Of a stretch of 64,000 bases of DNA, positions 1 through 64,000 are shown piece by piece. The stretch is from positions 129,076-193,075 of the forward strand of contig JBAYFY010000002.1 of the NCBI GenBank assembly GCA_041666945.1. The letters run 5' to 3'. Origin of the DNA: Candidatus Buchananbacteria bacterium. Lineage in GTDB: Bacteria; Patescibacteriota; Patescibacteriia; 2-01-FULL-39-33. Positions within the stretch are counted from its first letter, which is position 1, and each line of letters opens with the position of its first letter. A program made the position numbers and the translations under genes. A model generated the notes under the pieces. It worked only from the letters and a program-made list of their open reading frames with translations, was not told where the DNA came from and searched no databases.

Positions 1-1
1 C

Positions 2-583
2 GCCTCCCCTATTCAAAGCGCCATACTTAACGGCGAAAAGGAAACCGGCGTGACCGTTATGTTAATGGATGAAAAAATGGATCACGGGCCGATTTTGGCG
101 CAAGAGAAAGTCGCTTTGACTGGCGAGGAAACCAACGAGTCCTTGCATTTTCAGTTGGCCGGATTCGGCGTGCCGTTGCTGATCAAAACGATCAAGGATT
201 TCGCTGAAGGAAAAATTAAACCGCAAGAGCAAAATCATGAAGCGGCCACGTTCTGCGCAATAATTGATAAGGCCCAGGCGCGAATAGATTGGCGAAATCC
301 GGCGGAAGAAATAAAAAGAAAAGTCCATGCTTTCTATCCTTGGCCCGCGGCCTGGACGACTTTGGACGGCTTGCGGCTTAAAGTTTTACCACCAGCTACC
401 GCGATTGCCGATGATACAGGTAGTTATGAGTTGGGGCAGATTAAGCTTAATGGCAACTTGGCTGTTTGTTGCGGCGAGGGTTGGCTGGAATTAAAGCAAC
501 TGCAACTGGAAGGCAAAAAAGTCATGTCGGCCGAAGATTTTATCAGGGGCTACAAGGATTTGGACGGCAAAATATTAAAATAA
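2..583 (+). CDS. fmt: Methionyl-tRNA formyltransferase, C-terminal part (gene starts upstream of window)
   Basis: Open frame from position 2; translation ...ILNGEKETGVTVMLMDEKMDHGPILAQEKV... and C-terminal Fmt-like domain (FYPWPAAWT, LKVL). Confidence 0.8.
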   Translation, partial: ASPIQSAILNGEKETGVTVMLMDEKMDHGPILAQEKVALTGEETNESLHFQLAGFGVPLLIKTIKDFAEGKIKPQEQNHEAATFCAIIDKAQARIDWRNPAEEIKRKVHAFYPWPAAWTTLDGLRLKVLPPATAIADDTGSYELGQIKLNGNLAVCCGEGWLELKQLQLEGKKVMSAEDFIRGYKDLDGKILK

Positions 584-614
584 TTGAAAATTTTATATAT
601 TTTAAAAAACGGCT

Positions 615-1922
615 CTAGCGAGTCGTTTTTTTAATTTCATTTTTTTTGTAAGTCGCGATAAACACCAGAACAATCAGCGCCAGATCCATAAACAACTCTT
701 CCCGCTGGAAGTAGTTGGTATAAATAGACATAATGCAGACGAAGGAAAAATAAGCAAAGAGCGCGATGCTAAGCAGATTGGGCCGCTTGACCGCGAAGGT
801 ATAAACCGCGCCCAAAAGCAAACCCCAGAAAACTCCGGCCAGCGCTATCCCCCACCAGCCGAAATCCAAATAGTAAGGAAACAAGAACGTCGCGGTAATC
901 CACCAGGGCACGAAGATCGCGTTCCAATCAACGGGCGCGGAAAATTGCGGGAGGTGAAAAAGTTTCAGAGCGGAATTAAAAACCGACAACTCGGCTGCGC
1001 CGTAGTAGCGCGTGTGGGCATAAAACTCCATTCCCCTGTCCAGCGCCTGCAGATTGAAAACCGGCACCAGATAAATCGGCGTTAAAAATTGCAAAGCGGG
1101 CGGCAGGTTGACTTGGGAAATAGTAGTGATATAGGAAAAGGGATTGTATTCGCCTTGGTAATTGTAATCGCGATAAGTGATGAATTGGCGGAAAGCCGGA
1201 ATGGCTACTGATACGGACAGAATAACCGCGCCGGCAATCAAGGTGCCAATCAGCAGTTTTTTCAATTTAATGGTTTCGCGATTAATCATCAGATAGCCGA
1301 AATAGCACAACAAGACGGTAATAACAATAATCAGGCGCGAAGCGTACATGCATAATATTGCCAAGCCGACGGCGATAACAAACCAATAGAAAAGCTTCAG
1401 CCATTTGGACATGGTTTTCCGATCCAAAATCAACTCCAGAAAAGCCAAAGGAATGAACAGGCGCGGCAGAAGCGACAGCCACTCAAAGACGCCAAAGATT
1501 TCCTTATTGATGATAAAGCGCATCTTGTCCGGAATGGAAGACAGGATGGGCAGAGTGCCGAAACGGCTGAAAATGTAGATATTAGCAATAACGCTGGCCA
1601 AGGCCATCAGCCCGATGGCGATAAGTATGAGGCGGCTATCGGCGCGCAACAGCTTATCGGTTTTGGGCAGCTTGTTATCCGTCAATCGGCGGGCGCAATA
1701 ATAAACCGCGGCGAAGACGGCGAAAAATAACGTTACCGCCAGCCACAAACGCCAGTTCAAGGGGCGCTCCAAAGGGCTCAAATACAACTGGCTGACGGCT
1801 AAAGCGGCCGACCAAAGCGACACCATAAGCCAGGCCGGAGAGAATTTTTCCCGGCCGAAAAAATACAGCCCCGCGGCTGATAGCGAAGCAAGAAAGAATA
1901 TGATAAGTAATAATAAGTTCAT
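615..1922 (-). CDS. Polytopic membrane protein, O-antigen ligase/polymerase (Wzy)-like
   Basis: 435 aa, ~10-12 predicted TM helices, aromatic-rich loops; adjacent to GT2 gene. Confidence 0.35.
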   Translation of the reverse strand: MNLLLLIIFFLASLSAAGLYFFGREKFSPAWLMVSLWSAALAVSQLYLSPLERPLNWRLWLAVTLFFAVFAAVYYCARRLTDNKLPKTDKLLRADSRLILIAIGLMALASVIANIYIFSRFGTLPILSSIPDKMRFIINKEIFGVFEWLSLLPRLFIPLAFLELILDRKTMSKWLKLFYWFVIAVGLAILCMYASRLIIVITVLLCYFGYLMINRETIKLKKLLIGTLIAGAVILSVSVAIPAFRQFITYRDYNYQGEYNPFSYITTISQVNLPPALQFLTPIYLVPVFNLQALDRGMEFYAHTRYYGAAELSVFNSALKLFHLPQFSAPVDWNAIFVPWWITATFLFPYYLDFGWWGIALAGVFWGLLLGAVYTFAVKRPNLLSIALFAYFSFVCIMSIYTNYFQREELFMDLALIVLVFIATYKKNEIKKTTR

Positions 1923-1950
1923 AAAATCAATGACGGCGCATGTTTGTTCA

Positions 1951-2760
1951 TTATTTCAAAAAATACAATACGGCGCTTTTAAAGAAGCGCCACTGGTTGG
2001 TTATGACTTTTTGCTGACCGAAGCTTTTGCCGCCGTAGTGGATTATTTTTGCCGCCGGCGTGTAAATTATTTTGTAGCCGGCCTGCCGCGCGCGCCGGCA
2101 GAAATCAACCTCCTCAAACCAGACGAAGAATCTCTCGTCCAATAAACCGATTTTATCCAAAACCAAGCGCGGGATCAGCATAAAAGCGCCCATCACCTGC
2201 TCCGCTTCCTGTTCTTTGGCGTAGTTAAAATCCTCGGCTAAATAATAGTCGATTGATTTTAGATGCGGGAAAAATTTAGGCAATTTTAAAAGCATCAGAA
2301 TAATCGGCCAGAGCGTGGGCAGGCGTCTGACCGAGGGTTGCGGCCGGCCGTCGGGATAAAACATCTGCACGCCCAGGACGCCGCAATCGCCGTAACGCTT
2401 GAGAACCTCCAAAGATTTGCTTAAGGTGTCAGAAAATATTTCCGTATCCGGGTTAAGCAACAGCACCTGCTCCCCCGTCGCTTGTTTGATGGCCAGATTG
2501 TTGGCTTTAGCAAAGCCGAGATTCTTGTTGCTGGCGATTAATCGCGCTTGGGGAAATTTTTCTTTGATTGTTTCCGCTGTCCCATCGCCGGAGGCATTAT
2601 CCACAATTATGATTTCTAACGTTAAATCACCTTGATTTTTATAAATAGAATCAAGGCATTTAACCAATAAGTCCTTAACTTTATAGGACACGATAATGAT
2701 GGATAGTTGCGGTTGCATAACTGACATAATTATAACACACTCGGACATAAGAGCGAACAA
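1951..2760 (-). CDS. Family 2 glycosyltransferase
   Basis: N-terminal LSIIIVSYKVKDLL...IIVDNASGDGT and DxD-type GT2 fold motifs. Confidence 0.75.
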   Translation of the reverse strand: MFALMSECVIIMSVMQPQLSIIIVSYKVKDLLVKCLDSIYKNQGDLTLEIIIVDNASGDGTAETIKEKFPQARLIASNKNLGFAKANNLAIKQATGEQVLLLNPDTEIFSDTLSKSLEVLKRYGDCGVLGVQMFYPDGRPQPSVRRLPTLWPIILMLLKLPKFFPHLKSIDYYLAEDFNYAKEQEAEQVMGAFMLIPRLVLDKIGLLDERFFVWFEEVDFCRRARQAGYKIIYTPAAKIIHYGGKSFGQQKVITNQWRFFKSAVLYFLK

Positions 2761-2798
2761 AACGCCGCCCTCTTTGCGGAGAGCGGCATCGGGAAAAT

Positions 2799-3104
2799 TT
2801 AGATTTTTTCAATTCTGATTTCAGTGAAGCATTGGCGATGGCCGAATTTTTTGCGGTATCTGGTTTTTCTTTTGTATTTGATGCCGGTAACCTTGTCGGC
2901 GCGGCCTTGACCCAGGATTTTAGCCATAACTTTAGCGGCTAAGGTCGGTTCTCCCACCTCAACTTTTTCACCGTCGGCGACAAGCAGAGTTTCCAGCTCA
3001 ATTTTGGAACCGTCGGCTTCAGCCAACTTTTCCACTTTAATTTTATCGTTTTCTTTAACCAGGTATTGTTTCCCACCGGTCTTGATAACAGCAATTTTTG
3101 CCAT
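2799..3104 (-). CDS. rplU: 50S ribosomal protein L21
   Basis: MAKIAVIKTGGKQYLVKEND... typical bL21. Confidence 0.9.
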   Translation of the reverse strand: MAKIAVIKTGGKQYLVKENDKIKVEKLAEADGSKIELETLLVADGEKVEVGEPTLAAKVMAKILGQGRADKVTGIKYKRKTRYRKKFGHRQCFTEIRIEKI

Positions 3105-3179
3105 ATTTGTTTGTTTTGATATTTACTTAACTATTTTAGTCCAATTATCGTCTTTTGTCAAGGCGGTTGGCGGAAAGAT

Positions 3180-3223
3180 AAAAAAAGAGCGTTTTTTGTC
3201 CGAAGTTGGGGCAAAAAACGCTC
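3180..3223 (-). terminator. Intrinsic terminator after radical SAM gene
   Basis: Hairpin GAGCGTTTTTTG...ACAAAAAACGCTC followed by T7 on the minus strand. Confidence 0.5.
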
Positions 3224-3231
3224 AAAAGGAG

Positions 3232-4425
3232 CTAGCGAACTATTGATAATTTAACATCCGAACGGACTGTCTGACGGTAGCCCACGCCGTAGCGGCCTCG
3301 CAAATACCCATCCAGAATACCGCAACACTTTTGGTAGTGTGTTTCCCATTCTTTTATTTTTTGGGCGCTGAATTTTTCCGGATCCTTACCTTCCCGCAAG
3401 GCCTTGGCCTTAAGCCGGGCAAGAGTCGGGCCGTAGGGCTTTAGGGGGCCGATATGGACGCGCAAAGCGAAGTTTTCAATATTTCTTTCAATCATATTCA
3501 GCCATTTTACAAGCGTGTCCGGGTTGGGATTATACATTTGCGGGAAAATATCCAATCCCGCTTCCACCAGCGTGCGCAGGCAGAAAACCTGATCGGAAAT
3601 GGTGGCGTTAGCTTGAACGTTATCCCGCAGATTGGCGTTGTCTGTGCCTTTAATGGCCGCCAAAACCTTAACCGGAAAAACTGCCAGATGGCGGTAATAA
3701 TCAATCGGCCACAAGTGAGGGGTGGAGAGATTGGTGTCCACTTGCCCGACAATATCTTCTCCCCGTTCTTCAATCCGACGCCAGAGTTTAATGATCCAAT
3801 CCAGCGCTATGGTCGGTTCGCCGCCGGAAACGCGCAGGACTTTGATGTTCAAATCAACTCCGGTTTGTTTTTTGTAAATCTCTCGCACTTTATCCCGAGC
3901 CATTAAGAAGCTGTCAATAACGTCATCAACATCAACCAGCCATTTTTTTCCGGTTTCCCTTTGGCCGTCATTGAGTTCATTATCCACAAAACAATAAAGG
4001 CAGCCGCCGTCGCAGGCGCCGGAATGGAAATTGCAACCGGCCACCTGCAGGATAAACGGCGCATTATAATCTAAGGCACGAGACAATTCATAACCCGCAA
4101 TATGCTTGAACCACAAAGCGAAATCAAATTCCTGCTGCTTAAGGCATTCCTCAATTTCTCCCGGTGACAATCTGCTGGTATCAACAAATTTTTTGCCGTA
4201 AGCCCCAGCCGCTAAGGGGTCAACCTCTTTGGCGTTGAATTTAAAACGAAAAAGCTTTCGCCCGTCTTGGTTAGGCATTAATTCTATAACCTTACTGGTA
4301 TCCTTGCCTTGCAAGGTAGTGGAAAAATCAGCTACTAACAGTCGTCCGCCAGGCGTGACAATGGTTTGATGTAAGGCCTGCGCGCGTTCCAAGGGACTTG
4401 AGACATACGGTTGATCATTATTCAT
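3232..4425 (-). CDS. Radical SAM domain protein with ~130-aa unknown N-terminal domain
   Basis: AGCNFHSGACDGGCLYCF contains CxxxCxxC; GGE-like SGGEPT motif downstream; overlaps the upstream gene by 8 nt. Confidence 0.7.
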   Translation of the reverse strand: MNNDQPYVSSPLERAQALHQTIVTPGGRLLVADFSTTLQGKDTSKVIELMPNQDGRKLFRFKFNAKEVDPLAAGAYGKKFVDTSRLSPGEIEECLKQQEFDFALWFKHIAGYELSRALDYNAPFILQVAGCNFHSGACDGGCLYCFVDNELNDGQRETGKKWLVDVDDVIDSFLMARDKVREIYKKQTGVDLNIKVLRVSGGEPTIALDWIIKLWRRIEERGEDIVGQVDTNLSTPHLWPIDYYRHLAVFPVKVLAAIKGTDNANLRDNVQANATISDQVFCLRTLVEAGLDIFPQMYNPNPDTLVKWLNMIERNIENFALRVHIGPLKPYGPTLARLKAKALREGKDPEKFSAQKIKEWETHYQKCCGILDGYLRGRYGVGYRQTVRSDVKLSIVR

Positions 4426-4891
4426 AATCAGTTTCCCCCTCCTTTAAGAGTTTTATGAATTCTTGGGATAAATTCCGCAATCTTCTTCTGTCGTTTGCCG
4501 TTAGTGCTTTTAAAATTATTTCTCCCTGAAAATGCAGTTTTTTTAATAAAATGTAGCTTGAGCGGTTGGCGATGTTTATCTCGGTTATTAATTCGCTCAT
4601 TTCCATGCTCCACAAAGAAGTAAAAACCGAATTATCGTACCAATCTCCGTTTTGTCCGCGATAATAATGGTAGAATCGGCAATTCTTAAAGAAAACAGCA
4701 AAGCGTTTTTGCTCGCTTAATTTTTTCAGAATATTGCATATCCTGCCTATGCGGCTGTCAATTATCATCTGGCAACCGGTTGAACGACTGATTAGCTTTG
4801 GTCCGGAAAGATGGAAAATGGCGATGAGTAAATCCAATATGTCAAATTTTTCAGCCGGTGTTTTATTGCGCAGTTTTGTTGGCATATGCAT
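4418..4891 (-). CDS. Hypothetical protein with C-terminal winged-helix/HTH-like segment (probable start at MPTKLRNK)
   Basis: C-terminal SELITEINIANRSSYILLKKLHFQGEI resembles ArsR/MarR-type HTH; GAGGAGG RBS; own TTGACA-17-TAAGAT promoter upstream. Confidence 0.35.
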   Translation of the reverse strand: MHMPTKLRNKTPAEKFDILDLLIAIFHLSGPKLISRSTGCQMIIDSRIGRICNILKKLSEQKRFAVFFKNCRFYHYYRGQNGDWYDNSVFTSLWSMEMSELITEINIANRSSYILLKKLHFQGEIILKALTANDRRRLRNLSQEFIKLLKEGETDYE

Positions 4892-4969
4892 TACCTCCTC
4901 TGATTATCGTTGGTTTGTTAAGTTTTAATGTTCAATTGAATTATCTTACTATATTGGGGAGAAATGTCA

Positions 4970-5006
4970 AATAAAAACATCCCCGCGAACAGATCCGCGA
5001 GGATGT
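4970..5006 (-). terminator. Intrinsic terminator of secF (hairpin also followed by T-rich tract on + strand)
   Basis: CATCCCCGCG...CGCGAGGATG 10-bp stem flanked by A/T runs. Confidence 0.55.
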
Positions 5007-5031
5007 TATTTTGAGAATATTATTTTCCAAA

Positions 5032-5937
5032 TTATTTTTTTAATTTTTTATCCCAGATGTTCCAGTCCACGATAAGACAGGAAGCAACGAAAATTGAGGA
5101 ATAAGTGCCGACAAAAATACCGACCAAAAGAGCCAAAGTGAAGTTTTTGGTGCTGACTCCGCCAAATAAGTATAAACAGAGCAGAACCAGCAAAACAGTC
5201 AAAGAAGTATTAATGGAACGCACTAAAGTTTGGTTGACTGAATCGTTAACCACCTCGTCAAATTTGCCGGTATAAAATTTACCTAAATTTTCCCTGGTGC
5301 GGTCAAATACAACAATAGTGTCATGCACCGAGAAACCCATAATGGTTAGAAGCGCGGTAATAAACAAACCGTCAACTTCTATGCCGGCAAAATGACCCAG
5401 GATGGCAAATAAACCGATAACGATGACGATGTCGTGAATTAAGGCCAAAATGGCGGAAACCCCGTATTTCCAAGAAGCTACCGGTTTGGAGACCTTGCGG
5501 AAAGCAAAGGCGATGTAAAGAATAATGCCTAAAGAGGCCACGCCAATGGCCATCCAGGCCTTCTTTTGCAGTTCTTGGCCGATCACTGGGCCGATGGATT
5601 CAAATCTTAACTCCCTGGCTTGGCCGGGAAAATTATTTTCAATGGCTTGCAAAATCTGCTGGTGCTGTTCTTCGTTGACGTTTTGGAATTTTAAAATGAT
5701 GTTTTTATCGCCCGATGGCTGGACAATCACTTCGCCTAAGCTAAGCGATTCAGTCGCTTTCTGAATTTCCGCGGTTTGCGGCCGATTTTCCGTAAAGGTC
5801 AGTTCCAAAAGCGATCCGCCGGTGAAATCCAGGCCCGGTTTAAGACCCCAGGCGATAATCGCCAGAACGGACACGACAAATAACAAACCGGAAACCAGAT
5901 AATAATATTTGCGATTCTTAATGATTTGTAGTTTCAT
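5032..5937 (-). CDS. secF: Protein translocase subunit SecF
   Basis: MKLQIIKNRKYYYLVSGLLFVVSVLAIIAWGLKPGLDFTGGS... SecF signature. Confidence 0.9.
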   Translation of the reverse strand: MKLQIIKNRKYYYLVSGLLFVVSVLAIIAWGLKPGLDFTGGSLLELTFTENRPQTAEIQKATESLSLGEVIVQPSGDKNIILKFQNVNEEQHQQILQAIENNFPGQARELRFESIGPVIGQELQKKAWMAIGVASLGIILYIAFAFRKVSKPVASWKYGVSAILALIHDIVIVIGLFAILGHFAGIEVDGLFITALLTIMGFSVHDTIVVFDRTRENLGKFYTGKFDEVVNDSVNQTLVRSINTSLTVLLVLLCLYLFGGVSTKNFTLALLVGIFVGTYSSIFVASCLIVDWNIWDKKLKK

Positions 5938-5962
5938 AATATTCTTTAATGAGAATCGTTGG

Positions 5963-7789
5963 TTAAATTTTTTTCTTAACGCCGTATAGCCATTTATTCT
6001 GCGCCCACTTCCATTTGGCGACTAAAAGCAGCAACTGGCGGCTGATGATAATGGCTGAAAACATGGAAACGGCAATGCCCAAAGCCAAAGTAAAGGCAAA
6101 GCCGCGAATAATGCTGGAGCCGAACCAAAACAAGACGGCGCAAGTGATTAAAGAAGAAAAATTGGAATCGCGAATTGAAGTCCAGGCGCGGCCGAAGCCG
6201 TCATCAATCGCTCTCATCAGGTCTTTGCCGGCGCGCAACTCTTCTTTCAGACGTTCAAAGATCAGGATATTGGCGTCTACGGCCATGCCAATGGACAGGA
6301 TGAAACCGGTAATGCCGGCTAAAGTCATGGTTACATGGATGACTTTAAATAAAGCCAAAGAGATGACGGTATAAATCAGCAAGGCGATTACCGACAATAA
6401 ACCGGGCAAGCGATAAAAGCAAATCATAAACAAAGCCACGGCCAGCAAGCCGAGAAAGCCGGCAAATAAACTTTTTTGTACCGCTTCCTGGCCTAAAGTG
6501 GCGCCTACGGTGGTTTGAGAGACCAATTTAACCGGTACAGGCAAAGCGCCAGCGTTTAAGCGTTGAGCCAGTTTTTTGGCTTCATCCTGGGTAAAATTGC
6601 CTTGAATTACGGCTTGGCCGCCCAAAATCGCCTCATTGACCTTGGGGATGGAGATAGCTACGCCGTCCAAGAAAATAGCAACCGGCTTGCCGACATTTCT
6701 GGTAGTGATATCGGCAAACAATTGCGCTCCCTCATTATCAAATTCCAAAGACACTTGCGGCACTAAAGCGGTTTGGTCGTATTCCACGGAGGCCTTCTTT
6801 AAGTTTTTGCCTGAAAGCTTGGTATTGATCCATTCCGGTTCTTGGGCGATACCCAAATCAGCCGAGGTTTTGGTTTTAAATAGAATATGCCGGACATTAA
6901 CCGTACGGCTGTCTCCGGTCCCCTGCTCACCTTCCAATTTAATGATATGATAGCCGAAAGTGGTTTTGACCAAATCGGAATAAACTTCGCCAACTTTTAG
7001 TTTATTGAAAGCGACATCGTCAAACTCCGTGACAAATTGCCCCTTGGCAACGCCTTCGTACAGTCCACCATTGTCCTTACTGCCGGGATCTTCGCTGTAT
7101 TGCTTGGCTAAAGCGATAAAATCGCCGCTGTTTTTGATTTGTTGCAAGATATCTACAGCTTGCTTGCGTACCGCCAAATTCATGTCGTCCAGCTGTTTTT
7201 GCTGTTCCAAGGTTAATTGTTGGGCTTGAGGATTTTCTTCTTTGAATTCCAAAAGAGGCGTTTCCCCGATCATTTTGATGGCGGAATTAATGTCGTAAAC
7301 GCCGGCTAATTCCACGCTGATGCGCGGTTTGTCGCCGGATAGAGAGGTTTGGACGATGGGCTCGGAAACGCCCAAAGCATTGACGCGTCGTTCAATGACA
7401 TCTTTGGCTCCGGCCAACGCGTCATTTTTGCCGGCTAAGGAAATCTGCGACAGGTCGGCGTCATAGGTTAATTGAGCTCCGCCCAGCAAATCCAAGCCCA
7501 AACGGAAAGGCAGGCCGTAAGATGACAGTTCAATTTGTTTAATATTGCGCCAAACTAACCGGCTGCTGTTATCGGAAATGTTTTTTTCCAATTTAGGGAA
7601 AATATTGAGATTAGAAACGACAGGAATGGCGGATAGGCCGGTATCCAAGGCGTTAGCTATCGGATTTTTGAAACCGATAATGTCAATGTAAGCGGTAATC
7701 AAAAATAAGACGGCAATACCAAAAAGCACCCAGCGAAGTCGGCCCCTTTGGCCGGGTTTTAGCATTTTTTCTAAGAAATTTTGCGGCAT
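5963..7789 (-). CDS. secD: Protein translocase subunit SecD with inserted parvulin-like PPIase module
   Basis: SecD TM/periplasmic architecture; internal segment ILQQIKNSGDFIALAKQYSEDPGSKDNGGLYEG...FGYHIIKLEGE aligns to PpiC. Confidence 0.85.
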   Translation of the reverse strand: MPQNFLEKMLKPGQRGRLRWVLFGIAVLFLITAYIDIIGFKNPIANALDTGLSAIPVVSNLNIFPKLEKNISDNSSRLVWRNIKQIELSSYGLPFRLGLDLLGGAQLTYDADLSQISLAGKNDALAGAKDVIERRVNALGVSEPIVQTSLSGDKPRISVELAGVYDINSAIKMIGETPLLEFKEENPQAQQLTLEQQKQLDDMNLAVRKQAVDILQQIKNSGDFIALAKQYSEDPGSKDNGGLYEGVAKGQFVTEFDDVAFNKLKVGEVYSDLVKTTFGYHIIKLEGEQGTGDSRTVNVRHILFKTKTSADLGIAQEPEWINTKLSGKNLKKASVEYDQTALVPQVSLEFDNEGAQLFADITTRNVGKPVAIFLDGVAISIPKVNEAILGGQAVIQGNFTQDEAKKLAQRLNAGALPVPVKLVSQTTVGATLGQEAVQKSLFAGFLGLLAVALFMICFYRLPGLLSVIALLIYTVISLALFKVIHVTMTLAGITGFILSIGMAVDANILIFERLKEELRAGKDLMRAIDDGFGRAWTSIRDSNFSSLITCAVLFWFGSSIIRGFAFTLALGIAVSMFSAIIISRQLLLLVAKWKWAQNKWLYGVKKKI

Positions 7790-7961
7790 GTGTTTCTGTG
7801 GATAAGAGTTAAATAACTGGAATTATTTTAACAAAAATAATTGAAAAGGGCAAGAATTACGCTATTTGTGCCGATTAGACCCAATTTTGAGCACTTAACA
7901 TTTTCAAAAAAAAGGTGTAAACTTAAATCATTGCTATTTTTAAGATAAAATTTTTAAAAGT

Positions 7962-9332
7962 ATGTCTAACTCTTATTCTACGGTTTGGAGCCGGTGCCGT
8001 TTGGCCACAAAAAGAGCCGCTATGCGTCTGGCCATTAAAATCGTCTCCCATTTGCCTGATCAAGGCCTGGTGGCGTTATCTTATGTGGCGGAAAAACTGA
8101 CTTACGGCAAGCCGGCCAAAACGGTCATTAAGCAATTCCGGGAATTAATTAAGATTAACCACCCCAGCATTGGCCTGGTGAGGAGGATTTTAAATGACAC
8201 CCAACCGCAAATTCGGAAAAAACTGGTGGATAACTTGATCATCAATGGTTTTCTATTGAATCAAGAAAAAAAATTGGCGGCCACGGCTGTTGGCGAAGCC
8301 GTGCCCACCACTATTTTGATCAGCCCGACCATGCGTTGCAATCTTAACTGCGTCGGTTGTTATGCCGGTAATTACAATAAGGCCGATGACCTGACATTTT
8401 TCGTTTTTGACCGGATTATTCGGGAAGCCAAGGATATGGGCGTATCTTTTTTCACCCTTTTGGGCGGTGAACCGCTGTTTTACCCTCATTTGTTTGATAT
8501 CTTAGAAAAACATCAGGACGTTTTTTTTCAGTGTTATACTAATGGCACATTGATTGACGGGGCTATGGCCGATAAAATTTCCGCTGTCGGCAACGTCTTG
8601 CCGATTTTGAGCATTGAAGGCCACGAAAAAGAAACTGATGAACGGCGCGGCGCTGGCGTTCATGAAAAAGTGCTGAAAGCCATGGATATCCTCAAGAGCC
8701 GGAAAATTCCTTTTGGTTTTTCCGTTGCCGTTACCAATAAAAACGCCGAACTGATTTCCAGCGATGAATTTATTGACGACATGATCAAACGCGGCGCTTA
8801 CCTGGGTTGGTTTTTCCTCTATATGCCCGTGGGCAAGGGCCCGGATTTAAGTTTGATGCCGACTCCGGCCCAAAGACGGATGCTGGTGGATCGCGTTGCT
8901 CATATCCGCGAGACCAAGCCATTGTTTATTGTTGATTTTTGGAACGACGCGCCGTTTGTCGGCGGCTGCATTGCCGGCAAGGAATACGTGCACATCACCT
9001 CCAAAGGCGATGTGGAGCCGTGCATCTTTACTCATTTCGCTGTGGACAATATAAAGGATAAGTCGCTCAAAGAAGTGATGAACTCGGATTTTTTCCGCGA
9101 TTTGCGCCGCCGCCAGCCCTATAATGAAAATTTGTATATGCCTTGCATGTGGATTGATAATCCCGAGGTCAGCCGCGAGGTCATCGCCCAGTTTCATGCC
9201 TACCCCACTCACGAGGGCGCTGATGATGTGTTGGTTAAAGAGGAGTTGAAAGCCGGCGTTGACGCTTATGCAGCCAAGATCAAAGAGATTTACGATCCGC
9301 TCTGGGAGAAGATGAGCCAGCCGAAAAAATAA
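7962..9332 (+). CDS. Radical SAM protein with C-terminal Cys-rich (SPASM/twitch-like) domain and ~100-aa unknown N-terminal extension
   Basis: MRCNLNCVGCYAGNY (CxxxCxxC), LLGGEPLF, C-terminal GGCIAGKEY...EPCIFTH...MPCMWID cysteines. Confidence 0.7.
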   Translation: MSNSYSTVWSRCRLATKRAAMRLAIKIVSHLPDQGLVALSYVAEKLTYGKPAKTVIKQFRELIKINHPSIGLVRRILNDTQPQIRKKLVDNLIINGFLLNQEKKLAATAVGEAVPTTILISPTMRCNLNCVGCYAGNYNKADDLTFFVFDRIIREAKDMGVSFFTLLGGEPLFYPHLFDILEKHQDVFFQCYTNGTLIDGAMADKISAVGNVLPILSIEGHEKETDERRGAGVHEKVLKAMDILKSRKIPFGFSVAVTNKNAELISSDEFIDDMIKRGAYLGWFFLYMPVGKGPDLSLMPTPAQRRMLVDRVAHIRETKPLFIVDFWNDAPFVGGCIAGKEYVHITSKGDVEPCIFTHFAVDNIKDKSLKEVMNSDFFRDLRRRQPYNENLYMPCMWIDNPEVSREVIAQFHAYPTHEGADDVLVKEELKAGVDAYAAKIKEIYDPLWEKMSQPKK

Positions 9333-9344
9333 TTAAAAGCAAAA

Positions 9345-9370
9345 CCTCGGAATCAGCTTCCGAGGTTTTT
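9345..9370 (+). terminator. Bidirectional intrinsic terminator
   Basis: AAAACCTCGGAAtcagcTTCCGAGGTTTTT. Confidence 0.6.
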
Positions 9371-9406
9371 GAATGTTCTTTTTTACTACTAACTACTAGT
9401 ACCGAC

Positions 9407-9724
9407 TTAGTACCAGTTATATTTTTCGATTAGTCGGTACTTCCAAGATTCTTCGAATTTTGATAATTTGGTGGATTCGCCATCGCAGTATTCCATGGTT
9501 TGGAGTTTTTCATACTGTCGTTCTAATATATAAACAGCAACTCCTATTAGGAATATCATAAATAACGCCGGCTCCCAAAATAAAGTGATGATGTCGGCGC
9601 TTTTCTTGCTAATCTTTTCCCCTACTTCGCTTACTTCGAGTAACGCCGAAGTTAAAACCATTCCCTCAAAGTGAACGATAATAATAATACCAATAATTAT
9701 CCCGACAATCAGAGTGTACAACAT
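9407..9724 (-). CDS. Small membrane protein, hypothetical
   Basis: 105 aa, two hydrophobic helices. Confidence 0.3.
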   Translation of the reverse strand: MLYTLIVGIIIGIIIIVHFEGMVLTSALLEVSEVGEKISKKSADIITLFWEPALFMIFLIGVAVYILERQYEKLQTMEYCDGESTKLSKFEESWKYRLIEKYNWY

Positions 9725-9901
9725 GAAATATTCTCCCTTTATTGTTTCTACGCCGTTTAATGTGCTTTACTGATGTATTCAGTAAATTATATTATTATAC
9801 ACCATTGGCAAAATTTTGTCAAGGTGTAATAATAATTTTGTTTAAAGTTAGCTATTTTATTGGGAACAGGCCTTACTTGTACCTTTGCGGTATGGCTTGA
9901 T

Positions 9902-10900
9902 TTATATGGCCAGTGCCATTTCCACCAAGCGGTTGGAATAGCCCCATTCATTGTCATACCAAGCCAGGATTTTGACCAAGTTGCCGTCAACCACGCGGGT
10001 ATATTTCAAATCCACAATGGCGGATTGAGTGGTGCCGATAACATCAGAAGAAACTAACTCGTCATCATCCTCGGCAACAGCTAAGATGTTTTTATACAAA
10101 GGATGAGAGGCCATTTTCCGGAAGGCGTCATTAATCTCCTCAACGGTTACGTTCTTCTTGAGTACGGCGGTAATATCGGATAGTGAACCGCAGATTACGG
10201 GCACGCGGATGGAGATGCCGTCAAATTTATTTTTTAGGTCGGGGATGACCAGAATAGCGGCTTTGGCCGCGCCCGTTGAGGATGGCGCCATATTGGCGGC
10301 GCCGGCTCGGCCGCGCCTTAAATCCTTGGCGTCAGGGCCGTCAACGAGGCGTTGGCTGGCGGTGTAAGCGTGGATCGTGGACATAATTGACTTCTCTACC
10401 CCGAATTTGGAATGCAGGATTTGCATCACCGGCGCGATGCAATTGGTGGTGCAGGAAGCGTTGGAAACGATTTTGTCTCGCCCGATTATTTTTTTGGTTA
10501 ATTCAGTGCCGAAAACCAGAGTCGTAACTTCGTCCTTGGCCGGCGCTGACAGGATGACTTTTTTGGCTCCGGCTTGCGCGTGTTTCTTCAAGTCCTCGGC
10601 TTTTTCAAAAACCCCGGTGCACTCCAGGACCACGTCAACCTTGTATTTTTTCCAGGGCAATTTAGCCGGATCTTTTTCGGCGAAAACCGGAATTTTTTTG
10701 CCGCCGACAATAATGTTTTGTTTGTCATAAGCGACTTTTTTGCCGTAACGGCCGTAAACCGTGTCATATTTGAGCAAATAAGCCAAAGTGCGGGTGTCGG
10801 TCAGATCATTAATGGCGACAATTTCCGTTCCTCTTTTTTCCAGAGCGATTTTAAGAGCGCAACGGCCGATACGGCCAAAGCCGTTAATGGCTATTCTCAT
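9902..10900 (-). CDS. gap: Glyceraldehyde-3-phosphate dehydrogenase
   Basis: MRIAINGFGRIGR...SCTTNC catalytic Cys context. Confidence 0.9.
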   Translation of the reverse strand: MRIAINGFGRIGRCALKIALEKRGTEIVAINDLTDTRTLAYLLKYDTVYGRYGKKVAYDKQNIIVGGKKIPVFAEKDPAKLPWKKYKVDVVLECTGVFEKAEDLKKHAQAGAKKVILSAPAKDEVTTLVFGTELTKKIIGRDKIVSNASCTTNCIAPVMQILHSKFGVEKSIMSTIHAYTASQRLVDGPDAKDLRRGRAGAANMAPSSTGAAKAAILVIPDLKNKFDGISIRVPVICGSLSDITAVLKKNVTVEEINDAFRKMASHPLYKNILAVAEDDDELVSSDVIGTTQSAIVDLKYTRVVDGNLVKILAWYDNEWGYSNRLVEMALAI

Positions 10901-11035
10901 AAATTTGTAGTTAGTTAGCTTGATTTGTTGGTATTATAGCATGAAAGCCGGAAATTAAAAAATAGAGAGATGCAGAGATTGGGGTTTTTAAAAAAAATCG
11001 ACCCAGCGGCAGAACCACGGGGTCGATTTATCCAA

Positions 11036-11839
11036 TTAATCTTTGGTTATGGGAACTTCCACAATTACCGCTTTGTCTTGATCGCGTTCTTTGTCCAACT
11101 CTACGTCCACGCTGCAACGCAAAACGTGCCAGCCCACGACCGCCCCGCGGCCATGTTTGGTTTTGACTTTAGTGCCCAACGCCGGCAATTTGGCGATTAA
11201 ATCCTGATAGTATGATTCTTCATAAGCCAGACAGCATTTGAGGCGGCCGCAGATGCCGGACAAACGTTCGGCCCCGCGATGCACGATCTGTTGGTCTTCG
11301 GCGAAATCGGAAGAAACGTTGCCGAGTTTTTTCAGGTGGCTGCGGCAGCATTGGCCCAAGCCGCAAGAACCGACATCCCCCACTAATTTGGCCTCATCCC
11401 GAACGCCGATTTGCTGCAAACGTATCACGCGGTTGAATGTCCGGCTCAATTCCTTGACCAGCTCGCGGAAATCAATCCGGCCGTCGGCAATAAAAGCGAA
11501 AGACAGACGTTGGCCGTCCAAAGAAAAATGCGCGTCAACTATTTTCATTTCCAAATCGTAACGCTTGACCGTTTCCCGGCAATCTTGAATAACCTTGTCC
11601 TTGTCCTGGCGATTCTTTAAAAGCGCTTCCCAATCGTCGGTTTTAGCCAGGCGTTCCACGCTGTTAGAGACGGCCTTGGCTTCTTCTTCGCCCACTTCTT
11701 TGAGTTCCACGATTTTTCCCGCTTCTTCGCCGTATTCGGTGTTGATAACGGCAAAATCACCGATAGATAAAGTCAGGCCGCCAGTATTGGCGGCGCTGAG
11801 CTTTTCCCATTGGTTTATTTCAACTGTGGCGATAATCAT
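11036..11839 (-). CDS. PSP1 C-terminal domain protein (RicT/YaaT-like)
   Basis: CGRLKCCLAYE motif and conserved Cys pairs typical of PSP1/RicT. Confidence 0.6.
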   Translation of the reverse strand: MIIATVEINQWEKLSAANTGGLTLSIGDFAVINTEYGEEAGKIVELKEVGEEEAKAVSNSVERLAKTDDWEALLKNRQDKDKVIQDCRETVKRYDLEMKIVDAHFSLDGQRLSFAFIADGRIDFRELVKELSRTFNRVIRLQQIGVRDEAKLVGDVGSCGLGQCCRSHLKKLGNVSSDFAEDQQIVHRGAERLSGICGRLKCCLAYEESYYQDLIAKLPALGTKVKTKHGRGAVVGWHVLRCSVDVELDKERDQDKAVIVEVPITKD

Positions 11840-11857
11840 AACGGCTGATTAGCGGCG

Positions 11858-12646
11858 TTAGCAAGCAGGCGCGCTTTCCAAAACGTATTTGGCCCAATTG
11901 ATGATTTTGGCTTCACCCAAAAGGTCTTTAATTTTTTTACTGTCGTCTTTAATGAAAACTTGGTTAAGCAGACAGTTTTCTTCGTAAAACTTATTTAATT
12001 TGCCTTCAATGATTTTATCCCAGATTTGTTCGGGTTTGCCTTCGCCCTTGAGCTGTTCGCGATAAATTTCTTTTTCTTTTTCTATCACGGCGACATCAAC
12101 GGCAGACGGTTCCAGCCAGCGCGGGCTCATAGCGGCAATTTGCATGGCAATATCATTGGCCAGCGCTTCAGTCCCGCCGGTTAAAACGCAAATGCCAGCC
12201 ACTTTGCGGTTGGCGTGGATATAATGCCCCACAATCTCGCCTTCGTAAACGCCAAAACCGGAGAGTTGCATGTTCTCCCCCACTTTCATTACCAGTTCTT
12301 TGAGTTGGCTTTCCGCCCAAGCTTTAAATTCTTCCGGCTGGGAAACCAAAAGCTTTGCCGCAAAATTTTGAACGGTAGTACGGAAATCGTCGGTGCGGGA
12401 GACGAAATCGGTTTCGCAAGCCAACGCCACAATGGCGCTTTTTTTGCTGTCGCCGGAAACGGCAATGACGCCTTCCTTGACGGCGCGGTCGGCTTTTTTG
12501 GCGGCTTTAATCTCGCCTTTTTTCCGCATGATTTCCACGGCTTGTTCCAGATTGCCGCCTGCTTCTTCCAAAGCGGCCTTGCAATCGCCTAAACCGGCGC
12601 CGGTTTTTTCGCGGAGTTGGGAAATGAGCTTGACGTCTATGGACAT
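11858..12646 (-). CDS. tsf: Elongation factor Ts
   Basis: MSIDVKLISQLREKTGAGLGDCKAALEE... UBA-like N-terminus plus EF-Ts core. Confidence 0.9.
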   Translation of the reverse strand: MSIDVKLISQLREKTGAGLGDCKAALEEAGGNLEQAVEIMRKKGEIKAAKKADRAVKEGVIAVSGDSKKSAIVALACETDFVSRTDDFRTTVQNFAAKLLVSQPEEFKAWAESQLKELVMKVGENMQLSGFGVYEGEIVGHYIHANRKVAGICVLTGGTEALANDIAMQIAAMSPRWLEPSAVDVAVIEKEKEIYREQLKGEGKPEQIWDKIIEGKLNKFYEENCLLNQVFIKDDSKKIKDLLGEAKIINWAKYVLESAPAC

Positions 12647-12703
12647 ATGATAAAAGTTTAAAATCTATTTAAGAGCTTAAAAACCTGAAAACTAACGTTG
12701 TGA

Positions 12704-13411
12704 TTAATTTTTAGTTTTTTCCTTATCCTGCCTCACTTTGCCGAAATTAATGGCTTCGGCGATAACGCGAGTTATCAGGTCAATTGAATTGATGGCGTCG
12801 TCGTTAGCCGGAATCGGATAAGTGAACAGATCGGGATTGATATTGGTATCGCACGGCCCGATAATCGGGATTTTGCGTTTTTTGGCCTCTAAGACCGCGG
12901 TTTTTTCGCGTTTGGCGTCAAGAATAAAAACCGCTTCAGGCAAGCGATTCAAATTTTCCAGTCCGCCGACCATTTTGTCCAGGCGTTCTATTTCTTTGCT
13001 GATCATCACTTGTTCTTTTTTGGTGTATTTGGCCAGGGCGCCGGAATCGCGCTGTTCTTTCAGGGAGCGGTATTTTTTTATCAGTTTTCCGACATTGGCA
13101 AAATTAGTGAACAGCCCGCCGACCCAGCGTTCCTTGATGTAAGGCATGCCGGCTTGTTGGGCGTATTTTTCAATCAACGGTTTGGCTTGGCTTTTGGTGC
13201 CGACAAAAAGAATGTTGCCGCCGTTCTCGCCGATTTTTTCGGCGAACTCGGCCGCTTCTTTGAGTTTGGCCAAAGTTTGCTCCAAATCAATGATATGGAC
13301 TCCGTTGCGTTCGGCAAAGATGAACGGTTTCATCTTGGGGTGCCAGCGGCCTTTCTGATGGCCGAAGTGAACTCCCGATTGCAGGAGTTCCATTAATGTT
13401 GGTAAATTCAT
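12704..13411 (-). CDS. rpsB: 30S ribosomal protein S2
   Basis: LLQSGVHFGHQKGRWHPKMKPFIF... Confidence 0.9.
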   Translation of the reverse strand: MNLPTLMELLQSGVHFGHQKGRWHPKMKPFIFAERNGVHIIDLEQTLAKLKEAAEFAEKIGENGGNILFVGTKSQAKPLIEKYAQQAGMPYIKERWVGGLFTNFANVGKLIKKYRSLKEQRDSGALAKYTKKEQVMISKEIERLDKMVGGLENLNRLPEAVFILDAKREKTAVLEAKKRKIPIIGPCDTNINPDLFTYPIPANDDAINSIDLITRVIAEAINFGKVRQDKEKTKN

Positions 13412-13622
13412 AATTTTTCCTTTCTTTCTTTGCAGCCCTTAATCCGCGGCTAAGCCGCAGATTGGCCCGATTTTGGTTGGTCTTAATATTACGGGCAAGG
13501 ATTAATTCGGGGCTGTTGTTTATTAGTAAAAATGTATTAAAAGATTATCATAAATCGGCGGATAAGTCAAATCTTTGATTAAAAATTAATGATGTCTGCC
13601 CTGTCACGGAGCCGCTTTAAAT

Positions 13623-13650
13623 AAAAAAGCCACTCCTTAGCGGGAGTGGC
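13623..13650 (-). terminator. Intrinsic terminator after paralog A
   Basis: GCCACTCC-ttagcg-GGAGTGGC followed by T6 on minus strand. Confidence 0.6.
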
Positions 13651-13675
13651 GGTAAATGAACGGTTTTGGCCCTGG

Positions 13676-14998
13676 TCAGTTGCTTGGCCAATTTTTGTCG
13701 GCCGGCCACTCGGTGATGTAAACACCGTCAGTCATGAGGCCGGCTTCGCTTAGACGCAATTGCGTGTTTAAGGAAATAACTTCAATAATGCGTCTTCTAT
13801 GTTGCGACAGCTCCTCCGACATGCCGGCCATAATACTGCCGGCGCTCTCCATTCCCGGGTTGGCAAAAACAGAACAAGTCGTTTCCGTCGGCAAACATTC
13901 AGCCAGCGCCGCTACGGCCTCTTTTTTAATAATGTCAATGAGATACTCTTCAAGTTTTTCCTGCCGCTGGAAAACTATAAGATTCCTCAAATAATCTTCA
14001 TCTCTGGTTAGAGCGTAGCTGGCGGCCAATCTCAACTTACTTTCGCCGAGCGACGCTTCAACCGCCAAATCATTTTTGGCGGCGGCTATGCCCTGGGCGT
14101 ACTTTTTGGTGAACAGGTTGACGAATCTGTGATTATAAGTCAGCAATTCATCGTTGCCGTTGAGGGCGAAACGTCTGTAAAATTCCCCGTCGGATCGGTT
14201 GACAAGAATAATCGAACTACTTTTACTATTTAAATTACTGCTTAAATATGACGGGGTTTTAAAAGTTATAAAAATTGACATAACAAGAATTGCAATGAAA
14301 AATGCCATAACCGCCGGCTTACCCTTGTTGTCTGTTACGGAATCCACTATCCCAGCTATTATTACTGCTAGCAACAAAATACAGAGTATTAAAATGCATA
14401 CTTCAGCCATATTCCAGAAAAACCCTGATAAGAAAAGCAAATAAATTACCATAGCGATAGCGGCAATGATTATGCCCCAGGGAATAATTGCCTTCCAAAT
14501 AAAATACAACAGATCTTCACCATTTTCGCAGAACCAATTTTTTATTCCCTTGGCTATCAGGGCAAAGCCGCAGAATAGCCAGCCCAAAATCAGGCCGATA
14601 GGGCTGAAGATTTTCTTTAATGTTTGCATCGTCTTGTTGGGCGGTTTTAGCAACGCTCTGGCCTGCGACAAACTGACGATTTTGTTGGATATCAATGAAG
14701 CGATCAACCTTTCATATCGCGAGTTCAAAGACGGCAGAAGTTCAGCTTGCCAATCAGTTCCCGTGGCTAAGTAGAATAACGTGAGTCCCAGCTGGTGGAA
14801 AGATTCGCGCACATCCTTGACCGGAGTTGCTTGGCCGTAATCGACTTTATTGTCATCATCAATAAAAATATTTCCCGCTTCATACCTAACTAATTCTCTT
14901 TTTTCTTTCAGGCGCGTTTCTATGTCTTTCAACAGTTCCGAGACAATGACATATAACAAGTCATCGCCCAATTTGACTTCGTAGCGTTTCTTTCCCAT
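13676..14998 (-). CDS. Paralog A of a tandem family: N-terminal kinase-C-lobe-like domain, TM segments, C-terminal soluble domain
   Basis: 440 aa; shares N-terminal FIDDD...LGLTLFYLATG...LLKPP block and central TM cluster with the two downstream genes. Confidence 0.5.
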   Translation of the reverse strand: MGKKRYEVKLGDDLLYVIVSELLKDIETRLKEKRELVRYEAGNIFIDDDNKVDYGQATPVKDVRESFHQLGLTLFYLATGTDWQAELLPSLNSRYERLIASLISNKIVSLSQARALLKPPNKTMQTLKKIFSPIGLILGWLFCGFALIAKGIKNWFCENGEDLLYFIWKAIIPWGIIIAAIAMVIYLLFLSGFFWNMAEVCILILCILLLAVIIAGIVDSVTDNKGKPAVMAFFIAILVMSIFITFKTPSYLSSNLNSKSSSIILVNRSDGEFYRRFALNGNDELLTYNHRFVNLFTKKYAQGIAAAKNDLAVEASLGESKLRLAASYALTRDEDYLRNLIVFQRQEKLEEYLIDIIKKEAVAALAECLPTETTCSVFANPGMESAGSIMAGMSEELSQHRRRIIEVISLNTQLRLSEAGLMTDGVYITEWPADKNWPSN

Positions 14999-15276
14999 GG
15001 CGCTGTTCTCCTTTATGGTTGTGTAACAGTCGTTCCGGTTAAAGTTTAAGGCCCAAATTGTAAAGTGCTTGTTAGCTGTGTAACAATATGGCAGGTTAGC
15101 ATGATTTTATAAGAATGTCAAATAGCGCAACAGAATATAGCCCCGGGCAAGCCCCGGGGTAATAGTGGAACTTGCGTACTAACAGCTCGGCAAGCCGAGC
15201 AGTATTTGACTATATTGGCGTCGCTCGCTCGGAATCCAGCGCTTTGAAGCGCTGGTTCGCTCGCTTACTAGCCAAT

Positions 15277-15305
15277 AAAAAAGCCACTCCCCTCAAGGAA
15301 GTGGC
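15277..15305 (-). terminator. Intrinsic terminator after paralog B (near-duplicate of the 13623 terminator)
   Basis: GCCACTCC-cctcaa-GGAAGTGGC followed by T-run on minus strand. Confidence 0.55.
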
Positions 15306-15379
15306 GGTAATGAACTGTGTTATTTGGTTTCTCGTTCAGCCGTTATTTTGGCTGCCGGACCGAGTGAATCGCAGAGCGC

Positions 15380-16873
15380 CTATTTCCCGAGCGTCTCCCC
15401 TAATTTTCCCGACTCCTTGATTTCAATGTAGTTGTATTGATCCTTGAATTGTTCGCGCAGCCGGTCTTGGATATCAGCCATAATTTTCTGGCGTTGCTTC
15501 ACCAGCAAAGTTTGCCGTCGGGACAAGAGTTCGTTTCTGACCAGACGGACGGTAACTTCGCGTATGACCTGGTAATCATTCTTTGATAATGTGCCATCCG
15601 CGCCTTTAGCTTCAACGGTTATGCCGTTAAGTTCTTGTTCAATCGCCGCGCGGGATTTAATGGGAGTATCGCTTTCGGCCATAGCTTTTATGGTTGCGGC
15701 TTGGCCGGCGACAATCAGCTCTTGCTCCAAATCGGCTTGCGTTTGCTTGTTTTTCATCATCCGTTTCCAGTCGTTTTCAAATGTCGCCTGGTCGGTGATG
15801 GCATACTTGATCCAAAAGCAAAATTTTTCCCCGTCTTCCTTCTCGGCCAGCGGCGCTTCTACCAGGATGTCCTCGCGTTGGGTAATTATGCCCGGCGCGT
15901 AACTCCTGACAAATAAATTAACGCATCTACCTTCGTAATGCGGAATGTAGTTCCGGTCGTTTGCGTCAGCTATTCGGCCGATCAAATTTCCGCTGGAACG
16001 GTCAACTACCACTAAGGGATTGAGCTGGATATCAGCTGTCGGGGCCTCAAAGATTTCATAAACTGAAAGAGAGGCAACCAAGATTAAAAAGATGATCCAG
16101 CCCCAAAAAATACAATCGTCCTCACATGTGCCATCAGTAATGATGTGTAATATCATTACTGATACAGCCCCCAACATAATGGAGACAGTTATAATTAATA
16201 AGCCGCAACCGATGGTCATCGGACCGCCGAAATAAATAATATTGACAAAAGCCAGACAAATGAACGAGGCAATGGCGACAATAATCAGCGCTATATACAT
16301 AATCAACGTGAATTCACGTTTTATGAATTTCAGGAATTTCACCGCTTTGGCCGCGGCCTTTTTTGTTTGCGAATAAACGTTGCCGGCATTAATCCTTAGC
16401 CATTGAAAAGCCATGACCGCTCCCCGACCGATTAAAGCAACGAGCCAAAGCATGGCTATGGCTGTCAGCGTCAAAATCCGGTCGCCGAATTTTTTTATGG
16501 CTGTCGGCGGTTTGAGCATGGCTTCCACTTGAGGCAAGCTGGCCGCCGATTGCGACAAGAGCAGCTCAAGAAGCGGCCACAGTTCCGATTCAAACGGCTT
16601 ATAAACGAAATTGCTCTTGTTGTAGGTTGATTGGCCCGTGGCCAAGTGATACAAAGCGACGCCTAAAGCGTAAAGCCCCTCGCTAACGCTGTCAACGGTC
16701 TTGATTTTACCTGAGTCCTCGTGGCAAACTTTGCCCGCGCTATTGATAAAAATATTTTGCGGATCAAAGGCAATGTAAATGCCATTATCCGTTTCTTTCT
16801 TAAAGCGCTCAAAAATAAATTGAGCAACTTTCCATAAGTCGCCATCAAGCATCAATCTGCCTGTTTTTTTCAT
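15380..16873 (-). CDS. Paralog B of the tandem family (start probably the MKKTG Met whose ATG overlaps the upstream stop as ATGA)
   Basis: FDPQNIFINS...LGVALYHLATG...MLKPP N-terminal block, TM cluster, VVDRSSGNLIGRIAD motif. Confidence 0.5.
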   Translation of the reverse strand: MKKTGRLMLDGDLWKVAQFIFERFKKETDNGIYIAFDPQNIFINSAGKVCHEDSGKIKTVDSVSEGLYALGVALYHLATGQSTYNKSNFVYKPFESELWPLLELLLSQSAASLPQVEAMLKPPTAIKKFGDRILTLTAIAMLWLVALIGRGAVMAFQWLRINAGNVYSQTKKAAAKAVKFLKFIKREFTLIMYIALIIVAIASFICLAFVNIIYFGGPMTIGCGLLIITVSIMLGAVSVMILHIITDGTCEDDCIFWGWIIFLILVASLSVYEIFEAPTADIQLNPLVVVDRSSGNLIGRIADANDRNYIPHYEGRCVNLFVRSYAPGIITQREDILVEAPLAEKEDGEKFCFWIKYAITDQATFENDWKRMMKNKQTQADLEQELIVAGQAATIKAMAESDTPIKSRAAIEQELNGITVEAKGADGTLSKNDYQVIREVTVRLVRNELLSRRQTLLVKQRQKIMADIQDRLREQFKDQYNYIEIKESGKLGETLGK

Positions 16874-18372
16874 GACGTTTCTCCTGTTGTGATTTGGCAT
16901 GCCGGTTGAAGCCGCGTGATTTGGATTTGGCACAAAAGTCCCTGAAAGTTGTCGGCCAGCGAAGCCGTGATCAAGTCGCCGATTTTTGGCGCCGCTTGTT
17001 GGAATTTGCCGTTGTACAAATTGATCAACGCGTTCCGAGCGCGGCAGTCAGCTTGATCTTGAACGGCCTCGATCTCTTCCGCTGACAACAAGCCGTCAGG
17101 ATCCTTGATTGACACTTCCAAATCGGCGAGCTTTTTACTTAATTCAGACCCCAAAGGCATTTCGTTTCCCACTTGTTCTTTTATCGCCTGACTTTGCCTT
17201 AACAGGCAATCCGCAATGGCTGTTTTAACCTCATCGTCCGTTTTCCAGATTTTTGAGGCCGCGTCGTAGGTTTGGCTTAAGCTGTAATAAATGGTTGCCA
17301 CGCCGATTTCTTCGCCCGCTTCCGGAGTGCCGGTGGCGCAGAAAAGCGGAATCACTACTGCGCATTCGGGACGCAAGCCGAAAGCCGGTTTATACTTGAA
17401 CGGATTAATGAAAGTATTGGTAAATTGCTTGCCCTCTGAAACGTCAGTGGCCAGCGAGCCGCAATATTGGCCGGTTTGGCGGTTGACACAGATTAAATTG
17501 TCCGGGGTTTTGTTATCCCTAGTACAGTATGATAGCGGATTGAGAAAAGACATGACGGTTATAGTAACAAAAAAAACCGTTTCAAAAGTGAGTAGGCCGA
17601 TATTCAACCCCCAATCATAATTACTGGACATATCTGCGGTCATCGCGCCGCCAAAAACACCCAAAAGTATACTGATAAACAGTGCGAACACAAACATAAA
17701 AAACACGCTGCCTGCTATTTGATAATAGCTAATATTTAATCCGATATACCATTGGCAACTTAATACTACCAGAACGCCCACTATAAAGTAACAAATCTTA
17801 AGCCAGTGCTGTTTTAGCCGTTTAATCTGTCGGGCCAAGTGCTGCCGGATCAAGCATTTGTTTATAAATCCGACTGAACCGTTGATCGCCTTTTGGCCTT
17901 GCGCCGCCAGCAGAGGCAGAAGCCCCCACAGCCCGCCGATAATCAGACAGAGCCAGTTTACCAGCGGTTTGGTTTTTCGCGCCAGTTTTTTTATTCGGCT
18001 GGGCCGGATAAGCAGTTCCTCGATCTGTTTGAAACTGACCGCTTGCCCGGACAACAATAATTCCACCAGCGGCCACAAATCCGATTTAAACGGTTCATAG
18101 CGGGCGTCTTCGGCGCGCAAAGTCGGATCGTTTATTTCTGATTTGCCCGTAGCCACGTGATACAGAGTAACGCCCAATGAATGAAGCGCCTCGCGAATGT
18201 TTTTGATCCGCGTCGTCGGCAAAGTGTCATAGACGACTTGCCGGCCGCTATCAATGAATATCGTATCCGGATCAAAGCATAATATCGCGCCATTGTCCGC
18301 CGCTTCGCGCAACATTTTAGTCAAAGCTTGCGCGATGAGAAACAAATCTTCTTCCCGTTGCCAGATTTCCAT
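16870..18372 (-). CDS. Paralog C of the tandem family
   Basis: FDPDTIFIDSGRQV...LGVTLYHVATGKSEI...LLIRP N-terminal block, TM cluster, CVNRQTGQYCGSLATD motif. Confidence 0.5.
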   Translation of the reverse strand: MEIWQREEDLFLIAQALTKMLREAADNGAILCFDPDTIFIDSGRQVVYDTLPTTRIKNIREALHSLGVTLYHVATGKSEINDPTLRAEDARYEPFKSDLWPLVELLLSGQAVSFKQIEELLIRPSRIKKLARKTKPLVNWLCLIIGGLWGLLPLLAAQGQKAINGSVGFINKCLIRQHLARQIKRLKQHWLKICYFIVGVLVVLSCQWYIGLNISYYQIAGSVFFMFVFALFISILLGVFGGAMTADMSSNYDWGLNIGLLTFETVFFVTITVMSFLNPLSYCTRDNKTPDNLICVNRQTGQYCGSLATDVSEGKQFTNTFINPFKYKPAFGLRPECAVVIPLFCATGTPEAGEEIGVATIYYSLSQTYDAASKIWKTDDEVKTAIADCLLRQSQAIKEQVGNEMPLGSELSKKLADLEVSIKDPDGLLSAEEIEAVQDQADCRARNALINLYNGKFQQAAPKIGDLITASLADNFQGLLCQIQITRLQPACQITTGETS

Positions 18373-18466
18373 GAGTTCTCCTTTGGCCTTTTGGGCCGTT
18401 TGCTTGCTGATTCAATCAATGTTTTTAAATTTTCAAGGTTCCAGTCCGGTTACTTCCGGAATACAA

Positions 18467-18529
18467 AATCTTAGCATATTTTAGATAAAATGTCAATATG
18501 TTGACATTTTGGCTAAAATCAGATATAAT
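18467..18529. promoter_or_regulatory. Back-to-back divergent sigma70 promoters sharing a perfect palindrome AAAATGTCAA-tatg-TTGACATTTT
   Basis: Plus strand TTGACA (18501-18506) -17- TATAAT (18524-18529) for rpmE; minus strand TTGACA (18491-18496) -18- TAAGAT (18467-18472) for the paralog C/B operon. Confidence 0.55.
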
Positions 18530-18562
18530 TAGCCATATTATCAATTAACGTATTAAGCGTTT

Positions 18563-18865
18563 ATGAAAAAAGATGTCCATCCCCAGTATTTTACCCAAGC
18601 TAAGGTTATCTGCGCCTGCGGCAATGTTTTTAATGTCGGATCAACCCGTGAGGAAATCCATGTTGAAATCTGTTCCGCCTGCCATCCGTTTTACACCGGC
18701 AAACAAAAATTAGTGGATACGGCCCGTCGCGTTGACAAATTCGTCAAGCGCGCTGAAGCCAAGTCCGTTAAAGCCGGAGGCAAGAAAGTCAAAAAGGAAA
18801 AACAGAAAGCCATCAAGGCGGCCAAAAAAGCCGAGCAAGAAGGAGTTAAAATAGTCAAAAAATAA
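18563..18865 (+). CDS. rpmE: 50S ribosomal protein L31 (zinc-ribbon type) with Lys-rich C-terminal tail
   Basis: [10 protein letters not shown]...CACGNV...[10 protein letters not shown]. Confidence 0.9.
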
Positions 18866-18959
18866 CTGTGCTAATAAAGGACTCGTTATTATTGGCGAGT
18901 TCTTTTATTTTTATGTATAATTAGAGCAGATGAAGCGTGTAAGACGTAACAAGCAATAC

Positions 18960-19030
18960 GTAATGAGTAACAGGTAATTGTTATTTATTTTACTTATTAC
19001 TTATTACTTTGTTACTTATTACGTATTATC
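18960..19030. repeat. Short tandem TTATTAC(T/G) repeats
   Basis: tacttattacttattactttgttacttattacgtattatc; same motif recurs at 61363-61395. Confidence 0.6.
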
Positions 19031-19037
19031 ATAATGT

Positions 19038-20108
19038 ATGCAAGATAAATTGCAACAATTGCAAATCAGATTTGAGGAATTAGAGCGCCTGCTGCAGCAG
19101 GACGCGGTGATTAATGATCCCGCCAAAATCAAAGAAGTGTCGCAGGAGTACGATGATTTAAAGGAAATTATCGCCGCCAAAAAAGAATTGGACAAAGTCA
19201 GCGCCGAATTAATCGGCGTAGAAAAAATGCTGGAAGAAAATAAAGACGATCAGGAATTATATAAAATATCACTGGAAGAAAAAACCGCTTTGGCGCGGCA
19301 GAAAGAGGAAGCGGAAAAGTTGATTAAGTCGCTGTTAGTCCCCAAAGATCCGGCCGACAAAAAGAACGTGATTGTGGAAATCCGCGCCGGCGCCGGCGGC
19401 GATGAAGCGGCGTTGTTTGCGGCCGAGCTGTTCCGCCTGTATAACCGCTACGCGGAAAGGCATAATTGGAAAGTCAAATTGATTTCCGACAATCGCATCG
19501 GCCTTGGCGGATTTAAAGAAGTGATTTTTGAAATTACCGGCAACGGCGTTTACGGCCGATTGAAGTTTGAAAGCGGCGTGCATCGCGTTCAGCGCGTGCC
19601 CGAGACCGAGAAGAAGGGCCGCGTGCATACTTCCACTGTTACAGTCGCTGTTTTGCCGGAAGTGGAAGAAGTGGATATGAGAATAGAACCCAAAGACCTC
19701 CGCATTGATACTTTTTGCGCCGGCGGCCACGGCGGCCAGTCGGTTAATACCACTTATTCGGCCGTGCGCATCACCCACTTGCCCACCGGACTGGCGGTTT
19801 CTTGCCAGGACGAACGCAGCCAATTGCAGAATCGGGAGAAGGCCATGTTGGTTTTGCGTTCCCGTTTGTACGACTTGAAACGCCAGGAAGAAGAAGCCAA
19901 GCTCTCCGCCGCGCGCAAATCGCAAATCGGCACGGGCGACCGAAGCGAGAAAATCCGCACTTACAACTTTCCCCAGGATCGCATTACCGATCATCGCATC
20001 AACGAGAATTTTTCCAATATCCCCGGCATCATGGATGGCGATTTGGACAGGATTTTGGATCAACTGAAAGAATTTTACGATGTCCAAGCCATTAACGGCC
20101 AGGAATGA
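19038..20108 (+). CDS. prfA: Peptide chain release factor 1
   Basis: GGQ motif ([11 protein letters not shown]), PET (PxT) tripeptide, RF1 domain order. Confidence 0.85.
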
Positions 20109-20167
20109 AGAATAATCGGGCAAACTTAAAAGCGTTCTCCTTGGAGAACGCTTTGTTCGTAAGGTGC

Positions 20168-20767
20168 TTAATGGCGGTTATCGGCGCTGTCGGGTGAATT
20201 TTTCCGCGGCCGGAGCTGAATGGCATCATCAAGTTTTAAGCGTTTGCGCGTAGGTTGACAATGCGCCACCAGAAGCAGCGCCCGGTTGCTTTCCAGCCGG
20301 CTTCCCCAACGCAACTTACACAGTCCAATGAGATATTCGGCATGGCCGTCCTGAAACGCCGGCGACTCGTGAATGGCTCGGAGCGGGCGCCATTTCTCGT
20401 CAGTCAGAATTAAAATGCTGTTTTTGTAAGGCGAGACGCGGAAAAGACGGATAAGATAATCAATTTTTCCGGCATAGTGCATTAGCGAGAATAACCACAT
20501 CCAGTATTGATGGGACTCGTCGTCTTGAATCGGTTCATTGCTTAGGCGACAAGTCATAGCCACAGCCGGCGGTAGTTTGAATTCTTTTATGAGAATTGAA
20601 CGCGGGATTTTGGCATAATTAATGCTGGTAAGGCACAGGGCTGATTTTATTTCTCTGCTTGGCTGTTGGCCGGTTGCCCTGGCCTCCCAAAATTCAACTA
20701 TGGCCTTCAGATAACCACTAATAGTTTGCCTGTATTCCTCAAGGGCGTCACTGCAACCGCAAGACAT
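20168..20767 (-). CDS. Hypothetical protein
   Basis: 199 aa ORF between prfA and prmC on opposite strand; no recognisable motif. Confidence 0.35.
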   Translation of the reverse strand: MSCGCSDALEEYRQTISGYLKAIVEFWEARATGQQPSREIKSALCLTSINYAKIPRSILIKEFKLPPAVAMTCRLSNEPIQDDESHQYWMWLFSLMHYAGKIDYLIRLFRVSPYKNSILILTDEKWRPLRAIHESPAFQDGHAEYLIGLCKLRWGSRLESNRALLLVAHCQPTRKRLKLDDAIQLRPRKNSPDSADNRH

Positions 20768-20861
20768 GATTAATTCCTCCTTTGCCTGTCGTTTTTAACG
20801 TTATATTTTATATGTTAAAGTCCTATATTTATAAACAGCATGTTATCATTTTTACTTTTTT

Positions 20862-21722
20862 ATGTCAATAAGCGAAATATTGCGGCCAGCCGTTAAAAAA
20901 TTGAAAAATCGGAATATTATCTCCGCCGAGCTTGATGCGGAATTGCTTTTGGCCTTTGTTTTGGCTCGGCCGCGCGAATATGTTCTGGCGCATCCGGAAT
21001 TTAAGTTGACCGCCAAGCAATTGAATAAGTTTAAAAATTTATTAAAACGCCGGATTAATTATGAACCGATAGCATATATTTTGGGCCGGAAAGAATTTTT
21101 TGGCTTGGAATTTAAGGTGAACAAAAATGTCTTAATCCCCCGCCCCGAGACCGAAACGCTCTGCGAACTGGCCATTGAATTTATCCGCGCCAACAAGATT
21201 AAGAAAATCGTTGATGTGGGCACGGGCTCGGGCGCCATTGCCTTGGCCGTAAAAAAATCCTTGCCCCAAATGGAAGTCCTGGCCGTAGACGATTCGATCT
21301 CGGCCCTGCTTCTGGCCAGGCAAAATGCCAAGCTGCATAAATTTAAAATCAATTTTCTTAAAAGCGATTTAGTGAAAAACATTCCTGATCACTGGCTGGC
21401 CGGGTCAGTAATCGTTACCAATCTCCCCTATCTGGATCGGGCGACGATAAAAAAATATTCTAAGTCGCTTAAGAAGCAATTGGCTCATGAACCGCCAGGA
21501 GCTTTATTTGCCGCTAGCCATGGCACTGCGGCGTATGCCGGATTATTCAAGCAACTGGTTGCTCGCCCGGTCAAGCCCCGCGCTGTTTTTTGCGAAATCG
21601 GTCCTTGCCATTGGCAGGAGTATTACAAGGTAGCGGAAAAGTATTTTCCGGCTACTGCGATAAAAATCGAACCGGATTTAGCGGGTAAAAAGAGATGTTT
21701 GATTATTGAATTTGATAATTAA
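20862..21722 (+). CDS. prmC: Release factor glutamine N5-methyltransferase PrmC/HemK
   Basis: VDVGTGSGAI SAM motif and NLPY (NPPY-type) motif. Confidence 0.8.
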   Translation: MSISEILRPAVKKLKNRNIISAELDAELLLAFVLARPREYVLAHPEFKLTAKQLNKFKNLLKRRINYEPIAYILGRKEFFGLEFKVNKNVLIPRPETETLCELAIEFIRANKIKKIVDVGTGSGAIALAVKKSLPQMEVLAVDDSISALLLARQNAKLHKFKINFLKSDLVKNIPDHWLAGSVIVTNLPYLDRATIKKYSKSLKKQLAHEPPGALFAASHGTAAYAGLFKQLVARPVKPRAVFCEIGPCHWQEYYKVAEKYFPATAIKIEPDLAGKKRCLIIEFDN

Positions 21723-21734
21723 TTTGATTTGAAT

Positions 21735-21842
21735 TGTATTCAATAAATGCGAGCATAACAAAATCTTGTGCGATTTTATGCGGGAACGACCAGAAAAGTT
21801 TTGCAAGCCTGCCTGCCGATTCTTCGCTTTACTCAGAATGAC
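21735..21842 (+). repeat. Copy 1 of a ~100-bp repeated hairpin element (second copy at 34695-34913)
   Basis: TGTATTCAATAAATGCGAGCATAACAAAATCTTGTGCGATTTTATGCGGGAACGACCAGAAAAGTTTTGCAAGC ... GATTCTTCGCTTTACTCAGAATGACA; 12-bp stem GCATAACAAAATC/GATTTTATGC. Confidence 0.6.
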
Positions 21843-21889
21843 ATACATAAAAAACAACCTACTTACGCAGGTTGTTTTTTATGTAGAAA

Positions 21890-22561
21890 TTATTTTTTAT
21901 CCTTGCCTTCTTCAGCGGCTGAAGCGTCGGGAGCCGCAGTTTCGCCTTCCGCCGGGACTTCGCCCTCAACTGCCGGAGCGGCCGCCGGGACCTCTTCCAC
22001 TTCAATCTTGGGTCTGGCTACGTTGACCACGGCATCTTGCGGGTGGTGATGCAATACTTCTAAGGTTGCCGGAATCTTCAAATCAGCCAAGGTGATAACA
22101 TCGTCAAAAGTGTTTAAGGGAGTGATATCAACTGAAATTTCATGGACTAAATCAGTCGGCAGACAGCGAACTTCCAATTCGGAAATATTATGCACTAAAA
22201 CCCCGGCGTCTTCCTTGACAGCGCGGGATTCGCCGATAAAATTCAAAGGAATGGTGGCGTGCATTTTTTCTTTCATATTCACCCGATGCAAATCAGTATG
22301 GGTAATGCGGCCCTTAACCGGTTCAAATTGTACTTCAGAAACGATAGTTTTAATCGGCGCTCCTCCGTCAACGCTTAAATCAATAATCGTGCTCTCGCCG
22401 GCTTCTTTAAGTACCTTTTCAAATTCAATGTAATTAAGCTCTAAGTTCTGGTTGGCTTGGCCGTGGCCGTAAATTACAGCCGGGATTGATCCCCGATCCC
22501 TTAGGGCCTGGACTTTTTTACCCGATTCTTTGCGGGTTTTAGCGTTTAAATTCAATGTCAT
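21890..22561 (-). CDS. rplY: 50S ribosomal protein L25/general stress protein Ctc
   Basis: MTLNLNAKTRKESGKKVQALRDRGSIPAVIYGHG... Confidence 0.85.
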   Translation of the reverse strand: MTLNLNAKTRKESGKKVQALRDRGSIPAVIYGHGQANQNLELNYIEFEKVLKEAGESTIIDLSVDGGAPIKTIVSEVQFEPVKGRITHTDLHRVNMKEKMHATIPLNFIGESRAVKEDAGVLVHNISELEVRCLPTDLVHEISVDITPLNTFDDVITLADLKIPATLEVLHHHPQDAVVNVARPKIEVEEVPAAAPAVEGEVPAEGETAAPDASAAEEGKDKK

Positions 22562-22720
22562 AGTAAAGGTTAATTCGTAATAACCAGGTTACTTTAGCAT
22601 TAAATTATTTTTTTGTCAAATTAACAATGCCTGATCGCCCATACGACAAATAAACTGTTTTAGAGCAAGAAAAAAAGCCCCGCTAATTGGAGCTTTATTT
22701 GGTTTGGTAAAAGGTGCTGA

Positions 22721-23332
22721 TTAATCGGCGGAAGCGGAGGGCTCGGTGTTGGCATCTGCGGCCGGAAAGGCGCTATATTTGATCATAGCCGTTCCTGAAC
22801 TATCGTCAGGGAAAATTCCATAAAGAGTTGTTAGGTTTGATTGGTCGGGCAAACGCCGGGGTCTTCCTCTCTTTAGTCGCCGAGGAAGAGGAAAGAGTTG
22901 TTCATCGGATGGATCATCGGCCGGAGATTGTTCCTGGAGGGGAAAACCATTGTTTAGTTGCTCAATTAATACCTGATCGGGCGTTTTAAAGATCACCTCT
23001 TGTTTTTCGTGATCATAATCGGCAAATAACCGGTTAAAAGCAAAAATAATTCGCAGATTTTCATCAAGCAGGACGCCATAGTCGCAAACAATTTCTTCGG
23101 TGCCAAGAATCTTACTGACTAAATTAGCCATCTTGGTTTCTTCGGGGTAAACGGCCATAAATTCTTCGGCCAGTTTAGTTTTGCCTCGCATGATAATCAA
23201 ATAACAATCCTGCGCCTCCCCATCCGTGGGATCTTGAGAATCTTGACGGCCTGGCAGTTTTACCTTGACTCGATGATTTTGCAAGTCAAACCGTAAAAAA
23301 GAAAGAGCGTTACCGCATGTCAGATTGTTCAT
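22721..23332 (-). CDS. Hypothetical protein (contains RGRPRR AT-hook-like motif)
   Basis: 203 aa ORF 37 nt downstream of radical SAM/SPASM gene, same strand. Confidence 0.35.
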   Translation of the reverse strand: MNNLTCGNALSFLRFDLQNHRVKVKLPGRQDSQDPTDGEAQDCYLIIMRGKTKLAEEFMAVYPEETKMANLVSKILGTEEIVCDYGVLLDENLRIIFAFNRLFADYDHEKQEVIFKTPDQVLIEQLNNGFPLQEQSPADDPSDEQLFPLPRRLKRGRPRRLPDQSNLTTLYGIFPDDSSGTAMIKYSAFPAADANTEPSASAD

Positions 23333-23369
23333 TTTTTCTCCTTAATTTGGTTGCCGATTGCCGTTTAAA

Positions 23370-24389
23370 TTAATTGAATAAGCTACGGATGCAACAGAAT
23401 GGCGCTTGTCCGAATTTATCAAAATGAGCCAAGGCCATGGATTTGCATCCGCCTTGGCACCAGGAATACTTCTGGCAGTTTTTGCATATCCCCGCCGCTT
23501 GGCAGATTTTATCATCCCGAAATAATCTCATAATTCCATTGTCTTGCCGCCAAATTTCTTTTAATGTTTTCTGCCGTATATTGCCTAAAATAAAACGTTC
23601 ATCCATTAGTGATAAGCAGGGCAAAACATTGCCGCAGGCATCAATCCCTATGGTCTGTTTGCCGGCCGTGCAGCCCGGCCAACCCGGACCGCGCAATAGA
23701 GTACAGTCATAACCGAAACAATCGGCCGCTCTGATATCTAAACAGGATTGATAAATATTACGCAGCTTTATTAAGGCAAGGCAAATTTCGCGGAATATTT
23801 TTTCATCTATTGCTAACTCGCTGTTATCTTTAGCTCGCCCGATAGGTGAAACCAGCTGAACTTGCCAGCCGGAAGCCCCGACCTTATGCAGCAGCTTGGC
23901 CAACTCCGGCAGTATCGCGTAATTCAGGCGACTGACAGTGGTAATGGCGGCAACCCGCAGACCTGCGGCCTTGGCCGTAGCGATGGCGTTTAGCGCCATT
24001 AGCCAGGAACGGTTATTGCCACGGATATAGTTATGTATGGCCGAATTGCCATCAACGGAAACGCCAAGAGTGCGGGCTCCCGCGTCTTTGAGTCGCTTAG
24101 CCAGATTATCGGTCATGGTTAAGCCGTTAGTGATTAAGGCGAAACCGATATTTTTTTCTTGCAGGCCGTCAAGCAGTTGCGGAAAATCATCTTTAATGGT
24201 TGTTTCACCGCCGGACAGTGTTAACTGTTTTAAGCCCAGTCCCCGTAATTGATCAAAGACCAGCAGCCATTCTTTAGCTGTCAACTCGTTGGCTTTAGTG
24301 TTTTTTACGCAATTAGAACCGCAATGTCGGCAATTGAGATTGCAACTTGCGGTCGTTTCTACTACCGCGTTAGTGATTTCTTCAAACAA
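23370..24389 (-). CDS. Radical SAM/SPASM domain protein
   Basis: CNLNCRHCGS CxxxCxxC at residue 16; C-terminal CxxxxC...CxxCxxxxxCxxxC SPASM-like cysteines (CLSLM, CKNCQKYSWCQGGC). Confidence 0.7.
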   Translation of the reverse strand: MFEEITNAVVETTASCNLNCRHCGSNCVKNTKANELTAKEWLLVFDQLRGLGLKQLTLSGGETTIKDDFPQLLDGLQEKNIGFALITNGLTMTDNLAKRLKDAGARTLGVSVDGNSAIHNYIRGNNRSWLMALNAIATAKAAGLRVAAITTVSRLNYAILPELAKLLHKVGASGWQVQLVSPIGRAKDNSELAIDEKIFREICLALIKLRNIYQSCLDIRAADCFGYDCTLLRGPGWPGCTAGKQTIGIDACGNVLPCLSLMDERFILGNIRQKTLKEIWRQDNGIMRLFRDDKICQAAGICKNCQKYSWCQGGCKSMALAHFDKFGQAPFCCIRSLFN

Positions 24390-24477
24390 TAGATCACCCT
24401 CCTTCCCGTATTTTGTTGAGTTATTAAAATGTAAAGAACTCTTGATATTGTATATTATCTTAAAAAAAATAAGCTTG

Positions 24478-25587
24478 TCAAGCGGCGCGACGGCCGTATC
24501 GGGCGATGGATAAGTTGATGCCGATAAGTATCATCATGGTCAGTAAAAAGCTGCCGCCGTAAGAAACTAACGGCAAAGAAATTCCGGTTACCGGCAACAG
24601 GCCGACGCACATGCCGATATTGATGAAAACATGGAAAAAAACCAGCGCGGCTGTCAGCAGCGCGATAAACATGCCCAAATCGTCAGGCGCGCGCGCGGCA
24701 ATGCGGTATAAGCGGAAAAAGAACAAACTGAACAAACTTAAAACCATACAAACGCCGACAAAACCGATTTCTTCAGCTATGACAGAGAAAATAAAGTCAG
24801 TTTGGCTTTCCGGAATGAATTTCAATTGGCTTTGGCTGCCAAAGCCCAATCCCCGGCCCATGAGTTTTCCGGCGCCGACCGCGATGATTGACTGGCGCAC
24901 GTTGTAGCCCCGGCCTTGCGGATCCAAAGCCGGATTGATAAAGGTAAAAATGCGGTCTTTTTGGTAATCTTGGAAAATGAAAAACCAGGCGCCAAGCAAG
25001 GAAGCGATAATTAAACCGAAGATCAAGAAAAATTGCCAGCGTTTTTGAACAATCAGCAGGAAAGCCGTTAGCCAGATGAAAAATAACACCATGGCTGAAC
25101 CGAAATCGGGTTGCAGGGCAACCAAAAATAACGGCACCGCCACAATGGCGCCCAAAAATATCAAGTGCCAGAATTTATACAGCGTTCGGCTGTAGCGGCT
25201 GCAAATATCAGCTAAAACGATGATCAAAAATACCTTGGTCAATTCTACGGGCTGAAAGCTCATGAAGCCAAGATCAAACCAGCCGCGGGCGCCGTTAACC
25301 ACTTGGCCCAAAGGAGTTAAAACCAAAATCAGCAGCAGGATGGACGCGGCATAGCCGATCCAGCCGATATAACGGAAAACGCGGTAGTCCAAAAAAGAAA
25401 TCACGCCGGCCGCGCCCAAGGAAACGAAGAGCCAGAGGATTTGCTTGCGGAAATTATCAAATTCGCCTAAGCCGCGGCCCAAGGCGACGCTGTAAATGGC
25501 GGCCAAACCGAAAAGCATTAAAAAAATCGAGCTGGCCAAAAGCCACCAATCGATTTTTTTGAATAAATTTGTAATTAATGTCTGCAT
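24478..25587 (-). CDS. SEDS family cell-cycle protein (FtsW/RodA)
   Basis: 10-TM protein with FtsW/RodA-like motifs (DFGSA, GxGxG loops). Confidence 0.8.
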   Translation of the reverse strand: MQTLITNLFKKIDWWLLASSIFLMLFGLAAIYSVALGRGLGEFDNFRKQILWLFVSLGAAGVISFLDYRVFRYIGWIGYAASILLLILVLTPLGQVVNGARGWFDLGFMSFQPVELTKVFLIIVLADICSRYSRTLYKFWHLIFLGAIVAVPLFLVALQPDFGSAMVLFFIWLTAFLLIVQKRWQFFLIFGLIIASLLGAWFFIFQDYQKDRIFTFINPALDPQGRGYNVRQSIIAVGAGKLMGRGLGFGSQSQLKFIPESQTDFIFSVIAEEIGFVGVCMVLSLFSLFFFRLYRIAARAPDDLGMFIALLTAALVFFHVFINIGMCVGLLPVTGISLPLVSYGGSFLLTMMILIGINLSIARYGRRAA

Positions 25588-25610
25588 TGCTTGTTGTCAA
25601 ATATTGCCTT

Positions 25611-26849
25611 CTATTCGTGCCTTAAGGCGGCGATGGGATTCATATTGGCCGCCTGGCGCGCCGGGTAATAACCGAAGATCAGTCCGACGGCGCCGCAGAA
25701 ACCGAAGGCGATGGCGATGGATTGCGGCGGCAAAATGAATTGCCAACTGTAACCCAAAAGGCCTGCGGCAAAACTGATCAGATAAGAAGCGCCAATGCCG
25801 GCAATAATTCCCAGGGCCCCGCCAAGCAAAGTGATTATAACCGCTTCATAAAGAAATTGCCAGAGGATCTGGCCCTTTTTGGCGCCGACGGCTTTGCGCA
25901 AGCCGATTTCAAAAGTGCGTTCCGAAACCGAGACATACATGATATTCATGATGCCCACGCCGCCGACGAGAAGCGAAATGCCGGCGATGGCGATTAACAG
26001 CAAGGTGATGCCGTTAAAAATCGTGTTGATCATGTCCCGGGCTTCGGTCATGGTGGTAACGGAAAAGTCGTCATACTTGGGGTCGTCGATTTCGTGGCGA
26101 GTGCGCAAGAGATAAACAATATCATCGGCTGTTTGGTCTTCTTTGCCGGTGTCGATGATATTGGCGGTAATAGTTTGGATGTAATCAATGCCCATGACGA
26201 TTTTTTGCAAGGTTTTGACCGGCACATAAGCCAATTGGTCAAAGTCAAAACCGAAAGTAGCGCCGGCTTCATCCATGACGCCGACAACGCGGAATTTGTT
26301 GCGGCCGATTTTAATATCCTGTCCGATGGGATTTTGGTTACCGAATAATTTAGCTGACAGTTTGCTGCCCAGCACAACGACGCGCGCCAGTTCATTGTTT
26401 TCGTCTAAAGTGAAGAAACGCCCGGTTTTGACTTTGGTTTTGCCCATCTCCACGTAAGCCGGCAAGGTGCCGATCAAATTGACGGATTTTTGCTGGTCTT
26501 GAAAGGACACCACTTCCTGATCCATGATCATGGGATAATAGGCCTCAATATTGGGCAGTTTGCCTATGGCCTCGGCATCGTCCATAGTCATAGTGGTAAC
26601 AGCCACGCCTTGCGCCATGGTAGTGGCGTTTTGGGCGGAATTTTTTCCCGTGGTCGGCACCTTAACCTCTATTTGTATTATTTTTGAACCGAAGGCCTCC
26701 AGTTGTCCCAGAATTTCCCCCTTCAATCCCTCCCCCGCCGACATAACAATAATCACCGCGGCAATACCGATAATAATGCCGATCACCGTTAAAGCGGTGC
26801 GGGTTTTGTTGTTTTGCAAAGATTTCAGAGCGATGTTAAGTGATTGCAT
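25611..26849 (-). CDS. ABC transporter permease, MacB/FtsX-like
   Basis: N-terminal TM plus large periplasmic domain plus C-terminal FtsX 3-TM bundle. Confidence 0.75.
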   Translation of the reverse strand: MQSLNIALKSLQNNKTRTALTVIGIIIGIAAVIIVMSAGEGLKGEILGQLEAFGSKIIQIEVKVPTTGKNSAQNATTMAQGVAVTTMTMDDAEAIGKLPNIEAYYPMIMDQEVVSFQDQQKSVNLIGTLPAYVEMGKTKVKTGRFFTLDENNELARVVVLGSKLSAKLFGNQNPIGQDIKIGRNKFRVVGVMDEAGATFGFDFDQLAYVPVKTLQKIVMGIDYIQTITANIIDTGKEDQTADDIVYLLRTRHEIDDPKYDDFSVTTMTEARDMINTIFNGITLLLIAIAGISLLVGGVGIMNIMYVSVSERTFEIGLRKAVGAKKGQILWQFLYEAVIITLLGGALGIIAGIGASYLISFAAGLLGYSWQFILPPQSIAIAFGFCGAVGLIFGYYPARQAANMNPIAALRHE

Positions 26850-26898
26850 AAGAACGCTTATGGTAATCTTAGTTAAAACTACGCGCTACTGGCCGCGC

Positions 26899-29800
26899 TT
26901 AAGCGCGGAAATCGCAGATGCCGTTGTAATCGCACCATTTGCAGGTGTTTTCCGACGGCTGCGGCGGGAATTTGCCGCGTTTTATATTGGTGACGGTAGC
27001 AATGATTTTTTCTTTCATTTTTTCCAGTTCTTGAGGCGTGCCCAAAAAAGACAATTCGGAATTGTTGTCAAAGTAATAGTAGGCCAATTCTTTGACCGGC
27101 TGGCGCAACACCTGCTCGGCCGCTAATTGATAAATCAACAATTGTTCTCTATCTTCCGCTTCCAGTTTTTTCTTGGGACTGCCGGTTTTGTAATCAATCA
27201 GCCGCAAGCCGCCTTCAACCTCGTCAATGCGATCAATGGCGCCACGCACCGATACTTCCGGCGCCAGTTTGACGGTAAAGCCCTTTTCCAGCTCTTTGGC
27301 CAAAGCCGGCGCTTGCCGCCAACGTTCAAAAAATTCTTTCAGGCAATCCAGGCCGTGATCATGGTATTTGCGTTTGGTTAACGCATCCGGATACCACTCG
27401 TCCACAAAAGACATTTCATAAAGTTCCTTAACCTCGTCCCAAGAAATTTCCAGCGAATCCCCCGTTTCACCAAACAGGTTTTTCTGTTTGGCCTCGGCCT
27501 TGGTCCGCGCCAAGATAAAAAATTTCTGCATGATGGAATGCATGGTTTTGCCGAAAGAAAAGACGGGCTTGCCTTTTATGGGCAGACGCAAGACGTGGGC
27601 AAAGCGGTATTGGTAGGGACAGGACTCAAAGGATTTTAACTGGGTAAAAGAAATCGTGGGCAAAAGCGGTTTGCCGCCGGCCGGCAATGACTCGTCGGCT
27701 TGTCGGGATTTGGCCGCAAACAATGAATCGGAATTGGGCGCAGCCGAAGCGGTGGCGGCCAGAGCAAAGCCATCCTCGTTGAGCTCCGTTAAAAAGCGCG
27801 AAAGTTTTTTGGCTCGGGCGCCGCCATAGTCCTCGGCCGAAGAAAAATACAGGCCTTGCTTGGCGCGCGTCATGGCGACGTAAAACAAGCGTCGTTCTTC
27901 CTGCAGGTGCGCGTCGCCTTCCGGGAGAATTTCCTTGGTCAGCGCCGCGGGCAATTCCAGCCGATCGCTCTTGTTGCCCGAAGGGAATTTTCTGTCCACC
28001 AGATTGGCGATAAAAACATATTTGAATTCCAGGCCCTTGGCCGAATGCACGGTCATGACCCTGACCGAATCGGGGCTTAGATCCTCCAGATTGGGCGCTA
28101 AAGCGCCTTCCTCCCCCGCCTCCAGTTCCAAATCCAAAAGAGCGCGGAAATTATTCAAGCTGCGATCCAAGTTATCTTTTTCAAACGTCAGCATCTTGCG
28201 ATAAAACTGATTCAGGTAATTGAGTTCTTGGCGATTCTCCAAGTTATCTTTGGCAGTCAGGCGCTTGAGATAGCCGGTGGCTTCCAGAAAATCCTGGCAG
28301 AGCTCCGTGGGACGGGCGCCGGCTTGGGCGCGCGCGGTTTGTGTTTCAATCAGCCCGGCGATTTTAAGCAGTTTTTTTCTGCCTTCTTCGGACAACCCCG
28401 GCAGCAAGGAATTCTGTTTGGCGGCTTCAAACAGCGACCAGGCGCGTTTGCCCGCCTGATAATTAAGCGTGCCGAAATCAGTCAAGTTGATTTGCCAGGC
28501 CGGCAAACTTAGAATGCGGAACATGGCGATATTTTCGCGATAATCATCCAGCACCTTGAACCAATTCATAATATCCAAAATGATCTTCTTGCCGTAAAGA
28601 CCGCGCGAAGCCATAAACATGTAAGGAATGTTGGCGGACTCCAAGGCGTAACAAAAGCCGTCGGCCGAAGCGTTGGCGCGCACCAGAATCGCAAAATCCG
28701 ACCATTTGGTTTCCGGGCTGTCGTTATATAATCCAATAATTTTATCCACCGCCGCTTTAACTTCATCGGCGATGGTTTGGCCGTGCAAATGGATTATTTC
28801 TCCCTGGCCTTTCAAATGAGCGGTGAGTTTTTTGGATAATTTTTTCCGGCCTTGGGACAGTTTTGCCTCCAGCCGGTCGGGATTGTTTCGTTGGATGAAA
28901 TTGTAAGACAAATCCAAAATATTCTGGCAGGAACGATAGTTATCGGTCAGTAAGATTTCTTTGGCGCCGGGAAAATCATCTTTGAACTGCAAAATATTGG
29001 ACACCGATGCGCCGCGGAATTTATAAATTGATTGATCATCGTCGCCGACCACCGTCAGATTGTTTTTGGGTTCGGCTAAAAGCTTGACCAGCTCATATTG
29101 CGCCCAATTGGTGTCTTGAAATTCATCCACCAGAATATGCTTGAATTGCGAGCGGTATTTATACAATACCGCCTTCCTGGTTTTAAATAACCGGAGAGTG
29201 TAATTTATCAGATCGCCGAAATCCAAAGCGTTGTTTTCTAACAGTAATTGCTGATAAGTGTGGTAAGCGTCGGCGATTTCCAGTTGTTTGGAAATTTCTT
29301 CCGTTTTTAATTCGGCAATTTCCGTCGGCGACAGGTTTTCTCGCGCGTCTTCCTTGATTATTGCTTTGAGAAAATCTGCGGAATCAGCGTTTAGTTTTAA
29401 GTTTTCCGCGTATTCCAAATAAGCGGCCGCGGAGATTTCTTCGTCTTTGGCGCGAGAAAACAGTTTTAATAAATCATGAATGAATTTAGTGGGATTGCCC
29501 AAGGGGCGGTAGTGTTTGAGATTGAAGCGATCCAGATTTTGGCGCACCAACAGCCATTGTTCGGTTTGGGTGAGCAGGCGGAAATCAGCCGGCAAACCTA
29601 TCTCCAACCCGTATTCCTTGAGAACTCGTTCACAGAAAGCATGAAAAGTGGAAATCCATAAATCGTTGTAGCCCAGAGGCAGGAGTCGATCTACACGTTC
29701 TTCCATTTCAGCCGCGGCTTTGTCGGTAAAAGTCAGAGCCAGGATCTGTTCGGGACGGATTCCCTGCTCAATAACCAGCCAGGCGATTTTAGAAGTGATA

Positions 29801-29907
29801 ACCGTGGTCTTGCCCGTGCCCGCTCCGGCGATAATCAAAAGCGGGCCGCTGTTGTGCAAAACGGCCTCTTTTTGGCTGGAATTTAAGTTTGTTAACTGAT
29901 TATTCAT
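26899..29907 (-). CDS. UvrD/PcrA-type superfamily-1 helicase fused to C-terminal PD-(D/E)XK nuclease with Cys cluster (AddA/RecB-like)
   Basis: GAGTGKT Walker A, helicase motifs; C-terminal CKWCDYNGICDF iron-sulfur-type cysteines. Confidence 0.75.
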   Translation of the reverse strand: MNNQLTNLNSSQKEAVLHNSGPLLIIAGAGTGKTTVITSKIAWLVIEQGIRPEQILALTFTDKAAAEMEERVDRLLPLGYNDLWISTFHAFCERVLKEYGLEIGLPADFRLLTQTEQWLLVRQNLDRFNLKHYRPLGNPTKFIHDLLKLFSRAKDEEISAAAYLEYAENLKLNADSADFLKAIIKEDARENLSPTEIAELKTEEISKQLEIADAYHTYQQLLLENNALDFGDLINYTLRLFKTRKAVLYKYRSQFKHILVDEFQDTNWAQYELVKLLAEPKNNLTVVGDDDQSIYKFRGASVSNILQFKDDFPGAKEILLTDNYRSCQNILDLSYNFIQRNNPDRLEAKLSQGRKKLSKKLTAHLKGQGEIIHLHGQTIADEVKAAVDKIIGLYNDSPETKWSDFAILVRANASADGFCYALESANIPYMFMASRGLYGKKIILDIMNWFKVLDDYRENIAMFRILSLPAWQINLTDFGTLNYQAGKRAWSLFEAAKQNSLLPGLSEEGRKKLLKIAGLIETQTARAQAGARPTELCQDFLEATGYLKRLTAKDNLENRQELNYLNQFYRKMLTFEKDNLDRSLNNFRALLDLELEAGEEGALAPNLEDLSPDSVRVMTVHSAKGLEFKYVFIANLVDRKFPSGNKSDRLELPAALTKEILPEGDAHLQEERRLFYVAMTRAKQGLYFSSAEDYGGARAKKLSRFLTELNEDGFALAATASAAPNSDSLFAAKSRQADESLPAGGKPLLPTISFTQLKSFESCPYQYRFAHVLRLPIKGKPVFSFGKTMHSIMQKFFILARTKAEAKQKNLFGETGDSLEISWDEVKELYEMSFVDEWYPDALTKRKYHDHGLDCLKEFFERWRQAPALAKELEKGFTVKLAPEVSVRGAIDRIDEVEGGLRLIDYKTGSPKKKLEAEDREQLLIYQLAAEQVLRQPVKELAYYYFDNNSELSFLGTPQELEKMKEKIIATVTNIKRGKFPPQPSENTCKWCDYNGICDFRA

Positions 29908-29951
29908 GGATGTATTTTAGCACAGTTTCTTCGCCTTACCAAGGTCTTGAC

Positions 29952-29980
29952 TCTTATTATTTCAAGTGATAGAATATCGT
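29952..29980 (+). promoter_or_regulatory. Sigma70-like promoter for small Cys-rich ORF
   Basis: TTGACT-17-TAGAAT. Confidence 0.45.
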
Positions 29981-30042
29981 TGTTGATTGATTTGGCGTTG
30001 TAATAATGTACCGATAAAAACAAGAGAAAGGGCGGAAAGAAA

Positions 30043-30327
30043 ATGGCGGAGAACACCGGAACCAAAAGAAAGAGCGGACAAGTCAAGGGTGAAAAATGGT
30101 TGGTTTTGACAGAAAGCACTGGTGAGCCAGGCGTGGGTTTCCGGCATAATTGCGGCGCGGAAATTATGGCGCAACGAGTTACTCATCCTATTTGGGACGG
30201 ACCATTTGCCTGTTCTGGCAGCGGCCGGTGCAGTTCTGAAGAAGTTCCTTATTGTCCGCAATGCGAAGAACAACCCAACTGCTGTGGCGAGCCGATAATT
30301 CCCAAGGGGAGTTATCACCATCCATAA
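30043..30327 (+). CDS. Small Cys-rich protein (putative zinc-binding), hypothetical
   Basis: 94 aa with about ten Cys (CPQC, CCGEP); own promoter and strong downstream terminator. Confidence 0.45.
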   Translation: MAENTGTKRKSGQVKGEKWLVLTESTGEPGVGFRHNCGAEIMAQRVTHPIWDGPFACSGSGRCSSEEVPYCPQCEEQPNCCGEPIIPKGSYHHP

Positions 30328-30352
30328 GTAATATTAAATAAAGCACAAGTTA

Positions 30353-30383
30353 AACGAGGCGGTAGTGTCACCTCGTTTTTTTA
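30353..30383 (+). terminator. Intrinsic terminator
   Basis: ACGAGG-cggtagtgtca-CCTCGT followed by T7. Confidence 0.65.
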
Positions 30384-30459
30384 TTGGTATTTAAATTGGC
30401 ATACATCCACTCTTAAAAAATAAAAACAAAACAAAAATCACGTCCACGACTCGGGGACA

Positions 30460-30530
30460 GGGGCTCGAACCCCGATTAACGGCTTCAAAGGCCGCTGTCC
30501 TACCATTAGACGATCCCCGAGTTATAGACG
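30460..30530 (-). tRNA. tRNA-Gln (anticodon TTG)
   Basis: Cloverleaf hand-folded: acceptor TCGGGGA/TCCCCGA (U1-A72), D-arm GTCT/GGAC, anticodon loop CTTTGAA, T-arm CGGGG-TTCGAGC-CCCTG, discriminator G; CCA not encoded. Confidence 0.8.
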
Positions 30531-30603
30531 CGATTTTTCATTAACGCCCTGCTTGATTTGAATTATTTGCTCCGGGGCAAAGCCCCTGTCCAGGGTTGGC
30601 GTC
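30513..30603. repeat. 91-bp direct repeat copy A (tRNA-Gln 5' 18 nt plus 70 bp upstream)
   Basis: Near-identical (1 mismatch) to 30689-30779; contains GGGGCaaaGCCCC hairpin. Confidence 0.8.
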
Positions 30604-30688
30604 AAATCCTGCGCCAGCTCGGATTTGCCGACGCTCGACTGCGTCTGTCGACTGGTCTCGCTTCCAACCAGTCGCAGATTACTGCGAC

Positions 30689-30779
30689 CCATTAGACGAT
30701 CCCCGAGTTATAGACGCGATTTTTCATTAACGCCCTGCTTAATTTGAATTATTTGCTCCGGGGCAAAGCCCCTGTCCAG
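30689..30779. repeat. 91-bp direct repeat copy B
   Basis: Duplicate of 30513-30603 separated by an 85-bp unique, hairpin-rich spacer. Confidence 0.8.
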
Positions 30780-30783
30780 TTTT

Positions 30784-30906
30784 TTACTTATTATAAGGCC
30801 GACCAGTCACCTTGGTTTCAAATTTTTTCTTTCTGGCGCTTTTTTTGTCTTCCAATTTGACTAAGCGAGGCACTTTAATTTTTGGATCTCTTTTTCTTTT
30901 TGCCAT
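30784..30906 (-). CDS. Possible 40-aa highly basic small protein (MAKRKRDPKIKVPRLVKLEDKKSARKKKFETKVTGRPYNK)
   Basis: Short ORF not in track; preceded on minus strand by TTGCCA-17-TAGAAT promoter-like element at ~31010-31040. Confidence 0.25.
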   Translation of the reverse strand: MAKRKRDPKIKVPRLVKLEDKKSARKKKFETKVTGRPYNK

Positions 30907-30937
30907 ATGATAATTAGATTATTTTCTTTATCGTCAT

Positions 30938-30957
30938 CCCTGCCTGCCGGCAGGCAG
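30938..30957. repeat. GC-rich perfect palindrome CCTGCCTGCCGGCAGGCAGG (REP-like)
   Basis: Same palindrome family expanded at 49745-49803; CTGCCTGCC also inside repeat at 21808-21817. Confidence 0.6.
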
Positions 30958-31058
30958 GCTCGGAAAATCCGTAAACGTAAGCGGGAGGATTTGTCCGGGG
31001 ATCCAATAAACCTGTATTTGATTCTAACAAATTTATCGCCGTTTGGCAAGATTTTGCC

Positions 31059-31828
31059 AAAAAAAAGAGCCCCCGCAACCATAGTCGCACACCTTTATGA
31101 AATATTACTATTTATTGGTGTGTGGCTGGTTGACGGGGGTCTCAAAAGGAAATGTACTATTTAGTGGCGGGGATCGGAGCGCCTTTTGACACTCTTTTCG
31201 GCCGGGTCCGGTCGCGGCTCCATACTTAATGCGACATTTTTGAGCCGCCATAACACGCGAGAGCTCCGCTAAACGCCGCGGCTAATGCCCATTTTCTCTT
31301 CCTCATCTTGGCATCGCGCGAACAAACAAGTGCAGGCCTCGTCGCAACAATCCGGATGTTTGGGCCGCGTCTCGCGCCCCGATCCCCAAAGTTAGCCGGT
31401 TGGTGATTTCCTAAGGGGCCCGGCTTGCCCCTAAGTACATCGTTTTCTATGTAGCACGAGATTTCCTCGTTGTTGATGTTTTTTCTCCGCCGTTTAAAAA
31501 CACCACTTTTGTTGGTCGGTGTTTAACCATTTGGCAACAGGTCAGGAATACTCCCAATCGGGCAGTTCCCTGAATAATCGATTATGCAAGTTGCCATTTC
31601 GTCTAGCCCGTAACTACACAAATCCCACGGGATAACGACTCATTGTGAGCCCTCCAATTTTCGGTGGCCTGGCGTTCTAACTGCCCGGATGTTCGCCTGC
31701 GGCGAGACCCCGGAAAAAACGATGTTTGGACTGTCAACGAGCTTGGTGGGGTGAGACGTAAGCCGCCCTTAGGCGCAGAAGAATACCTTTTTGTTCTTCT
31801 TCGCTTTTCGTCCCACCCCACTTTGAGT
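31059..31828 (-). ncRNA. Candidate large (~760 nt) structured noncoding RNA, unknown class
   Basis: No ORF >75 aa in any frame; GC-enriched; minus-strand TTGACA(31856-31861)-17-TATGAT(31833-31838) promoter; 3' long interrupted hairpin plus U8 terminator; many internal stems, e.g. GTGGGGTGGGACG...CGTCTCACCCCAC. Confidence 0.45.
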
Positions 31829-32052
31829 ATTCATCATATCACATCGTTGATTTTTTGTCAATAGCGTTATCCACAGGTAAACTAAAAATAATCTAAATTT
31901 GGTCTAAATTTAGATAAATTAATTTATTTTATTTTATGATCAAAATGGCTCTAATTTGTTAAAAACAACATTTTTCGGGATGGATTAAAGCATGGATTAA
32001 AGCAATGACTCATACTTGCCCCGATGGATTTTATCGGTTAGAATGAAGCTAT

Positions 32053-32649
32053 ATGCCTGAATCAAACATTAAGAATTTAATTGAAAAATTCGCCAGATTT
32101 CCCTCAATTGGCCCCAAAACCGCCGAGAGAATGGTTTATTATCTGCTTAGGCAGTCGCCGGATAAGATGGATGAGTTAGCCGGTGCCATAAAACAACTCA
32201 AAAATAGCGTAACCACTTGCAGTGTTTGTTTTAATTTCAGCGAGTCCAATCCTTGCCCGATTTGCGCTGATTCCCGTCGTGATCGCCGGATTATTTGTAT
32301 TGTGGCTAAGCCCCAGGATATCTCGGCGATAGAAAAGACCGGATCGTATAACGGCGTTTATCATGTCTTGGGTGGCAACATTAATCCTTTGGAAAATATT
32401 ATGCCCGAGAACTTGCGGCTTAAGGAACTTTTGTCGCGCATTAAAGATAATGAGGTGTGCGAATTGATTTTGGCGTTAAATCCTGATATGATCGGCGAGA
32501 CCACTTCCATTTATCTGTCTAAGCTGTTAAAGCAGTTCTCCCAGGTGACAGTAACGCGTTTGGCGCGCGGCTTGCCCATGGGCGCCGATTTGGAATACGC
32601 TGATGAAGTAACATTAGAAAGCGCGCTCAATAACCGGCAATCAATATAA
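32053..32649 (+). CDS. recR: Recombination protein RecR
   Basis: HhH N-terminus, C4 zinc finger CSVCFNFSESNPCPIC, Toprim domain. Confidence 0.9.
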   Translation: MPESNIKNLIEKFARFPSIGPKTAERMVYYLLRQSPDKMDELAGAIKQLKNSVTTCSVCFNFSESNPCPICADSRRDRRIICIVAKPQDISAIEKTGSYNGVYHVLGGNINPLENIMPENLRLKELLSRIKDNEVCELILALNPDMIGETTSIYLSKLLKQFSQVTVTRLARGLPMGADLEYADEVTLESALNNRQSI

Positions 32650-32692
32650 AACAAAAAACCTCGATCACTCGAGGTTTTTATAATACTAAGAA

Positions 32693-33166
32693 TTAGATAT
32701 TTTTCTCTAAAATCAGTTCATGATCAAAAAAGCCGTTTTTTCTGTAAAAATTAATACCCTTGCTATTGCCGGCTGAAGCGACGACGCGCAATCTATTAAC
32801 TCCTTTTGATTTGCTCCAATCAGCAAAGGCCTGGCAAAGCATTGATCCCGCGTTCTGTCCGCGATATTCTTCTAATACTAACATATTTTCCAGTTCGGCT
32901 AACTTCATGGGGATTCGATAACTGCTGGCCTGGCTTAAACCGCCCGCCAAATAGCCAATAATTTTGTCATTGGCCCAAGCGACAAAAATGCAATTATCGT
33001 CTTCGAGAATTCGTTTACTAAAATAATTTTTGTTTTCCTCTGCGTTAGTCCATTGAAGGTCGATAGTATCATCAAATAATTGACTTTCTCTTTCAAATAA
33101 TAGCCGGTTTAAATCTCGAATGGCCGGCAGATCATTAATTGTAGCTGTTTTAATTATGATTTCCAT
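32693..33166 (-). CDS. GNAT family N-acetyltransferase
   Basis: Acetyl-CoA binding motif RGQNAGSML... Confidence 0.7.
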   Translation of the reverse strand: MEIIIKTATINDLPAIRDLNRLLFERESQLFDDTIDLQWTNAEENKNYFSKRILEDDNCIFVAWANDKIIGYLAGGLSQASSYRIPMKLAELENMLVLEEYRGQNAGSMLCQAFADWSKSKGVNRLRVVASAGNSKGINFYRKNGFFDHELILEKNI

Positions 33167-33170
33167 ATTT

Positions 33171-33848
33171 TTAAATTACTTCTTGCGGTTTAACTTCTTT
33201 GTACTCCCCTTCTTTTAATCCTCCCAATTTCAGTTTGCCGATTCTGACCCGTTTTAAATCCTTCACTTCGTAACCCAGTTGTTCGGCCATGCGGCGAATT
33301 TGGCGATTGACGCCTTCTTTCAGAATCAAAGTTACTTGGTCGCCTCGCTGTTTTACGATTTTTACCGGTTGGAGTTTTTTGCCGTCCAAAATCAATCCCC
33401 GCTCTATTTTTTGCGCGTCGGTTTTATCCAGGGGCCGATCCAGCTCAACCTCGTATTCTTTTTCGTGGCCGAACTTGGCGTGGGTCAGACGGTAAGCGAA
33501 ATCGCCGTCATTGGTTAATATTAACAGCCCGCGCGAGTCCTTGTCCAGCCGTCCGACCGGATAGATGCGTTGCTTGATTTTGACTAAATCCAATACCGAC
33601 TTGCCTTGTGAGTCGGTGGAAGAAGTGATATAGCCCGCGGGCTTGTTAAGCGCTAGATAGATTTTCTTCGTTTCTGCCGCCAGTTTCTTGCCGGCTAATT
33701 CCACCGTGTCGTTATTTTCATTAATTACCAAGCCCAAGTCATTGACGTTTTGGCCGTTAACTTTCACTTTGCCGGCTTTAATCAGCTCATCGGCTTTGCG
33801 CCTTGAGCACACCCCGGCTTGAGCGATGTATTTGTTTAATCGGATCAT
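33171..33848 (-). CDS. Pseudouridine synthase, RsuA/RluB family (S4 domain plus catalytic domain)
   Basis: MIRLNKYIAQAGVCSRRKADELI S4 domain; GRLDKDSRGLL catalytic Asp motif. Confidence 0.8.
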   Translation of the reverse strand: MIRLNKYIAQAGVCSRRKADELIKAGKVKVNGQNVNDLGLVINENNDTVELAGKKLAAETKKIYLALNKPAGYITSSTDSQGKSVLDLVKIKQRIYPVGRLDKDSRGLLILTNDGDFAYRLTHAKFGHEKEYEVELDRPLDKTDAQKIERGLILDGKKLQPVKIVKQRGDQVTLILKEGVNRQIRRMAEQLGYEVKDLKRVRIGKLKLGGLKEGEYKEVKPQEVI

Positions 33849-33854
33849 AATTTT

Positions 33855-33969
33855 TCGTCATTGCGAGCGGAGTCAGTCCCTTGTCATTTCGACCGGAGCG
33901 AAGCGGAGTGGAGAAATCGCTTGCATTTAATTAATAACCAAGGGATTTCTCGACTACGCTCGAAATGAC
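33855..33969 (+). mobile_element. MITE-like palindromic element, copy 1
   Basis: Terminal inverted repeats GTCATTTCGACCGGAGCG...CGCTCGAAATGAC; about 85% similar to reverse complement of 36062-36180. Confidence 0.5.
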
Positions 33970-34006
33970 ACTGTGGTCGCATTTTAGAATACGAAAATAA
34001 AATAAA

Positions 34007-34771
34007 TTAAATGCCATGTTTTTTTTGCACAATCTTTTTCCACTTCTCATAATTTTCTTTAGCCGGCAACTTCAGCCAAGACAACTTGTAAGCAAATGAT
34101 GGCAGCCATTGGCTCATGGTTCCACCGGTCGCGACCTTAAACAATACCTCGGGAATGAACACTCCCCGACCGCCGCGCTCGGTTATGGTCAAAAACAAAT
34201 CCCAATCCTGGAATTTTTTCAGTGTTTCATCAAAGCCGGGGAATTTTTCCCGCCTGATTAAAGAGCAAGTATGAATATATGGTTGTTGTTTTAATTTTTC
34301 CGCATCAAACGGCCAGAGACGGAATTTTTTCCAGCCCCACAAAAACCGGCTGTAAGCGAAGTCAGCTTCGGGCGCGGCTTTAAGCGCCAAATGCATCTTT
34401 TCTAAGGCCTGGGGTTTAAGAATGATATCAGCGTCAACAAAAATCACTTTCGATCCGGAAGATTGGCTGAAACCGTAATTGCGCGCCGCCGGCGCTCCTT
34501 TGTTCTCTTGATTCAAAATAGTCAGGCGATGGCGGCAAGTGGTTAAGGCTAAAAGCAAATCATCGGTGGACCCGTCATTGACTACAATAATCTCGCAATC
34601 TTTAAAGGTTTGGTTAAAGATGCTGTCTAAGCAGGCAGCAATGGTCTTACTGGCATTATATGCCGGGATGATGATGGATATTTGAGGCATGCATTTGTAT
34701 TTATTCAATAAATGCGAGCGTAACAAAATCTTGTGCGACTTTATGCGAGAACGACCAGAAAAGTTTTGCAA
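34007..34771 (-). CDS. Family 2 glycosyltransferase
   Basis: ISIIIPAYNASKTIAACLDSIFNQTF...VVNDGSTDD; DAD motif. Confidence 0.75.
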   Translation of the reverse strand: MQNFSGRSRIKSHKILLRSHLLNKYKCMPQISIIIPAYNASKTIAACLDSIFNQTFKDCEIIVVNDGSTDDLLLALTTCRHRLTILNQENKGAPAARNYGFSQSSGSKVIFVDADIILKPQALEKMHLALKAAPEADFAYSRFLWGWKKFRLWPFDAEKLKQQPYIHTCSLIRREKFPGFDETLKKFQDWDLFLTITERGGRGVFIPEVLFKVATGGTMSQWLPSFAYKLSWLKLPAKENYEKWKKIVQKKHGI

Positions 34772-34913
34772 GCGGAGCGTCAGAAACTTTTCGGGAGTGG
34801 AGCATAAAGTTTAGCCATGATTTATGCTTTGCTCGCGACTCTTTGGAGATACCTTTCTCTTAGAGAAAGGTATCAGAAATGAATTTGAGATTCTTCGCTT
34901 TACTTAGAATGAC
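34695..34913 (+). repeat. Copy 2 of the repeated hairpin element (with ~117-bp internal insertion relative to copy 1)
   Basis: Matches 21735-21808 and 21817-21842; compensatory changes preserve GCGTAACAAAATC/GACTTTATGC stem. Confidence 0.6.
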
Positions 34914-34932
34914 AAAAGAATATTTGACAGTT

Positions 34933-36048
34933 TTAACTGTCTAATATAATTTTGATCTTTTCTATTTGCTTCTTCCAATCAAACTCCTGCGCTCGTTTTT
35001 GGCCGGCTTCGGCCAGGCGCCGCCACAATTCGCGATCCGTGGCGATTGTTATTATCGCTAACCTTATTTCCCGTTCAATTTGCGGATCAACCAGAATGCC
35101 GGTAACGCCGCCCACAACCGCCTCCCGGGAACCGCCGAACTTGGAGGCGATAACCGCGGTTTTGGTTGCCGCGGCTTCCAGATAACTGATGCCGAAACCC
35201 TCCGGCTTCAACGAGGCCGTGATGTAGATGTGAGCCAGTTGCAAATAAAACGCTTTGGCTTCCGGAATATTAGCCGCTTCTCCGGCAAAAATCACATTAT
35301 ACTTCAGTCCTAATTGCTGGGCTAAGTTTTTTAATTTTTCTTCTTGCGATCCGCCACCGACAATAATGTATTTAAGTTGCGGCGCAACCGACAGGAGTTC
35401 CGGCATCATTTTAATGATCGTCTCCAGATTTTTTTCCGGTTCCAGCCGGCACATTGACAGCATGATGACGTCATTGTCGTCCAAACCCAATAATTTCTTC
35501 TTGCCCGCGAAATCCTTGTCCGGTTTGTTGAGCGCTTCATAATCAATGCCGGGATATACCACTTCAATTTTGGTTTTATCGCCGGTTATTCTGGTGATTT
35601 CTTCCGCCAAATAGTCGCTGTTGGCGATAAACTTGCGGCACAAGGAATTACTATAAACCCGCTTGAGCATCCGTTTCTGCCACCAGCTGTTTTTGACTTG
35701 CGTAATGTCAGTGCCATGGACAAAAACATAAAAAGGCAGTTTGAATTTATCGGCTAAGGAATTATAAGGATGAAAATGGCCGAAAATCAGCCGTTCCGTT
35801 TTTTCCGTTTGGATAATGTCGCCGATGTCTTTGGCCAGCGGCCGCCAGCGTGGCGGGATCCGGCCAGAAAAAAAATCAGCGCGATAAATGCGGTAGGGTT
35901 GCGTTTGGTCAAACGCCTTCTCCCCCGCTTGGGTTTGCGCCAAAACGCAAATCTCCTCCGGCTTCAATCGCGAGAGCAGGTTAAGATAATAGTTTTGCAC
36001 TCCGCCGGTTTCCGGCGGGAAGAAATTGGTAATCAGCAATTTTTTCAT
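34933..36048 (-). CDS. Family 4 (GT-B) glycosyltransferase
   Basis: C-terminal EGFGISYLEAAATKTAVIAS motif typical of GT4. Confidence 0.75.
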   Translation of the reverse strand: MKKLLITNFFPPETGGVQNYYLNLLSRLKPEEICVLAQTQAGEKAFDQTQPYRIYRADFFSGRIPPRWRPLAKDIGDIIQTEKTERLIFGHFHPYNSLADKFKLPFYVFVHGTDITQVKNSWWQKRMLKRVYSNSLCRKFIANSDYLAEEITRITGDKTKIEVVYPGIDYEALNKPDKDFAGKKKLLGLDDNDVIMLSMCRLEPEKNLETIIKMMPELLSVAPQLKYIIVGGGSQEEKLKNLAQQLGLKYNVIFAGEAANIPEAKAFYLQLAHIYITASLKPEGFGISYLEAAATKTAVIASKFGGSREAVVGGVTGILVDPQIEREIRLAIITIATDRELWRRLAEAGQKRAQEFDWKKQIEKIKIILDS

Positions 36049-36061
36049 AAGTTATCTAATA

Positions 36062-36180
36062 GCTGCCATTCCGAGTTCCCTCTTCTGCCATTCCGAGCGT
36101 AGTTGAGGAATCCCTTAGATGTTTAATGAAAGCGATTTCTCCGCTTCGCCGACGATTACGACGGCCCCGGTCGAAATGAC
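36062..36180 (-). mobile_element. MITE-like palindromic element, copy 2 (inverted relative to copy 1)
   Basis: GCCATTCCGAGCGTAG...GGTCGAAATGAC; reverse-complement homolog of 33883-33969; duplicated terminus GCCATTCCGAG x2. Confidence 0.5.
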
Positions 36181-36194
36181 AATAAGAAGCATTA

Positions 36195-39100
36195 TTATAA
36201 TTTGTTACCTAATATATTCTTAGCTTTTAAATAAGCCAGCACGGCAAAGGCGGCTTTTTTCTCCACCTCGCTCAAATCGTTCTGCGCTAATTCTACTATT
36301 TTTTCCATCAAATTGACAGCCGCGTTCTTGTCTTCAGTTGCGCCAGCCACCACAAATCGGCCCAAAAAATCCTGCATCATCTGCATCAGCTTGTTGCCTG
36401 CCGGTGTTTCGTCTTTTTCCGGTTGTTCGGCCAGTTTCCGCCGTTCCTTATCGACTGCGCCGGCCAGCTCCAATATGGCCTCCCCTTGCTGGTAGGGGTT
36501 AGCCAAATCCAGTTGGTGTATGGGCGTATACCAGTAATAATTAAGCAAACTCTCAATAATCGCCAAGTGCGATTCTTTGACTTGGTATTTTAGGATGCTG
36601 TTTAACACCCGTTCCAGTTCGCCATTGGACATCTTGCGGACGGTTTCCGCGTCTAACCGGTTCAGGCCGTCAATAATCTCCTGGACTCTTTTGATCGCTT
36701 CCGCCGATTGCCCTTTCTCCTTGCTGATTGACTCTTGTTCTTGTTCAACAAGCGACGGCAGAGAAACTCCGATTACGCCGTCAGGCGTGCCGTCAACACT
36801 GATCACTCTGCTCTTGCCTGCCTCATCGGGCCAAACCACAAACGCCGTAGCGTGAGCGTGTTTCATTCTGACGATTTTGTCTTGTCCGCCAAAACCCACG
36901 ATTACGCCCGAGGCCAAACCGGCGCGCCTTAGCAGGGTGGCGGTCAGCTGGGCGAAGTCAGCGCAAACGCCGGCAAACTTTTTGCCTCTTAGCTCTGGGG
37001 CTAATTCCGGTTTTTGTTGTCGCAGTTCCTCCAGCCGTTGCTCCATGACATACAGTTGCTCTTCCAGCGGTTTGCCTCTTTTTAGTTCATTGACTTCCTG
37101 ATTGTTTTGATCATAGTAACCCAAGTCGCGCACCAGGCGTTCAATTGCCATCACTTGCTCTTTTGGATTCTTGCCCTCAATGACAGACAAAAGTTCTAAT
37201 TCCAAGTCCTCCGGTATGTTGGCCAAAATCTTGGTTAAATCTTGTCCGCCGGTTGTTTCCAATTGTTTTTTAAATAGCTTATATTCGCGCTGATTCAAAT
37301 CTCTCAATGGTTCCGGCGCCTGGGCTACGGCTATGGAATAGACAATCTTCTCTACCCCGCTCGGCTTATTCACCACTTTGGCTTCTCCCAGATTATTCAC
37401 TTCTATCTCCAAATCATGCTCCCGGCCTTGAGCGTCAAAACCTTTGACGCGTTCCGGAATTATTCTGGCTTCCAAGGTTTTGGGCAAAGACACCGCAGAC
37501 AGGTTTTTGACATTGGGCAGGGTGGCTGTGGTTTCTATGGCCGGTTCAATCAGCGGGGCGCTAACAGAAAAATCAACCGTTTCCCAGCGTTTGGACGAAG
37601 GGTTGTACCGGCCGTAAATATTAGTGGCGATGATACTCCCTAAGGCCTCGCGAAACTCCATTACTTCCCGATCATCATTCATTAGTTCTATGCCCCCGCC
37701 GACCAGTTCTTGGTTGGAATTGGGGTTAAGGCAGTCCTCGGGGCCGGCTGATCCGGCCGGCCGGCCGCCTCTTTCCAGGCCGGAATAGCCGGAAAACCCG
37801 TGCCAAGCCGTCTCCTTTTCGGCTTGCAGTATTTCCGGAAAAATCTTAATCGACAACTGTTGGGCAAAAACCTCGGGCAAACGATCGCGCTTGGCCGGCA
37901 GAGTATCTAAGAATAATTTCGGTTCTTCGCTGATGATTCTGTTTATGATGCCGGTAACAAAGCGGTTGCCACTAAGCAATTTTTTCCAGCCCGGCTTGGC
38001 GCTGCCTTTCTCCTTAGTGTTTTTTTCTGCGAAGTGCTTGTATATTTTATCACTGGTTGGGTGATGAAGCAGATTAAGCGTATCCAGCCGTTCTTGTTCC
38101 TCCTTAGTTAATTCTTTTGCCTTATTTGTTTTCTCTTTTAGTTTTAATTGCCAAACGAAAGTAATATAATCGCCGGCCAAGCCCCCGGCAATATGACCTT
38201 TATCAACCCCGTCCTTGATAAATTGCTCTCTCATCTCCCAGGCGCGATCCGAGTCCAGGCCGGATAAACCCCAGGTGATATAACCTTTACCAACCCCGTC
38301 TTTGATAAATTGCTCTCTCATCTCCCAGGCGCGATCCGAGTCCAGGCCGGCCAAGCCCTCGGCGATATAACCTTTATCAATTCCGTCTTTGATAAATTGC
38401 TCTCTCATCTCCCAGGCGCGATCCGAGTCCAGGCCGGATAGGCCCGCAGCTATATAATTTTTATGAACCCCATCCTTGATAAATTGCTCTCTGATAAATT
38501 GCTCTCTCATCTCCCAGGCGCGATCCGAGTTCAGGCCGGATAGGCCCGCAGCTATAAAATCTTTATCAACCCCGTCCTTGATAAATTGCTCTCTCATCTC
38601 CCAGGCGCGATCCGAGTCCAGGCCGGATAGGCCCCAGGTGATATAATCTTTATCAGCCCCGTCTTTGATAAATTGCTCTCTCATCTCCCAGGCGCGATCC
38701 GAGTCCAGGCCGGATAGGCCCATAGCGATATGACCTTTATCAACCCCGTCCTTGATAAATTGCTCTCTCATTTCCCAGGCGCGATCCGAGTCCAGGCCGG
38801 ATAAACCCCAGGCGATATAATTTTTATCAATTCCGTCTTTGATAAATTGCTCTCTCATTTCCCAGGCGCGATCCGAGTCCAGGCCGGATAGGCCCATAGC
38901 GATATAATCTTCATCAGCCCCGTCTTTAATTAGTTTATCTATGTAATCCAGCGCCTTGTCTTCAAACTTAGCAAAATCAAATTCTTTCTGCTCCGTCTTT
39001 TTTTCCTGCGCCAACTGGAATTTTTTAAGCTGTTCTATGAATTGTTCATCACGGATTTCCAAGATAAAACTCCCTGTTGAATTTTTTTCGTATTTGCCAA

Positions 39101-40994
39101 TAATGTTAATTTTTCCATTCTCATAATATAACTCATTAACTTTTTTAAATGGAACAAACCCTTCAGTGGTTATGCGACCGGTATCAATATTATACAATCC
39201 TTCAAATCCGCCGGATCTAACCATACTGGACATATCTGTGAAACCTAACTTCATTCCAGCCAATTCATAAACGTCGCGTCCGAGTGATTTTTCAGTTAGC
39301 AACTTGGCCTCAATTCTTCCTTCCGGCGGTAGATTCTCAATTTTTTCTATATATTTGGCTCTAAGTTTAATATCATCCGCATCTATGCCGTGCCTTTGGC
39401 CCGGAACGCCAATATCTATGTTTAAATTTGCTGACCCGCCGTCTTTGAATACGCCCTTAAGATAAATCGTGCCATCTTCATAATATAAACTGTCTATACG
39501 CGAGATAAAAGGAAAGGTGTCGGTGATAAATGCCCAGGATTTACAATCAACAAATGCTTGTCCATCATTTACAACGCCTAATTTGACTTTTATGCCGCCA
39601 AGTTGGTAGATATCTTCGTCTTTTATTCTTTCTAAAAATTTACCCTCAATCCTTTTATGCGGTTTTTTTTCTTTTTTCTCCCCCGCTTCCAGTCGGCGGA
39701 TTTTATCCACATCCAAAGTCACCTCTTGTATTTTGTTCGGCCCGCCCCACTCTGGCCCTTTTTCAATAATTTTTAATTTTCTACCAATGCGTTCTACGGC
39801 GACTAAATCATTTTGCACCATTAAAGCTTCTCCCGCATGGCAATTTTTTCCTCCAATTTCAGTACTAACAACAGCTGTTCCGTTATTTCGAGAACGCATA
39901 TCGAATTGCCTGCCGTTAATTGTAAAAGAACCACCTCTAACATTTACTGCCTGCTCCGGTGTCATATCATCCCAGCCGTCTGACGGTTTTTCTTTCTCCT
40001 TACCTTTCTCCTTATCCTCCACCACTTCATACTTATCCCCCGTCAGCTGGACTTTCTGTTCGCGGTTTTTGAGCGATTCGTTCAGTTTTTTGACCAGACC
40101 ATTTTCGGCTTGCAGGGTTTTTATGCCCACAGTGGAAGAAATATACCTGGCGTGCTTAAGCCGGGGCTTTATATCCTCAAATGGTATGCCCAGGCGGTCG
40201 CATTCCTTCTCAATATCGTCGGTCACGATAAAAATCTCATCAGCCGACAGGCGGAATTCGCCTTCAATCCGATGCTGTTTTTGATAACGCCGGATGATTT
40301 CCCTGACTGATTCGGAATAATACGTCGGAAACAGCAAAAGCTGCTGTTGCCATAAGGCCTCGTCAGCCAGTTGTTCCGAGCTTTTTATCTCTCGCGTCTC
40401 GCCGGCCTTCAAACCCTTAACCTTTTCGCCGACCGGATATTCGCTGTGGACTTTTGCCGGCATTATTTGCCGCGTCTTTAGTAGTGGGGCGTAATAACTA
40501 TCAATTTTATCTAATAATTTATTGCCGCGGCGCAAGTCCCTCTCCTGCTCTAATTTTTCTTCAAATTCAGACCAATCCTTAGATTCTCTGGCCGGCAGAA
40601 CATGATTATCCCAAAAATCTATCATTTTCTCTATAATCGCCCAGTGTTTTTTGTTGTTTTTAAGGGCTTGCCAAACTTTCTTGCCAGAATCGCCCGGCAA
40701 CGTTTGAGGTATGGATAACACGTCTTTTAAAATTTGATTATGTTTTATCACAAATCCGGGCGACATGACCACCTCGGCTAATTCTTCCTCATTCAAGTTA
40801 AGCCGGCTATTCAACTGCAGGCCGTCTTCAACCGAATGCTCAAAAACACGCTTAGCCGCTTCCAGAGTTTGCCGTCTGTTTTTCTGTTCAGTGATTTGCG
40901 CAAAAAGCTCCTCGCGTTTTGTGCGCGCGGCTGATTCCGGTTGTTCTATTTTTATTTTTTCAGCGTTTATTGTCGGCCGTCTTAGCGTCGGCAT
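36195..40994 (-). CDS. Giant (1599 aa) protein: transglutaminase-like Cys-His-Asp core plus nine tandem 29-aa helical repeats
   Basis: GVCADFA...HAHATAFVVW...ISVDGTPDG TGc triad order; repeats GLSGLDSDRAWEMREQFIKDGxDKxYIAx; no signal peptide obvious. Confidence 0.7.
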   Translation of the reverse strand: MPTLRRPTINAEKIKIEQPESAARTKREELFAQITEQKNRRQTLEAAKRVFEHSVEDGLQLNSRLNLNEEELAEVVMSPGFVIKHNQILKDVLSIPQTLPGDSGKKVWQALKNNKKHWAIIEKMIDFWDNHVLPARESKDWSEFEEKLEQERDLRRGNKLLDKIDSYYAPLLKTRQIMPAKVHSEYPVGEKVKGLKAGETREIKSSEQLADEALWQQQLLLFPTYYSESVREIIRRYQKQHRIEGEFRLSADEIFIVTDDIEKECDRLGIPFEDIKPRLKHARYISSTVGIKTLQAENGLVKKLNESLKNREQKVQLTGDKYEVVEDKEKGKEKEKPSDGWDDMTPEQAVNVRGGSFTINGRQFDMRSRNNGTAVVSTEIGGKNCHAGEALMVQNDLVAVERIGRKLKIIEKGPEWGGPNKIQEVTLDVDKIRRLEAGEKKEKKPHKRIEGKFLERIKDEDIYQLGGIKVKLGVVNDGQAFVDCKSWAFITDTFPFISRIDSLYYEDGTIYLKGVFKDGGSANLNIDIGVPGQRHGIDADDIKLRAKYIEKIENLPPEGRIEAKLLTEKSLGRDVYELAGMKLGFTDMSSMVRSGGFEGLYNIDTGRITTEGFVPFKKVNELYYENGKINIIGKYEKNSTGSFILEIRDEQFIEQLKKFQLAQEKKTEQKEFDFAKFEDKALDYIDKLIKDGADEDYIAMGLSGLDSDRAWEMREQFIKDGIDKNYIAWGLSGLDSDRAWEMREQFIKDGVDKGHIAMGLSGLDSDRAWEMREQFIKDGADKDYITWGLSGLDSDRAWEMREQFIKDGVDKDFIAAGLSGLNSDRAWEMREQFIREQFIKDGVHKNYIAAGLSGLDSDRAWEMREQFIKDGIDKGYIAEGLAGLDSDRAWEMREQFIKDGVGKGYITWGLSGLDSDRAWEMREQFIKDGVDKGHIAGGLAGDYITFVWQLKLKEKTNKAKELTKEEQERLDTLNLLHHPTSDKIYKHFAEKNTKEKGSAKPGWKKLLSGNRFVTGIINRIISEEPKLFLDTLPAKRDRLPEVFAQQLSIKIFPEILQAEKETAWHGFSGYSGLERGGRPAGSAGPEDCLNPNSNQELVGGGIELMNDDREVMEFREALGSIIATNIYGRYNPSSKRWETVDFSVSAPLIEPAIETTATLPNVKNLSAVSLPKTLEARIIPERVKGFDAQGREHDLEIEVNNLGEAKVVNKPSGVEKIVYSIAVAQAPEPLRDLNQREYKLFKKQLETTGGQDLTKILANIPEDLELELLSVIEGKNPKEQVMAIERLVRDLGYYDQNNQEVNELKRGKPLEEQLYVMEQRLEELRQQKPELAPELRGKKFAGVCADFAQLTATLLRRAGLASGVIVGFGGQDKIVRMKHAHATAFVVWPDEAGKSRVISVDGTPDGVIGVSLPSLVEQEQESISKEKGQSAEAIKRVQEIIDGLNRLDAETVRKMSNGELERVLNSILKYQVKESHLAIIESLLNYYWYTPIHQLDLANPYQQGEAILELAGAVDKERRKLAEQPEKDETPAGNKLMQMMQDFLGRFVVAGATEDKNAAVNLMEKIVELAQNDLSEVEKKAAFAVLAYLKAKNILGNKL
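38180..38935 (-). repeat. In-frame 87-bp tandem coding repeats (x9) inside the giant gene
   Basis: ggcgcgatccgagtccaggccgga recurs every 87 bp. Confidence 0.85.
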
Positions 40995-40996
40995 AA

Positions 40997-42505
40997 TTAT
41001 TTTTTAAAATCCCTTATTAATTCCTTAAGCGAGCCCAAACGGAACAAGCCCAAGGCGTAAGCCGCGGCAAAATAAACCGCGCCGCCGGCAATGATCGCCA
41101 CAATGAAATGCGCTCGCTCCTTAAGCAGCCAAACCGCCAGATACATGATCAAGCAGGCCAAAATCATCTTGACCGCCGACCAGATTAAGAATTTCCAGTC
41201 ATATTTTATCACTTGACTGACTACGGCAATGCCCAGAATAAATAACAGCAGGTAGCTGGCGAAATTGGCCAGAGCCGAACCGTTGTAGCCCCAAAAAGGA
41301 ATCAAGGCCAAATTGGCGACAAAAGAAAAGCCGGCGACAACGCCCAGATGAATCGTGTTTCTGGTTTGCCGATTGCAGGCGTTAAGCAGGGCGCCAACAG
41401 GAAAGCATAAAAAGACAAAAACCAGGGAGAGAATCAGAATATTCAGGGGTAAAACCGAGGCCGCGTACTGGCTGCCGAAAACCGGACCGATTACTTTGTC
41501 GGCGATGGAAATTACGCCGGCTGATATGGGCAAGGAAAAAAACATCAGCCAATACATGGACTTGACGAAAAGTTTTGACAGTTTCTCCTTGTCGTGCGCG
41601 AAATAGTTGGCAAAGGCCGGATAGATGGAAGCGGAAAAAGCCAAAGCGATAAACTGCAGAGCAAAGGCCACTTTAAAGGCCACGGAATAAATTCCCACCG
41701 CGTAATCGCCGGCTAATTTTGACAGCAAAACAACGTCAATGGCGGAAAAAATCCGATTGAAGATTCCGGCCAAAGCGAAGGGAATGGAAATAAGTATCAG
41801 TTGTCTGATGGTCAGCCAGTCAAAAGAAAAAACCGTTTTAATTTTATATTTATGGCGCAGGTTGAAAGTTGACCAACAGAGATTGAGCAAACTGCCCAGA
41901 ACGTAAACCGCCATGACCCAGGTAAGCGGCACGCCCATAAGCAATAACGCTCCGCCGACAACCAAAACCGTCAATTGGTTGAAAATAACGCCGAAACTCT
42001 CGTAAATTAGATTTTGATGCCCGCGCAAAGCGCCGTAAACGCTTAAAGACAGCGAATCTAACAGCATGACTAAGCCGGAAATATACACTAACGATTTGGT
42101 CAGCGGCGGGTAACCCATGATATTTACGGAAACGACGATAATCAGATAAATAACCGCTGAAGCCGCCAGTTTATAGCCGAGAATATTGGATAAATATTTG
42201 GCGGAATGCTCGCGATTTTTGGCCACTTCGCGGATCAGTATTTGGGTTAAACCCAAATCCAAAAACATGGCGAAAATGGAAGTGAAACTTAAAGCAAAAG
42301 TGAATTTTCCTTGTTCGGCCACGCCGACGGAGCGCGCCAAAATAATGAAATATAAAAATGACAATACTTTTTGAGCGGCTAATGAAGCGCTGTAAAAAAA
42401 AGTGTTTTTAGCTAAGTTTCGGTTGGACATAATGCTCACATTATACCATAAAATAAGAGAAAAACAAAGCCCGCTAAAGATAGCAGTAGCGGGCAAAAAG
42501 TGCAA
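40997..42505 (-). CDS. Polysaccharide biosynthesis/export flippase (Wzx-like, MOP superfamily)
   Basis: 502 aa, ~14 TM, N-terminal ...SASLAAQKVLSFLYFIILARSVG... Confidence 0.7.
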   Translation of the reverse strand: MHFLPATAIFSGLCFSLILWYNVSIMSNRNLAKNTFFYSASLAAQKVLSFLYFIILARSVGVAEQGKFTFALSFTSIFAMFLDLGLTQILIREVAKNREHSAKYLSNILGYKLAASAVIYLIIVVSVNIMGYPPLTKSLVYISGLVMLLDSLSLSVYGALRGHQNLIYESFGVIFNQLTVLVVGGALLLMGVPLTWVMAVYVLGSLLNLCWSTFNLRHKYKIKTVFSFDWLTIRQLILISIPFALAGIFNRIFSAIDVVLLSKLAGDYAVGIYSVAFKVAFALQFIALAFSASIYPAFANYFAHDKEKLSKLFVKSMYWLMFFSLPISAGVISIADKVIGPVFGSQYAASVLPLNILILSLVFVFLCFPVGALLNACNRQTRNTIHLGVVAGFSFVANLALIPFWGYNGSALANFASYLLLFILGIAVVSQVIKYDWKFLIWSAVKMILACLIMYLAVWLLKERAHFIVAIIAGGAVYFAAAYALGLFRLGSLKELIRDFKK

Positions 42506-42513
42506 AAATACGG

Positions 42514-42861
42514 TTAATGCTTTTCCGGCGCGTCAATCATGGTTTTGTATAATTGCCAATCAATCTCGGATAGCAGAACTGAATTAGAGGAGTTGCCGCA
42601 GATTAAGGCAAAAATCGGAAAGAGCCGCGGTAATTCCTCGGGGCAATGTTTGAGGCAATTGGAATAAAGTTCCGATACGATTTTTTGCAGGCAACCGACG
42701 CAAACCCTGTTATCTTTATCTACTAACTGGGCGCGCTTAGCCATTAAGGCGGATAACAGTTCCTGCAGGATTATTTGCCGTTCATGACACTTGGCGGATT
42801 TGTCAGCCGCCCTGGCCAGTAGTTCTAAAATCTTCCGTTCATGCATAATGGCACCTCCCAA
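42514..42861 (-). CDS. Hypothetical protein
   Basis: 115 aa ORF between rpsI and wzx, same strand. Confidence 0.3.
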   Translation of the reverse strand: MGGAIMHERKILELLARAADKSAKCHERQIILQELLSALMAKRAQLVDKDNRVCVGCLQKIVSELYSNCLKHCPEELPRLFPIFALICGNSSNSVLLSEIDWQLYKTMIDAPEKH

Positions 42862-42984
42862 GGTTAAAGATCCGACTTAACCTTAGCAGATTACGGGCAC
42901 GATGGCAATCGTGATTTATTCTCAATGAAAAAATCCGCATAACACTTAGTGCTATGCGGATTTTTATGATAAGAATTAAATAGA

Positions 42985-43446
42985 TTAGCGTTTAGACCAC
43001 TGCGGAGCGCGACGGGCGCGTTTCAGGCCGGGTTTCTTTCTTTCTTTGACTCTGGGGTCGCGAGTCATTAATCCCTCGGCTTTCATGGCCGGGCGCAGTT
43101 CCGGATTCAGTTGTTCCAGTGCTCGAGCGATGCCGTGGCGAACGGCAGCGGCCTGGCCGTTTTTGCCGCCGCCGACCACATGGACGGAAACGGTGGTGTT
43201 TTTGTCATGGCCGGTCAAAACTAACGGCTTCAAGACGACGTTTTGCAGATCTTTGGTGGGAAAATAAACTTTATAATCAAGATCATTGACTACAATTTCT
43301 CCTTTGCCCTTTAGATATAAGCGAACATTGGCGGACGCGGTTTTCCGGCCTCCTCGGCCATAGAAAAATTTGCCTTCCGGCTTAACAATCTCGACTTCTT
43401 TGTTTTCTTTCTTTTTGGTAGCCATAATATATTCTTGCCAAAACAA
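42985..43446 (-). CDS. rpsI: 30S ribosomal protein S9 (true start probably MATKKKENK)
   Basis: C-terminal ...RKKPGLKRARRAPQWSKR uS9 tail. Confidence 0.9.
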   Translation of the reverse strand: MFWQEYIMATKKKENKEVEIVKPEGKFFYGRGGRKTASANVRLYLKGKGEIVVNDLDYKVYFPTKDLQNVVLKPLVLTGHDKNTTVSVHVVGGGKNGQAAAVRHGIARALEQLNPELRPAMKAEGLMTRDPRVKERKKPGLKRARRAPQWSKR

Positions 43447-43806
43447 TTAGTTAGTGGTTTTTAACCGTTTGATCATCTGATCGCGTAATTTGTTTTTGGG
43501 TAACATGCCCCAGACGGCGCGTCTTAGGACTTCGCCGGCATTGGCTTTCATCACCACGCTGGCCTTTTTGATTCTTAATCCGCCCGGGTGGGTGGTATGC
43601 CATTTGTATTCTTTTTGCTCCGATTTTTTACCGGTCAGTTTGAGTTTGGCGCAGTTAGCAACCTCAACAAAATCTCCGGCATCAATATTCGGCATAAAAG
43701 TGGCTTTGTTCTTGCCGCGTAAAATAGTGGCGATGCGCGTGGCTAAGCGTCCGACCGGTTGGTCAGTGGCGTCAAGCTGATGAGTTTTTCTTTCTATTTC
43801 TTTCAT
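43447..43806 (-). CDS. rplM: 50S ribosomal protein L13
   Basis: HQLDATDQPVGRLATRIATILRGKNKATF... Confidence 0.9.
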   Translation of the reverse strand: MKEIERKTHQLDATDQPVGRLATRIATILRGKNKATFMPNIDAGDFVEVANCAKLKLTGKKSEQKEYKWHTTHPGGLRIKKASVVMKANAGEVLRRAVWGMLPKNKLRDQMIKRLKTTN

Positions 43807-43819
43807 AAAATAAATTTAA

Positions 43820-44170
43820 TTAAACGAATTCAATAATCGCCGCTTCCGCCCCATCGTTGACGCGCGGAGCCACTTTGACGATTCTAGTGTAACCGCCTTT
43901 GCGATCCTTGTATTTTGGCCCCAAAACCTCAAATAATTTTTTGACAGCGCCCTGGGTGTACAGCACTTTTAAGGCCTCGCGACGGTTATGCAGGGTGTCA
44001 TTTTTGGCTAAGGTGATCAGTTTTTCCACTTTAGGACGGGTTACCTGGGCCTTGGCCTTGGTGGTTTTAATTTTTTCGTATACCACAAGAGAGGTGACCA
44101 AACTGCGCAATAACGCTTCCCTTGGCGCCTTTTCACGACCCAGTACTTTTCCTTTTCTGTTATGTCTCAT
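43820..44170 (-). CDS. rplQ: 50S ribosomal protein L17
   Basis: MRHNRKGKVLGREKAPREALLRSLVTSLVVYEKIKTT. Confidence 0.9.
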   Translation of the reverse strand: MRHNRKGKVLGREKAPREALLRSLVTSLVVYEKIKTTKAKAQVTRPKVEKLITLAKNDTLHNRREALKVLYTQGAVKKLFEVLGPKYKDRKGGYTRIVKVAPRVNDGAEAAIIEFV

Positions 44171-44264
44171 AATATGTTAGTCATAAGGTCGAAAGTCGAA
44201 AGTCGAAAGTCAGTAATAATATGATTATTTTTGACTTTATGGACTTTTGGCTTTGGACTCAATT

Positions 44265-45131
44265 TTATTCTTCAATTTTTTTGGGTCGGCCGCGTTTCTT
44301 GGGTTTGGGTTCTTCCGCCGCCGCTTCCGCCGGTTCTTCAGCGGCCTCAACGTTTTCTTCCAGAATTTCTTCGGCTTTTTCTTCAGCGGCTATTTCCGGC
44401 AGGATAACCGGCGCTTCAATGTTAATTTCCTCCATTTCCCTGGCCCCGCCTTCCATAATCCAACTGAATTGATTGGTCAAGATTTCCGCGGCTTTTTTGA
44501 CGGCGTCTTCCGGAGAAATAGTGCCATCGGTTTCAATCGTCAGAACGAGTTTGTCATAATCGGTGCGTTGGCCGACACGAGTCGCTTCCACCGACAAGCC
44601 GACATTAATCACCGGAGTAAAAATAGAATCAGTCAAAATAGTGCCGATTTCGCCCTTGTTTATGCTTTGATCTTCCACCGGAACGTAACCGATGCCTTTG
44701 GCCACAGTCAATTCCATTTCTATTTCAGCGTTTTCCGCGCTTAAAGAAGTGATAACGGCGTCCTTGTTGACCACTTCGGCGTCCAAAGACGGCTGAATGT
44801 CGGCGCCGGTAACTTTCTTTTTGCCCTCGGCTTTGAGTTGCAAGGTAACCGGCTCATCGGAGTAAACTTTAAATCTCAAAGTTTTCAAATTCAGGATTAT
44901 TTCCAAAACGTCTTCCGGTACGTTTTCCATAGCCGAAAATTCGTGCTTGACGCCTTTGATTTTGACTGCGGTAATGGCGCCGCCGGGCAAGGACGACAAG
45001 ATAGTGCGTCTTAGGGCGTTACCCAAAGTCAGTCCGTAGCCGGGAAAGCAGGGCTCAATGACGATTTGGGCCGATTTGCCCGGAACGGATTCTTCAACGA
45101 TGAATTTTTTAGGCAAAGGGATGTATTTCAT
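44265..45131 (-). CDS. rpoA: DNA-directed RNA polymerase alpha subunit lacking canonical C-terminal domain; acidic/AT-hook tail
   Basis: NTD MKYIPLPKKF...GYGLTLGNALRRTILSSLPGGA; C-terminus EEKAEEILEENVEAAEEPAEAAAEEPKPKKRGRPKKIEE. Confidence 0.85.
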   Translation of the reverse strand: MKYIPLPKKFIVEESVPGKSAQIVIEPCFPGYGLTLGNALRRTILSSLPGGAITAVKIKGVKHEFSAMENVPEDVLEIILNLKTLRFKVYSDEPVTLQLKAEGKKKVTGADIQPSLDAEVVNKDAVITSLSAENAEIEMELTVAKGIGYVPVEDQSINKGEIGTILTDSIFTPVINVGLSVEATRVGQRTDYDKLVLTIETDGTISPEDAVKKAAEILTNQFSWIMEGGAREMEEINIEAPVILPEIAAEEKAEEILEENVEAAEEPAEAAAEEPKPKKRGRPKKIEE

Positions 45132-45205
45132 AATATTTCCTCCTTAGGCGCGCCGTAGCTTAAGCGTGGGCGGTCTTAACTTAAATTAAATTATTTTAGT
45201 TTATG

Positions 45206-45844
45206 TTATTTGCTGTAGTATTCAACGATAGTGCGCCAATCAACATTGACGGCGATATCCCCTAATTTGGGTTGGCTGGTGATCTTGCCCTCAACTTTTT
45301 CCGAATCAATGGTCAGCCAAGCGGGAATATTAGTCAGTTTGCTTAATTTTTGTTTGATATCTTTGTAACCGGAACTTTTGAGGGTCTTATCGGATAAAGT
45401 GACGACATCGCCAACTTTGGTTTGATAGGAAGGTATGTTGACTTTTTTGCCGTTGACTCTGACATTGCCATGGCCGACCAATTGGCGCGCGGCGCGGCGG
45501 GAAGCGGCAAAACCCAGGCGATAAATCGTGTTATCCAAGCGCCCCTCCAAGAATCTGAACAGCCATTCGCCGGTGTTGCCGACTTTGCTCAAGGATTTTT
45601 TGAAATAAATCAAAAATTGCGCTTCATAAATGCCGTACATGCGCTTGGCTTTTTGTTTTTCCGTCAATTGCTTGCCAAAGTTGGTTTTTTTGCCTACGCG
45701 TTGCAACGGGCCGTGCATGCCCGGAGGAAAGTTGCGTTTGACCATGGGGCATTTGGCGGAGTTGCATTTTTCGCCTTTCAAAAATAATTTTTCACCGGCG
45801 CGGCGGCAAGATTTGCATTGGAGATTTCTGGTAAAATTAGACAT
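45206..45844 (-). CDS. rpsD: 30S ribosomal protein S4
   Basis: CKSCRRAGEKLFLKGEKCNSAKC zinc ribbon; S4 domain. Confidence 0.9.
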   Translation of the reverse strand: MSNFTRNLQCKSCRRAGEKLFLKGEKCNSAKCPMVKRNFPPGMHGPLQRVGKKTNFGKQLTEKQKAKRMYGIYEAQFLIYFKKSLSKVGNTGEWLFRFLEGRLDNTIYRLGFAASRRAARQLVGHGNVRVNGKKVNIPSYQTKVGDVVTLSDKTLKSSGYKDIKQKLSKLTNIPAWLTIDSEKVEGKITSQPKLGDIAVNVDWRTIVEYYSK

Positions 45845-45872
45845 AGGGAATTAAGAAATAGAAAAATAAAAA

Positions 45873-46349
45873 TTAAACGCGGCGCGGTCTGGGCGCGCGG
45901 CAGCCATTATGAGGAATCGGAGTGATGTCTTTAATGCTGGAAACGATGAAGCCATTGGCGTTGATGGCGCGAACCGCTGATTCGCGGCCGCCGCCGATGC
46001 CGCGGACAAATACCGAGACCTCTTTCAGGCCGTATTTTTTAACCTTTTCCGCGGCCGTTCTGACAATAATCGTCGCAGCATAAGGGGTGGCTTTTTTGGG
46101 GCCCTTAAAACCGCATTGGCCGGCGGAACACCAAGACAATACATTGCCGTTCTGATCGGTAAAGGTGACAATAGTATTGTTATAGGTGGATTTAACATAA
46201 GCCCGGCCGCTGGCCACCTGACGGGCAGCGACGACTTTTTTGACTTTTTTTTTCGACTTGTCGGCCGGTTTGGCGGCTTCGGCGTCAGCGTTAGCTTCCG
46301 CCGGAACGGTGGCAACGGTCGGCTCGTTGATCAACAATTCTTCAGACAT
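45873..46349 (-). CDS. rpsK: 30S ribosomal protein S11 (with Lys-rich N-terminal extension)
   Basis: ...GRAYVKSTYNNTIVTFTDQNGNVLSWCSAGQ... Confidence 0.9.
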   Translation of the reverse strand: MSEELLINEPTVATVPAEANADAEAAKPADKSKKKVKKVVAARQVASGRAYVKSTYNNTIVTFTDQNGNVLSWCSAGQCGFKGPKKATPYAATIIVRTAAEKVKKYGLKEVSVFVRGIGGGRESAVRAINANGFIVSSIKDITPIPHNGCRAPRPRRV

Positions 46350-46380
46350 AATTATATTGGTATTTGACTATTTAGATTGG

Positions 46381-46776
46381 TTAGGTTTTTTGGCTGGTAT
46401 CTTTTCTGCCCGAACTCATGGTTTTTCTGACATTGCCGCGCACCGTGCGATTATTGGTTTTGGTGCGTTGGCCGCGAACCGGCAGACCCTTCATGTGGCG
46501 GATGCCGCGATAGGCCTTGATTTCTTTCAGGCGCTTGATGTTGCCCATGACCTCACGGCGCAGATCGCCCTCAATGCTAAAGCCGCCTTTTTCCACAGCC
46601 GTTCTTAAAGCGATTACTTGCTCCTCGGTCAAATCATTAACCCTGGTATCGGGATTGATTTTGATGCTGGCTAAAATTTTGTTGGCGCGCGGCTTACCGA
46701 CGCCAAAAATATAAGTTAAGGCGATTTCCACTCTTTTATTGTTGGGGATAACGACCCCCGCGATTCTAACTGCCAT
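46381..46776 (-). CDS. rpsM: 30S ribosomal protein S13
   Basis: [27 protein letters not shown]. Confidence 0.9.
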
Positions 46777-46799
46777 AAGTATGTATAGTTTATAAATTA

Positions 46800-46913
46800 T
46801 TACCCTTGGCGCTGCTTATGCTTGGGATTCTTGCAAATGACAACCAGGCGCTTTTTGCGTCTGATAACTTGGCAATCTTTGCAGATTTTTTTAACTGAAG
46901 CTCTAACTTTCAT
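46800..46913 (-). CDS. rpmJ: 50S ribosomal protein L36
   Basis: Hand-translated [37 protein letters not shown] (not in ORF track, <60 aa). Confidence 0.85.
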
Positions 46914-47011
46914 AAAGATAAAAATTGAGAAATAAGAAATTAAAGTAGGCAAAACTCACCCCTGGCTTTCAGCCATTAGACGTATGCCGTAGACCGTAAG
47001 CTGTTTAAATG

Positions 47012-47275
47012 TTAATAACGGTAAGTGATGCGTCCGCGAGTCAGGTCATAAGGCGTCATTTGCACCTTGACTTTGTCTCCGGGCAACAGGCGGATGTTGA
47101 ACATTCGCATTTTGCCTGACAAATGGGCCAAAATTTCATGGCCATTCATTAACCGAACGCGGAAATTGGCTGACGGCAATGATTCCGTCACCTCGCCGTC
47201 CAACTCCAAGAAATCCTTGGAATCAGCGGCATTTTCTGGTTGTTGTGACATTGTAAAGTTATTCTTTAATAACAA
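47012..47275 (-). CDS. infA: Translation initiation factor IF-1
   Basis: ...[65 protein letters not shown]. Confidence 0.9.
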
Positions 47276-47549
47276 ATTACTTTATAATTTCCAATCTTGG
47301 CTTTTGACGGCCGGGGTCGGAAATAAAGCGATAATTTTTTCAGATAAAACAAAAACTTGCGGCTCCCCTCTTTGCGTCCAAATTCGGCCATACTTTTAGT
47401 GAAATTAAGCCAAATTTTGTCTTTTTCAAATCTGAGATAATTATAGCAGATTGAGTAATTTTGTCAATACTTGCTGAATTTAATTTAATTTTATAGTAAT
47501 TTTGGCTTATTGTCAAGAAAAAACCGCCTGGCCGAGAATGGCAGGCGGG

Positions 47550-47753
47550 TTAACATTGCGGTTCTTTGCCATTATGGTCGCCAGGCAAATTTTTGATTTG
47601 CTGTCGGAGCTTTTCGTTTTCTTGGCGCAGACGCTCATTATCATTAACAATTTGCATCATGCCATAAACCATTAATCCGAATAACAAAAAAATTACAGTT
47701 AAACCCAGCCAATGTTGGTAAAGAATATAAAGAACGATTTTCAGCGTTTCCAT
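47550..47753 (-). CDS. Small single-TM coiled-coil protein (FtsB/DivIC-like)
   Basis: 67 aa; TM followed by NDNERLRQENEKLRQQIKNL leucine-zipper-like segment. Confidence 0.4.
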   Translation of the reverse strand: METLKIVLYILYQHWLGLTVIFLLFGLMVYGMMQIVNDNERLRQENEKLRQQIKNLPGDHNGKEPQC

Positions 47754-47792
47754 CAGTTATCCTCCTTTTTCAGCGTTTCCATCAGTTATCCT
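47735..47792. repeat. Perfect 29-bp tandem duplication spanning the RBS and start codon of the FtsB-like gene
   Basis: TTTCAGCGTTTCCATCAGTTATCCTCCTT x2; creates a 9-codon uORF METLKKEDN overlapping the real start (TGATG). Confidence 0.8.
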
Positions 47793-47818
47793 CCTTTCCG
47801 GCCGGGGTTTAATGGCGT

Positions 47819-49597
47819 TTAATCCAAAATCGCCTTGATGCGTCTGATGCCGGAAGAAGACGCTTCTTCTTTGATGATTTTGAAATGCCCGAGTTCCCCG
47901 GTGTTTTTGGCGTGCGGTCCGCCGCAGATCTCTTTGGAAAAGCATTGTTCAAAAGTAGCGTCGCCGCCGATGCTGTAAACTTTGACGCGATCGCCGTATT
48001 TGCTGTCAAAAATTCCCATGGCGCCGCAGGCGCGAGCTTTTTCAATCGGCAAATCCTCGCTAATGACAGGCAAATTATTTTTTATTTGTTCATTAACCAA
48101 ATCCTCTATTTGCTTTAATTGTTCCGGCGTAACTTTTTCCGGATGCGAAAAATCAAACCGGATGCGTTCGGCGGTAATGTTGGAGCCGCGCTGAAATACG
48201 TGATCGCCCAAGATGCGGCGCATGGCCGCCAGCATCAAGTGAGTGGCCGTATGCATGCGCGCCGATAGTTCGGTGTTATCGGCCAGCCCGCCTTTGAATT
48301 TTTTTTCTGCGCCTTGTCGGGAGGTTTGCTGATGCTTTTTGAATTCTTTCTGGTATTCTTCCTCATCTATTATCAATCCTTTTTCTTTGGCTAATTCGCG
48401 CGTCATTTCAATGGGAAAACCGCAAGTGGCAAAAAGCTGAAAAGCGTCTGCGCCGGAAATTTTTTTACCTTCTATTTTTAATTTATCAAATTTTTTCAAA
48501 CCCTTTTCTAAAGTGATGTTGAATTTTTCCTCTTCTTTATTGAGTTCATCAACAATCCGCTCACGCTTGTCCCGCAATTCTTTGTAGAACCCGCCCTGCA
48601 GTTCAATCACCGCTTCGGCCACTTGAGAGGTGAAAGGAGAATTGATGCCTAACTCGGCGCCGAAGCGAATGGCGCGGCGCAACAGACGGCGCAGGACATA
48701 GCCCTGCTCCACGTTGGACGGCGTGACGCCGTCAGCCAAAAGAAAAGTGGCGGCGCGCAAATGATCGGCGATAACCCGAACCGGCTTCAAATCCTCCGGC
48801 GACAGTTCATCGGGCAATCGGCCGCATAGAGCGCATACTTGAGCGACGATGGTGTATAACGGATCAATGTCATAAGCGCTGGCTTTGCCGTCCAGCGTGG
48901 CCACGGTGCGTTCCACGCCCATACCCGTATCCACGTTTTTCTGCGCCAGCTCTTCATATTTGCCGTCGGCGGTTTTATTGTAAACCATAAACACGTTGTT
49001 CCAAATTTCCACCCAGTGTTTGTCGCTCGGATCAAATTCCCGTGGCGCTTCTTCTTCGCCGGACCAATAAAACATTTCCGTATCCGGACCGCACGGGCCG
49101 GTCTGGCCGGCCGGACCCCACCAATTGTCGGCTTTGGGCAAATAAGCGATGCGCGCCGGCTTTACCCCGAGCTCCTGCCAAATGGCGAATGATTCCCGAT
49201 CTTGCGGCGCGTCATCATCGCCGGCAAAGCAGGTGAAAGCCAGCTTATCCAGAGAAATGCCTAATTCTTTGGTTAAAAAATTAAAACTTAGAGTCATGGC
49301 CTCGCGTTTGCCATAATCGCCCAACGACCAATTGCCTAACATTTCAAACAAAGTCAAATGCCAAGCATCGCCGACATCGTCAATGTCGCCGGTGCGGATG
49401 CATTTTTGGACATTGGCCAACCGTTTGCCGCAGGGATGTTTTTCGCCCAAGAGGTAGGGCACCAGGGGGTGCATGCCGGCAGTAATAAATAAAGCGGTCG
49501 GATCATTTTCCGGTACAAGAGGCGCGCCGGGAATAATCGCGTGGCCGTTATTTTCAAAATATCCAAGAAATTTTGTTTTGAGATCTTTGGCGGTCAT
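47819..49597 (-). CDS. alaS: Alanine--tRNA ligase, short form lacking C-terminal C-Ala/DHHA1 domain
   Basis: Class II core (FTCFAGDDD..., WGPAGQTGPCGPDTEMFYW) and editing domain (HTATHLM, CGGPH) but only 592 aa. Confidence 0.85.
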   Translation of the reverse strand: MTAKDLKTKFLGYFENNGHAIIPGAPLVPENDPTALFITAGMHPLVPYLLGEKHPCGKRLANVQKCIRTGDIDDVGDAWHLTLFEMLGNWSLGDYGKREAMTLSFNFLTKELGISLDKLAFTCFAGDDDAPQDRESFAIWQELGVKPARIAYLPKADNWWGPAGQTGPCGPDTEMFYWSGEEEAPREFDPSDKHWVEIWNNVFMVYNKTADGKYEELAQKNVDTGMGVERTVATLDGKASAYDIDPLYTIVAQVCALCGRLPDELSPEDLKPVRVIADHLRAATFLLADGVTPSNVEQGYVLRRLLRRAIRFGAELGINSPFTSQVAEAVIELQGGFYKELRDKRERIVDELNKEEEKFNITLEKGLKKFDKLKIEGKKISGADAFQLFATCGFPIEMTRELAKEKGLIIDEEEYQKEFKKHQQTSRQGAEKKFKGGLADNTELSARMHTATHLMLAAMRRILGDHVFQRGSNITAERIRFDFSHPEKVTPEQLKQIEDLVNEQIKNNLPVISEDLPIEKARACGAMGIFDSKYGDRVKVYSIGGDATFEQCFSKEICGGPHAKNTGELGHFKIIKEEASSSGIRRIKAILD

Positions 49598-49744
49598 AAT
49601 GTGGCGTGTGGTTTATGGCGCGTAATCAATAAGCAACAATCTTGATTAATTTAGTTTATATATAAAATCATAACAAAATCAGCTGATTTTGGCAAATTTA
49701 ATCCGGCAAAAACAAAATGAAATAAATAGAATTTCAGCTACTTG

Positions 49745-49803
49745 GATTCCCGCCCCTGCCTTGCCGGTAGGCAGGCCTGCCTGCCGGTAGGCAGGGGCGG
49801 GAA
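49745..49803. repeat. Long GC-rich palindrome (two ~28-bp arms)
   Basis: TTCCCGCCCCTGCCTTGCCGGTAGGCAGG / CCTGCCTGCCGGTAGGCAGGGGCGGGAA. Confidence 0.7.
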
Positions 49804-49870
49804 TGACGGAGATCGTGCAAATTAAAAACACCCGGCGGATATGTCCCGCGCGGGTGTTAAAGTGCGTTTT

Positions 49871-50689
49871 CTAATTATTCGGTTTAGTCGGCTCTTGGGT
49901 GGCCAGTCCCCTTTTGATGAACTTCGTCGCTTCTCGGACACGTAGTGATCCGAAGAAAGCATAATTTATCTGCTCTAAAACCACCAAACTTAGTCTTTCT
50001 TCTGCTCCAAACGATAAATCGGATTGATCAAGGACACGATTTGATAGATCCTTGTCTAGATTAATAGAGGTAAAAACCTTGCTGTGATCGCCGCAGTGAA
50101 AATACCTCTTAATTGCGTTGCTTAGTCGGCCGCAATATTTTTCATCGAGCAGATGTCTTGGTATTCCTCTATGTGCGTTACTCACTAAATGAATAAGAAT
50201 ATCGTCCAGGCCGTCATTAAAATCTTGGGGTATTCGACGGTCCCACGATCCCGCCAGTTCCAATAAAGATAAAATAACGCCAAGCATGAGTTCATTACTA
50301 AAGTAAAGGTAATAATTGCGCAAGGCCCCCATCCACTCCTTAATCGTAAGGCCGTTTATGGTGTTTTGACCTACTAGGCCGTTTATGTTGCTTTGACTGT
50401 CTAGAACATTTTTAGTTACCGTATTGATAATACGGCAGGTATCGTCTATTCCATGATTAGATGATTTTACTATACTATCAATGATTTCAATGATTTCTCT
50501 AAAATTTGGTTTACTGCCGTGAAGGAGTATTATTATTTTCAATACTTTACTATCCATCACTTGGAGTCCCTTGCATAGAACTTCCGCCAGGCAGCTTAAT
50601 GCTTCCGGAGTTGCTGTTTTCAAACACTCCATTAAATCCGGGGGATTTGTGTCAGCAACCGCCGTTGATTCCGAATTTCCATTAGCCAT
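49871..50689 (-). CDS. Hypothetical protein (lower-GC, possibly acquired)
   Basis: 272 aa ORF; no recognisable motif. Confidence 0.35.
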   Translation of the reverse strand: MANGNSESTAVADTNPPDLMECLKTATPEALSCLAEVLCKGLQVMDSKVLKIIILLHGSKPNFREIIEIIDSIVKSSNHGIDDTCRIINTVTKNVLDSQSNINGLVGQNTINGLTIKEWMGALRNYYLYFSNELMLGVILSLLELAGSWDRRIPQDFNDGLDDILIHLVSNAHRGIPRHLLDEKYCGRLSNAIKRYFHCGDHSKVFTSINLDKDLSNRVLDQSDLSFGAEERLSLVVLEQINYAFFGSLRVREATKFIKRGLATQEPTKPNN

Positions 50690-50892
50690 GATGCGTTCCT
50701 TCCTGGCCTATCGGCCATATTCTTCTCTCAAAGAACACTCTCCCTCTCAGGAGATGAATACGGAACATCCGTATATCTTATCTATGATAGCATAATTTTA
50801 TTAATAAGTCAAGGTATTACCTGAAAATCAAATAATATTATCTAATTTTAAATAAAAAACACCGAGTAATCGGTGTTAAATAATTGTGCTTT

Positions 50893-51189
50893 TTAGTTAT
50901 CAAATTCTTCGCAAACTTCTTTTTTGAAGACCAATCTGACATGGATGATTCCCGGCAGATTATCTTCCCACCACCGGGCCGCTTCGGGGTTTTTATTTTT
51001 CAACAATTTAATTGCTTTGCCCCCGGCAACTTCGTAACCCCCAAGATTTTCCGGCTGACCACCCAAGACACCAACTTGATGGCCGGTTGCAGCGCTTAGC
51101 CCGGCCGCAGGCAATTCCAAACCAATCCATGCTTGACGCACCCATTCAGGCGCTTGCCCCGGCGGGGTCGCTGTGATTCTGATTTTCAT
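50893..51189 (-). CDS. Hypothetical protein (high GC relative to neighbours)
   Basis: 98 aa ORF MKIRITATPPGQAPEWVRQAW... Confidence 0.3.
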   Translation of the reverse strand: MKIRITATPPGQAPEWVRQAWIGLELPAAGLSAATGHQVGVLGGQPENLGGYEVAGGKAIKLLKNKNPEAARWWEDNLPGIIHVRLVFKKEVCEEFDN

Positions 51190-51210
51190 TTTGCCCTCCT
51201 TGCGAGTTGA

Positions 51211-51444
51211 TTAACCTTTTAGTCGTTTGGCTTCTCTTTCCTTTTTGCGTTCCAGGGCCGCCAAATAACCAATATAACTATACAGAGACGCTTTGAAACC
51301 GTGGGATTGCCCGGAGACACTGCAATGGCTTTCTTCTATGACATAATTGCAGCTTTCGCAGCCAAACCAACTCTTGCCGGTATGAAAATATAGCGGGCGT
51401 AGAAGCTCCATTTGTTTACCGCACTTTGGACAGCACATAATCAC
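51211..51444 (-). CDS. Small zinc-ribbon protein
   Basis: CPKCGKQ...CESCNY two CxxC pairs. Confidence 0.4.
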   Translation of the reverse strand: MIMCCPKCGKQMELLRPLYFHTGKSWFGCESCNYVIEESHCSVSGQSHGFKASLYSYIGYLAALERKKEREAKRLKG

Positions 51445-51460
51445 CCTCCTCTCTTTGTCA

Positions 51461-52210
51461 TCAGTTAAGCGCTTCGGCTATTGTCATTTCCAATTTTTTC
51501 TTTAATTCATCAACGCTCAAATCCTGATATTCTTCAGGCATGATCGGCTTAAGAAATTTAAAGGTTATGGTGCCCGGCCTGACCAACAAACTGCCGCGCC
51601 GCCAGGACTCATAAGCGCCACGGATGACGCAGGGAATTATGACGGGTTGGACATTCTTAGCCAAATGAAAAGCGCCCTTTTTAAATTCTTGCAGCCGGCC
51701 GGTTTTGCTTCTCTCCCCTTCCGGAAAAATCAACAATGATTCGCCGGCCTTAAACGCCCCCTCGATTTTTCTGATGGAAGCGATTGCTTGCTCATGACTT
51801 TTGTTGCTTATGGGAACAATGCCGTGCGCTTTTGCCATCCAGCCCCAAATCGGCAGCTTAAAATATTTATCGGCGCCCACGCCGGTGATTCTGTGCGGCA
51901 TGGCGTAGCCCGCTAAAAACGCGTCAATCAAAGATTGATGATTGAGCAAATATAAGTAAGGGCCGCTTGCCGGGTCCGGCCTGTCACCCTCAATTGCTAC
52001 TTGTTGGCCGAGCGTTTTCAAACAGATCCAGCCGCAAGGCCTGACCCAGAAACGCCACAGGAATTTTCGTGGCAGAAACAGCAATAAAACCATGTAAAGC
52101 GCGCAACAAATCACGGCCGCGCAGAAGAAGGCCGAAAGAAGAATCAGCGCCCTTAAGGCGGTCAAGAGCCAGATGATTAATCGTCCGGTATTTTTTGGTA
52201 GTCGCATCAC
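51461..52210 (-). CDS. plsC: 1-acyl-sn-glycerol-3-phosphate acyltransferase
   Basis: NHQSLIDAF (HxxxxD) and FPEGERS motifs; N-terminal TM. Confidence 0.8.
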   Translation of the reverse strand: MMRLPKNTGRLIIWLLTALRALILLSAFFCAAVICCALYMVLLLFLPRKFLWRFWVRPCGWICLKTLGQQVAIEGDRPDPASGPYLYLLNHQSLIDAFLAGYAMPHRITGVGADKYFKLPIWGWMAKAHGIVPISNKSHEQAIASIRKIEGAFKAGESLLIFPEGERSKTGRLQEFKKGAFHLAKNVQPVIIPCVIRGAYESWRRGSLLVRPGTITFKFLKPIMPEEYQDLSVDELKKKLEMTIAEALN

Positions 52211-52279
52211 CTATCTCCTTTGCTTGTTTTTAAAGAACTTTTATTATCGCAATATATCAGAATTACCTTTTATAGTCAA

Positions 52280-53353
52280 TCAGCCGATAATCCCTCCGCC
52301 GAGCAGTTTGTCTTTATCGTAAAAAACAATTGATTGGCCGGGCGTGGCGGCGCGAGGCGGACGGATGAATTCCGCCACATAACGCCGGCCGATTTTCCGG
52401 ACTCGGCATTTTTCCGGCCGGCCTCGGTAGCGGATTTGCGCTTCGCAGGACAGGGGGAATTTGATTTCCCTCATTAGCCAATTAGCCGACTCAAAAAACA
52501 CTTGGCGGTTGCGCAGCTTGGCGCTGTTGATTTTTTTTGACACTGCCAACTCATTGCGGGAACGGTTAAAGCCGATTACGTACCAGGGGCCGCCGGATAA
52601 GCCGATGCCGCTGCGCTGGCCCAAAGTGTAAAGAGCCAGCCCTTGATGCGCGCCGATAACCTCGCCTTTTTCATTAACGATTTTCCCCGGTTTCAGCTTC
52701 AGATATTTTTTTAAAAATTCTATATGGCTTCGGCCCACAAAACAAATCTCCTGGCTGTCGGGCTTGGCGTGCACGGCCAAGCGGAATTTTTTGGCTAATC
52801 CCCTTGTTTGTTTTTTGGTGTAATCGGCCAAGGGGAAAAGCAAATGTTTCAGTTGCTCCTGTTCCAAGTTATACAAAAAATACGTCTGATCTTTATTCTT
52901 GTCTTTGGGGCGGCATAAATCAAACTGATTTTTAGCTCGCGGCTTGAGTCGCGCGTAATGGCCGGTGGCCACGTAATCGGCGTCAAAAACAGTTCGCGCG
53001 TAATCCAATAATAATTTGAACTTGATGAATTTGTTGCAAGCCACGCAAGGATTGGGCGTGCGGCCGGCCTTGTATTCGTTCAAGAATTCGTCAACAATTA
53101 TTTTTTTGAACTGTTTGCCGAAATTGACTTTGTGGATCGGAATATCCAGCACGCGCGCCACTTCCCTGGCCTCGTTCCAGGCCGCCAAACTGCAACAGCG
53201 GTTCTCGCCGTACTTCTCTCCGCTGGGGAACCAGAATTGCATAAACACTCCCACGACGTTATAGCCCTGTTTTTTTAACAGCGCCGCGGCCGCCGAAGAA
53301 TCCACTCCGCCGGACATGGCCGCCACGACTCTTTTGTTGCTGGTTTTTTTCAT
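52280..53353 (-). CDS. mnmA: tRNA-specific 2-thiouridylase MnmA
   Basis: VVAAMSGGVDSSAAAALL PP-loop; catalytic Cys contexts. Confidence 0.85.
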   Translation of the reverse strand: MKKTSNKRVVAAMSGGVDSSAAAALLKKQGYNVVGVFMQFWFPSGEKYGENRCCSLAAWNEAREVARVLDIPIHKVNFGKQFKKIIVDEFLNEYKAGRTPNPCVACNKFIKFKLLLDYARTVFDADYVATGHYARLKPRAKNQFDLCRPKDKNKDQTYFLYNLEQEQLKHLLFPLADYTKKQTRGLAKKFRLAVHAKPDSQEICFVGRSHIEFLKKYLKLKPGKIVNEKGEVIGAHQGLALYTLGQRSGIGLSGGPWYVIGFNRSRNELAVSKKINSAKLRNRQVFFESANWLMREIKFPLSCEAQIRYRGRPEKCRVRKIGRRYVAEFIRPPRAATPGQSIVFYDKDKLLGGGIIG

Positions 53354-53518
53354 ATCTCAATCATAACCGATATTTTTCAGAAAAACAAACGATTAAAGTT
53401 CGTTGCTTGACAATTATGGCGGATTTGTTATAATCATTAATTAAGATACCGTATTATCCAATTAAGCTCTTTTCAATCTGACTGCCAAGCGTAACAGCAA
53501 CGAGAAGGAGGAATGAAT

Positions 53519-53689
53519 ATGATTGCAAACCTATTTTTTGTGATGGCCGTAATTTCCACATTAGTGTTGGGAACATTGTCACTTTTAGACAATTATAATA
53601 ATCAACCAAATATAAAATTGAAGGTAGCGTTATTTATTTCTTTTATTTTTGTAGCTGTATCCCAGATTTTTGCAAATCTGGGATACTAA
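53519..53689 (+). CDS. 56-aa two-TM hydrophobic peptide (toxin/holin/bacteriocin-like) in low-GC segment
   Basis: GGAGG RBS 8 nt upstream; MIANLFFVMAVISTLVLGTLSLLDNYNNQPNIKLKVALFISFIFVAVSQIFANLGY. Confidence 0.35.
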   Translation: MIANLFFVMAVISTLVLGTLSLLDNYNNQPNIKLKVALFISFIFVAVSQIFANLGY

Positions 53690-53829
53690 CTAAGCAGAAC
53701 TTTGTTTATATCAAGAATGCACTTTTGACTTGGCATAGTAATATTTTATTGCTATAATGCTTTATTATCAAATTACGTTCTTTTATATAGTTAATATATA
53801 GTTAACAAACAACGAAAGGAGTAGATTCT

Positions 53830-54180
53830 ATGGGATCTGATAGGACTCGTTTTAAGGGTTCACTGTTTTGTCCATTAACCATGGATCAATTGACTGTCAA
53901 TAGACAAATAGATGAGCTTGATAATTTAGAGGCTTCAAATGAATCTTTAATAGTCACAAGATCTCGGCTCGAGACCGAATTAAAATTGATGAATGGTAAA
54001 GAGCGTCTGATTTGTCAAATTATGACAAGTATTGAATGCTTTATTGACGGAGATATCAACGATAAAATCCGGGAAAAGATAAAGAAACTATTGGATTGTT
54101 ATCGGAAAATAATCAGAGTTTCCTTAGTTGATGAGCTTTATGATATTGAGCGGGAGATAGCTAATATTTTTTACCAATAG
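53830..54180 (+). CDS. Hypothetical protein (AT-rich, likely acquired)
   Basis: 116 aa; AAGGAG RBS; ~30% GC. Confidence 0.35.
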   Translation: MGSDRTRFKGSLFCPLTMDQLTVNRQIDELDNLEASNESLIVTRSRLETELKLMNGKERLICQIMTSIECFIDGDINDKIREKIKKLLDCYRKIIRVSLVDELYDIEREIANIFYQ

Positions 54181-54282
54181 ATTAAGCGTGTATTAAAGTG
54201 ATTAAATGATTTTGTATTTTAACACCGGATAGATAAATGTTCGGTGTTATTTTAATTAATTTTAATGTTTTATTTTTTATTT

Positions 54283-54470
54283 GCTGCGGGTCAGGGACTT
54301 CCGCTCTCATCCGCCGCCAGAAAGCGGCGGATTCGTTTGTCCTGGGTCAGCGCTGAATACTCCTTATGGTCGCATTCATCAACGCTCGTCTACGCTTTTC
54401 GGCTTCTGCCTCAAAGCTTGTATCGCTTCTGTCCTATTCGAGTCCCACCCCGCATTAAATAATTTCAAAA
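54283..54470 (-). pseudogene. Degenerate tRNA-Gln(CTG) copy
   Basis: Starts with GCTGCGGGTCAGGGACT identical to 59633-59649 (tRNA 3' end) and ends with GTCCTA...ACCCCGCATTA resembling tRNA 5' end; ~120 bp of unrelated sequence between; T-arm destroyed. Confidence 0.5.
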
Positions 54471-54570
54471 GGCACCCTTGTGGTGCCTTTTGAAATTACC
54501 AAACTGACTGACTCGGTCTAGAACCGATCCATATCAAGTATTATAAGGGCTTTTCGGGAATATTGCCAGC

Positions 54571-54607
54571 GGTGATTTGAGGCGTCTCAGTCGGGTAGAA
54601 ATATGCT
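54571..54607. repeat. ~35-bp direct repeat, left copy (candidate island boundary)
   Basis: TTGAGGCGTCTCAGTCgggtaGAAaTAtGCtATG vs 59593-59628 TTGACGCGTCTCAGTCatttGAAtTAGCATG. Confidence 0.5.
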
Positions 54608-54608
54608 A

Positions 54609-54754
54609 TGAAATGCGACAAATGCGACAGTACTTTAGCACTTCATAAATACAGGATTTTAGGCGGTAAAATGTTACAATGTTACACAATTTGGCAGGTT
54701 TTAGAGTGTAACATTTTAGTGGCCAAAATGAGAATGAGACAAATGAGACACTAA
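54609..54754. repeat. Cluster of AATGNNACA iteron-like short direct repeats
   Basis: aaatgcgacaaatgcgacag; aatgttacaatgttacacaat; aatgagaatgagacaaatgagacac. Confidence 0.6.
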
Positions 54755-54912
54755 AACGGGGTTTTTTAAAATAGTCAAATTTATGGATATTTTATCTTAG
54801 TTTAGAATAAAATCAGTGTGAGACAGCAAAAAATAACTGCCTCATTTTTCAATAAACGAAAACCGCCACCCAAGGATAAACCCTGAGTGGCGTGTTGTGC
54901 GAATAGTTGCGC

Positions 54913-55185
54913 CTACTTGGAGGCGAGTGCTTTGAGTTCGGCGCTAAACTTCTCATCGACGCCACTCTCAGCAAGGAATGTTTTGAGGAGTTCTTTAACT
55001 CGATCATCGAGCCCTGCGTCCCGGGCCGCCATAATGGCACCGCGTCGTGCGATTCTACCTTCCATCGAAGCTGGCGACGTCTCATTCGCAATCGCCAATT
55101 CGGCATTGGCCAGTTCCCTTTGCGCATCAATGACTTTGCCAATAGCCGCAGTAACATTCATATTCAACTTATCGAGCTTGTTCAT
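54913..55185 (-). CDS. Hypothetical coiled-coil protein (third gene of island operon)
   Basis: 90 aa, Ala/Glu-rich heptads; 24-nt gap to upstream gene. Confidence 0.4.
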   Translation of the reverse strand: MNKLDKLNMNVTAAIGKVIDAQRELANAELAIANETSPASMEGRIARRGAIMAARDAGLDDRVKELLKTFLAESGVDEKFSAELKALASK

Positions 55186-55209
55186 CTTGTCGCCCTCCTT
55201 TCAGAAGTT

Positions 55210-55614
55210 TCAACGTGTTGGCAGAAATCCCAACGATCCCCAATAATCAGGCTCGAAGGAGCGATCGAATGTCAACCCGTCGGCGTCGAAGTGACCAATC
55301 GAAAGCTGATTATCGTTCCAGTCAATCGTCGGAACTTCTGGGTGTAATTCTGATTTTCTGCAACCCGCAAGATCTCGCAATTCATTCTCTGTTGCGAATC
55401 GCATACCCTGTAGTGCCAGCAGTTCTTCCACCGAGACCGGCCGGCAACCCCACCATTTCATCAGGATGGAGATCCGTTTGAAATTCGTGCCGCGTGCCGC
55501 TTGGAAGAAGGCAAGTTTGCCGTCGCCTTGCGGGCGGTAAGCTTTTTGACACAGAACTTTGCCGCGGATATAGGCCACGATGACCCACAGATAATCCAGA
55601 ATAGCCTGTTTCAT
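55210..55614 (-). CDS. Hypothetical protein (second gene of island operon)
   Basis: 134 aa; 11-nt gap to upstream gene. Confidence 0.4.
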   Translation of the reverse strand: MKQAILDYLWVIVAYIRGKVLCQKAYRPQGDGKLAFFQAARGTNFKRISILMKWWGCRPVSVEELLALQGMRFATENELRDLAGCRKSELHPEVPTIDWNDNQLSIGHFDADGLTFDRSFEPDYWGSLGFLPTR

Positions 55615-55625
55615 GTCGCATCTCC

Positions 55626-56147
55626 TTATTGAAGTTCGTTGATGGCTTCAGTGAGCGAATCGCTGTCTTTTGCGTAGCTGACGCGTTTCGCCGTTTCAAA
55701 AAGTTTGAATACTCCCTCACAGAGGTTCCCGCGATGGGTATTCTGATAGAGGGCGATCATTTTTTGGATAACGATCATGAGCGCCCGCGCCTTCTTGGTA
55801 TCCTTCGATTCTTCCATGATGTCGGGAGTTCTGAGTTCCTCCTCGAATCTCATCTCACCCTTACGGGTATCAGAGAGATAGCGAATGGAAACCCTGACGC
55901 ATTCATTCTTGTAATCCTTCGGTTCAACGACGATTCCCTCGATTTCCCAAATCGTCGCGGTCGGATGCCGCCTTCTGGCGGAAATAATCTTGACGGTAAT
56001 ATCATACGCATCATGGGTGTGAATATAGTCTGGTGTATGAAATTCTACTGTCCGCTCACCCAGCTCAGTATCGAAAAGGGCAAGCATGAGATCGAGTTTT
56101 GATGGACCGCCGTCCACCAGGTGTGTTTCTTCTTTTCTTTGTGTCAT
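55626..56147 (-). CDS. Hypothetical protein (first gene of island operon)
   Basis: 173 aa; AAAGGAG RBS; strong promoter upstream. Confidence 0.45.
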   Translation of the reverse strand: MTQRKEETHLVDGGPSKLDLMLALFDTELGERTVEFHTPDYIHTHDAYDITVKIISARRRHPTATIWEIEGIVVEPKDYKNECVRVSIRYLSDTRKGEMRFEEELRTPDIMEESKDTKKARALMIVIQKMIALYQNTHRGNLCEGVFKLFETAKRVSYAKDSDSLTEAINELQ

Positions 56148-56246
56148 ACGACACTCCTTTCAATGTGCTGCGCATTAGCCGAGGAACGCGCACAACCTCC
56201 TTATTCCCAGCGGGAACGACTTAGCTATACAGCCAAGAATTACTAT

Positions 56247-56275
56247 ATATTAGCATATAGACATTATTTTGTCAA
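56247..56275 (-). promoter_or_regulatory. Strong sigma70 promoter for island three-gene operon
   Basis: Minus strand TTGACA-17-TAATAT, followed by 5' UTR hairpin GAACGCGCACAAC/GTTGTGCGCGTTCC. Confidence 0.55.
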
Positions 56276-56390
56276 GTATTTTATCCACAATTAACCAAAA
56301 TATTACAGATATTTACCTAAAATTAAACAAAAAAATGCCAGTAATTTATGACATTTTAATCGCTAATATTAATAATTCCTGCTTTTCTTA

Positions 56391-56696
56391 CTATTTCTGC
56401 TTTTCCTGGTATTCTAGCGTTTTTTCCATCGGAGAAAGGCCACCCAAAGCCTTATGAGGGAAGTAATTCCAGGCGTCAGTTATTGTTTCCAGAATGTTGC
56501 TTAATTCCGAGACATCGCCGCCCCGGTCGAACATAGCCATAATCGTCGACAGATCATCATTATCTTCCTCTTGATAAATGGCATCAAGAATATCTTCCAG
56601 TTCAAAGTCGCTCTCGGTTTCTGCAAGCAAATCAATAATATCTTGTTGGATTGTTTCGCGTTCAGATAGGATTTGTTGTTGGGATAGATTTTGCAT
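56391..56696 (-). CDS. Small highly acidic protein (possible DNA-mimic/anti-restriction-like)
   Basis: 101 aa with about 28 Asp/Glu (EDNDD, DFELEDILD); adjacent to recombinase. Confidence 0.4.
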   Translation of the reverse strand: MQNLSQQQILSERETIQQDIIDLLAETESDFELEDILDAIYQEEDNDDLSTIMAMFDRGGDVSELSNILETITDAWNYFPHKALGGLSPMEKTLEYQEKQK

Positions 56697-56810
56697 AAGA
56701 GTTGGTTATATATTAGCAAATAATTAGAAATTATTGAAATTTAGTTATCAACAGCTTGCCAACTTAGCCCTCCTGGACTCCCTATCGGGATTGCGTTATT
56801 CATTAGTTAT

Positions 56811-58124
56811 ATGAATGAAACAACAAAGCCCGTGAGGGCTACGGGCACGATAATAGCCCCACCAAAGGTCAAATACTGCCTTTATGCAAGGAAATCAACG
56901 GAATCAGAGGAACGGCAAATACTCTCTATTGATAGCCAGATCAAGGAGATGCTTTTGCTGGCTGAAAAGGAGGGTTTGGAGGTTGTAACTATGAAGCGTG
57001 AATCCCACTCCGCCAAGGAAACTGGCCAGCGTCCGATTTTTAACGAGATTGTTGAGGAGATAAAGACGGGACAGTATAATGGTATTCTGACGTGGGCGCC
57101 GGATCGCATCAGTAGGAATGCCGGCGACTTAGGTAAAATCGTGGATCTGATGGATTCTGGGCTATTAATAGATATCAGGACTTACGGCCAAAGATTCGGC
57201 AATAATCCTAATGAGAAATTCTTGCTGATGATCTTAGGATCGCAAGCCAAATTAGAAAATGACAATAAGGCGGTCAATGTCAAAAGAGGATTAAGAAGCA
57301 GGTGCGCTATGGGCTGGAGGCCGGGTCAGGCGCCAACTGGCTATTTGAATGAAAAGCATGTTGATAAAAAATGCCAATGCCGCTTAGATCCTAAGCGAGC
57401 GCCGGTAATTAAACAGATGTTTGAAAAAGTAGCCTATGAAAGCTGGAGTGGCAGAAAAGTATATAGATGGCTTAAGGACATTGATTTCAAGACTAAAAAT
57501 GGCAAGCACCTGGTGCTTGCTAACATCTACATTCTTCTTAGAAATCCATTTTATTACGGCGAATTCGAATATCCGGTTAAAAGCGGCGTTTGGTATACTG
57601 GAAAGCATACGCCGATTATTACTAGGGAAGTTTTCGATAAGGTTCAACTATTACTAAGTGACCGCTACGTATCAAGGACGGAAAGCAAGGAATTTGCCTT
57701 CACCAAATTGTTCAAATGCGGCTATTGCGGATCTGGCATCTCGGCCGATGAGAAATTCAAGAAACTTAAAGATGGCGGCACAAACCGCCATGTCTATTAC
57801 TTCTGCACCAAAACGAGAGATATTGATTGCAAAAACCAGCCGATAAATGAAACTGATTTGATAAGCGAGCTAAGCCGCTTAATGGACAAGATTGATCTGG
57901 ACGAGCTTGGCGTCAAGAAAAAACTTGAAGATGAAATGAGAAGGTATAATCGATTCAATGTCGGAGTGTTGGGCAAAAAACAAAAGGAGTTTAATAAGGA
58001 CGTGGATATTAGGAATTATGCCAAATACTTGCTCAGGGATGGCACTATTTTGGAAAAGAGAGAATTACTGGGTTGCCTGAAAAGCAAAGCGATATTAAGG
58101 GATAGGAAAATTATTTTAGAATAA
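56811..58124 (+). CDS. Large serine recombinase (resolvase catalytic domain, recombinase domain, zinc ribbon)
   Basis: YARKSTESEERQILSIDSQ catalytic Ser motif; ...CGYCGS...C..C zinc ribbon; 437 aa. Confidence 0.8.
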   Translation: MNETTKPVRATGTIIAPPKVKYCLYARKSTESEERQILSIDSQIKEMLLLAEKEGLEVVTMKRESHSAKETGQRPIFNEIVEEIKTGQYNGILTWAPDRISRNAGDLGKIVDLMDSGLLIDIRTYGQRFGNNPNEKFLLMILGSQAKLENDNKAVNVKRGLRSRCAMGWRPGQAPTGYLNEKHVDKKCQCRLDPKRAPVIKQMFEKVAYESWSGRKVYRWLKDIDFKTKNGKHLVLANIYILLRNPFYYGEFEYPVKSGVWYTGKHTPIITREVFDKVQLLLSDRYVSRTESKEFAFTKLFKCGYCGSGISADEKFKKLKDGGTNRHVYYFCTKTRDIDCKNQPINETDLISELSRLMDKIDLDELGVKKKLEDEMRRYNRFNVGVLGKKQKEFNKDVDIRNYAKYLLRDGTILEKRELLGCLKSKAILRDRKIILE

Positions 58125-58154
58125 AGACAAATTAAAAAAAATTAAAAACACTAA

Positions 58155-59441
58155 TTAAACTTTCTCGCATATAGCAACCATTAATTTTTCCAATACCTCT
58201 TTATATCTCGATAAAATTTCTCTATGGAGCATCGACCAATTATCATCCTTATAATAATCAAATAATTTCTCTTTTATTAAAATATCAGTCAGTTCTGTCG
58301 TAATTTCTTCGTCGGGATGAGCCAGTTTGGAAACAATGCGATTAATATTTCTAAGACCATAAATACCGGGGTCAACATTTATTTTTCTTTCTAATAATAT
58401 AAAATAAAATTTATTTATGCTTCCTTTTAAATCTTTTATTTCGAATTCATTAGACATTTCTTTTGTAATTTCTAATTTAATAATTTCATCATCAAAATTC
58501 CCCAACATAGATCTTAATACTATACAGTAACCAACTAACATGGCCTTATCCTTAGCTGGCTTTCCTTGTTGATATATTTCTTCTGATGACGAAAAAATAG
58601 GAAAGCCGAACTTCTCATCAATCAAGCTAAATTTATTTATTCTAACCCTTAATTCTGCAATAGCACTGATAATATCCGCAGTCTGATATTCTTCCCTTAT
58701 TTCATTTTGTTCTTTTATCTCCTTGCCTTGCTTTTCTTTATCCTTATTTAATTGTTCTTTTTGCAATATCTCTTTAGCTCTTTCAGAACCCAACTCTAAT
58801 ATTCTTTGATGAACTAATGGCACTATCCCATTTCGCCATGTAGAAATTTCTTCTACAAAAATAATTTCGGTTTTTTTTCCTACAATGAAATTATAGTTAT
58901 CATAATAAAAATTAATATATTCCTTCGGCTTAACTTTTAAAAGTTTTTTAAGTGCTATTTTTCTTGTCTCAATAGTTTGTCTGTCATCTTCGAAACATTT
59001 TTTTAAAAAAAACTCTATTTCTACCATATCCTCGCCCGATTTTTCAAGATACACAAAGCATTTCTCTAAATCATATTCTTTAATTTCTCCTAAAGTTATA
59101 TTAGCTTCGAATATTATTTTTATTTTTTTAACAATCTCGTTGTGAAAATATTGAATATCCGTCAAATACCCTATCATCATAGCAATATCACCATCTTTAT
59201 CGGTTGTGTGTGCAATTTCTTTTAATATTTCAGCGGAGTCTCCAGTCTTAAAATATGTTAAATCGCTCACAAAATAATGGGAGACCGAAGTTTTTCTAAA
59301 TTTTTTATATGCTTCGTATATTTGTCTTGGGAATATAGCGTCACCAATTTTAACCATCTCATCAGAAATATGGGTTGCCTTTTCTGCATTTTCAGCAGAA
59401 TAAAGATCAGCTATTAAGTTTGCATTATAATCAGAGGCCAT
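58155..59441 (-). CDS. Hypothetical protein, strongly AT-rich (about 28% GC) cargo gene
   Basis: 428 aa; composition sharply different from housekeeping genes. Confidence 0.45.
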   Translation of the reverse strand: MASDYNANLIADLYSAENAEKATHISDEMVKIGDAIFPRQIYEAYKKFRKTSVSHYFVSDLTYFKTGDSAEILKEIAHTTDKDGDIAMMIGYLTDIQYFHNEIVKKIKIIFEANITLGEIKEYDLEKCFVYLEKSGEDMVEIEFFLKKCFEDDRQTIETRKIALKKLLKVKPKEYINFYYDNYNFIVGKKTEIIFVEEISTWRNGIVPLVHQRILELGSERAKEILQKEQLNKDKEKQGKEIKEQNEIREEYQTADIISAIAELRVRINKFSLIDEKFGFPIFSSSEEIYQQGKPAKDKAMLVGYCIVLRSMLGNFDDEIIKLEITKEMSNEFEIKDLKGSINKFYFILLERKINVDPGIYGLRNINRIVSKLAHPDEEITTELTDILIKEKLFDYYKDDNWSMLHREILSRYKEVLEKLMVAICEKV

Positions 59442-59592
59442 ATTATTAGTAATAACAATAGTATTTTATTAAAAGAAGTCAATAAATATGCTATATTTTT
59501 ACCTGAATTTTATCTGCCTGCAGTATATAACAAATCTACAAAGAAATAAAGGTAAAAACACCACGGTAAAATCGTGATGTTTTTGAAGCTAG

Positions 59593-59628
59593 ATCATTGA
59601 CGCGTCTCAGTCATTTGAATTAGCATGT
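59593..59628. repeat. ~35-bp direct repeat, right copy
   Basis: See 54571-54607. Confidence 0.5.
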
Positions 59629-59633
59629 ATTGG

Positions 59634-59704
59634 CTGCGGGTCAGGGACTCGAACCCCGATAACATCCTCCAGAGGGATGCGTCCTACCATTAGACGAACC
59701 CGCA
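59634..59704 (-). tRNA. tRNA-Gln (anticodon CTG)
   Basis: Hand-folded: acceptor TGCGGGT/ACCCGCA (U1-A72), D-arm GTCT/GGAC, anticodon loop CTCTGGA, T-arm CGGGG-TTCGAGT-CCCTG, discriminator G. Confidence 0.8.
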
Positions 59705-59761
59705 TTATTTTTTAACTATTTAACAGTATAGCACGTAAATCAAGATAAATCAAGGATTGCT

Positions 59762-59790
59762 CTTGACAGAATTAAATATCTGTGATAAAA
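59762..59790 (+). promoter_or_regulatory. Sigma70 promoter of rnpB
   Basis: TTGACA-17-TAAAAT, about 7 nt upstream of P1 5' strand. Confidence 0.6.
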
Positions 59791-59797
59791 TTATAAC

Positions 59798-60200
59798 ACT
59801 GAATATGACGGATAGCTACTCTTTGGCTTAGGCCAAAGGGAGGAAAGTCCGAACACCCTTTCTGGCGCAAGCCGGGATGTCGCGGTAATGGGTAACGCCC
59901 ACCCGGACGGTCGCAAGGCCGGCCGAGGACCAGTTCCACAGAGACAATACTAACGAGATACGCAAGTATTTCGTGAAAGGTGAAAAGTGTGATGGTGTCT
60001 TAAACTAAGCAAGAGATATCTCCTTAGCTTAAAGCTACGTCACTCGGCCTCCAGCAATGGAGAGCTTGTGGTAAACTCTACCTGGTGCAACCTCGTTTTG
60101 AGGGCTTGATCATGCCGGTAACGGCAATGACAGACAGATGGCTATCATCCGTTCCGTTAAGGAACGGATACAGAATTCGGCTTACAGTCATATTCAGTTA
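59798..60200 (+). ncRNA. rnpB: RNase P RNA (bacterial type A-like)
   Basis: P4 strands GGAGGAAAGTCCGAAC and ACAGAATTCGGCTTA; GGTAACGCC, CCACAGAGA, GAAAGGTGAAAAGTG conserved blocks; P1 CTGAATATGAC/GTCATATTCAG. Confidence 0.75.
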
Positions 60201-60204
60201 AAAA

Positions 60205-60232
60205 ACACTTCGCTGCTGCGAGGTGTTTTTTT
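60205..60232 (+). terminator. Intrinsic terminator of rnpB
   Basis: ACACTTCG-ctgctg-CGAGGTGT followed by T7. Confidence 0.65.
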
Positions 60233-60242
60233 ATTCACTCAT

Positions 60243-60647
60243 TTATTCGTGGCTGTCAATCGCTTCGTTGACCAGTTTGTCAGCCAGTTTGTTCTGTTCG
60301 CGGTAAATATGCTTGAAGGTGATTTTTTTAAACTTAGTAGATAAGTTGTATACTTTAACAAATAATGGCGCTAAATCTTTGTCTTTGACTCTATATTCGC
60401 GGTTCAACTGTTTGACTGCCAATTCGGAATCCAACAGGCATTCGGCTTCGGTTACGCCGGCCACGAGAGCGTGCTCTAAAGCCAAAATTAAGGCGCGATA
60501 CTCCGCTTGATTATTAGTGGTCTCGCCGATGTAGTGTTTGAGTTCAATCTGCTTTTCGCCGATTTTTATGACGGCGCCGATGCCGGCCGGCCCGGGGTTG
60601 CCCCGCGCTCCGCCATCAGAATGGATAATTGCTTTCATATTTGACAT
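60243..60647 (-). CDS. rnhA: Ribonuclease HI
   Basis: IHSDGGARGNPGPAGIGAV..., ...TNNQAEYRALI..., ...REQNKLADKL RNase H catalytic D-E-D-D context. Confidence 0.8.
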   Translation of the reverse strand: MSNMKAIIHSDGGARGNPGPAGIGAVIKIGEKQIELKHYIGETTNNQAEYRALILALEHALVAGVTEAECLLDSELAVKQLNREYRVKDKDLAPLFVKVYNLSTKFKKITFKHIYREQNKLADKLVNEAIDSHE

Positions 60648-60732
60648 TTTAATATAAGAAGTTATACTTTATCTACTGCTCTTTAAATTATAGCGTTTAA
60701 TTGCTAAGCCAACAATCGGAAAGGAACTAATT

Positions 60733-61254
60733 ATGCTTGAAGAACAAAGGTATGGGCCGCATATATTTGGTGAATGGAAACATGATTTTTTTCATCGATA
60801 TCGCATTCATTCCTGCCCTTGCGGAGCGATAGAAATTGCTAATGACCCTCCAGATTCTACATGGTCTTTTCATGCCGCTGGATATGATACTTTGCCAAAT
60901 GTGCGTCAATGCCGGCTTAATAAGTTTGAAACAACCGGAAAGGAGGCAATTATGCCTGAAGTCCAAGAAAAATACGGTAGACATCTGTGGGGTAATCCGG
61001 AAAATCCGGCTGGTTGCGATGCTACCTTTACAACCTGTATGCTTTGTGGCGCTGTGATGGGCGGCTGTTCTGGTTGTGGTCATAGTGATCCATCAGGTGG
61101 AAAAAATCCTCAGCCTGATCCGCACCTTTGCGGCTATCACCCACTATCCCGAGAAGAACTTCTGGTATTGGTCAGCCAACTGGAAGCCGAGATAGAAAAA
61201 ATGGAAGTCGAGATAGAAAAAATAAAAAAAGAGGCCGAATCATTCCTAAGGTGA
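60733..61254 (+). CDS. Cys/His-rich protein with internal duplication and C-terminal coiled coil, hypothetical
   Basis: Two similar modules (EEQRYGPHIFGEW... / VQEKYGRHLWGNP...), CGAVMGGCSGCGH; terminator 61336-61362. Confidence 0.4.
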   Translation: MLEEQRYGPHIFGEWKHDFFHRYRIHSCPCGAIEIANDPPDSTWSFHAAGYDTLPNVRQCRLNKFETTGKEAIMPEVQEKYGRHLWGNPENPAGCDATFTTCMLCGAVMGGCSGCGHSDPSGGKNPQPDPHLCGYHPLSREELLVLVSQLEAEIEKMEVEIEKIKKEAESFLR

Positions 61255-61335
61255 GCATTGGAGCTGTTTAAGAACCTCGAACATACGATTCTCTTTTCTG
61301 AGTTCTATAATAAATCGTAAATAGCACTTTCACCA

Positions 61336-61362
61336 CCACCTAAAATCAATAGGTGGTTTTTT
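61336..61362 (+). terminator. Intrinsic terminator
   Basis: CCACCTA-aaatcaa-TAGGTGG followed by T6. Confidence 0.6.
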
Positions 61363-61384
61363 ATTTCGTATTACGTATTACTTA

Positions 61385-63109
61385 TTACGTATTACTAACC
61401 CTTAAATCCTCAATCTTCAATTGCAACTCCTTGTTGCCGTTCCACTCATTCACTCCCAGTTCAAAAACAATATCAATCTTGTCTCCTGCTTTAAGCCGAG
61501 CGCACCACTCGCCGAAAGAAAAACCGATCAGCTTGTGCAGATTGCCCAAGTCGCCGTCTTGCGACACTAACACCTTTAAATGCTTGCCGTCAGCGCCGAC
61601 CGTTTGCACTTGCTCTACGGCTAAGCTGAAAGCGGCAAACAGCGGCCGTTTGTTATCTTCGCCGAACGGTTCAAATTTGCCAACCTCCTCCAGCAACTGC
61701 CAATTGATCTGCGAGAGCTTTATTTCCGTGTCAATCATCAATGTCGGCGTCAAATCCAATCCCGCCAGCTTTTCTTTGGCCAGGCGCCGGATTTTTTCTT
61801 TAAACTTAAGGAAGTTATCTTCACCGATGATTGTCAGTCCGCAGGCCTGGGGATGGCCGCCGTATTTGGCCAATAAATCATCGCATCGTTTCAGGGCTTC
61901 AGTGATATCAAACTCCTCAATGCTCCTCCCGGACGCCAGATATTTGTCGCCTTCCTTGGTAAACACCAGCGCCGGCCGGCGGTATTTGTCAGTCAAACGT
62001 CCGGCTACCAATCCGACTACGCCTGCCAGCCAACCCTCGCCCTCGGCGATTAAAATGTATTCCTCCTCCGCGGTTTTGGCGACCTGGATAAAAGCGGCCT
62101 CCAAAATTTTGCCGGTGATCTGTTGTCGTTCTTTATTATTGTCTTCCAAAAATTGCGCCCACTTCCCCGCCTCTTCCTGCGTTTCGGCGGTTAAAAGATT
62201 AAACGCCACTGAAGCATGGTCAATTCGGCCGGCGGCGTTAATCCGCGGCACAATGCGCCAACCCAAGTATTCCGTATCCAAACCGTTGCGGCGATTGTTA
62301 ACCAATTCCATCATCTTGGCCAAGCCCAAATTGCGGGTTTTGTCCATTACCATTAAGCCGTATTTGACGATAATCCTGTTTTCGCCCAAAAGCGGCACGA
62401 TATCGCCGACCGTGGCGATTGCCGCCAAGTCCAACAGCCATTTCTCATAACCTTCAGGCAATTGGATCGGGCTGTTGTTTTCTTGCTGATGCTTGATGAT
62501 TGCTTGCACGAATTTGAAAACCACGCCGGCGCCGCATAACGGGCTGTTGGGGTAACCGCAGGATTTAACATGGGGATCAATAATCGCCAGGGCTTGAGGC
62601 AGTTCCAGCGGCTCTTCGTGGTGGTCCAAAATAATGACGTCAATGCCGGCGGCGGTAAATTCGGCAATCTCTTTCTTATTGGCAATGCCGCAATCCACGG
62701 TGATGACCAAATTGAATTTTTGATTGATAATTTGCCGAACAATTTTAGTGTTCAATCCGTAACCCTCGCTTTCGCGAAAAGGAATGTAGGTATCGGCGCG
62801 AGCGCCCAAAGCAGTCAGTGTCTGGAATAAAATGGCAGTGGAACAAACGCCGTCGGCATCGTAATCGCCGTAGATCATGATGTGCTCTCCGGCCAGCAGG
62901 GCTTTAAACAGCCGCTCCACGGCCGAACGCATATCTTTAAACAAATAAGGATCAAAAAGTTGCCGGTCAAAGTCGGGGTTGAGAAACTCTTCAATCTTTT
63001 CTTTTTCTGTCAGTCCGCGGTTAAACAAGAGCTGCAAGACCAGCTCGTTGTAATTCGGATATTGCCGGATGAATTCCGGGGTTATCTTGTCTTTAATTTT
63101 CCAAATCAT
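61385..63109 (-). CDS. recJ: Single-stranded-DNA-specific exonuclease RecJ
   Basis: DHH motifs (IYGDYDADGV, ILDHHE), DHHA1 domain, C-terminal OB-fold. Confidence 0.85.
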   Translation of the reverse strand: MIWKIKDKITPEFIRQYPNYNELVLQLLFNRGLTEKEKIEEFLNPDFDRQLFDPYLFKDMRSAVERLFKALLAGEHIMIYGDYDADGVCSTAILFQTLTALGARADTYIPFRESEGYGLNTKIVRQIINQKFNLVITVDCGIANKKEIAEFTAAGIDVIILDHHEEPLELPQALAIIDPHVKSCGYPNSPLCGAGVVFKFVQAIIKHQQENNSPIQLPEGYEKWLLDLAAIATVGDIVPLLGENRIIVKYGLMVMDKTRNLGLAKMMELVNNRRNGLDTEYLGWRIVPRINAAGRIDHASVAFNLLTAETQEEAGKWAQFLEDNNKERQQITGKILEAAFIQVAKTAEEEYILIAEGEGWLAGVVGLVAGRLTDKYRRPALVFTKEGDKYLASGRSIEEFDITEALKRCDDLLAKYGGHPQACGLTIIGEDNFLKFKEKIRRLAKEKLAGLDLTPTLMIDTEIKLSQINWQLLEEVGKFEPFGEDNKRPLFAAFSLAVEQVQTVGADGKHLKVLVSQDGDLGNLHKLIGFSFGEWCARLKAGDKIDIVFELGVNEWNGNKELQLKIEDLRVSNT

Positions 63110-63365
63110 TGACTGTTGGCCGGTTAATCCGTTATAATTGACTTATATGAAAATACGCAAAAAACGCTTAATGAAAATAGTTTGGATTATTTTAACTTTT
63201 CTGATGGTTATCTCCATGGTTTTCTTTTCTTTGATGCCGATTCTTGGTTAAGCCGTCAAGCGCCCGTCCAAGCGTAGCGAAGAATTTCCGATTCTCTCCC
63301 TGCGTTTTTTTGTTGGTTTAGAAATTCAGATCCTTTGTTTCATCTGGAATGGCAATGTTGGGTCT

Positions 63366-64000
63366 TTACCGTTTTAACACCGCCAAAAAGGCGTCGGCCG
63401 GTATATCCACTTTGCCCATGGCCATCATTTTTTTCTTGCCTTTCTTTTGTTTTTCCAAAAGTTTGGCGCGCCTGGTCCAATCGCCGCCGTACAATTTGGC
63501 GGTAACGTCTTTGCGCAAAGCGGAAATGCGTTCGGAAGCGATTATTTTGCCGCCAATAGCCGCTTGGATTTTAACCATGAACTGCTGGCGGGGCAGGGTT
63601 TCTTTGAGTGTTTCCACTATTTTTCGCCCCACTTGCTGGGCGCTGTCCTGATAGGTGATAAGCGACAGGGCCTCCACTTTTTCTTCCGCTACCAGAATAT
63701 CCATTTTTACCACCTCGGTTTTTTCATAGCTGGAAAAATCATAATTGAGGGACGCATAGCCGCTGGTAATGGATTTGAGCTTATCGTAAAAATCAACAAT
63801 AATCTGGGTTAACGGCAAATAATAATGCAACACGGCCAGCTCCTCGTCCAGATACTCGGTATTGATGTAACTGCCGCGTTTTTCAGCGGATAACTGCATC
63901 ACGCCGCCCAGGTATTCTTTGGGCGTAAAAATGTCAACTTTCATTATCGGTTCTTCCACTTGTTTGTAATAAGTCGGATCGGGGAATTCTTGCGGATTGT
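63366..64000 (-). CDS. lepA: Elongation factor 4 (LepA), C-terminal part; gene continues beyond window end
   Basis: ...ITSGYASLNYDFSSYE... LepA C-terminal domain; frame open to position 64000 (first in-window codon GTG, no stop upstream). Confidence 0.8.
   Translation of the reverse strand, partial: NPQEFPDPTYYKQVEEPIMKVDIFTPKEYLGGVMQLSAEKRGSYINTEYLDEELAVLHYYLPLTQIIVDFYDKLKSITSGYASLNYDFSSYEKTEVVKMDILVAEEKVEALSLITYQDSAQQVGRKIVETLKETLPRQQFMVKIQAAIGGKIIASERISALRKDVTAKLYGGDWTRRAKLLEKQKKGKKKMMAMGKVDIPADAFLAVLKR

Follow-up and report, generated by a model that had tools for sequence, protein, structure and literature searches.

A recR-adjacent RNA of Buchananbacteria-like Patescibacteria is probably new and both structural and coding

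Genomes of Patescibacteria (the Candidate Phyla Radiation) are tiny and contain little non-coding DNA. We analyzed a stretch of 64,000 nucleotides from Candidatus Buchananbacteria, referred to here as the window. An earlier note on this DNA had proposed that the spacer beside recR holds an ORF-free, GC-enriched, promoter-to-terminator unit for a large structured non-coding RNA of unknown class. The RNA occupies the whole ybaB-recR or recR-adjacent spacer, and a conserved, strongly promoted RNA that fills a spacer in so small a genome is therefore unlikely to be idle. A literature search found no regulatory or large structured RNA reported for Patescibacteria. The comparisons described below suggest that this RNA is probably a new one, both structural and coding.

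The transcription unit next to recR and its homologs

The unit and its control region contain the following elements.

31833 to 31861, minus strand: sigma-70-type promoter, TTGACA-17-TATGAT with an extended -10 TG (11/12 consensus matches plus TG)
31059 to 31828, minus strand: predicted transcript of about 768 nt, bounded by promoter and terminator, with syntenic homologs found by nhmmer
31059 to 31139, minus strand: intrinsic terminator composed of a long interrupted hairpin (31139-31070) and then a U8 tract (31066-31059)
31867 to 31875, plus strand: perfect match to the DnaA-box consensus, TTATCCACA, directly adjoining the -35 element
31901 to 31916, unstranded: palindrome-like motif with a ATCTAAATTTAG core and 2 mismatches to TATCTAAATTTAGATA, a candidate operator in the divergent control region of recR and the RNA

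The near-consensus promoter is where the earlier note had placed it, and transcription would start near 31826-31828 on the minus strand. The promoter is kept in every homolog, the version in L005 having 12/12 matches plus TG. The U8 and the long interrupted hairpin of the terminator had also been read correctly, but the hairpin extends to 31139 and does not end at 31105 as first described. The species sp4 and the distant members have other terminator hairpins, each followed by a U-tract. The GC enrichment was reproduced as well, at 0.51 in the unit against 0.45 in the whole window and 0.28 in the adjoining spacer. Since promoter and terminator are both present and kept in the homologs, the unit next to recR is, as far as its signals tell, a real, separately transcribed gene.

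Related species carry homologs of this RNA. They were found in seven species of Candidatus Buchananbacteria-like Patescibacteria, are 600-970 nt long, and are all syntenic with recR and transcribed divergently from it. The seven form two subgroups, a four-species genus (that of the window, L001, L091 and sp4) and the distant members L004, L005 and L034, which were detected solely by the Shine-Dalgarno (SD) plus micro-ORF signature described below. Searches with nhmmer, using a single sequence or the four-species profile, found no homolog outside the genus, and a metagenome scan with the ORF-region pattern returned already-known species and four chance matches but no new homolog. The RecR variants P0001 and P0004 lie on short contigs that do not cover the RNA sequence. 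The known range of the RNA is thus narrow, seven species in one Patescibacteria clade. The terminator of the L005 RNA abuts the stop codon of a convergent ybaB, an arrangement also seen in L034. Related lineages that lack the RNA have an 'empty' spacer of 118-148 nt between recR and a small ORF.

RNA identity among three species was 0.74-0.81, compared with 0.52-0.67 at four-fold degenerate sites of recR. By this comparison the RNA is conserved above the neutral rate and under selection. In sp4 the RNA has diverged far more than recR has, and the RNA phylogeny of this species is discordant with recR.

This discordance, the patchy distribution and the empty spacers would suit a decaying pseudogene or a mobile-element remnant, such as an ORF-less group II intron, an IS or a prophage fragment. 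We regard such a remnant as highly improbable, because the RNA is conserved above the neutral rate and has retained its promoter, terminator and helices. Only 3-7 of the 16-20 indels in each pairwise comparison are multiples of three, and a Pfam search with six-frame fragments of the RNA gave no significant match, which argues against the frameshifted pseudogene that the earlier note had considered as a way to be wrong. No relative of the RNA was found by blastn in phage and plasmid collections, and pattern scans of viral contigs gave chance matches only, none of which was upheld by nhmmer. The ORF-region pattern matched a 958-kb metagenome contig once only. An ORF-less group II intron is further contradicted by the unit having its own promoter and by the lack of a match to any Rfam intron model at E<=10; no other Rfam model matched either.

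The Rfam comparison covered 4227 families, including OLE, GOLLD, ROOL, HEARO, group I/II introns, tmRNA, SRP, 6S and RNase P. No match was obtained at the RNA locus by cmscan of the whole window at the gathering threshold, of positions 30300-32200 at E<=10, or of the loci with three homologs at E<=5; L001 and L005 were also negative at the gathering threshold. The view that the RNA belongs to no known class thus holds for the window and its homologs at gathering and permissive thresholds. The large RNAs OLE (RF01071), GOLLD, ROOL, HEARO and raiA were rejected as identities, their covariance models giving no match at E<=10. As the earlier note had held, the RNA is not RNase P, whose sole match in the window is at 59800-60200 (151 bits).

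The palindrome lies between recR and the RNA promoter in every locus inspected. Its exact 12-mer occurs in 8 of the 122 loci examined, namely 7 RNA-bearing loci and L002, and the palindrome may be an operator. The DnaA box next to the -35 element is kept in the four species of the genus and absent from L005 and L034. Because this box adjoins an AT-rich spacer, an oriC was considered here and rejected: there is one perfect DnaA box, no box cluster, and a wide GC-skew profile without the sign of an origin.

Fold and covariation

The following structural elements were recognized in the window RNA.

31746 to 31821, minus strand: P1, a 5'-proximal hairpin domain with a 13-bp closing helix (31821-31809 with 31758-31746)
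31735 to 31742, minus strand: 5' strand of P2, GCUCGUUG, whose partner CAAUGAGU (31645-31638) lies over the micro-ORF start codon
31532 to 31596, minus strand: P5, a helix UGGCAAC/GUUGCCA closing a variable hairpin
31169 to 31387, minus strand: 3' domain with the long-range helix P8, 31387-31374 GGGGAUCGGGGCGC paired with 31182-31169 GCGCUCCGAUCCCC
31144 to 31154, minus strand: CU-rich, SD-complementary tail CAUUUCCUUUU between P8 and the terminator

All seven RNAs fold much more stably than shuffled sequence; their minimum free energy (MFE) z-scores were -6.0, -3.1, -7.8, -9.1, -7.2, -6.2 and -6.7, the value for the window being -6.0 with 24 shuffles and -3.8 with 20, while two coding controls gave -0.8 and -2.0. 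The 13-bp helix GUGGGGUGGGACG/CGUCUCACCCCAC that the earlier note had drawn around a GAAGAA/UUCUUC hairpin is the closing helix of P1; in four species, 4 of its 13 pairs show compensatory double changes and 52/52 cells are canonical. The last pair of P2 reads G-C, G-U, A-U and U-A across the four species, but P2 is tentative, since duplex scans do not always place this pairing first. The outer helix of P5 is invariant in the four species, and compensatory changes occur at 5 pairs of its inner helix (A3 columns 283-296 with 302-315).

P8 has kept its structure while its sequence was replaced. All six sequences tabulated have a P8-equivalent helix of 11-18 bp, enclosing 154-258 nt, with canonical pairs throughout. 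L004, L005 and L034 have different sequence at P8; there are four versions, each fully complementary. Inside the 3' domain, conservation between sp4 and the others is low. The CU-rich tail occurs in all members, its counterparts being UUCCUUUUCC in L004, CUCC-UUCCU in L005, UUCCUUCC in L034, CACCUUCCUUU in L091 and CACCUUACACCUUA in sp4.

In a three-species alignment, 18 pairs were changed on both sides, compared with 8.4 +/- 2.2 in shuffles (0/500 reached 18) and 2-3 in slid-register controls, the tested structure having been derived from the same alignment that was scored. Covariation statistics are weak because there are just seven sequences in two subgroups, and RNAalifold was uninformative on L004, L005 and L034, for which the MAFFT alignment was too poor. 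The z-scores and the changes in P1 and P8 nevertheless agree with the description of the RNA as highly structured. Taken together, it is very probable that a real gene under selection is present here and that its structured RNA represents a new family.

The micro-ORF

Inside the predicted transcript lie two further elements.

31651 to 31655, minus strand: SD sequence GGAGG, 7 nt upstream of an AUG
31614 to 31643, minus strand: micro-ORF AUG AGU CGU UAU CCC GUG GGA UUU GUG UAG, encoding MSRYPVGFV*

The description of the unit as ORF-free holds for long frames, none exceeding 72 aa, but not for this SD-preceded frame of 9 codons (31643-31614), which is common to all homologs. The SD-dependent genes of the window use the same SD motif at similar spacing. 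The consensus M-x(1-2)-Y-P-x-G-F/Y-x-stop, 8-9 codons long, is kept in 7/7 species, and no other element is conserved among the homologs as widely as the micro-ORF with its YPxGF/Y motif. The frame encodes MSCYFVGYT* in sp4, MEEYPSGFE* in L004, M(RM)KYPVGYV* in L005 and MEYPSGFV* in L034. The distances from AUG to the Tyr codon are 6, 6, 3 and 3 nt, the frame always being kept. In L001 and L091 there are five substitutions in the micro-ORF, all five synonymous and at the third position, and some of them break predicted pairs.

We scanned 1.5 Mb in six frames for Y[PF]xG[FYW]x(0-2)-stop and obtained 14 matches with an in-frame start. Thirteen of the 14 have an SD, and all 13 of these are at the recR-linked RNA. 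Without the start requirement, the same scan gave just 2 unrelated matches elsewhere. A literature search for the peptide motif returned nothing relevant. From these conservation patterns we think it likely that the micro-ORF is translated.

The label 'non-coding' is therefore not supported, for the homologs share a conserved reading frame, in miniature, with an SD and the YPxGF/Y motif; the gene is better called a structured RNA with a micro-ORF than a pure non-coding RNA. 'ORF-free' intergenic RNAs are in general worth checking for conserved micro-ORFs.

Could the 'micro-ORF' instead be an untranslated motif of a purely structural RNA, for example a protein- or ribosome-binding hairpin or an SD-like 5' stabilizer? 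Bacillus offers a precedent in the STAB-SD of cryIIIA, where SD-like stabilizers bind 30S subunits without productive translation. Structure and covariation elsewhere in the gene show selection at the RNA level, and the ORF overlaps hairpins, part of it being able to form AUCC-N4-GGAU. Synonymous variation is reported for the Pro, Gly, Phe and Tyr codons, yet Tyr is UAU in all seven species; because of this invariance and the hairpin potential, RNA-level constraint could explain part of the conservation of the ORF. However, the hairpins around the micro-ORF vary by subgroup while the peptide motif, AUG and stop position are retained. The synonymous third-position changes between close species and the AUG-to-Tyr length differences in multiples of three also speak for a reading frame, so that we judge a purely non-coding RNA unlikely.

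A second alternative keeps translation and makes the RNA a plain mRNA whose micropeptide is secreted or modified, for instance a signaling peptide or RiPP precursor, the structure serving just to stabilize the message. The standing of the peptide motif as the most conserved element suits this idea, as does a peptide-maturase-like radical SAM/SPASM gene 7 kb from the RNA in the window. This maturase was rejected as a partner, since gene and RNA do not occur together: in the RNA-less L022 and L084 it is partly present, and in L005 and L034 it is absent within 10 kb of the RNA. Nor was a transporter or modification gene found in conserved linkage with the RNA. Moreover, P8 and the 3' domain are kept by extensive compensatory change over a great evolutionary distance, the CU-rich tail recurs, and a plain 3' UTR would hardly account for 500 nt of selected structure. 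We consider a plain micropeptide message quite unlikely.

Just beyond the coordinates of the earlier note, between the RNA unit and tRNA-Gln, lies a conserved 40-aa ORF (30784-30906), directly downstream of the RNA and on the same strand. With a short ORF followed by a terminator, the RNA could accordingly be a cis-regulatory leader-peptide attenuator for the 40-aa ORF and tRNA-Gln. Against this, about 475 nt lie between the micro-ORF and the terminator hairpin downstream of it, and the 40-aa ORF is served by a conserved promoter of its own, which occurs also in RNA-less relatives. L005 and L034 lack a co-directional downstream gene, because the terminator there meets the convergent ybaB. Of the features of such attenuators, a conserved SD and short ORF are present, and a coupled terminator and regulated co-directional gene are absent, making this role extremely improbable.

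The leader and arrest peptides ErmCL, CatA86L, CmlAL, MsrDL and TnaC do resemble the micro-ORF in being very short conserved ORFs with a strong SD, embedded in alternative pairings that involve their own start region. The RNA differs from them in having no co-directional gene after it in L005 and L034, and a terminator more than 400 nt past the ORF. We know of no arrest motif that the micro-ORF peptide matches.

A short frame inside a structured RNA of several hundred nucleotides is also found in tmRNA (SsrA). As the earlier note had argued, the RNA is not a tmRNA: ARAGORN, which found two tRNA-Gln genes and nothing else in the window, and Rfam were both negative at the locus, and the 3' end is an intrinsic terminator. 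A tRNA-like 3' end formed by P1 was rejected, the acceptor-like CACCCCACCA being replaced in homologs by CUCACCAAG, CUCACUAAG and CUCACUACC. A tmRNA tag frame was likewise rejected, since such a frame has neither SD nor AUG, whereas GGAGG 7-9 nt upstream and an AUG are present here in 7/7 species. The peptide also lacks the usual hydrophobic, Ala-rich end of a tag. A type I toxin mRNA does not fit either, a peptide of 8-9 aa, compared with roughly 18-60 aa in such hydrophobic toxins, being too short for a membrane span and the antisense strand having no conserved ORF.

A possible dual-function RNA

The explanation that we prefer, and to which we give about an even chance as a whole, is a new family of dual-function RNA made up of the micro-ORF, a structured 3' domain and the CU-rich tail. 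Ribosomes would load onto the micro-ORF, whose SD or start codon would be occluded by pairing in several members. The occluding partner would be an upstream segment in the window; in L004, L005 and L034 it would be the hairpin of the ORF itself, with a further candidate just downstream of the ORF in L005 (CUCCUU) and L004 (CCUCC). These pairings differ by subgroup, and duplex scans do not rank them first throughout. If the start region is occluded in this way, translation of the micro-ORF would compete with folding of the RNA, and so would set the conformation and stability of the downstream 3' domain. The CU-rich tail could then pair with SD regions, its own or those of other mRNAs, and the RNA would be a riboregulator with two functions, comparable to RNAIII, SgrS or SR1. 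Its short peptide would serve in one of two ways, as a product or as a sensor acting in cis. The coupling of translation to folding and the action of the tail on SD sequences are tentative parts of this explanation, possible but doubtful.

The predicted transcript contains one further short frame.

31431 to 31457, minus strand: second ORF of 8 codons, VLHRKRCT*, overlapping the island AACGAUGUACUUAG, of uncertain status

Its start and stop columns coincide across the four species of the genus, and the changes in it are non-synonymous. Its SD is weak in sp4, and the ORF is absent from L004, L005 and L034. In duplex scans, pairing of the AUCGUUUUUU island with the second ORF took first rank in two species and second rank in a third, and in the fourth it was not among the top three; the duplex of the tail with the second ORF's SD came out on top in the window alone. 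We do not rely on either pairing.

The closest parallels to a dual-function RNA of this sort are S. aureus RNAIII/hld, E. coli SgrS/SgrT and B. subtilis SR1/SR1P. Like the recR-linked RNA, they are independent promoter-to-terminator transcripts with a small SD-dependent ORF, conserved structured domains, and pyrimidine-rich single-stranded stretches able to pair with SD regions. The recR-linked RNA has no sequence or structural homology to them; its ORF has 8-9 codons compared with 26-43 in theirs, and at 600-970 nt it is larger than most dual-function RNAs. In size, in GC enrichment within an AT-rich genome, in its dense nested covarying helices and in the tRNA gene nearby (in the window), it resembles OLE, GOLLD, ROOL, raiA and HEARO. 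It differs from these in its conserved, translated-looking micro-ORF, its narrow clade and the absence of a phage link here.

A bolder version of the dual-function reading, which we think improbable, is a ribosome-engaging class of large RNA in which the YPxGF/Y peptide acts as an arrest or sensor peptide, and its translation remodels the covarying 3' domain and exposes a mimic of the 16S anti-SD, the CU-rich tail, that titrates SDs or 30S subunits, all under common control with recR. If this were true, the anti-SD mimic would globally tune translation in an ultra-small Patescibacteria lineage, and the palindromic operator that they share would put expression of the RNA and of recR under joint control.

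The RNA would add a new class to the libraries of covariance models. Its micro-ORF would be among the shortest conserved reading frames of bacteria and a compact model for the coupling of translation and folding, and the RNA itself, linked as it is to recR and thereby to a gene of recombination repair, offers a candidate regulator from organisms not yet culturable by themselves.

A promoter-to-terminator unit beside recR

The spacer beside recR holds a minus-strand unit, for which we use the following features (window positions).

31861-31833, minus strand: promoter, TTGACA-17-TATGAT
31828-31059, minus strand: the predicted RNA, about 768 nt
31643-31614, minus strand: nine-codon micro-ORF
31066-31059, minus strand: U8 tract, the 3' end of the RNA
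32053-32649, plus strand: recR

The sigma70 promoter proposed in an earlier note was confirmed: it matches at 11 of 12 positions and carries an extended -10 TG. Its terminator was also present, but the long interrupted hairpin ahead of the U8 tract, which the note had ended at 31105, extends to 31139. Both the 13-bp helix GUGGGGUGGGACG/CGUCUCACCCCAC (P1, the 5' hairpin) and its inner GAAGAA/UUCUUC hairpin were found, and the unit is indeed GC-enriched (GC 0.51; whole window 0.45, adjacent spacer 0.28). Compared with dinucleotide shuffles, the RNA gave folding z-scores of -3.8 (20 shuffles) and -6.0 (24 shuffles); the values for two length-matched coding controls were -0.8 and -2.0. The description of the unit as ORF-free stood in that no ORF is longer than 72 aa, but not for the micro-ORF, which is conserved and preceded by a Shine-Dalgarno (SD) motif.

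Relatives of the RNA and the micro-ORF

By its RecR, the window belongs to Patescibacteria, close to Candidatus Buchananbacteria. The RNA was located by nhmmer at the syntenic position of a relative's locus, L001, whose RecR is 88% identical, and searches of a protein collection with RecR and a neighbouring 40-aa ORF led to two more species. The third is represented by L091 (also L092 and L095). For the fourth, sp4, two Logan contigs with a 26-nt overlap were merged (L081:1-230, reverse-complemented, plus L094), and P1 complementarity across the junction validates it. The RNAs of these four species, which we call the genus, are about 768, 785, 824 and 965 nt long.

The RNAs of the window, L001 and L091 are 0.74-0.81 identical, more than recR four-fold degenerate sites (0.52-0.67), which shows purifying selection on the RNA. 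The evidence contradicts a pseudogene or mobile remnant: few indels are multiples of three (3-7 of 16-20 per pair), so the RNA is not a decayed gene, six-frame fragments of it gave no significant Pfam match, and searches of phage, plasmid and viral collections yielded no homolog. The recR of sp4 is the closest to that of the window (93% aa identity), yet its RNA is the longest and most divergent (~0.50 identity), which suggests accelerated evolution or allelic replacement.

We scanned the four sequences for ORFs with start and stop in the same alignment columns. The sense strand has two of them and the antisense strand none. The first is the micro-ORF, with GGAGG, a motif also used by about one third of the window's genes, 7-9 nt ahead of it. 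It encodes MSRYPVGFV in the window, L001 and L091, where all five nucleotide differences are synonymous third-position changes, and MSCYFVGYT, of equal length, in sp4. The second ORF (8 codons) is doubtful as a real gene, its length being conserved in the genus only and its changes being non-synonymous.

When the remaining fetched loci were searched ahead of recR for very short ORFs with an SD, three distant members came to light, L004, L005 and L034, which are Buchananbacteria MAGs with RecR only 61-64% identical. Their micro-ORFs encode MEEYPSGFE (L004), M(RM)KYPVGYV (L005) and MEYPSGFV (L034). Each carries a complete unit on the strand opposite to recR, comprising a TTGACA-17-TATAAT-like promoter (12/12 plus TG in L005), a 5' hairpin, the SD and micro-ORF, an equivalent of the long-range helix P8, a CU-rich stretch and a terminator. 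These RNAs are ~610-630 nt long, with GC of 0.48-0.54 in genomes of 0.35-0.40 and folding z-scores of -6.2 to -7.2.

The micro-ORF has a highly specific signature. Scanned in six frames, the loci together (~1.5 Mb) contain 14 matches to Y[PF]xG[FYW]x(0-2)-stop when an in-frame start is required; 13 of these have an SD, and all 13 lie at the RNA. With no start required, just two unrelated matches appeared elsewhere. The peptide motif had no match in the literature. Pro codons (CCC, CCG, CCA), Gly codons (GGA, GGG) and Phe/Tyr codons (UUU, UUC, UAU, UAC) vary, AUG-to-Tyr spacing is 6, 6, 3 and 3 nt, and the stop always lies one codon past Phe/Tyr. The ORF lies within hairpins that vary by subgroup, namely GGCUCA/UGAGUC and AUCC-N4-GGAU in the window, CAGAUGGA/UCCGUCUG in L004 and L034, and a 14-bp stem in L005. 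Together, the codon variation, AUG-Tyr distance, stop position and differing hairpins point to coding selection. A less probable reading is a pure non-coding RNA whose SD serves as a 30S-binding stabiliser; Tyr is encoded by UAU in every one of the seven species, so some RNA-level constraint may also act on the micro-ORF. The label "non-coding" in the earlier note was not supported, as the homologs share a conserved reading frame.

Distribution of the RNA is patchy, since in some relatives (L084, L022, L102-L105) recR and the 40-aa ORF are merely 118-148 nt apart and in others (L011, L015, L106) unrelated genes occupy its position. In L005 it fills the entire ybaB-recR spacer and its terminator adjoins the stop codon of the convergent ybaB, so that it cannot be a leader of a downstream gene; the arrangement in L034 looks the same. 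This gene order in L005 and L034 contradicts a cis attenuator. Comparison of these relatives shows the unit to be a structured RNA gene that is autonomous and under selection, and its micro-ORF to behave as coding sequence does.

The recR-RNA control region and neighbouring loci

A palindrome-like ATCTAAATTTAG(AT) lies in the divergent recR-RNA control region (window 31901-31916; L002, another fetched locus, 9681-9694; L004 985-996; L034 9967-9978). Among 122 fetched loci, the exact 12-mer of ATCTAAATTTAG occurs only in RNA-bearing loci and L002; the motif is a candidate shared operator. In L002, two short promoter-to-terminator units (9280-9960, minus) lie ahead of recR, on the strand opposite to it. 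The second contains the palindrome along with a TTGACA..TATAAT promoter and an SD context, GGAGGACUACACGAUG, closely resembling those of L004 and L034; it differs in its 20-codon ORF (MKKNVRRKYGGQAVLGVVFT) and RNA of only ~350 nt, and could be a divergent family member. recR is apparently leaderless (window 32016-32055), with a TAGAAT -10 ending 8 nt ahead of the ATG at 32053 and no SD; an SD is missing from about two thirds of the genes in the window. The DnaA-box consensus TTATCCACA has six perfect copies in the 64 kb (starts 2597, 3980, 7797, 31867, 39703 and 56281), versus ~0.5 expected for a 9-mer. One adjoins the -35 of the RNA promoter and another is shortly upstream of the 5' end of the gene at 5963-7789; the copies are scattered and mark no obvious oriC.

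What had been described as a tRNA-Gln cluster is one tRNA and a partial duplication, as indicated by a 91-nt direct repeat. Other features of the neighbourhood and loci are as follows.

30503-30593 and 30689-30779: the repeat, 99% identical, copies 186 nt apart, covering the first 18 nt of tRNA-Gln(UUG) (30448-30521, minus) and the sequence upstream of it; in the upstream copy a truncated pseudo-tRNA start precedes ~95 nt of unique GC-rich sequence
30784-30906, minus: Lys/Arg-rich 40-aa ORF MAKRKRDPKIKVPRLVKLEDKKSARKKKFETKVTGRPYNK, with its own promoter TTGCCA-17-TAGAAT (31049-31021); 68-98% identity in Buchananbacteria-like MAGs, near recR in the loci read and often beside a UvrD-like helicase; no Pfam match; probably a real small basic protein
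30043-30327, plus: Cys-rich 94-aa ORF overlapping longer antisense ORFs; no Pfam or NCBIfam match; probably a real gene, as it is conserved in L011 (9382-9666)
23370-24389, minus: radical SAM/SPASM protein, with peptide-maturase families as best, sub-threshold NCBIfam matches; no co-occurrence with the RNA
54181-54848: 668 nt with no stop-to-stop frame of at least 90 codons, GC 0.39
L011 4501-8685, minus: UvrD/AddA-like helicase of 1394 aa; that of the window has 1002 aa, and the additional segment, from CLPGDSKIL to VHNS, looks like an intein

Predicted structure, possible mechanism and class of the RNA

RNAalifold on the three alignable species predicted 209 pairs, 18 of them changed on both sides. 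Column shuffling gave 8.4 +/- 2.2 such changes, with none of 500 shuffles reaching 18, and slid registers gave 2-3, a comparison favourable by construction because the structure was derived from the same alignment. We used sp4, left out of the derivation, as a check. All 13 pairs of P1 are kept in sp4, four of them showing compensatory changes when the four species are compared, and P8, which closes the 3' domain, also keeps 13 of 13, with two compensatory positions. In a helix joining the segment after P1 (the P2 strand) to the micro-ORF start, one position reads G-C, G-U, A-U and U-A. Folding z-scores of the genus RNAs are -6.0, -3.1, -7.8 and -9.1.

Strands of P8 in the window and distant members.
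Window: GGGGAUCGGGGCGC/GCGCUCCGAUCCCC
L004: GGGGUGCCGGUG/CACCGGCACCCC
L005: GGAGUGCCGGC/GCCGGCACUCC
L034: GGGGUGUCACCAA/UUGGUGACACUCC

In these four RNAs all P8 pairs are canonical and 154-258 nt are enclosed; this pairing across members is the strongest evidence for the predicted structure. A micropeptide mRNA with a stabilising tail is another, less probable reading of the unit. We infer that ribosome loading on the micro-ORF would compete with pairings that mask its SD or start. The masking partner would be the P2 strand in the genus, the ORF hairpins in L004, L005 and L034, and in L005 and L004 also CUCCUU or CCUCC immediately 3' of the micro-ORF. The stretch after P8 is pyrimidine-rich and SD-complementary (UUCCUUUUCC, CUCC-UUCCU, UUCCUUCC; CAUUUCCUUUU in the window). 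Lying beside the terminator, this CU-rich tail could base-pair in cis or in trans with SD regions, for which duplex scans were suggestive but inconsistent.

An Rfam scan of the whole window matched only RNase P (59800-60200) and two tRNAs, with no credible match at E<=10 around the RNA locus, and ARAGORN found no tmRNA. The RNA is distinct from RNase P RNA and tmRNA, as had been claimed, and tests for membership of known families assigned it to none. A literature search found no large or regulatory RNA of Patescibacteria. The nearest functional analogy, and an analogy only, is with dual-function riboregulators such as RNAIII/hld, SgrS/SgrT and SR1/SR1P. On seven sequences from one clade, we rate the RNA as a new family within two known kinds, large structured bacterial RNA and dual-function RNA.

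What the first reader, a model, noticed from the sequence alone, without database searches (positions are those of the whole stretch)
36195..40994. 1599-aa protein combining a transglutaminase-like Cys-His-Asp core with nine 29-aa tandem repeats, co-operonic with a Wzx flippase and glycosyltransferases
The C-terminal third contains GVCADFAQLTATLLRRAGLASGVIVGF...HAHATAFVVWPDEAGKSRVISVDGTPDG. This is the canonical order and spacing of the transglutaminase-like (TGc) cysteine-protease triad. The middle contains nine near-identical helical repeats (GLSGLDSDRAWEMREQFIKDGxDKxYIAx; 87-bp DNA period, one with an REQFI insertion). The gene abuts a MOP-family flippase (3-nt gap) upstream. It is followed by GT4 and GT2 genes, all directly downstream of the ribosomal alpha operon. 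TGc-repeat giants embedded in a cell-surface glycan locus are not a textbook arrangement. Near-perfect repeats suggest recent expansion or phase-variable length.
Basis: partly seen in the sequence, partly recalled or inferred. Interest (0 to 1): 0.55.

Follow-up and report, generated by a model that had tools for sequence, protein, structure and literature searches.

The report
TgpA-like transglutaminase-fold enzyme with repeat cassette
This 1,599-residue protein of a Candidatus Buchananbacteria (candidate phyla radiation, CPR) bacterium belongs to a large uncharacterised family of apparently soluble enzymes with a TgpA-like transglutaminase-fold catalytic end, and its eight 29-residue repeats form a fixed-size module also found in other proteins; it does not look like a recently expanded or length-variable array.

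Summary
An intact 1,599-aa ORF lies at 36195-40994 (-). It has a Cys1344/His1381/Asp1401 transglutaminase-like (TGc) triad and eight complete 29-aa repeats (87-bp period, one with a 15-bp REQFI duplication). It sits between a Wzx flippase and GT4/GT2 genes, downstream of the ribosomal alpha and rplM-rpsI genes.

The glycan-gene neighbourhood is conserved only in Buchananbacteria, not across the family.

The repeats form a capped cassette that most often has exactly 8 units (19 of 31 complete cassettes). The same cassette occurs in standalone proteins and fused to AAA_5 or thymidylate-kinase domains. The units have diverged at synonymous sites (pS 0.18-0.30), so recent expansion, phase-variable length and assembly artefact are all unlikely.

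Most likely function: a cytoplasmic protein-modifying cysteine enzyme that uses the cassette as a binding adaptor. The substrate is unknown.

The parts
36195..40994 (-). Complete gene for the 1599-aa TGc-family protein
   Evidence: ORF list and translation. Identical protein in NCBI/JGI named 'MAG: transglutaminase-like domain-containing protein [Candidatus Buchananbacteria bacterium]'.
39960..40994 (-). N-terminal conserved orphan domain (aa 1-345), mostly alpha-helical; family motif R-V-F-E-H-S-x-E-D-G; D57, G58, H85 and Y168 nearly invariant
38979..39959 (-). Central beta-rich variable region (aa 346-672), containing a duplicated ~85-aa domain (about aa 448-530 and 561-647)
   Evidence: Internal alignment score z = 13 against shuffles. 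Only a weak MORN_2 hit. In other family members this region is replaced by long arrays of other beta-rich repeats.
38145..38978 (-). Capped 'LAGLDS' repeat cassette (aa 673-950): N-cap DFAKFEDKALDYIDKLIKDG..., eight units, C-cap GLAGDYITFVWQL
   Evidence: The same caps occur in P0008, P0020, P0155 and P0200.
38184..38894 (-). Eight complete 29-aa units (GLSGLDSDRAWEMREQFIKDGxDKxYIAx), 87-bp period
   Evidence: Tandem Repeats Finder. Unit table and pairwise identity of 83-94%. pN/pS is 0.06 for codons 1-19 and 0.66 for codons 20-29.
38477..38507 (-). Perfect 15-bp tandem duplication (REQFI-REQFI) inside unit 5
   Evidence: Tandem Repeats Finder: period 15, 2.1 copies, 100% match.
37668..38132 (-). 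Helical linker (aa 955-1109), conserved in sequence but modelled with low confidence
   Evidence: Alignment A1 consensus. pLDDT 35-60 over model residues 1-130.
37323..37667 (-). Beta-sandwich domain preceding the catalytic core (aa 1110-1224)
   Evidence: Strands at model residues 156-270. Superposes together with the core on the TgpA periplasmic domain.
36783..37292 (-). TGc (papain-like) catalytic core (aa 1235-1404), with Cys1344 (36963-36965), His1381 (36852-36854) and Asp1401 (36792-36794)
36213..36752 (-). C-terminal helical bundle (aa 1415-1594), conserved across the family
   Evidence: Model helices 461-640, pLDDT about 75-92. The catalytic Cys lies 250-270 residues from the C-terminus in nearly all family members.
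40997..42505 (-). Upstream MOP/Wzx-type flippase, 2-nt gap to the TGc gene
   Evidence: Pfam Polysacc_synt 128 bits. NCBIfam flippase families all far below their cut-offs.
34933..36048 (-). Downstream GT4 glycosyltransferase (146-nt gap)
   Evidence: Pfam Glycos_transf_1 121 bits and Glyco_transf_4.
34007..34771 (-). Downstream GT2 glycosyltransferase
   Evidence: Pfam Glycos_transf_2 104 bits.
32654..33848 (-). Pseudouridine synthase (33171-33848), GNAT acetyltransferase (32693-33166) and a terminator-like hairpin (32654-32679) that probably ends the transcription unit
   Evidence: Pfam. Terminator scan: 11-bp stem plus T-run.
42514..46776 (-). Upstream genes: orf115, rpsI, rplM, rplQ, rpoA, rpsD, rpsK, rpsM
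   Evidence: Pfam. The same order occurs in L001.

Best explanation
The gene encodes a soluble, most probably cytoplasmic, multidomain enzyme of the transglutaminase-like (papain-fold) cysteine-enzyme superfamily. It belongs to a large, uncharacterised family found almost only in Patescibacteria.

Shown:
- The last ~500 residues form a beta-sandwich, a TGc core and a helical bundle. The sandwich plus core superpose on the periplasmic catalytic domain of Pseudomonas aeruginosa TgpA.
- The Cys1344-His1381-Asp1401 triad is conserved across the family members aligned.
- The eight 29-aa repeats are one copy of a discrete, capped cassette. Its typical size is 8 units, and it is reused in other proteins.

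Inferred:
- The catalytic Cys forms an acyl-enzyme intermediate with a protein or peptide substrate. The reaction could be Gln transamidation, deamidation, or (iso)peptide hydrolysis; sequence cannot tell these apart.
- The cassette is a helical-hairpin solenoid that acts as a binding adaptor. Its first half (positions 1-19) is a conserved scaffold. Positions 22-29 form a variable surface that recruits the substrate or a partner.
- The orphan N-domain and the beta-rich middle add further binding or regulatory functions.

The adjacency to Wzx, GT4 and GT2 is synteny specific to Buchananbacteria. It reflects placement in a long housekeeping transcription unit behind the ribosomal genes, and it is not a defining functional link.
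For: - TGc identity: Pfam Transglut_core 25.3 bits on the whole protein; 32 bits, plus DUF553 25 bits, on the isolated segment. All exceed the curated cut-offs.
- Triad: C, H and D are invariant in 16 homologs down to 29% identity and at least 90% conserved in 35.
- Family size and architecture: 684 clusters at E <= 1e-3. Typical length is 1300-1600 aa, with the catalytic Cys about 250-270 residues from the C-terminus. The N-domain is conserved across the family.
- Taxonomy: 40 reference-genome loci. Most titles that name a taxon name Patescibacteria lineages; about a third carry generic or probably wrong labels; two are labelled Bdellovibrio/Bdellovibrionota. None in viral contigs.
- Solubility: no 19-residue window with Kyte-Doolittle mean above 1.5 in this protein, and none above 1.9 in about 150 relatives.
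- Cassette as a module: identical caps and roughly 8 units in standalone ~340-390-aa proteins, in an AAA_5 fusion and, in a more divergent uncapped form, after a thymidylate-kinase domain. 19 of 31 complete cassettes have 8 units. Codons 1-19 have pN/pS 0.06, against 0.66 for codons 20-29. The variable positions coincide with the family's high-entropy positions.
- Context: no neighbour is conserved across the family.
Against: - No activity, substrate or localisation data exist for any family member.
- Cytoplasmic location rests only on the absence of hydrophobic segments, judged by a crude hydropathy scan. No dedicated signal-peptide predictor was run, and non-classical export cannot be excluded.
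- Within Buchananbacteria the coupling to glycan genes is tight: a 2-nt gap here, and a 4-bp overlap with GT4 in L001. A distant module-only homolog also precedes a GT2. A glycan-related role in this clade is therefore not excluded.
- Active-site geometry in the model was not inspected at residue level.
Confidence: 0.6

Rival explanations
1. Glycan or cell-envelope enzyme. The TGc module acts on the product of the neighbouring Wzx/GT4/GT2 genes or on a glycoprotein or cell-wall peptide. Possible models are WbmE (O-antigen uronamide deamidase), PNGase (deglycosylation) or PeiW/PeiP (wall isopeptidase). On this reading the operon is a functional unit.
For: - Tight spacing: a 2-nt gap to Wzx here, and no terminator-like site before GT4.
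- The order TGc, GT4 or GT2, GT2, RluA is conserved in four Buchananbacteria loci, with a 4-bp overlap between TGc and GT4 in L001.
- A 35%-identical module-only homolog sits next to a 442-aa GT2.
- A Komeilibacteria homolog directly follows an FtsW/RodA gene.
- The closest structure, TgpA, is periplasmic and its authors suggested a cell-wall-linked role. TGc precedents acting on glycans or walls exist (PMC3507681, PMC10318531, PMC3849452).
Against: - No clear signal peptide or membrane segment in this protein or in about 150 relatives.
- One Buchananbacteria locus (L010) lacks the flippase and GT4.
- Across 37 loci only 10 of 112 +/-2 neighbours are GT2, GT4 or Wzx, and these trace to about two independent lineages. 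The remainder are assorted housekeeping genes.
- The locus holds no priming transferase, polymerase or sugar-nucleotide genes within the genes checked.
Confidence: 0.18
2. Host-interaction or conflict-system effector. The variable surface of the cassette targets the TGc enzyme to proteins of a host bacterium or an invader, as part of a wider LAGLDS-cassette system that also includes AAA_5 ATPases and arrays of standalone cassette paralogs.
For: - Variable positions 22-29 sit on an otherwise constrained repeat.
- A tandem array of six standalone 6-8-repeat paralogs shares an N-terminal leader, surrounds an AAA_5 protein and lies near type IV pilus genes.
- An AAA_5-cassette fusion exists.
- Some family members carry two cassettes, or LRR-like and HEAT-like extensions.
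- Patescibacteria are described as colonising host bacterial surfaces and extracting resources from them (abstract of PMC13622651, listed).
Against: - No secretion signal was found.
- The gene is the only family member or LAGLDS-repeat gene in the 64-kb window, and it lies inside a ribosomal/housekeeping transcription unit.
- No match in PADLOC, and no significant domain match in PHROGs. No relatives on viral contigs.
- No AAA_5 or vWA gene features among the frequently matched families of the neighbours of family loci.
- pN/pS of 0.66 in the variable segment fits relaxed constraint as well as diversifying selection.
Confidence: 0.15
3. Recently expanded or length-variable (phase-variable) repeat array, or an assembly artefact of collapsed or expanded repeats.
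For: - The 87-bp in-frame units share identical tracts of up to about 50 nt, long enough for recombination or slippage.
- A perfect 15-bp duplication shows that slippage has occurred.
- Units within one protein resemble each other more than they resemble units in orthologs.
Against: - Units differ by 6-17% in DNA, with pS of 0.18-0.30.
- Each unit has its own variable tail, so copies are distinguishable to an assembler.
- Eight units is the modal number in distant TGc proteins and standalone proteins (19 of 31).
- The cassette has dedicated N- and C-caps.
- No population data could be found: two metagenome scans returned nothing.
Confidence: 0.05

Closest known systems
TgpA (PA2873) of Pseudomonas aeruginosa, periplasmic transglutaminase domain (PDB 6G49/6G4H)
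   Different: TgpA is a 688-aa inner-membrane protein with six predicted TM helices (DUF3488) and a periplasmic catalytic domain (PMC3507681). The window protein has no hydrophobic segments and no DUF3488 match. Sequence identity is only 15%. It also has an orphan N-domain, a beta-rich middle, a repeat cassette and a C-terminal helical bundle that TgpA lacks.
Cytophaga hutchinsonii putative cysteine protease (PDB 3ISR)
   Different: Much smaller and single-module. Function also unproven. No repeat cassette or N-domain.
WbmE of Bordetella bronchiseptica (TGc enzyme encoded in the wbm O-antigen locus)
   Same: A TGc-superfamily gene embedded among glycan-synthesis genes.
   Different: WbmE is periplasmic and deamidates uronamide sugars after assembly. 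The window protein lacks an export signal, and its glycan neighbourhood is not conserved across the family. No direct sequence or structure comparison with WbmE was possible here.
PeiW/PeiP pseudomurein endoisopeptidases (wall-binding repeats plus a TGc-like catalytic domain)
   Same: General logic of a repeat module placed N-terminal to a C-terminal TGc-type cysteine enzyme (PMC3507681, PMC10318531).
   Different: Different Pfam family (PF12386) and different repeats. They are phage-encoded lysins acting outside the cell. No relatives of the window protein were found on viral contigs.
CPR-C4, the vasohibin-like cysteine protease family of the candidate phyla radiation (PMC9108980)
   Same: A papain/TGc-superfamily cysteine enzyme family restricted to the CPR, with an unknown substrate.
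   Different: The paper describes a Cys-His-Leu(carbonyl) triad and a Zn site. The window protein has a canonical Cys-His-Asp triad and a TgpA-like fold. No sequence relationship was detected in any search here.
Capped alpha-solenoid repeat domains (HEAT/ARM/TPR-like)
   Same: Units of about 29-30 residues with a conserved hydrophobic scaffold, variable surface positions and dedicated terminal caps.
   Different: No Pfam repeat family matches; only spurious summed hits to XTBD, PAX and DUF4113 with no individually significant stretch. No PDB sequence match. The structure was not modelled.

Membership tests
Transglutaminase-like (TGc) superfamily, Pfam PF01841/PF04473 | Profile match above the curated gathering score | tested here: met
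   Whole protein: Transglut_core 25.3 bits (cut-off 23). Isolated segment: Transglut_core 32.0 bits and DUF553 25.0 bits (cut-off 20.5). All six relatives scanned hit only these two families, five of them above a curated cut-off.
Transglutaminase-like (TGc) superfamily, Pfam PF01841/PF04473 | Cys-His-Asp triad in canonical order and spacing, conserved among homologs | tested here: met
   C1344, H1381 and D1401 are invariant in 16 sequences and at least 90% conserved in 35 sequences down to 14% identity over the N-domain.
Transglutaminase-like (TGc) superfamily, Pfam PF01841/PF04473 | Papain-like alpha+beta fold | tested here: met
   [not shown]
Transglutaminase-like (TGc) superfamily, Pfam PF01841/PF04473 | Cysteine-dependent acyl-transfer or hydrolase activity | not testable with these tools
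   Needs enzyme assays with wild type and C1344A.
TgpA-type membrane transglutaminases (DUF3488-TGc) | N-terminal multi-pass membrane domain (DUF3488) placing the TGc domain in the periplasm | tested here: not met
   No DUF3488 Pfam hit. No 19-residue window with Kyte-Doolittle mean above 1.5 anywhere in the protein.
TgpA-type membrane transglutaminases (DUF3488-TGc) | Beta-sandwich plus TGc core with TgpA-like geometry | tested here: met
   [not shown]
Glycan-locus TGc enzymes (WbmE-like) | Export signal / periplasmic or extracytoplasmic location | tested here: not met
   The N-terminus MPTLRRPTINAEKIKIEQPES... has no hydrophobic region. None was found in relatives. This is a crude hydropathy test only.
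Glycan-locus TGc enzymes (WbmE-like) | Association with glycan-synthesis genes conserved across the family | tested here: not met
   Conserved only in the Buchananbacteria clade, plus one GT2 adjacency elsewhere. 10 of 112 neighbours in 37 loci.
Size- or phase-variable tandem-repeat proteins | Near-identical DNA repeats (typically >95%) indicating recent amplification | tested here: not met
   Pairwise unit identity is 83-94%. pS is 0.18 (codons 1-19) and 0.30 (codons 20-29).
Size- or phase-variable tandem-repeat proteins | Copy number varies between strains or populations | tested here: inconclusive
   No other assemblies of this gene were found. Across distant proteins the cassette most often has exactly 8 units (19 of 31), which argues for a constrained number.
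Known alpha-solenoid repeat families (HEAT, ARM, TPR, Sel1, PBS-HEAT) | Significant match to a curated repeat profile | tested here: not met
   No such Pfam hit for the cassette of the window protein or for five other cassette proteins. No PDB sequence hit at E <= 10.

The most novel reading that the evidence does not exclude
The 8 x 29-residue capped 'LAGLDS' cassette is an undescribed, modular binding domain with a variable recognition surface. Patescibacteria, and in a more divergent form Myxococcales, attach it to different enzymatic heads: the TgpA-like TGc enzyme, AAA_5 ATPases and thymidylate-kinase-like P-loop domains. They also deploy it as tandem arrays of standalone paralogs near type IV pilus genes. 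On this reading the TGc giant is the catalytic arm of a cassette-mediated targeting system. It would be aimed at host or invader proteins, or would couple a TGc enzyme to an AAA+ remodeller. The latter would loosely echo the pairing of MoxR-type ATPases with TGc proteins that I recall from other bacteria; that pairing was not tested or looked up here.
Probability: 0.15. Interest if true: 0.7.

Novelty: new variant of a known kind. Interest (0 to 1): 0.4.

Why it matters
Patescibacteria have small genomes with many genes of unknown function. A 1,300-1,600-residue protein family conserved across many of their lineages is therefore a substantial investment for these organisms.

This analysis assigns the family a definite catalytic fold, TgpA-like with an intact Cys-His-Asp triad. 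It also delimits two undescribed domains: an orphan helical N-domain with no relative detected in the PDB, and a fixed-size 8-unit repeat cassette.

The cassette is a reusable module, also joined to AAA_5 and P-loop kinase domains. That gives concrete constructs for biochemistry and interaction screens.

The analysis also removes two attractive but unsupported readings: a dedicated glycan-locus enzyme, and a phase-variable surface protein.

TgpA itself is critical for viability in P. aeruginosa and its substrate is still unknown. A soluble relative might be an easier system in which to find what this branch of TGc enzymes acts on.

Tried and rejected
- Sequence searches of the PDB with the family profile, the TGc segment alone and the cassette gave no meaningful hits. 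Residue-level equivalence to the TgpA triad therefore rests on the Pfam profile and fold superposition, not on a pairwise alignment.
- The Pfam 'XTBD', 'PAX' and 'DUF4113' hits, the NCBIfam 'pufB' hit on the repeats and the 'Imm2' hit on a standalone cassette protein are summed sub-threshold matches with no individually significant stretch. I rejected them as artefacts of repetition.
- I searched for a defence-system or phage origin. PADLOC returned nothing. PHROGs returned only two weak summed matches on the repeats (E about 1e-3) to families of unknown function. The viral-contig scan found no relatives.
- Two scans of metagenome contigs, one with the exact repeat core and one with a degenerate back-translation of DSDRAWEMREQFI, found nothing. 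Copy-number variation could not be tested.
- I considered a MoxR/vWA ternary-system link (PMC7159879). No AAA_5 or vWA family appears among the 25 most frequently matched Pfam families of the neighbours of TGc family loci.
- The 146-nt spacer between the TGc gene and GT4 folds only marginally better than shuffles (z = -2.2), and the window-wide Rfam scan found no family there.
- A literature search for S. pyogenes TglA returned nothing.
Full report
**1. Observation**

The window carries an intact 1,599-codon ORF at 36195-40994 on the minus strand. Its GC content (46.4%) is close to that of the window (45.3%). The identical protein is in NCBI and JGI as 'MAG: transglutaminase-like domain-containing protein [Candidatus Buchananbacteria bacterium]'. 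The window therefore comes from a Patescibacteria (CPR) genome, and the TGc annotation already exists.

The quoted motifs are present. GVCADFAQL starts at aa 1342, HAHATAF at aa 1379 and SVDGTPDG at aa 1399.

Tandem Repeats Finder reports an 87-bp period over 38172-38927, interrupted by a perfect 15-bp duplication at 38477-38507. At protein level there are eight complete units at aa 701-937. One unit is 34 aa because REQFI is duplicated. A half-unit N-cap and a 'GLAGDYITFVWQL' C-cap flank them.

Upstream is a Polysacc_synt/Wzx gene ending 2 nt before the ATG. Downstream are GT4 (after 146 nt), GT2, an RluA-type pseudouridine synthase and a GNAT acetyltransferase. Further upstream are rpsM, rpsK, rpsD, rpoA, rplQ, rplM, rpsI and an orphan 115-aa ORF. 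No terminator-like site lies between the TGc gene and GT4. A strong hairpin followed by a T-run sits after the GNAT gene at 32654-32679.

**2. The catalytic module**

The whole protein matches Pfam Transglut_core at 25.3 bits (cut-off 23). The isolated segment scores 32 bits, and DUF553 scores 25 bits (cut-off 20.5).

A search with aa 955-1599 found 16 homologs at 29-64% identity. Cys1344, His1381 and Asp1401 are invariant in the alignment of the window module with 15 homologs. They are at least 90% conserved in a 35-sequence alignment.

An AlphaFold2 model of aa 955-1599 has mean pLDDT 78, and mostly 80-95 from model residue 130 onward. It shows a poorly defined helical linker, a beta-sandwich, an alpha+beta core and a C-terminal helical bundle.

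The TGc assignment is therefore secure, and the module is specifically TgpA-like. The TgpA domain has transglutaminase activity in vitro, and the protein plays a critical role in viability (PMC3507681).

**3. The family**

An exhaustive profile search found 684 clusters (at 50% identity) with E <= 1e-3, of which 298 had E <= 1e-30. Full-length members are typically 1,300-1,600 aa. The catalytic Cys lies about 250-270 residues from the C-terminus.

The middle of the protein is variable across the family. Here it contains a duplicated ~85-aa beta-rich domain (z = 13 against shuffles). Other members carry long arrays of other beta-rich repeats.

The 40 reference-genome loci that name a taxon mostly name Patescibacteria lineages: Buchanan-, Komeili-, Falkow-, Magasanik-, Uhr-, Nomura- and Yanofskybacteria, and Paceibacterota. 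About a third of the titles carry generic or probably wrong labels ('uncultured Gammaproteobacteria', 'uncultured Candidatus Saccharibacteria', 'bacterium'). Two records are labelled Bdellovibrio/Bdellovibrionota. No relatives were found on viral contigs.

No hydrophobic, TM-like window occurs in this protein (Kyte-Doolittle 19-residue mean never exceeds 1.5). None exceeds 1.9 in about 150 relatives. This points to a cytoplasmic location, but it is only a crude test.

**4. The genomic context**

The order alpha operon, rplM-rpsI, Wzx, TGc, GT4, GT2, RluA recurs in a 63%-identical homolog's genome (L001). There the TGc and GT4 genes overlap by 4 bp.

The other Buchananbacteria loci keep TGc, GT(4 or 2), GT2 and RluA in order. 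L010 keeps only TGc, GT2 and RluA: it lacks the flippase and GT4, and places TGc directly after rpsI. A Yanofskybacteria locus also has rpsI followed by TGc with a 6-nt gap.

Outside that clade the neighbours differ. Examples are FtsW/RodA and SecDF plus a PEP-utilising enzyme. GAPDH, TsaD, RNase J and YchF appear in the neighbour census.

An unbiased clustering of +/-3 neighbours and a Pfam census of 112 +/-2 neighbours from 37 loci gave the same picture. The census found 6 GT2, 2 GT4 and 2 Wzx, which trace to about two independent lineages.

The glycan link is thus clade-level synteny and not a family signature. The arrangement is also not unprecedented. The TGc enzyme WbmE is encoded in the Bordetella wbm O-antigen locus (PMC3849452; PMC3507681).

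**5. The repeats**

The unit [GS]-L-A-G-L-D-S-x-x-A-W-x-M-R-E-x-[LF]-[LI]-x-x-G-x-D-K-x-x-I-A-x precedes the TGc module in many family members, always closed by the same 'GLAGxxxTFVWQL' cap. One close homolog (P0003) lacks the cassette entirely.

A search with the cassette alone found 68 proteins:
- Standalone ~340-390-aa cassette proteins.
- An AAA_5 ATPase fused to a cassette with the same N- and C-caps (P0200).
- More divergent, uncapped versions following a thymidylate-kinase domain (P0221; P0222 is from Myxococcales).

The cassette matches no Pfam repeat family and no PDB sequence.

Among 31 complete, capped cassettes, 19 have exactly eight detectable units: 8 of 15 in TGc giants and 9 of 14 in standalone proteins. 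Some proteins carry two whole cassettes in tandem.

In the window gene the units are 83-94% identical in DNA. Codons 1-19 show pS 0.18 and pN 0.011 (ratio 0.06). Codons 20-29 show pS 0.30 and pN 0.20 (ratio 0.66).

The variable residues (positions 22, 23, 25, 26, 28 and 29) coincide with the highest-entropy positions in 189 units from 69 other proteins.

The protein-level near-identity therefore mostly reflects purifying selection on a scaffold half of each unit. The copies are not fresh duplicates. Eight units is the canonical size of a discrete domain.

Units within one protein do share lineage-specific residues, for example DR..E here, DR..K in P0008 and PQ..A in P0012. Some concerted evolution has therefore occurred. 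The 15-bp duplication shows recent slippage.

Recent expansion, phase-variable length and assembly artefact are all poorly supported. Population-level copy number could not be tested.

**6. Mechanism**

*Shown.* The protein has a TgpA-like TGc module with an intact, conserved triad. It has a fixed-size capped repeat cassette that is reused in other architectures. It has a conserved orphan N-domain. It has no detectable export signal.

*Inferred.* The protein is a cytoplasmic cysteine enzyme that forms an acyl-enzyme intermediate on a protein or peptide substrate. The chemistry could be transamidation, deamidation or (iso)peptide hydrolysis; it cannot be assigned from sequence, and the superfamily contains all of these (PMC10318531). 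The cassette, presumed to be a helical-hairpin solenoid, presents a variable surface that binds the substrate or a partner. I put about 0.6 on this overall picture.

*Rivals.*
- A glycan or cell-envelope role in this clade: about 0.18.
- A host-directed or conflict role for a wider cassette system: about 0.15.
- A length-variable array or assembly artefact: about 0.05.

**7. Comparison and novelty**

It works most like TgpA, but it fails the TgpA membership test on the membrane domain and topology. It is a member of the TGc superfamily, with profile, triad and fold all met.

The overall architecture, the N-domain and the cassette match no Pfam family. The few literature searches I ran found no paper that describes this family. 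I class it as a new variant of a known kind.

Interest is moderate. The modular 8-unit cassette and the size of this CPR family are still worth recording.

Noticed in passing
L048:1-12249 (ENA metagenome scaffold; also L049): Six paralogous standalone LAGLDS-cassette proteins (314-355 aa, 6-8 repeats each; five in tandem, one after the AAA_5 gene), with start and stop codons mostly overlapping. All share an N-terminal leader 'CKEL..KL.EL..LK..FD'. Three further ORFs have the same leader but different C-terminal parts. A 948-aa AAA_5 protein sits within the array, and type IV pilus genes (PilM, PilO, two T2SSE ATPases, PilC-like) lie a few kb downstream. It looks like a polymorphic cassette family.
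   Followed up: partly
P0200 (488 aa), P0221 (481 aa), P0222 (281 aa, Myxococcales): The same repeat is fused to an AAA_5 ATPase (with identical N- and C-caps). More divergent copies follow a thymidylate-kinase domain. Several such proteins are annotated simply as 'dTMP kinase'.
   Followed up: partly
[not shown]
   Followed up: partly
window 42514-42861 (-): An orphan 115-aa ORF between rpsI and the flippase has no hit in Pfam, NCBIfam, PADLOC or PHROGs. A Buchananbacteria relative (L009) has an 86-aa ORF in the equivalent position.
   Followed up: partly
window 36049-36194 (-): The 146-nt spacer between the TGc gene and GT4 is absent in relatives, where the two genes overlap or nearly abut. 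It contains a 13-nt direct repeat (CTCGGAATGGCAG, twice) and folds slightly better than shuffles (z = -2.2). The window-wide Rfam scan found no family there.
   Followed up: partly
window 26899-29907 (-): A 1002-aa PcrA/UvrD-type helicase carries a C-terminal Cas4-like nuclease region (TIGR00372, 49 bits, below cut-off). This is an AddA-like fusion.
   Followed up: no
window 59800-60200 (+); 30450-30520 (-); 59634-59704 (-): Bacterial RNase P RNA class A (151 bits) and two tRNA genes.
   Followed up: no
L007 (JGI contig Ga0081425_140351, 15482 bp): The contig's gene order is mirrored (279, 480, 393 and 303-aa genes at both ends in opposite orientation). This suggests an inverted-duplication assembly artefact in the public record.
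   Followed up: no
L008, L012, L016, L022-L025, L032, L034, L037: About ten MAGs whose titles say 'uncultured Gammaproteobacteria bacterium' encode this Patescibacteria-type protein. L008 has Buchananbacteria-like synteny. The taxonomic labels of these records are probably wrong.
   Followed up: no
P0025 (2428 aa), P0100 (3489 aa), L042 (ORF of ~3586 aa): Very large family variants add weakly hydrophobic segments, leucine-rich-repeat-like or HEAT-like extensions (judged by eye; no Pfam scan was run on them), and two cassettes. Their taxonomic origin is unknown.
   Followed up: no

Follow-up and report, generated by a model that had tools for sequence, protein, structure and literature searches.

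Small integrative element at the tip of tRNA-Gln(CTG) in Candidatus Buchananbacteria, probably moved by its own large serine recombinase

Extent and ends of the mobile unit

In Candidatus Buchananbacteria (Patescibacteria), the interval from about 54504 to 59636 of the window, a stretch of 64,000 nucleotides of genomic DNA, is probably a single copy of a small integrative element that is moved by its own large serine recombinase (LSR). The extent of the unit, estimated from sequence comparison at about 5.13 kb, was established by comparing copies located in different flank contexts, namely beside the tRNA gene, as the rear member of a tandem pair or following an island with a different LSR. 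Alignment of the junctions revealed that the right ends (n = 4) are identical up to TGGCTG and then diverge, continuing into the tRNA, a neighbouring island or DNA of another kind, while the left ends (n = 8) are identical inward from CTGACTGACTCGG behind three unrelated kinds of flank. The unit ends thus appear to be CTG (54504-54506) and TGGCTG (59631-59636).

The integration target, tRNA-Gln(CTG), is located on the minus strand at 59631-59704 (ARAGORN; Rfam tRNA, 57.6 bits); the first-pass annotation had recognised the gene and its strand, although the span it gave, 59634-59704, is corrected here. The last six encoded bases of the tRNA, comprising the CCA end and the discriminator region, read TGGCTG on the plus strand (59631-59636) and constitute the common core. 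The right end of the island (P arm, 59597-59633), defined by the alignment of four right ends, comprises the 16-mer TTGACGCGTCTCAGTC (59597-59612), ATTTGAATTAGCATGTAT and TGG, in this order, and is followed by the shared, presumptive crossover triplet CTG at 59634-59636. An island-borne, terminator-like hairpin on the minus strand (59554-59584), identified by a terminator scan and kept in sister copies, lies just downstream of the tRNA end, where, after integration of the island, it would end transcription of the tRNA.

We infer that crossover takes place within the CTG of TGGCTG, which corresponds to the encoded CCA/discriminator tip of the tRNA, the exact bases being assigned putatively. The left junction of the window holds just the CTG of the six-nucleotide core, and attL and attR share TGGCTG or less, with no long direct repeats. 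A core of 3-9 nt fits serine integrases rather than tyrosine integrases at tRNA genes, for which core lengths of 5-8 bp and 25-76 bp, respectively, have been reported (PMC8092301). The Logan contig L002 stops within the core, at window position 59634, as would happen with a branch of the assembly graph at this point. The attP and attB sites of LSRs each display an imperfect dyad symmetry about the crossover. Inspection by eye revealed no such symmetry between the P and P' arms about CTG (about 4/25), which is unusual for serine-integrase attP sites, and the centre of an inverted 7-8-mer, CTCAGTCA ... TGACTGAC, is displaced leftward from the presumed crossover by ~10 nt. Neither a circular junction nor an excised form was observed, a junction-pattern search of IMG/VR giving no match, and current mobility of the element is presumed.

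The integration site in relatives

In L005 the site is empty, with RecJ, RNase P RNA, tRNA-Gln(CTG), ~80 bp and mnmA in succession and nothing between the tRNA and mnmA. The mnmA of this relative is 66% identical, and no same-species empty site was found among the relatives compared. L003, in which mnmA is 88% identical, contains a different island, which spans at least 7 kb, encodes its own LSR of 481 aa and precedes the left end of a window-type island. In L213, a tandem pair of window-type islands lies between tRNA-Gln and the other LSR. The five sister copies measure 2-6 kb each and display intact ends and swapped small cargo; the copy in L210 has lost the recombinase. The earlier proposal that an integrated island adjoins tRNA-Gln(CTG) is therefore upheld, both by the empty site and by the different or tandem islands that occupy the same place in other relatives. 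The mnmA-tRNA-Gln interval appears to be a hypervariable accretion zone.

The large serine recombinase and its relatives

The LSR gene (56811-58124, plus strand) encodes a protein of 437 aa, recognised through Pfam, PHROG and YokA matches, with the nucleophile-serine motif YARKST. The protein is intact and comprises Resolvase (PF00239, 1.8e-17, residues 24-168), Recombinase (PF07508, 1.6e-15) and Zn_ribbon_recom (PF13408, 7.7e-6; 26.6 bits against a cut-off of 25.3) domains, with 86 residues located C-terminal of the zinc ribbon; LSRs control synapsis through a coiled-coil motif in or behind this ribbon. The catalytic stretch, LYARKSTESEERQILSIDSQ, presents the Y-x-R-x-S-T context, and both motif and Pfam domains confirm the LSR initially called from YARKST...SIDSQ. 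The PHROG integrase family phrog_95 was matched at 2.7e-61, and the nearest solved relative is SPbeta YokA (1.6e-12, aligned over residues 25-404). Membership of the CcrB or XisF subfamilies was rejected, with NCBIfam scores of 111 and 73 against cut-offs of 900 and 375, respectively.

The relatives of the LSR comprise 39 loci, all from IMG/VR contigs. A tRNA gene on the opposite strand is located downstream of the LSR in 14/39 relatives, within 117-149 bp in four of the 14, and the tRNAs involved are Gln, Ser, Asp, Glu, Asn and Trp. In L106, TCTGCTCCC, the tip of tRNA-Asn, is present at both ends and the internal layout is that of the window island. It is very unlikely that the island is a decayed prophage or phage satellite whose 5-kb copy is a stump left after deletion, even though every one of the 39 relatives is catalogued as a viral contig, some of them reside on contigs of 20-55 kb and PHROG places the LSR closest to a phage integrase family. 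In the window copy PHROG matches the LSR alone, with no structural, packaging or lysis genes, the ORFs of the element include no phage, replication or transfer genes, and the five sister copies resemble a small modular element rather than random stumps.

LSRs catalyse recombination of attP with attB, while excision requires a directionality factor. None was recognised in the island; the conserved 101-aa acidic neighbour of the LSR is, by position alone, a candidate for this function.

The left end and the internal repeats

The left end of the island (54504-54912), which contains the P' arm and a non-coding control region, was characterised from the eight left ends, motif statistics and a promoter scan. 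It extends from the CTG core (54504-54506) through a T-arm look-alike, ACTGACTCGGTCTAGAACC (GGTCTAGAAC at 54515-54524), a putative outward-facing promoter with a perfect TATAAT (54569-54540, minus strand; promoter scan), a 16-mer (54577-54592), AATGCGACAAATGCGAC (54612-54628), a 32-nt inverted repeat (54656-54729) and AATGAGACAAATGAGAC (54733-54749). The putative P' half-site ACTGACTCGGTCTAGAACC and the tRNA B' half-site CGGGTCAGGGACTCGAACC are equal at 9/11 positions from +9 to +19. The layout of core, ~8 nt, GGTYYRGAAC, ~85 nt and AATGNGACAAATGNGAC was observed in 11 instances, four of which are in the distant loci L098, L102, L106 and L109.

The 16-mer TTGA[G/C]GCGTCTCAGTC occurs at 54577 and 59597, against a shuffle expectation of 0.05 matches, and both copies lie inside the mobile unit. 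It forms the convincing 16-nt core of an imperfect repeat of ~35 bp described in the first-pass annotation, the remainder of which is not convincing. That the two 16-mers are the attL and attR crossover sites, with an island of 5.0 kb between them, is hardly credible. The repeat is significant, is kept in all sister copies and has an analogous pair, GGACAGGTCNCTTT, in L106, and many tRNA ends have a (G/A)GTC motif at a distance of ~20 nt; however, the sequence that travels along in every flank context extends beyond the 16-mers, by ~70 nt on the left and by 21 nt on the right, and the shared ends TCTGCTCCC of L106 are located ~75 nt outside its left repeat. Within the 54504-59636 unit, the 16-mers and the AATGNGAC-AAATGNGAC pairs are conserved and may instead have an accessory role as binding sites, whether of the recombinase, of a directionality factor or of a regulator.

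Element X and the mnmA-side flank

The 17-mer GCTGCGGGTCAGGGACT from the tRNA 3' end has just two exact occurrences in the window (54283 and 59633), with a match of 21/22 when flanks are included. Zero matches are expected by chance even allowing 2 mismatches, and the previously reported duplication at 54283 is thus exact and beyond chance. The copy at 54283, which is 205 nt outside the mobile unit, belongs to element X (54283-54456, minus strand), likewise located outside it. The stretch 54283-54460 had been described as a degenerate tRNA-like remnant; fold z-scores, pair counts and a covariance model reveal instead a conserved, structured, tRNA-Gln-like element. The fold z-scores are -5.2 and -6.7, and 95% of cells are paired; across four loci, 19/48 pairs carry changes in both partners, a value attained in 0/500 shuffles. 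Covariance-model matches were obtained in L122, L210, L212 and at window positions 30569-30683, where a second copy (X2) adjoins tRNA-Gln(TTG). A search of Rfam (4227 families) gave no match for X at E up to 1 or for X2 at E up to 10, and ARAGORN made no tmRNA call. The tRNA 3' sequence is present at each end of X in opposite orientations, while the acceptor-like closing stem is not kept in L210. The tRNA-like domain of tmRNA and the bacterial Y-RNA-like YrlA are possible comparators: similarly, X joins tRNA-type acceptor and T-stem sequence to extra hairpins and is found beside tRNA genes.

The 17-mer could alternatively indicate an island of ~5.35 kb bounded by repeats of the tRNA 3' end (54283-54299 and 59633-59649) and produced by integration into the tRNA gene, with displacement of the 3' fragment to the distal end. 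X and the neighbouring hairpin would then be island DNA or, in a variant, the remains of an older element into which the LSR island landed. We consider this unlikely, although an older event of this kind is conceivable. Apart from the exactness of the 17-mer, the repeat match extends to TATT upstream, the tRNA-like end of X follows a lineage variant (T in the window, A in the X of L210 and L122 and in the L213 tRNA), and a duplicated segment of the adjacent tRNA-Gln(TTG) likewise brackets X2. Nevertheless, the tandem junction of L213 passes straight from right end to left end without X or the 17-mer, and X is likewise absent where a left end follows the other LSR. No tyrosine integrase was found in the interval (ORFs of at least 58 aa, 53391-59630), no duplication of the tRNA end of at least 12 nt was found in the 14 related LSR loci, and the compensatory changes in X are not expected of a decaying remnant. 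Both pairs of repeats previously proposed as att-like junctions are therefore misplaced, as the eight left and four right ends lie elsewhere.

Between X and the mobile unit, a perfect hairpin with 17-nt arms and T-runs on both strands (54460-54498) is probably the original terminator of tRNA-Gln, or a terminator shared with X; a hairpin of other sequence occupies the same position in L122, L210 and L212. On the other side of X, a low-GC stretch (30.5%; 53391-54282) extends to mnmA and contains orphan ORFs of 58 aa (53513-53689) and 116 aa (53830-54180), each with a near-consensus promoter upstream and neither with relatives in any compared locus. This stretch is part of the variable interval and is absent from relatives, the homology of L003 and L210 stopping at 53390.

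Proposed mechanism of integration

In the proposed mechanism, the LSR would join the element site P-TGGCTG-P' to a chromosomal site made up of the final bases of the tRNA-Gln(CTG) gene and its T-arm (B'), with strand exchange within the CTG. The element would bring its own TGG, so that the tRNA gene stays whole with its encoded CCA end, and would provide the terminator hairpin just behind the tRNA. The P' half-site is predicted to mimic the B' half-site of the tRNA, which would explain the presence of LSR relatives beside varied tRNA genes. The other side of the crossover could be almost any sequence, be it a plain trailer or an island end, either of another island or of the same one. Such a permissive far side would allow new copies to pile up in tandem beside the tRNA and the mnmA-tRNA-Gln interval to become hypervariable. 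Recombination of attP with a hybrid site is not predicted by textbook LSR behaviour, so that the tandem arrays may instead come from homologous recombination between copies.

Comparison with known systems

The island shares with serine-integrase elements and prophages (SPbeta SprA/YokA, SCCmec CcrA/B, phiC31, Bxb1) a three-domain catalytic-serine recombinase, encoded by a single gene at the element edge, and a very short core (3-9 nt here) without long flanking direct repeats. It differs from them in that it targets the very 3' tip of a tRNA gene and leaves the gene intact, one arm mimics the T-arm of the tRNA, the arms do not mirror one another, and conserved direct repeats and iteron-like pairs are found inside both ends. 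Integration at a tRNA 3' end, restoration of the tRNA gene by element-borne sequence, flanking host genes and a relative with an empty site are common to the tRNA islands of tyrosine integrases (Williams 2002; Islander, PMC4383910). In contrast with these, the recombinase is a serine enzyme and the shared core spans 3-6 nt rather than tens of nucleotides, such that the far end of the island is not marked by a displaced piece of tRNA; the sole nearby tRNA fragment, in X, lies outside the unit. The tycheposons of Prochlorococcus, 474/501 of which carry tRNA-associated tyrosine recombinases and in which partial tRNA copies separate neighbours (bioRxiv 10.1101/2020.12.28.424599), are likewise small cargo-carrying elements that integrate beside a specific tRNA, newer arrivals pushing older ones away, with tandem and degenerate copies and hypervariable content beside the tRNA. 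Here, however, the recombinase is an LSR, copies abut through the 6-nt core and the host is a Patescibacterium.

Cargo genes

The cargo of the window copy comprises five small genes, all on the minus strand. As initially claimed, it is compositionally foreign, the 428-aa gene (58155-59441; ORF list) presenting a GC content of 29% against 45% for the window. The relatives of this gene form 37 clusters, of which those with a source name are from Patescibacteria; in the two clusters whose context was inspected, the gene stands alone in a housekeeping neighbourhood elsewhere. The 101-aa protein (56391-56696), encoded divergently from the LSR gene, is indeed highly acidic (pI 4.05), with 24 Asp and Glu against 6 Lys and Arg residues. 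Its family is very conserved in Patescibacteria and is elsewhere seen beside restriction-modification genes; the AlphaFold2 model is a helical bundle (pLDDT 84), for which a structural search gave nothing informative.

The remaining genes form a block (54913-56147; ORF list) encoding proteins of 173 aa (55626-56147), 134 aa (55210-55614) and 90 aa (54913-55185), with a terminator at 54892-54864. The promoter assigned to this presumed three-gene operon is present as a promoter-like TTGACA-17-TAATAT upstream (56275-56247, minus strand), but the block is not kept as a unit, since sister islands retain different subsets. No cargo protein matched PADLOC (PADLOC-DB 2.0, E up to 0.01), Pfam or PHROG, and the 428-aa and three-gene-block proteins also had no family match in the NCBIfam search; the sole PADLOC match was a weak DrmA match on the zinc-ribbon region of the LSR. 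The suggestion that the cargo is an undescribed defence system thus finds no support, as the genes of the block do not travel together in sister islands and the 173-aa and 428-aa proteins have relatives encoded by solitary genes in housekeeping surroundings in other Patescibacteria. The cargo is interchangeable, sister islands exchanging, for example, restriction-modification and radical-SAM genes.

The island and its site in related genomes

In this Candidatus Buchananbacteria MAG (Patescibacteria), the island lies beside tRNA-Gln(CTG) (59631-59704, minus strand; ARAGORN and Rfam), which is divergent from a bacterial class A RNase P RNA gene (59800-60200, plus strand; Rfam, 151 bits, full length). 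A promoter-like TTGACA-17-TAAAAT is located at 59763-59791, near the RNase P RNA gene. The 17-mer GCTGCGGGTCAGGGACT, a copy of the tRNA 3' end, occurs exactly at 54283 and 59633, with no third site in the window even when two mismatches are allowed and none in shuffled sequences, and an imperfect repeat, TTGA[G/C]GCGTCTCAGTC (the 16-mers), is found at 54577 and 59597, against 0.05 matches expected by shuffling. Between the repeats are arranged, from left to right, a three-gene block encoding proteins of 90, 134 and 173 aa (minus strand), the gene for an acidic 101-aa protein (pI 4.05; NCBI tag WCT16_02230), a 437-aa ORF encoding the recombinase (56811-58124, plus strand) and a 428-aa gene (WCT16_02240) with 29% GC versus 45% for the window. 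An ENA contig (L001) is identical to the window.

The locus was compared among one-per-species genomes using mnmA (52280-53353) as the anchor. In L005 (mnmA 66% identical), RecJ, RNase P RNA, tRNA-Gln(CTG), ~80 bp and mnmA follow one another, which constitutes an empty site; the integrated island next to tRNA-Gln(CTG) proposed in the first-pass annotation is thus real. In the nearest relative, L003 (mnmA 88%), the shared sequence ends at window position 53390 and gives way to another insert, which encodes a 481-aa serine recombinase of its own, termed LSR'; the edge of the L003 sequence carries 92 bases that are 93% identical to window 54504-54595. Further loci were recovered by a metagenome scan with a 21-mer of the conserved left segment (L210-L213) and by an exact-protein look-up (L122). 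L210 displays four ordinary-looking genes, then a structured tRNA-Gln-like stretch termed element X, then an island copy without a recombinase. The locus that decides the boundaries, L213, runs from tRNA-Gln(CTG) through two window-type islands, one immediately after the other, into the 3' end of an LSR' gene. The contents of L005, L003 and L210 therefore reveal that the interval from mnmA to tRNA-Gln is hypervariable among relatives. In the window this interval also includes a low-GC stretch (53391-54282, 30.5% GC) with two orphan small ORFs of 58 and 116 aa, preceded by near-consensus promoters at 53407-53434 (12/12 positions) and 53730-53758 (11/12), respectively; L003 and L210 carry a membrane-protein gene and a flavoprotein gene in its place. 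Neither a circle nor a same-species empty site was seen.

Boundaries of the unit and its probable crossover point

Right ends were aligned for four copies (the window, the two of L213 and L210), all of which read ...CAGTCATTTGAATTAG(C/T)(A/G)TGTATTGGCTG, and beyond the shared sequence they split into the tRNA (CGGGTCAGG), the next island (ACTGACTCGG) or unrelated DNA. The eight aligned left ends are all identical from CTGACTGACTCGGTCTAGAACCGATCC inward and present three classes of flank: element X plus a hairpin (window, L122, L210, L212), the LSR' gene end ...AACTGG (L003, L211, L213), or the right end of another copy, ...GTATTGG (L213). From these alignments the unit therefore spans ~54504-59636, or ~5.13 kb. 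The exchange point most probably falls inside the CTG of TGGCTG, which corresponds to the encoded CCA/discriminator tip of the tRNA. The first-pass annotation had taken the 17-mer pair or the 16-mer pair as the island boundaries, and both proposals are wrong: the 17-mer lies outside, 205 nt from the unit, and both 16-mers are internal, the left one set back 71 nt from the left end and the right one stopping 21 nt short of the right-hand CTG. A first boundary model that placed the crossover at (G/A)GTC in the 16-mers was likewise dropped, as metagenome loci show homology beyond both of them. The raw observation of an island stands on the repeats, the gene content and the recombinase domain matches.

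An independent assembly of the island, Logan contig L002 (SRR6484324_162858), stops at window position 59634, inside the TGGCTG core. Such a break is expected if the assembly graph branches at the core and may indicate that the sample contains at least two right-hand contexts. In IMG/VR, neither the conserved left-end 21-mer nor the tandem/circular junction pattern had a match. The right (P) and left (P') arms of the element display no mirror symmetry about the CTG.

The recombinase and its family

The 437-aa protein contains Resolvase, Recombinase and Zn-ribbon domains together with the YARKST serine motif and matches the PHROG integrase phrog_95 (2.7e-61), which confirms its initial assignment as a large serine recombinase (LSR). 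Its closest solved relative is SPbeta YokA, and it scores far below the cut-offs of NCBIfam CcrB, XisF and other named subfamilies. Exact-protein look-ups with the recombinase and mnmA returned no match.

Searches of IMG/VR contigs revealed 39 relatives of the recombinase, with 45-72% identity. In 14 of the 39 an opposite-strand tRNA gene (Gln, Ser, Asp, Glu, Asn or Trp) lies downstream of the LSR gene, within 117-149 bp in four of these loci, and no tRNA-end duplication of at least 12 nt was found upstream in any of the 14. Both ends are visible in L106 (54% identity, tRNA-Asn), where TCTGCTCCC, the tRNA tip, is present at each end and the internal layout is the same as that of the window island. 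The left-end layout comprises the core, ~8 nt, GGTYYRGAAC, ~85 nt and AATGNGACAAATGNGAC, as observed in 11 instances including L098, L102, L106 and L109; AATGMGACAAATGMGAC is present in two copies in the window, where 0.02 are expected. Landing next to tRNA genes is a habit of this recombinase family and not a one-off.

Two copies of the family were observed on each of three IMG/VR contigs (L089/L090 on 3300000970_000154, L094/L102 on 3300014205_009253 and L109/L112 on 3300042286_000458), and in L102 the first recombinase is followed downstream by a left-end motif (13265-13375). The two observations suggest that tandem islands are common in the family.

Exchange of cargo between copies

Among sister copies the ends and the recombinase retain ~86-90% nucleotide identity while the cargo is exchanged. 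Island 1 of L213 has no 173-aa gene and carries, at 3104-4544 between its recombinase and acidic-protein genes, a type II restriction-modification pair: an N6/N4 DNA methylase (271 aa) and a MutH-like endonuclease (206 aa). The cargo of L211 comprises two radical-SAM/SPASM genes, and in L122 an unrelated 84-aa ORF of hydrophobic sequence replaces the 90-aa gene. In the window copy no cargo protein matched Pfam, NCBIfam, PHROGs or PADLOC, which leaves no support for the earlier suggestion of a new defence system in the three-gene operon; this cargo is not a recognisable defence system.

The 173- and 428-aa proteins had no relatives in the IMG/VR scans, and the 90-, 116- and 58-aa proteins had none among the compared loci. 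The 428-aa family includes 37 clusters and is a solitary gene in both contexts looked up, for example between nusB and HU. The 134-aa protein shares an N-terminal region of ~65 residues, and nothing beyond it, with 65 small unannotated proteins, and no Pfam domain was found in its relatives. The acidic 101-aa family is far larger, with more than 700 clusters at ~65% identity. Among close relatives of the protein (L225-L228, 6001-6336; L229, 6001-6333), those in a Taylorbacteria-like genome are preceded at a distance of 4 nt by a type III restriction (ResIII) gene and closely followed by mnmA, and another has a type I restriction-modification system, together with SduA_C and NYN genes, as its neighbour; the adjacent gene content varies by sample (a 177-aa ORF plus Bro-N versus SLFN_AlbA_2). 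The 101-aa protein is modelled as a helical bundle (pLDDT 84) that gave no informative match in a structure search, and no function was supported by the structure searches. The protein might act in anti-restriction, regulation or excision, and the family, with its position beside restriction-modification genes, is a lead worth following, as is element X.

Element X and its second copy

The predicted folding of element X (54283-54456) is much stronger than that of shuffled sequence, whichever strand is taken, and homologues of X occupy the same place in L122, L210 and L212, to the left of the hairpin and the island left end. Its hairpins are rebuilt by compensatory changes, e.g. CCGCCGCC/GGCGGCGG versus GTTGTCGC/GCGACAAC. 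Across the four sequences 95% of cells pair and 19 of 48 pairs are changed on both sides, a level reached by none of 500 shuffles, and slid controls present 1-4 such pairs. The comparison, which covers four related sequences, is suggestive of a structure conserved by compensation. The consensus fold is more stable on the minus strand (-38 kcal/mol, 50 pairs) than on the plus strand (-33 kcal/mol, 36 pairs).

Both ends of X carry the 3' sequence of tRNA-Gln, oppositely oriented (GGGACUCGAA... and ...AGUCCCUGACCCGCAGC), and the tRNA-like end tracks the tRNA variant of its lineage. In L122, X ends in CCA and is followed 45 nt later by a clean terminator on the same strand. A covariance model of X identified a second copy in the window, X2 (30569-30683, minus strand; 47.6 bits, E ~1e-10), 48 nt upstream of tRNA-Gln(TTG) (30448-30521). 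There, a 91-nt direct repeat of 99% identity (30503-30593 and 30689-30779), made of the upstream region and the first 18 nt of tRNA-Gln(TTG), brackets a 95-nt body. No Rfam family matches X or X2, and the 85 IMG/VR matches to a 16-nt X pattern contained no X. An intron-bearing tRNA was ruled out, X being far shorter than group I introns and having no D or anticodon arm; it also lies outside what a survey of Patescibacteria tRNA introns describes. Two readings of X remain: a gene for a small RNA derived from tRNA-Gln, or the conserved terminus of an older type of element that targets this tRNA.

Proposed mechanism of targeting

The recombinase is of the serine-integrase type, the common core at the tRNA tip measures 3-9 nt, and the tRNA is intact after insertion. 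No part of a tRNA gene is more conserved than the T-arm, and the P' arm (ACTGACTCGGTCTAGAACC) mirrors the tRNA-side chromosomal half-site, B' (CGGGTCAGGGACTCGAACC), agreeing at 9 of the 11 positions from +9 to +19; L106 displays the same likeness between P' and B' (GGTTTGGAACC versus GGGATCGAACC). As read from the sequences, this element arm is an imitation of the antisense T-arm. The recombinase may thus anchor on the tRNA T-arm and tip, with GGACTCGAAC in B' as the proposed T-arm read-out, and would accept nearly any sequence on the other side of the crossover, a tolerance suggested by the three unrelated left contexts. Such tolerance would let new copies enter on the tRNA side of an older one, thereby building tandem arrays; homologous recombination between copies could also produce these arrays. 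The element would also provide TGG, an encoded CCA, and, behind the tRNA, a terminator hairpin (59584-59554). A junction of 59633 to 54504, as expected in a circle or tandem copy, would read ...GCATGTATTGG-CTG-ACTGACTCGG, and the empty site would join the hairpin at 54460-54503 directly to CTGCGGGTCAGG.

The left end carries an outward-facing promoter-like site, CTGGCA-18-TATAAT (54569-54540, minus strand), with a perfect TATAAT that is invariant in 8 of 8 copies; transcripts starting here could extend into the neighbouring hairpin and X or, in a circular or tandem copy, past the joint. An imperfect inverted repeat of 32 nt (54656-54729, 75% complementary), built around ATGTTACA/TGTAACAT, has a AATGNGAC pair on either side; L122 has lost this repeat. 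Our guess is that the 16-mers, the AATGNGAC pairs, the AATGCGAC pair and the inverted repeat might be binding sites of accessory proteins.

A joint reading, which we consider unlikely, would make this LSR clade a group of "tRNA-tip" integrases for which the conserved T-arm and the gene's 3' tip are the single sufficient half-site, with the recombinase largely indifferent to the other one, and would make X/X2 an undescribed tRNA-Gln-derived structured RNA family of Patescibacteria. Specificity would then be shiftable between tRNA species by a few base changes and tandem cargo arrays would be natural, while X/X2 would be expressed from the strand with the tRNA-like 3' end and might be tied to the landing sites, e.g. 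as decoys or regulators of tRNA-Gln processing.

Relation to known integrative elements

Serine integrases are valued genome-engineering tools, and the known ones land mostly in arbitrary coding or intergenic sites. The window element agrees with serine-integrase islands in the family features tested. It is similar to tyrosine-integrase tRNA islands in target choice and gene restoration but lacks both of their defining features. In M. abscessus prophages, serine integrases use cores of 5-8 bp inside ORFs and tyrosine integrases use cores of 25-76 bp in tRNA genes (PMC8092301). The accretion pattern of the window locus parallels that of the Prochlorococcus tycheposon islands, most of which carry tyrosine recombinases (bioRxiv 10.1101/2020.12.28.424599). 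A literature search, not exhaustive, found no description of tRNA-tip targeting by LSRs or of such elements in Patescibacteria.

The window element is a small, modular, tandem-accreting serine-recombinase element with a T-arm-mimicking arm that targets tRNA-gene tips in a little-studied phylum. A clade that lands on tRNA tips without damage, apparently anchored on the T-arm, would give conserved and predictable landing pads, and tRNA targeting would then not be peculiar to tyrosine integrases. Patescibacteria have tiny genomes and few described mobile elements; islands of 2-6 kb with swapped cargo, ranging from restriction-modification to radical-SAM and orphan genes, and their tandem accretion at tRNA-Gln represent a concrete route of gene flux for this group.

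A second recombinase at the same locus

LSR' (481 aa; L003 78-1523, L211 6674-8119, L213 ~10957-11208) is a distantly related second LSR, with ~42% identity in the best segment. The left end of the L003-type island was looked for and not located. The LSR' island ends in ...AACTGG-CTG, so that its target, too, appears to be the tRNA-Gln tip. It stands in tandem with window-type islands, and an XRE-type regulator and a 589-aa protein are among its cargo.
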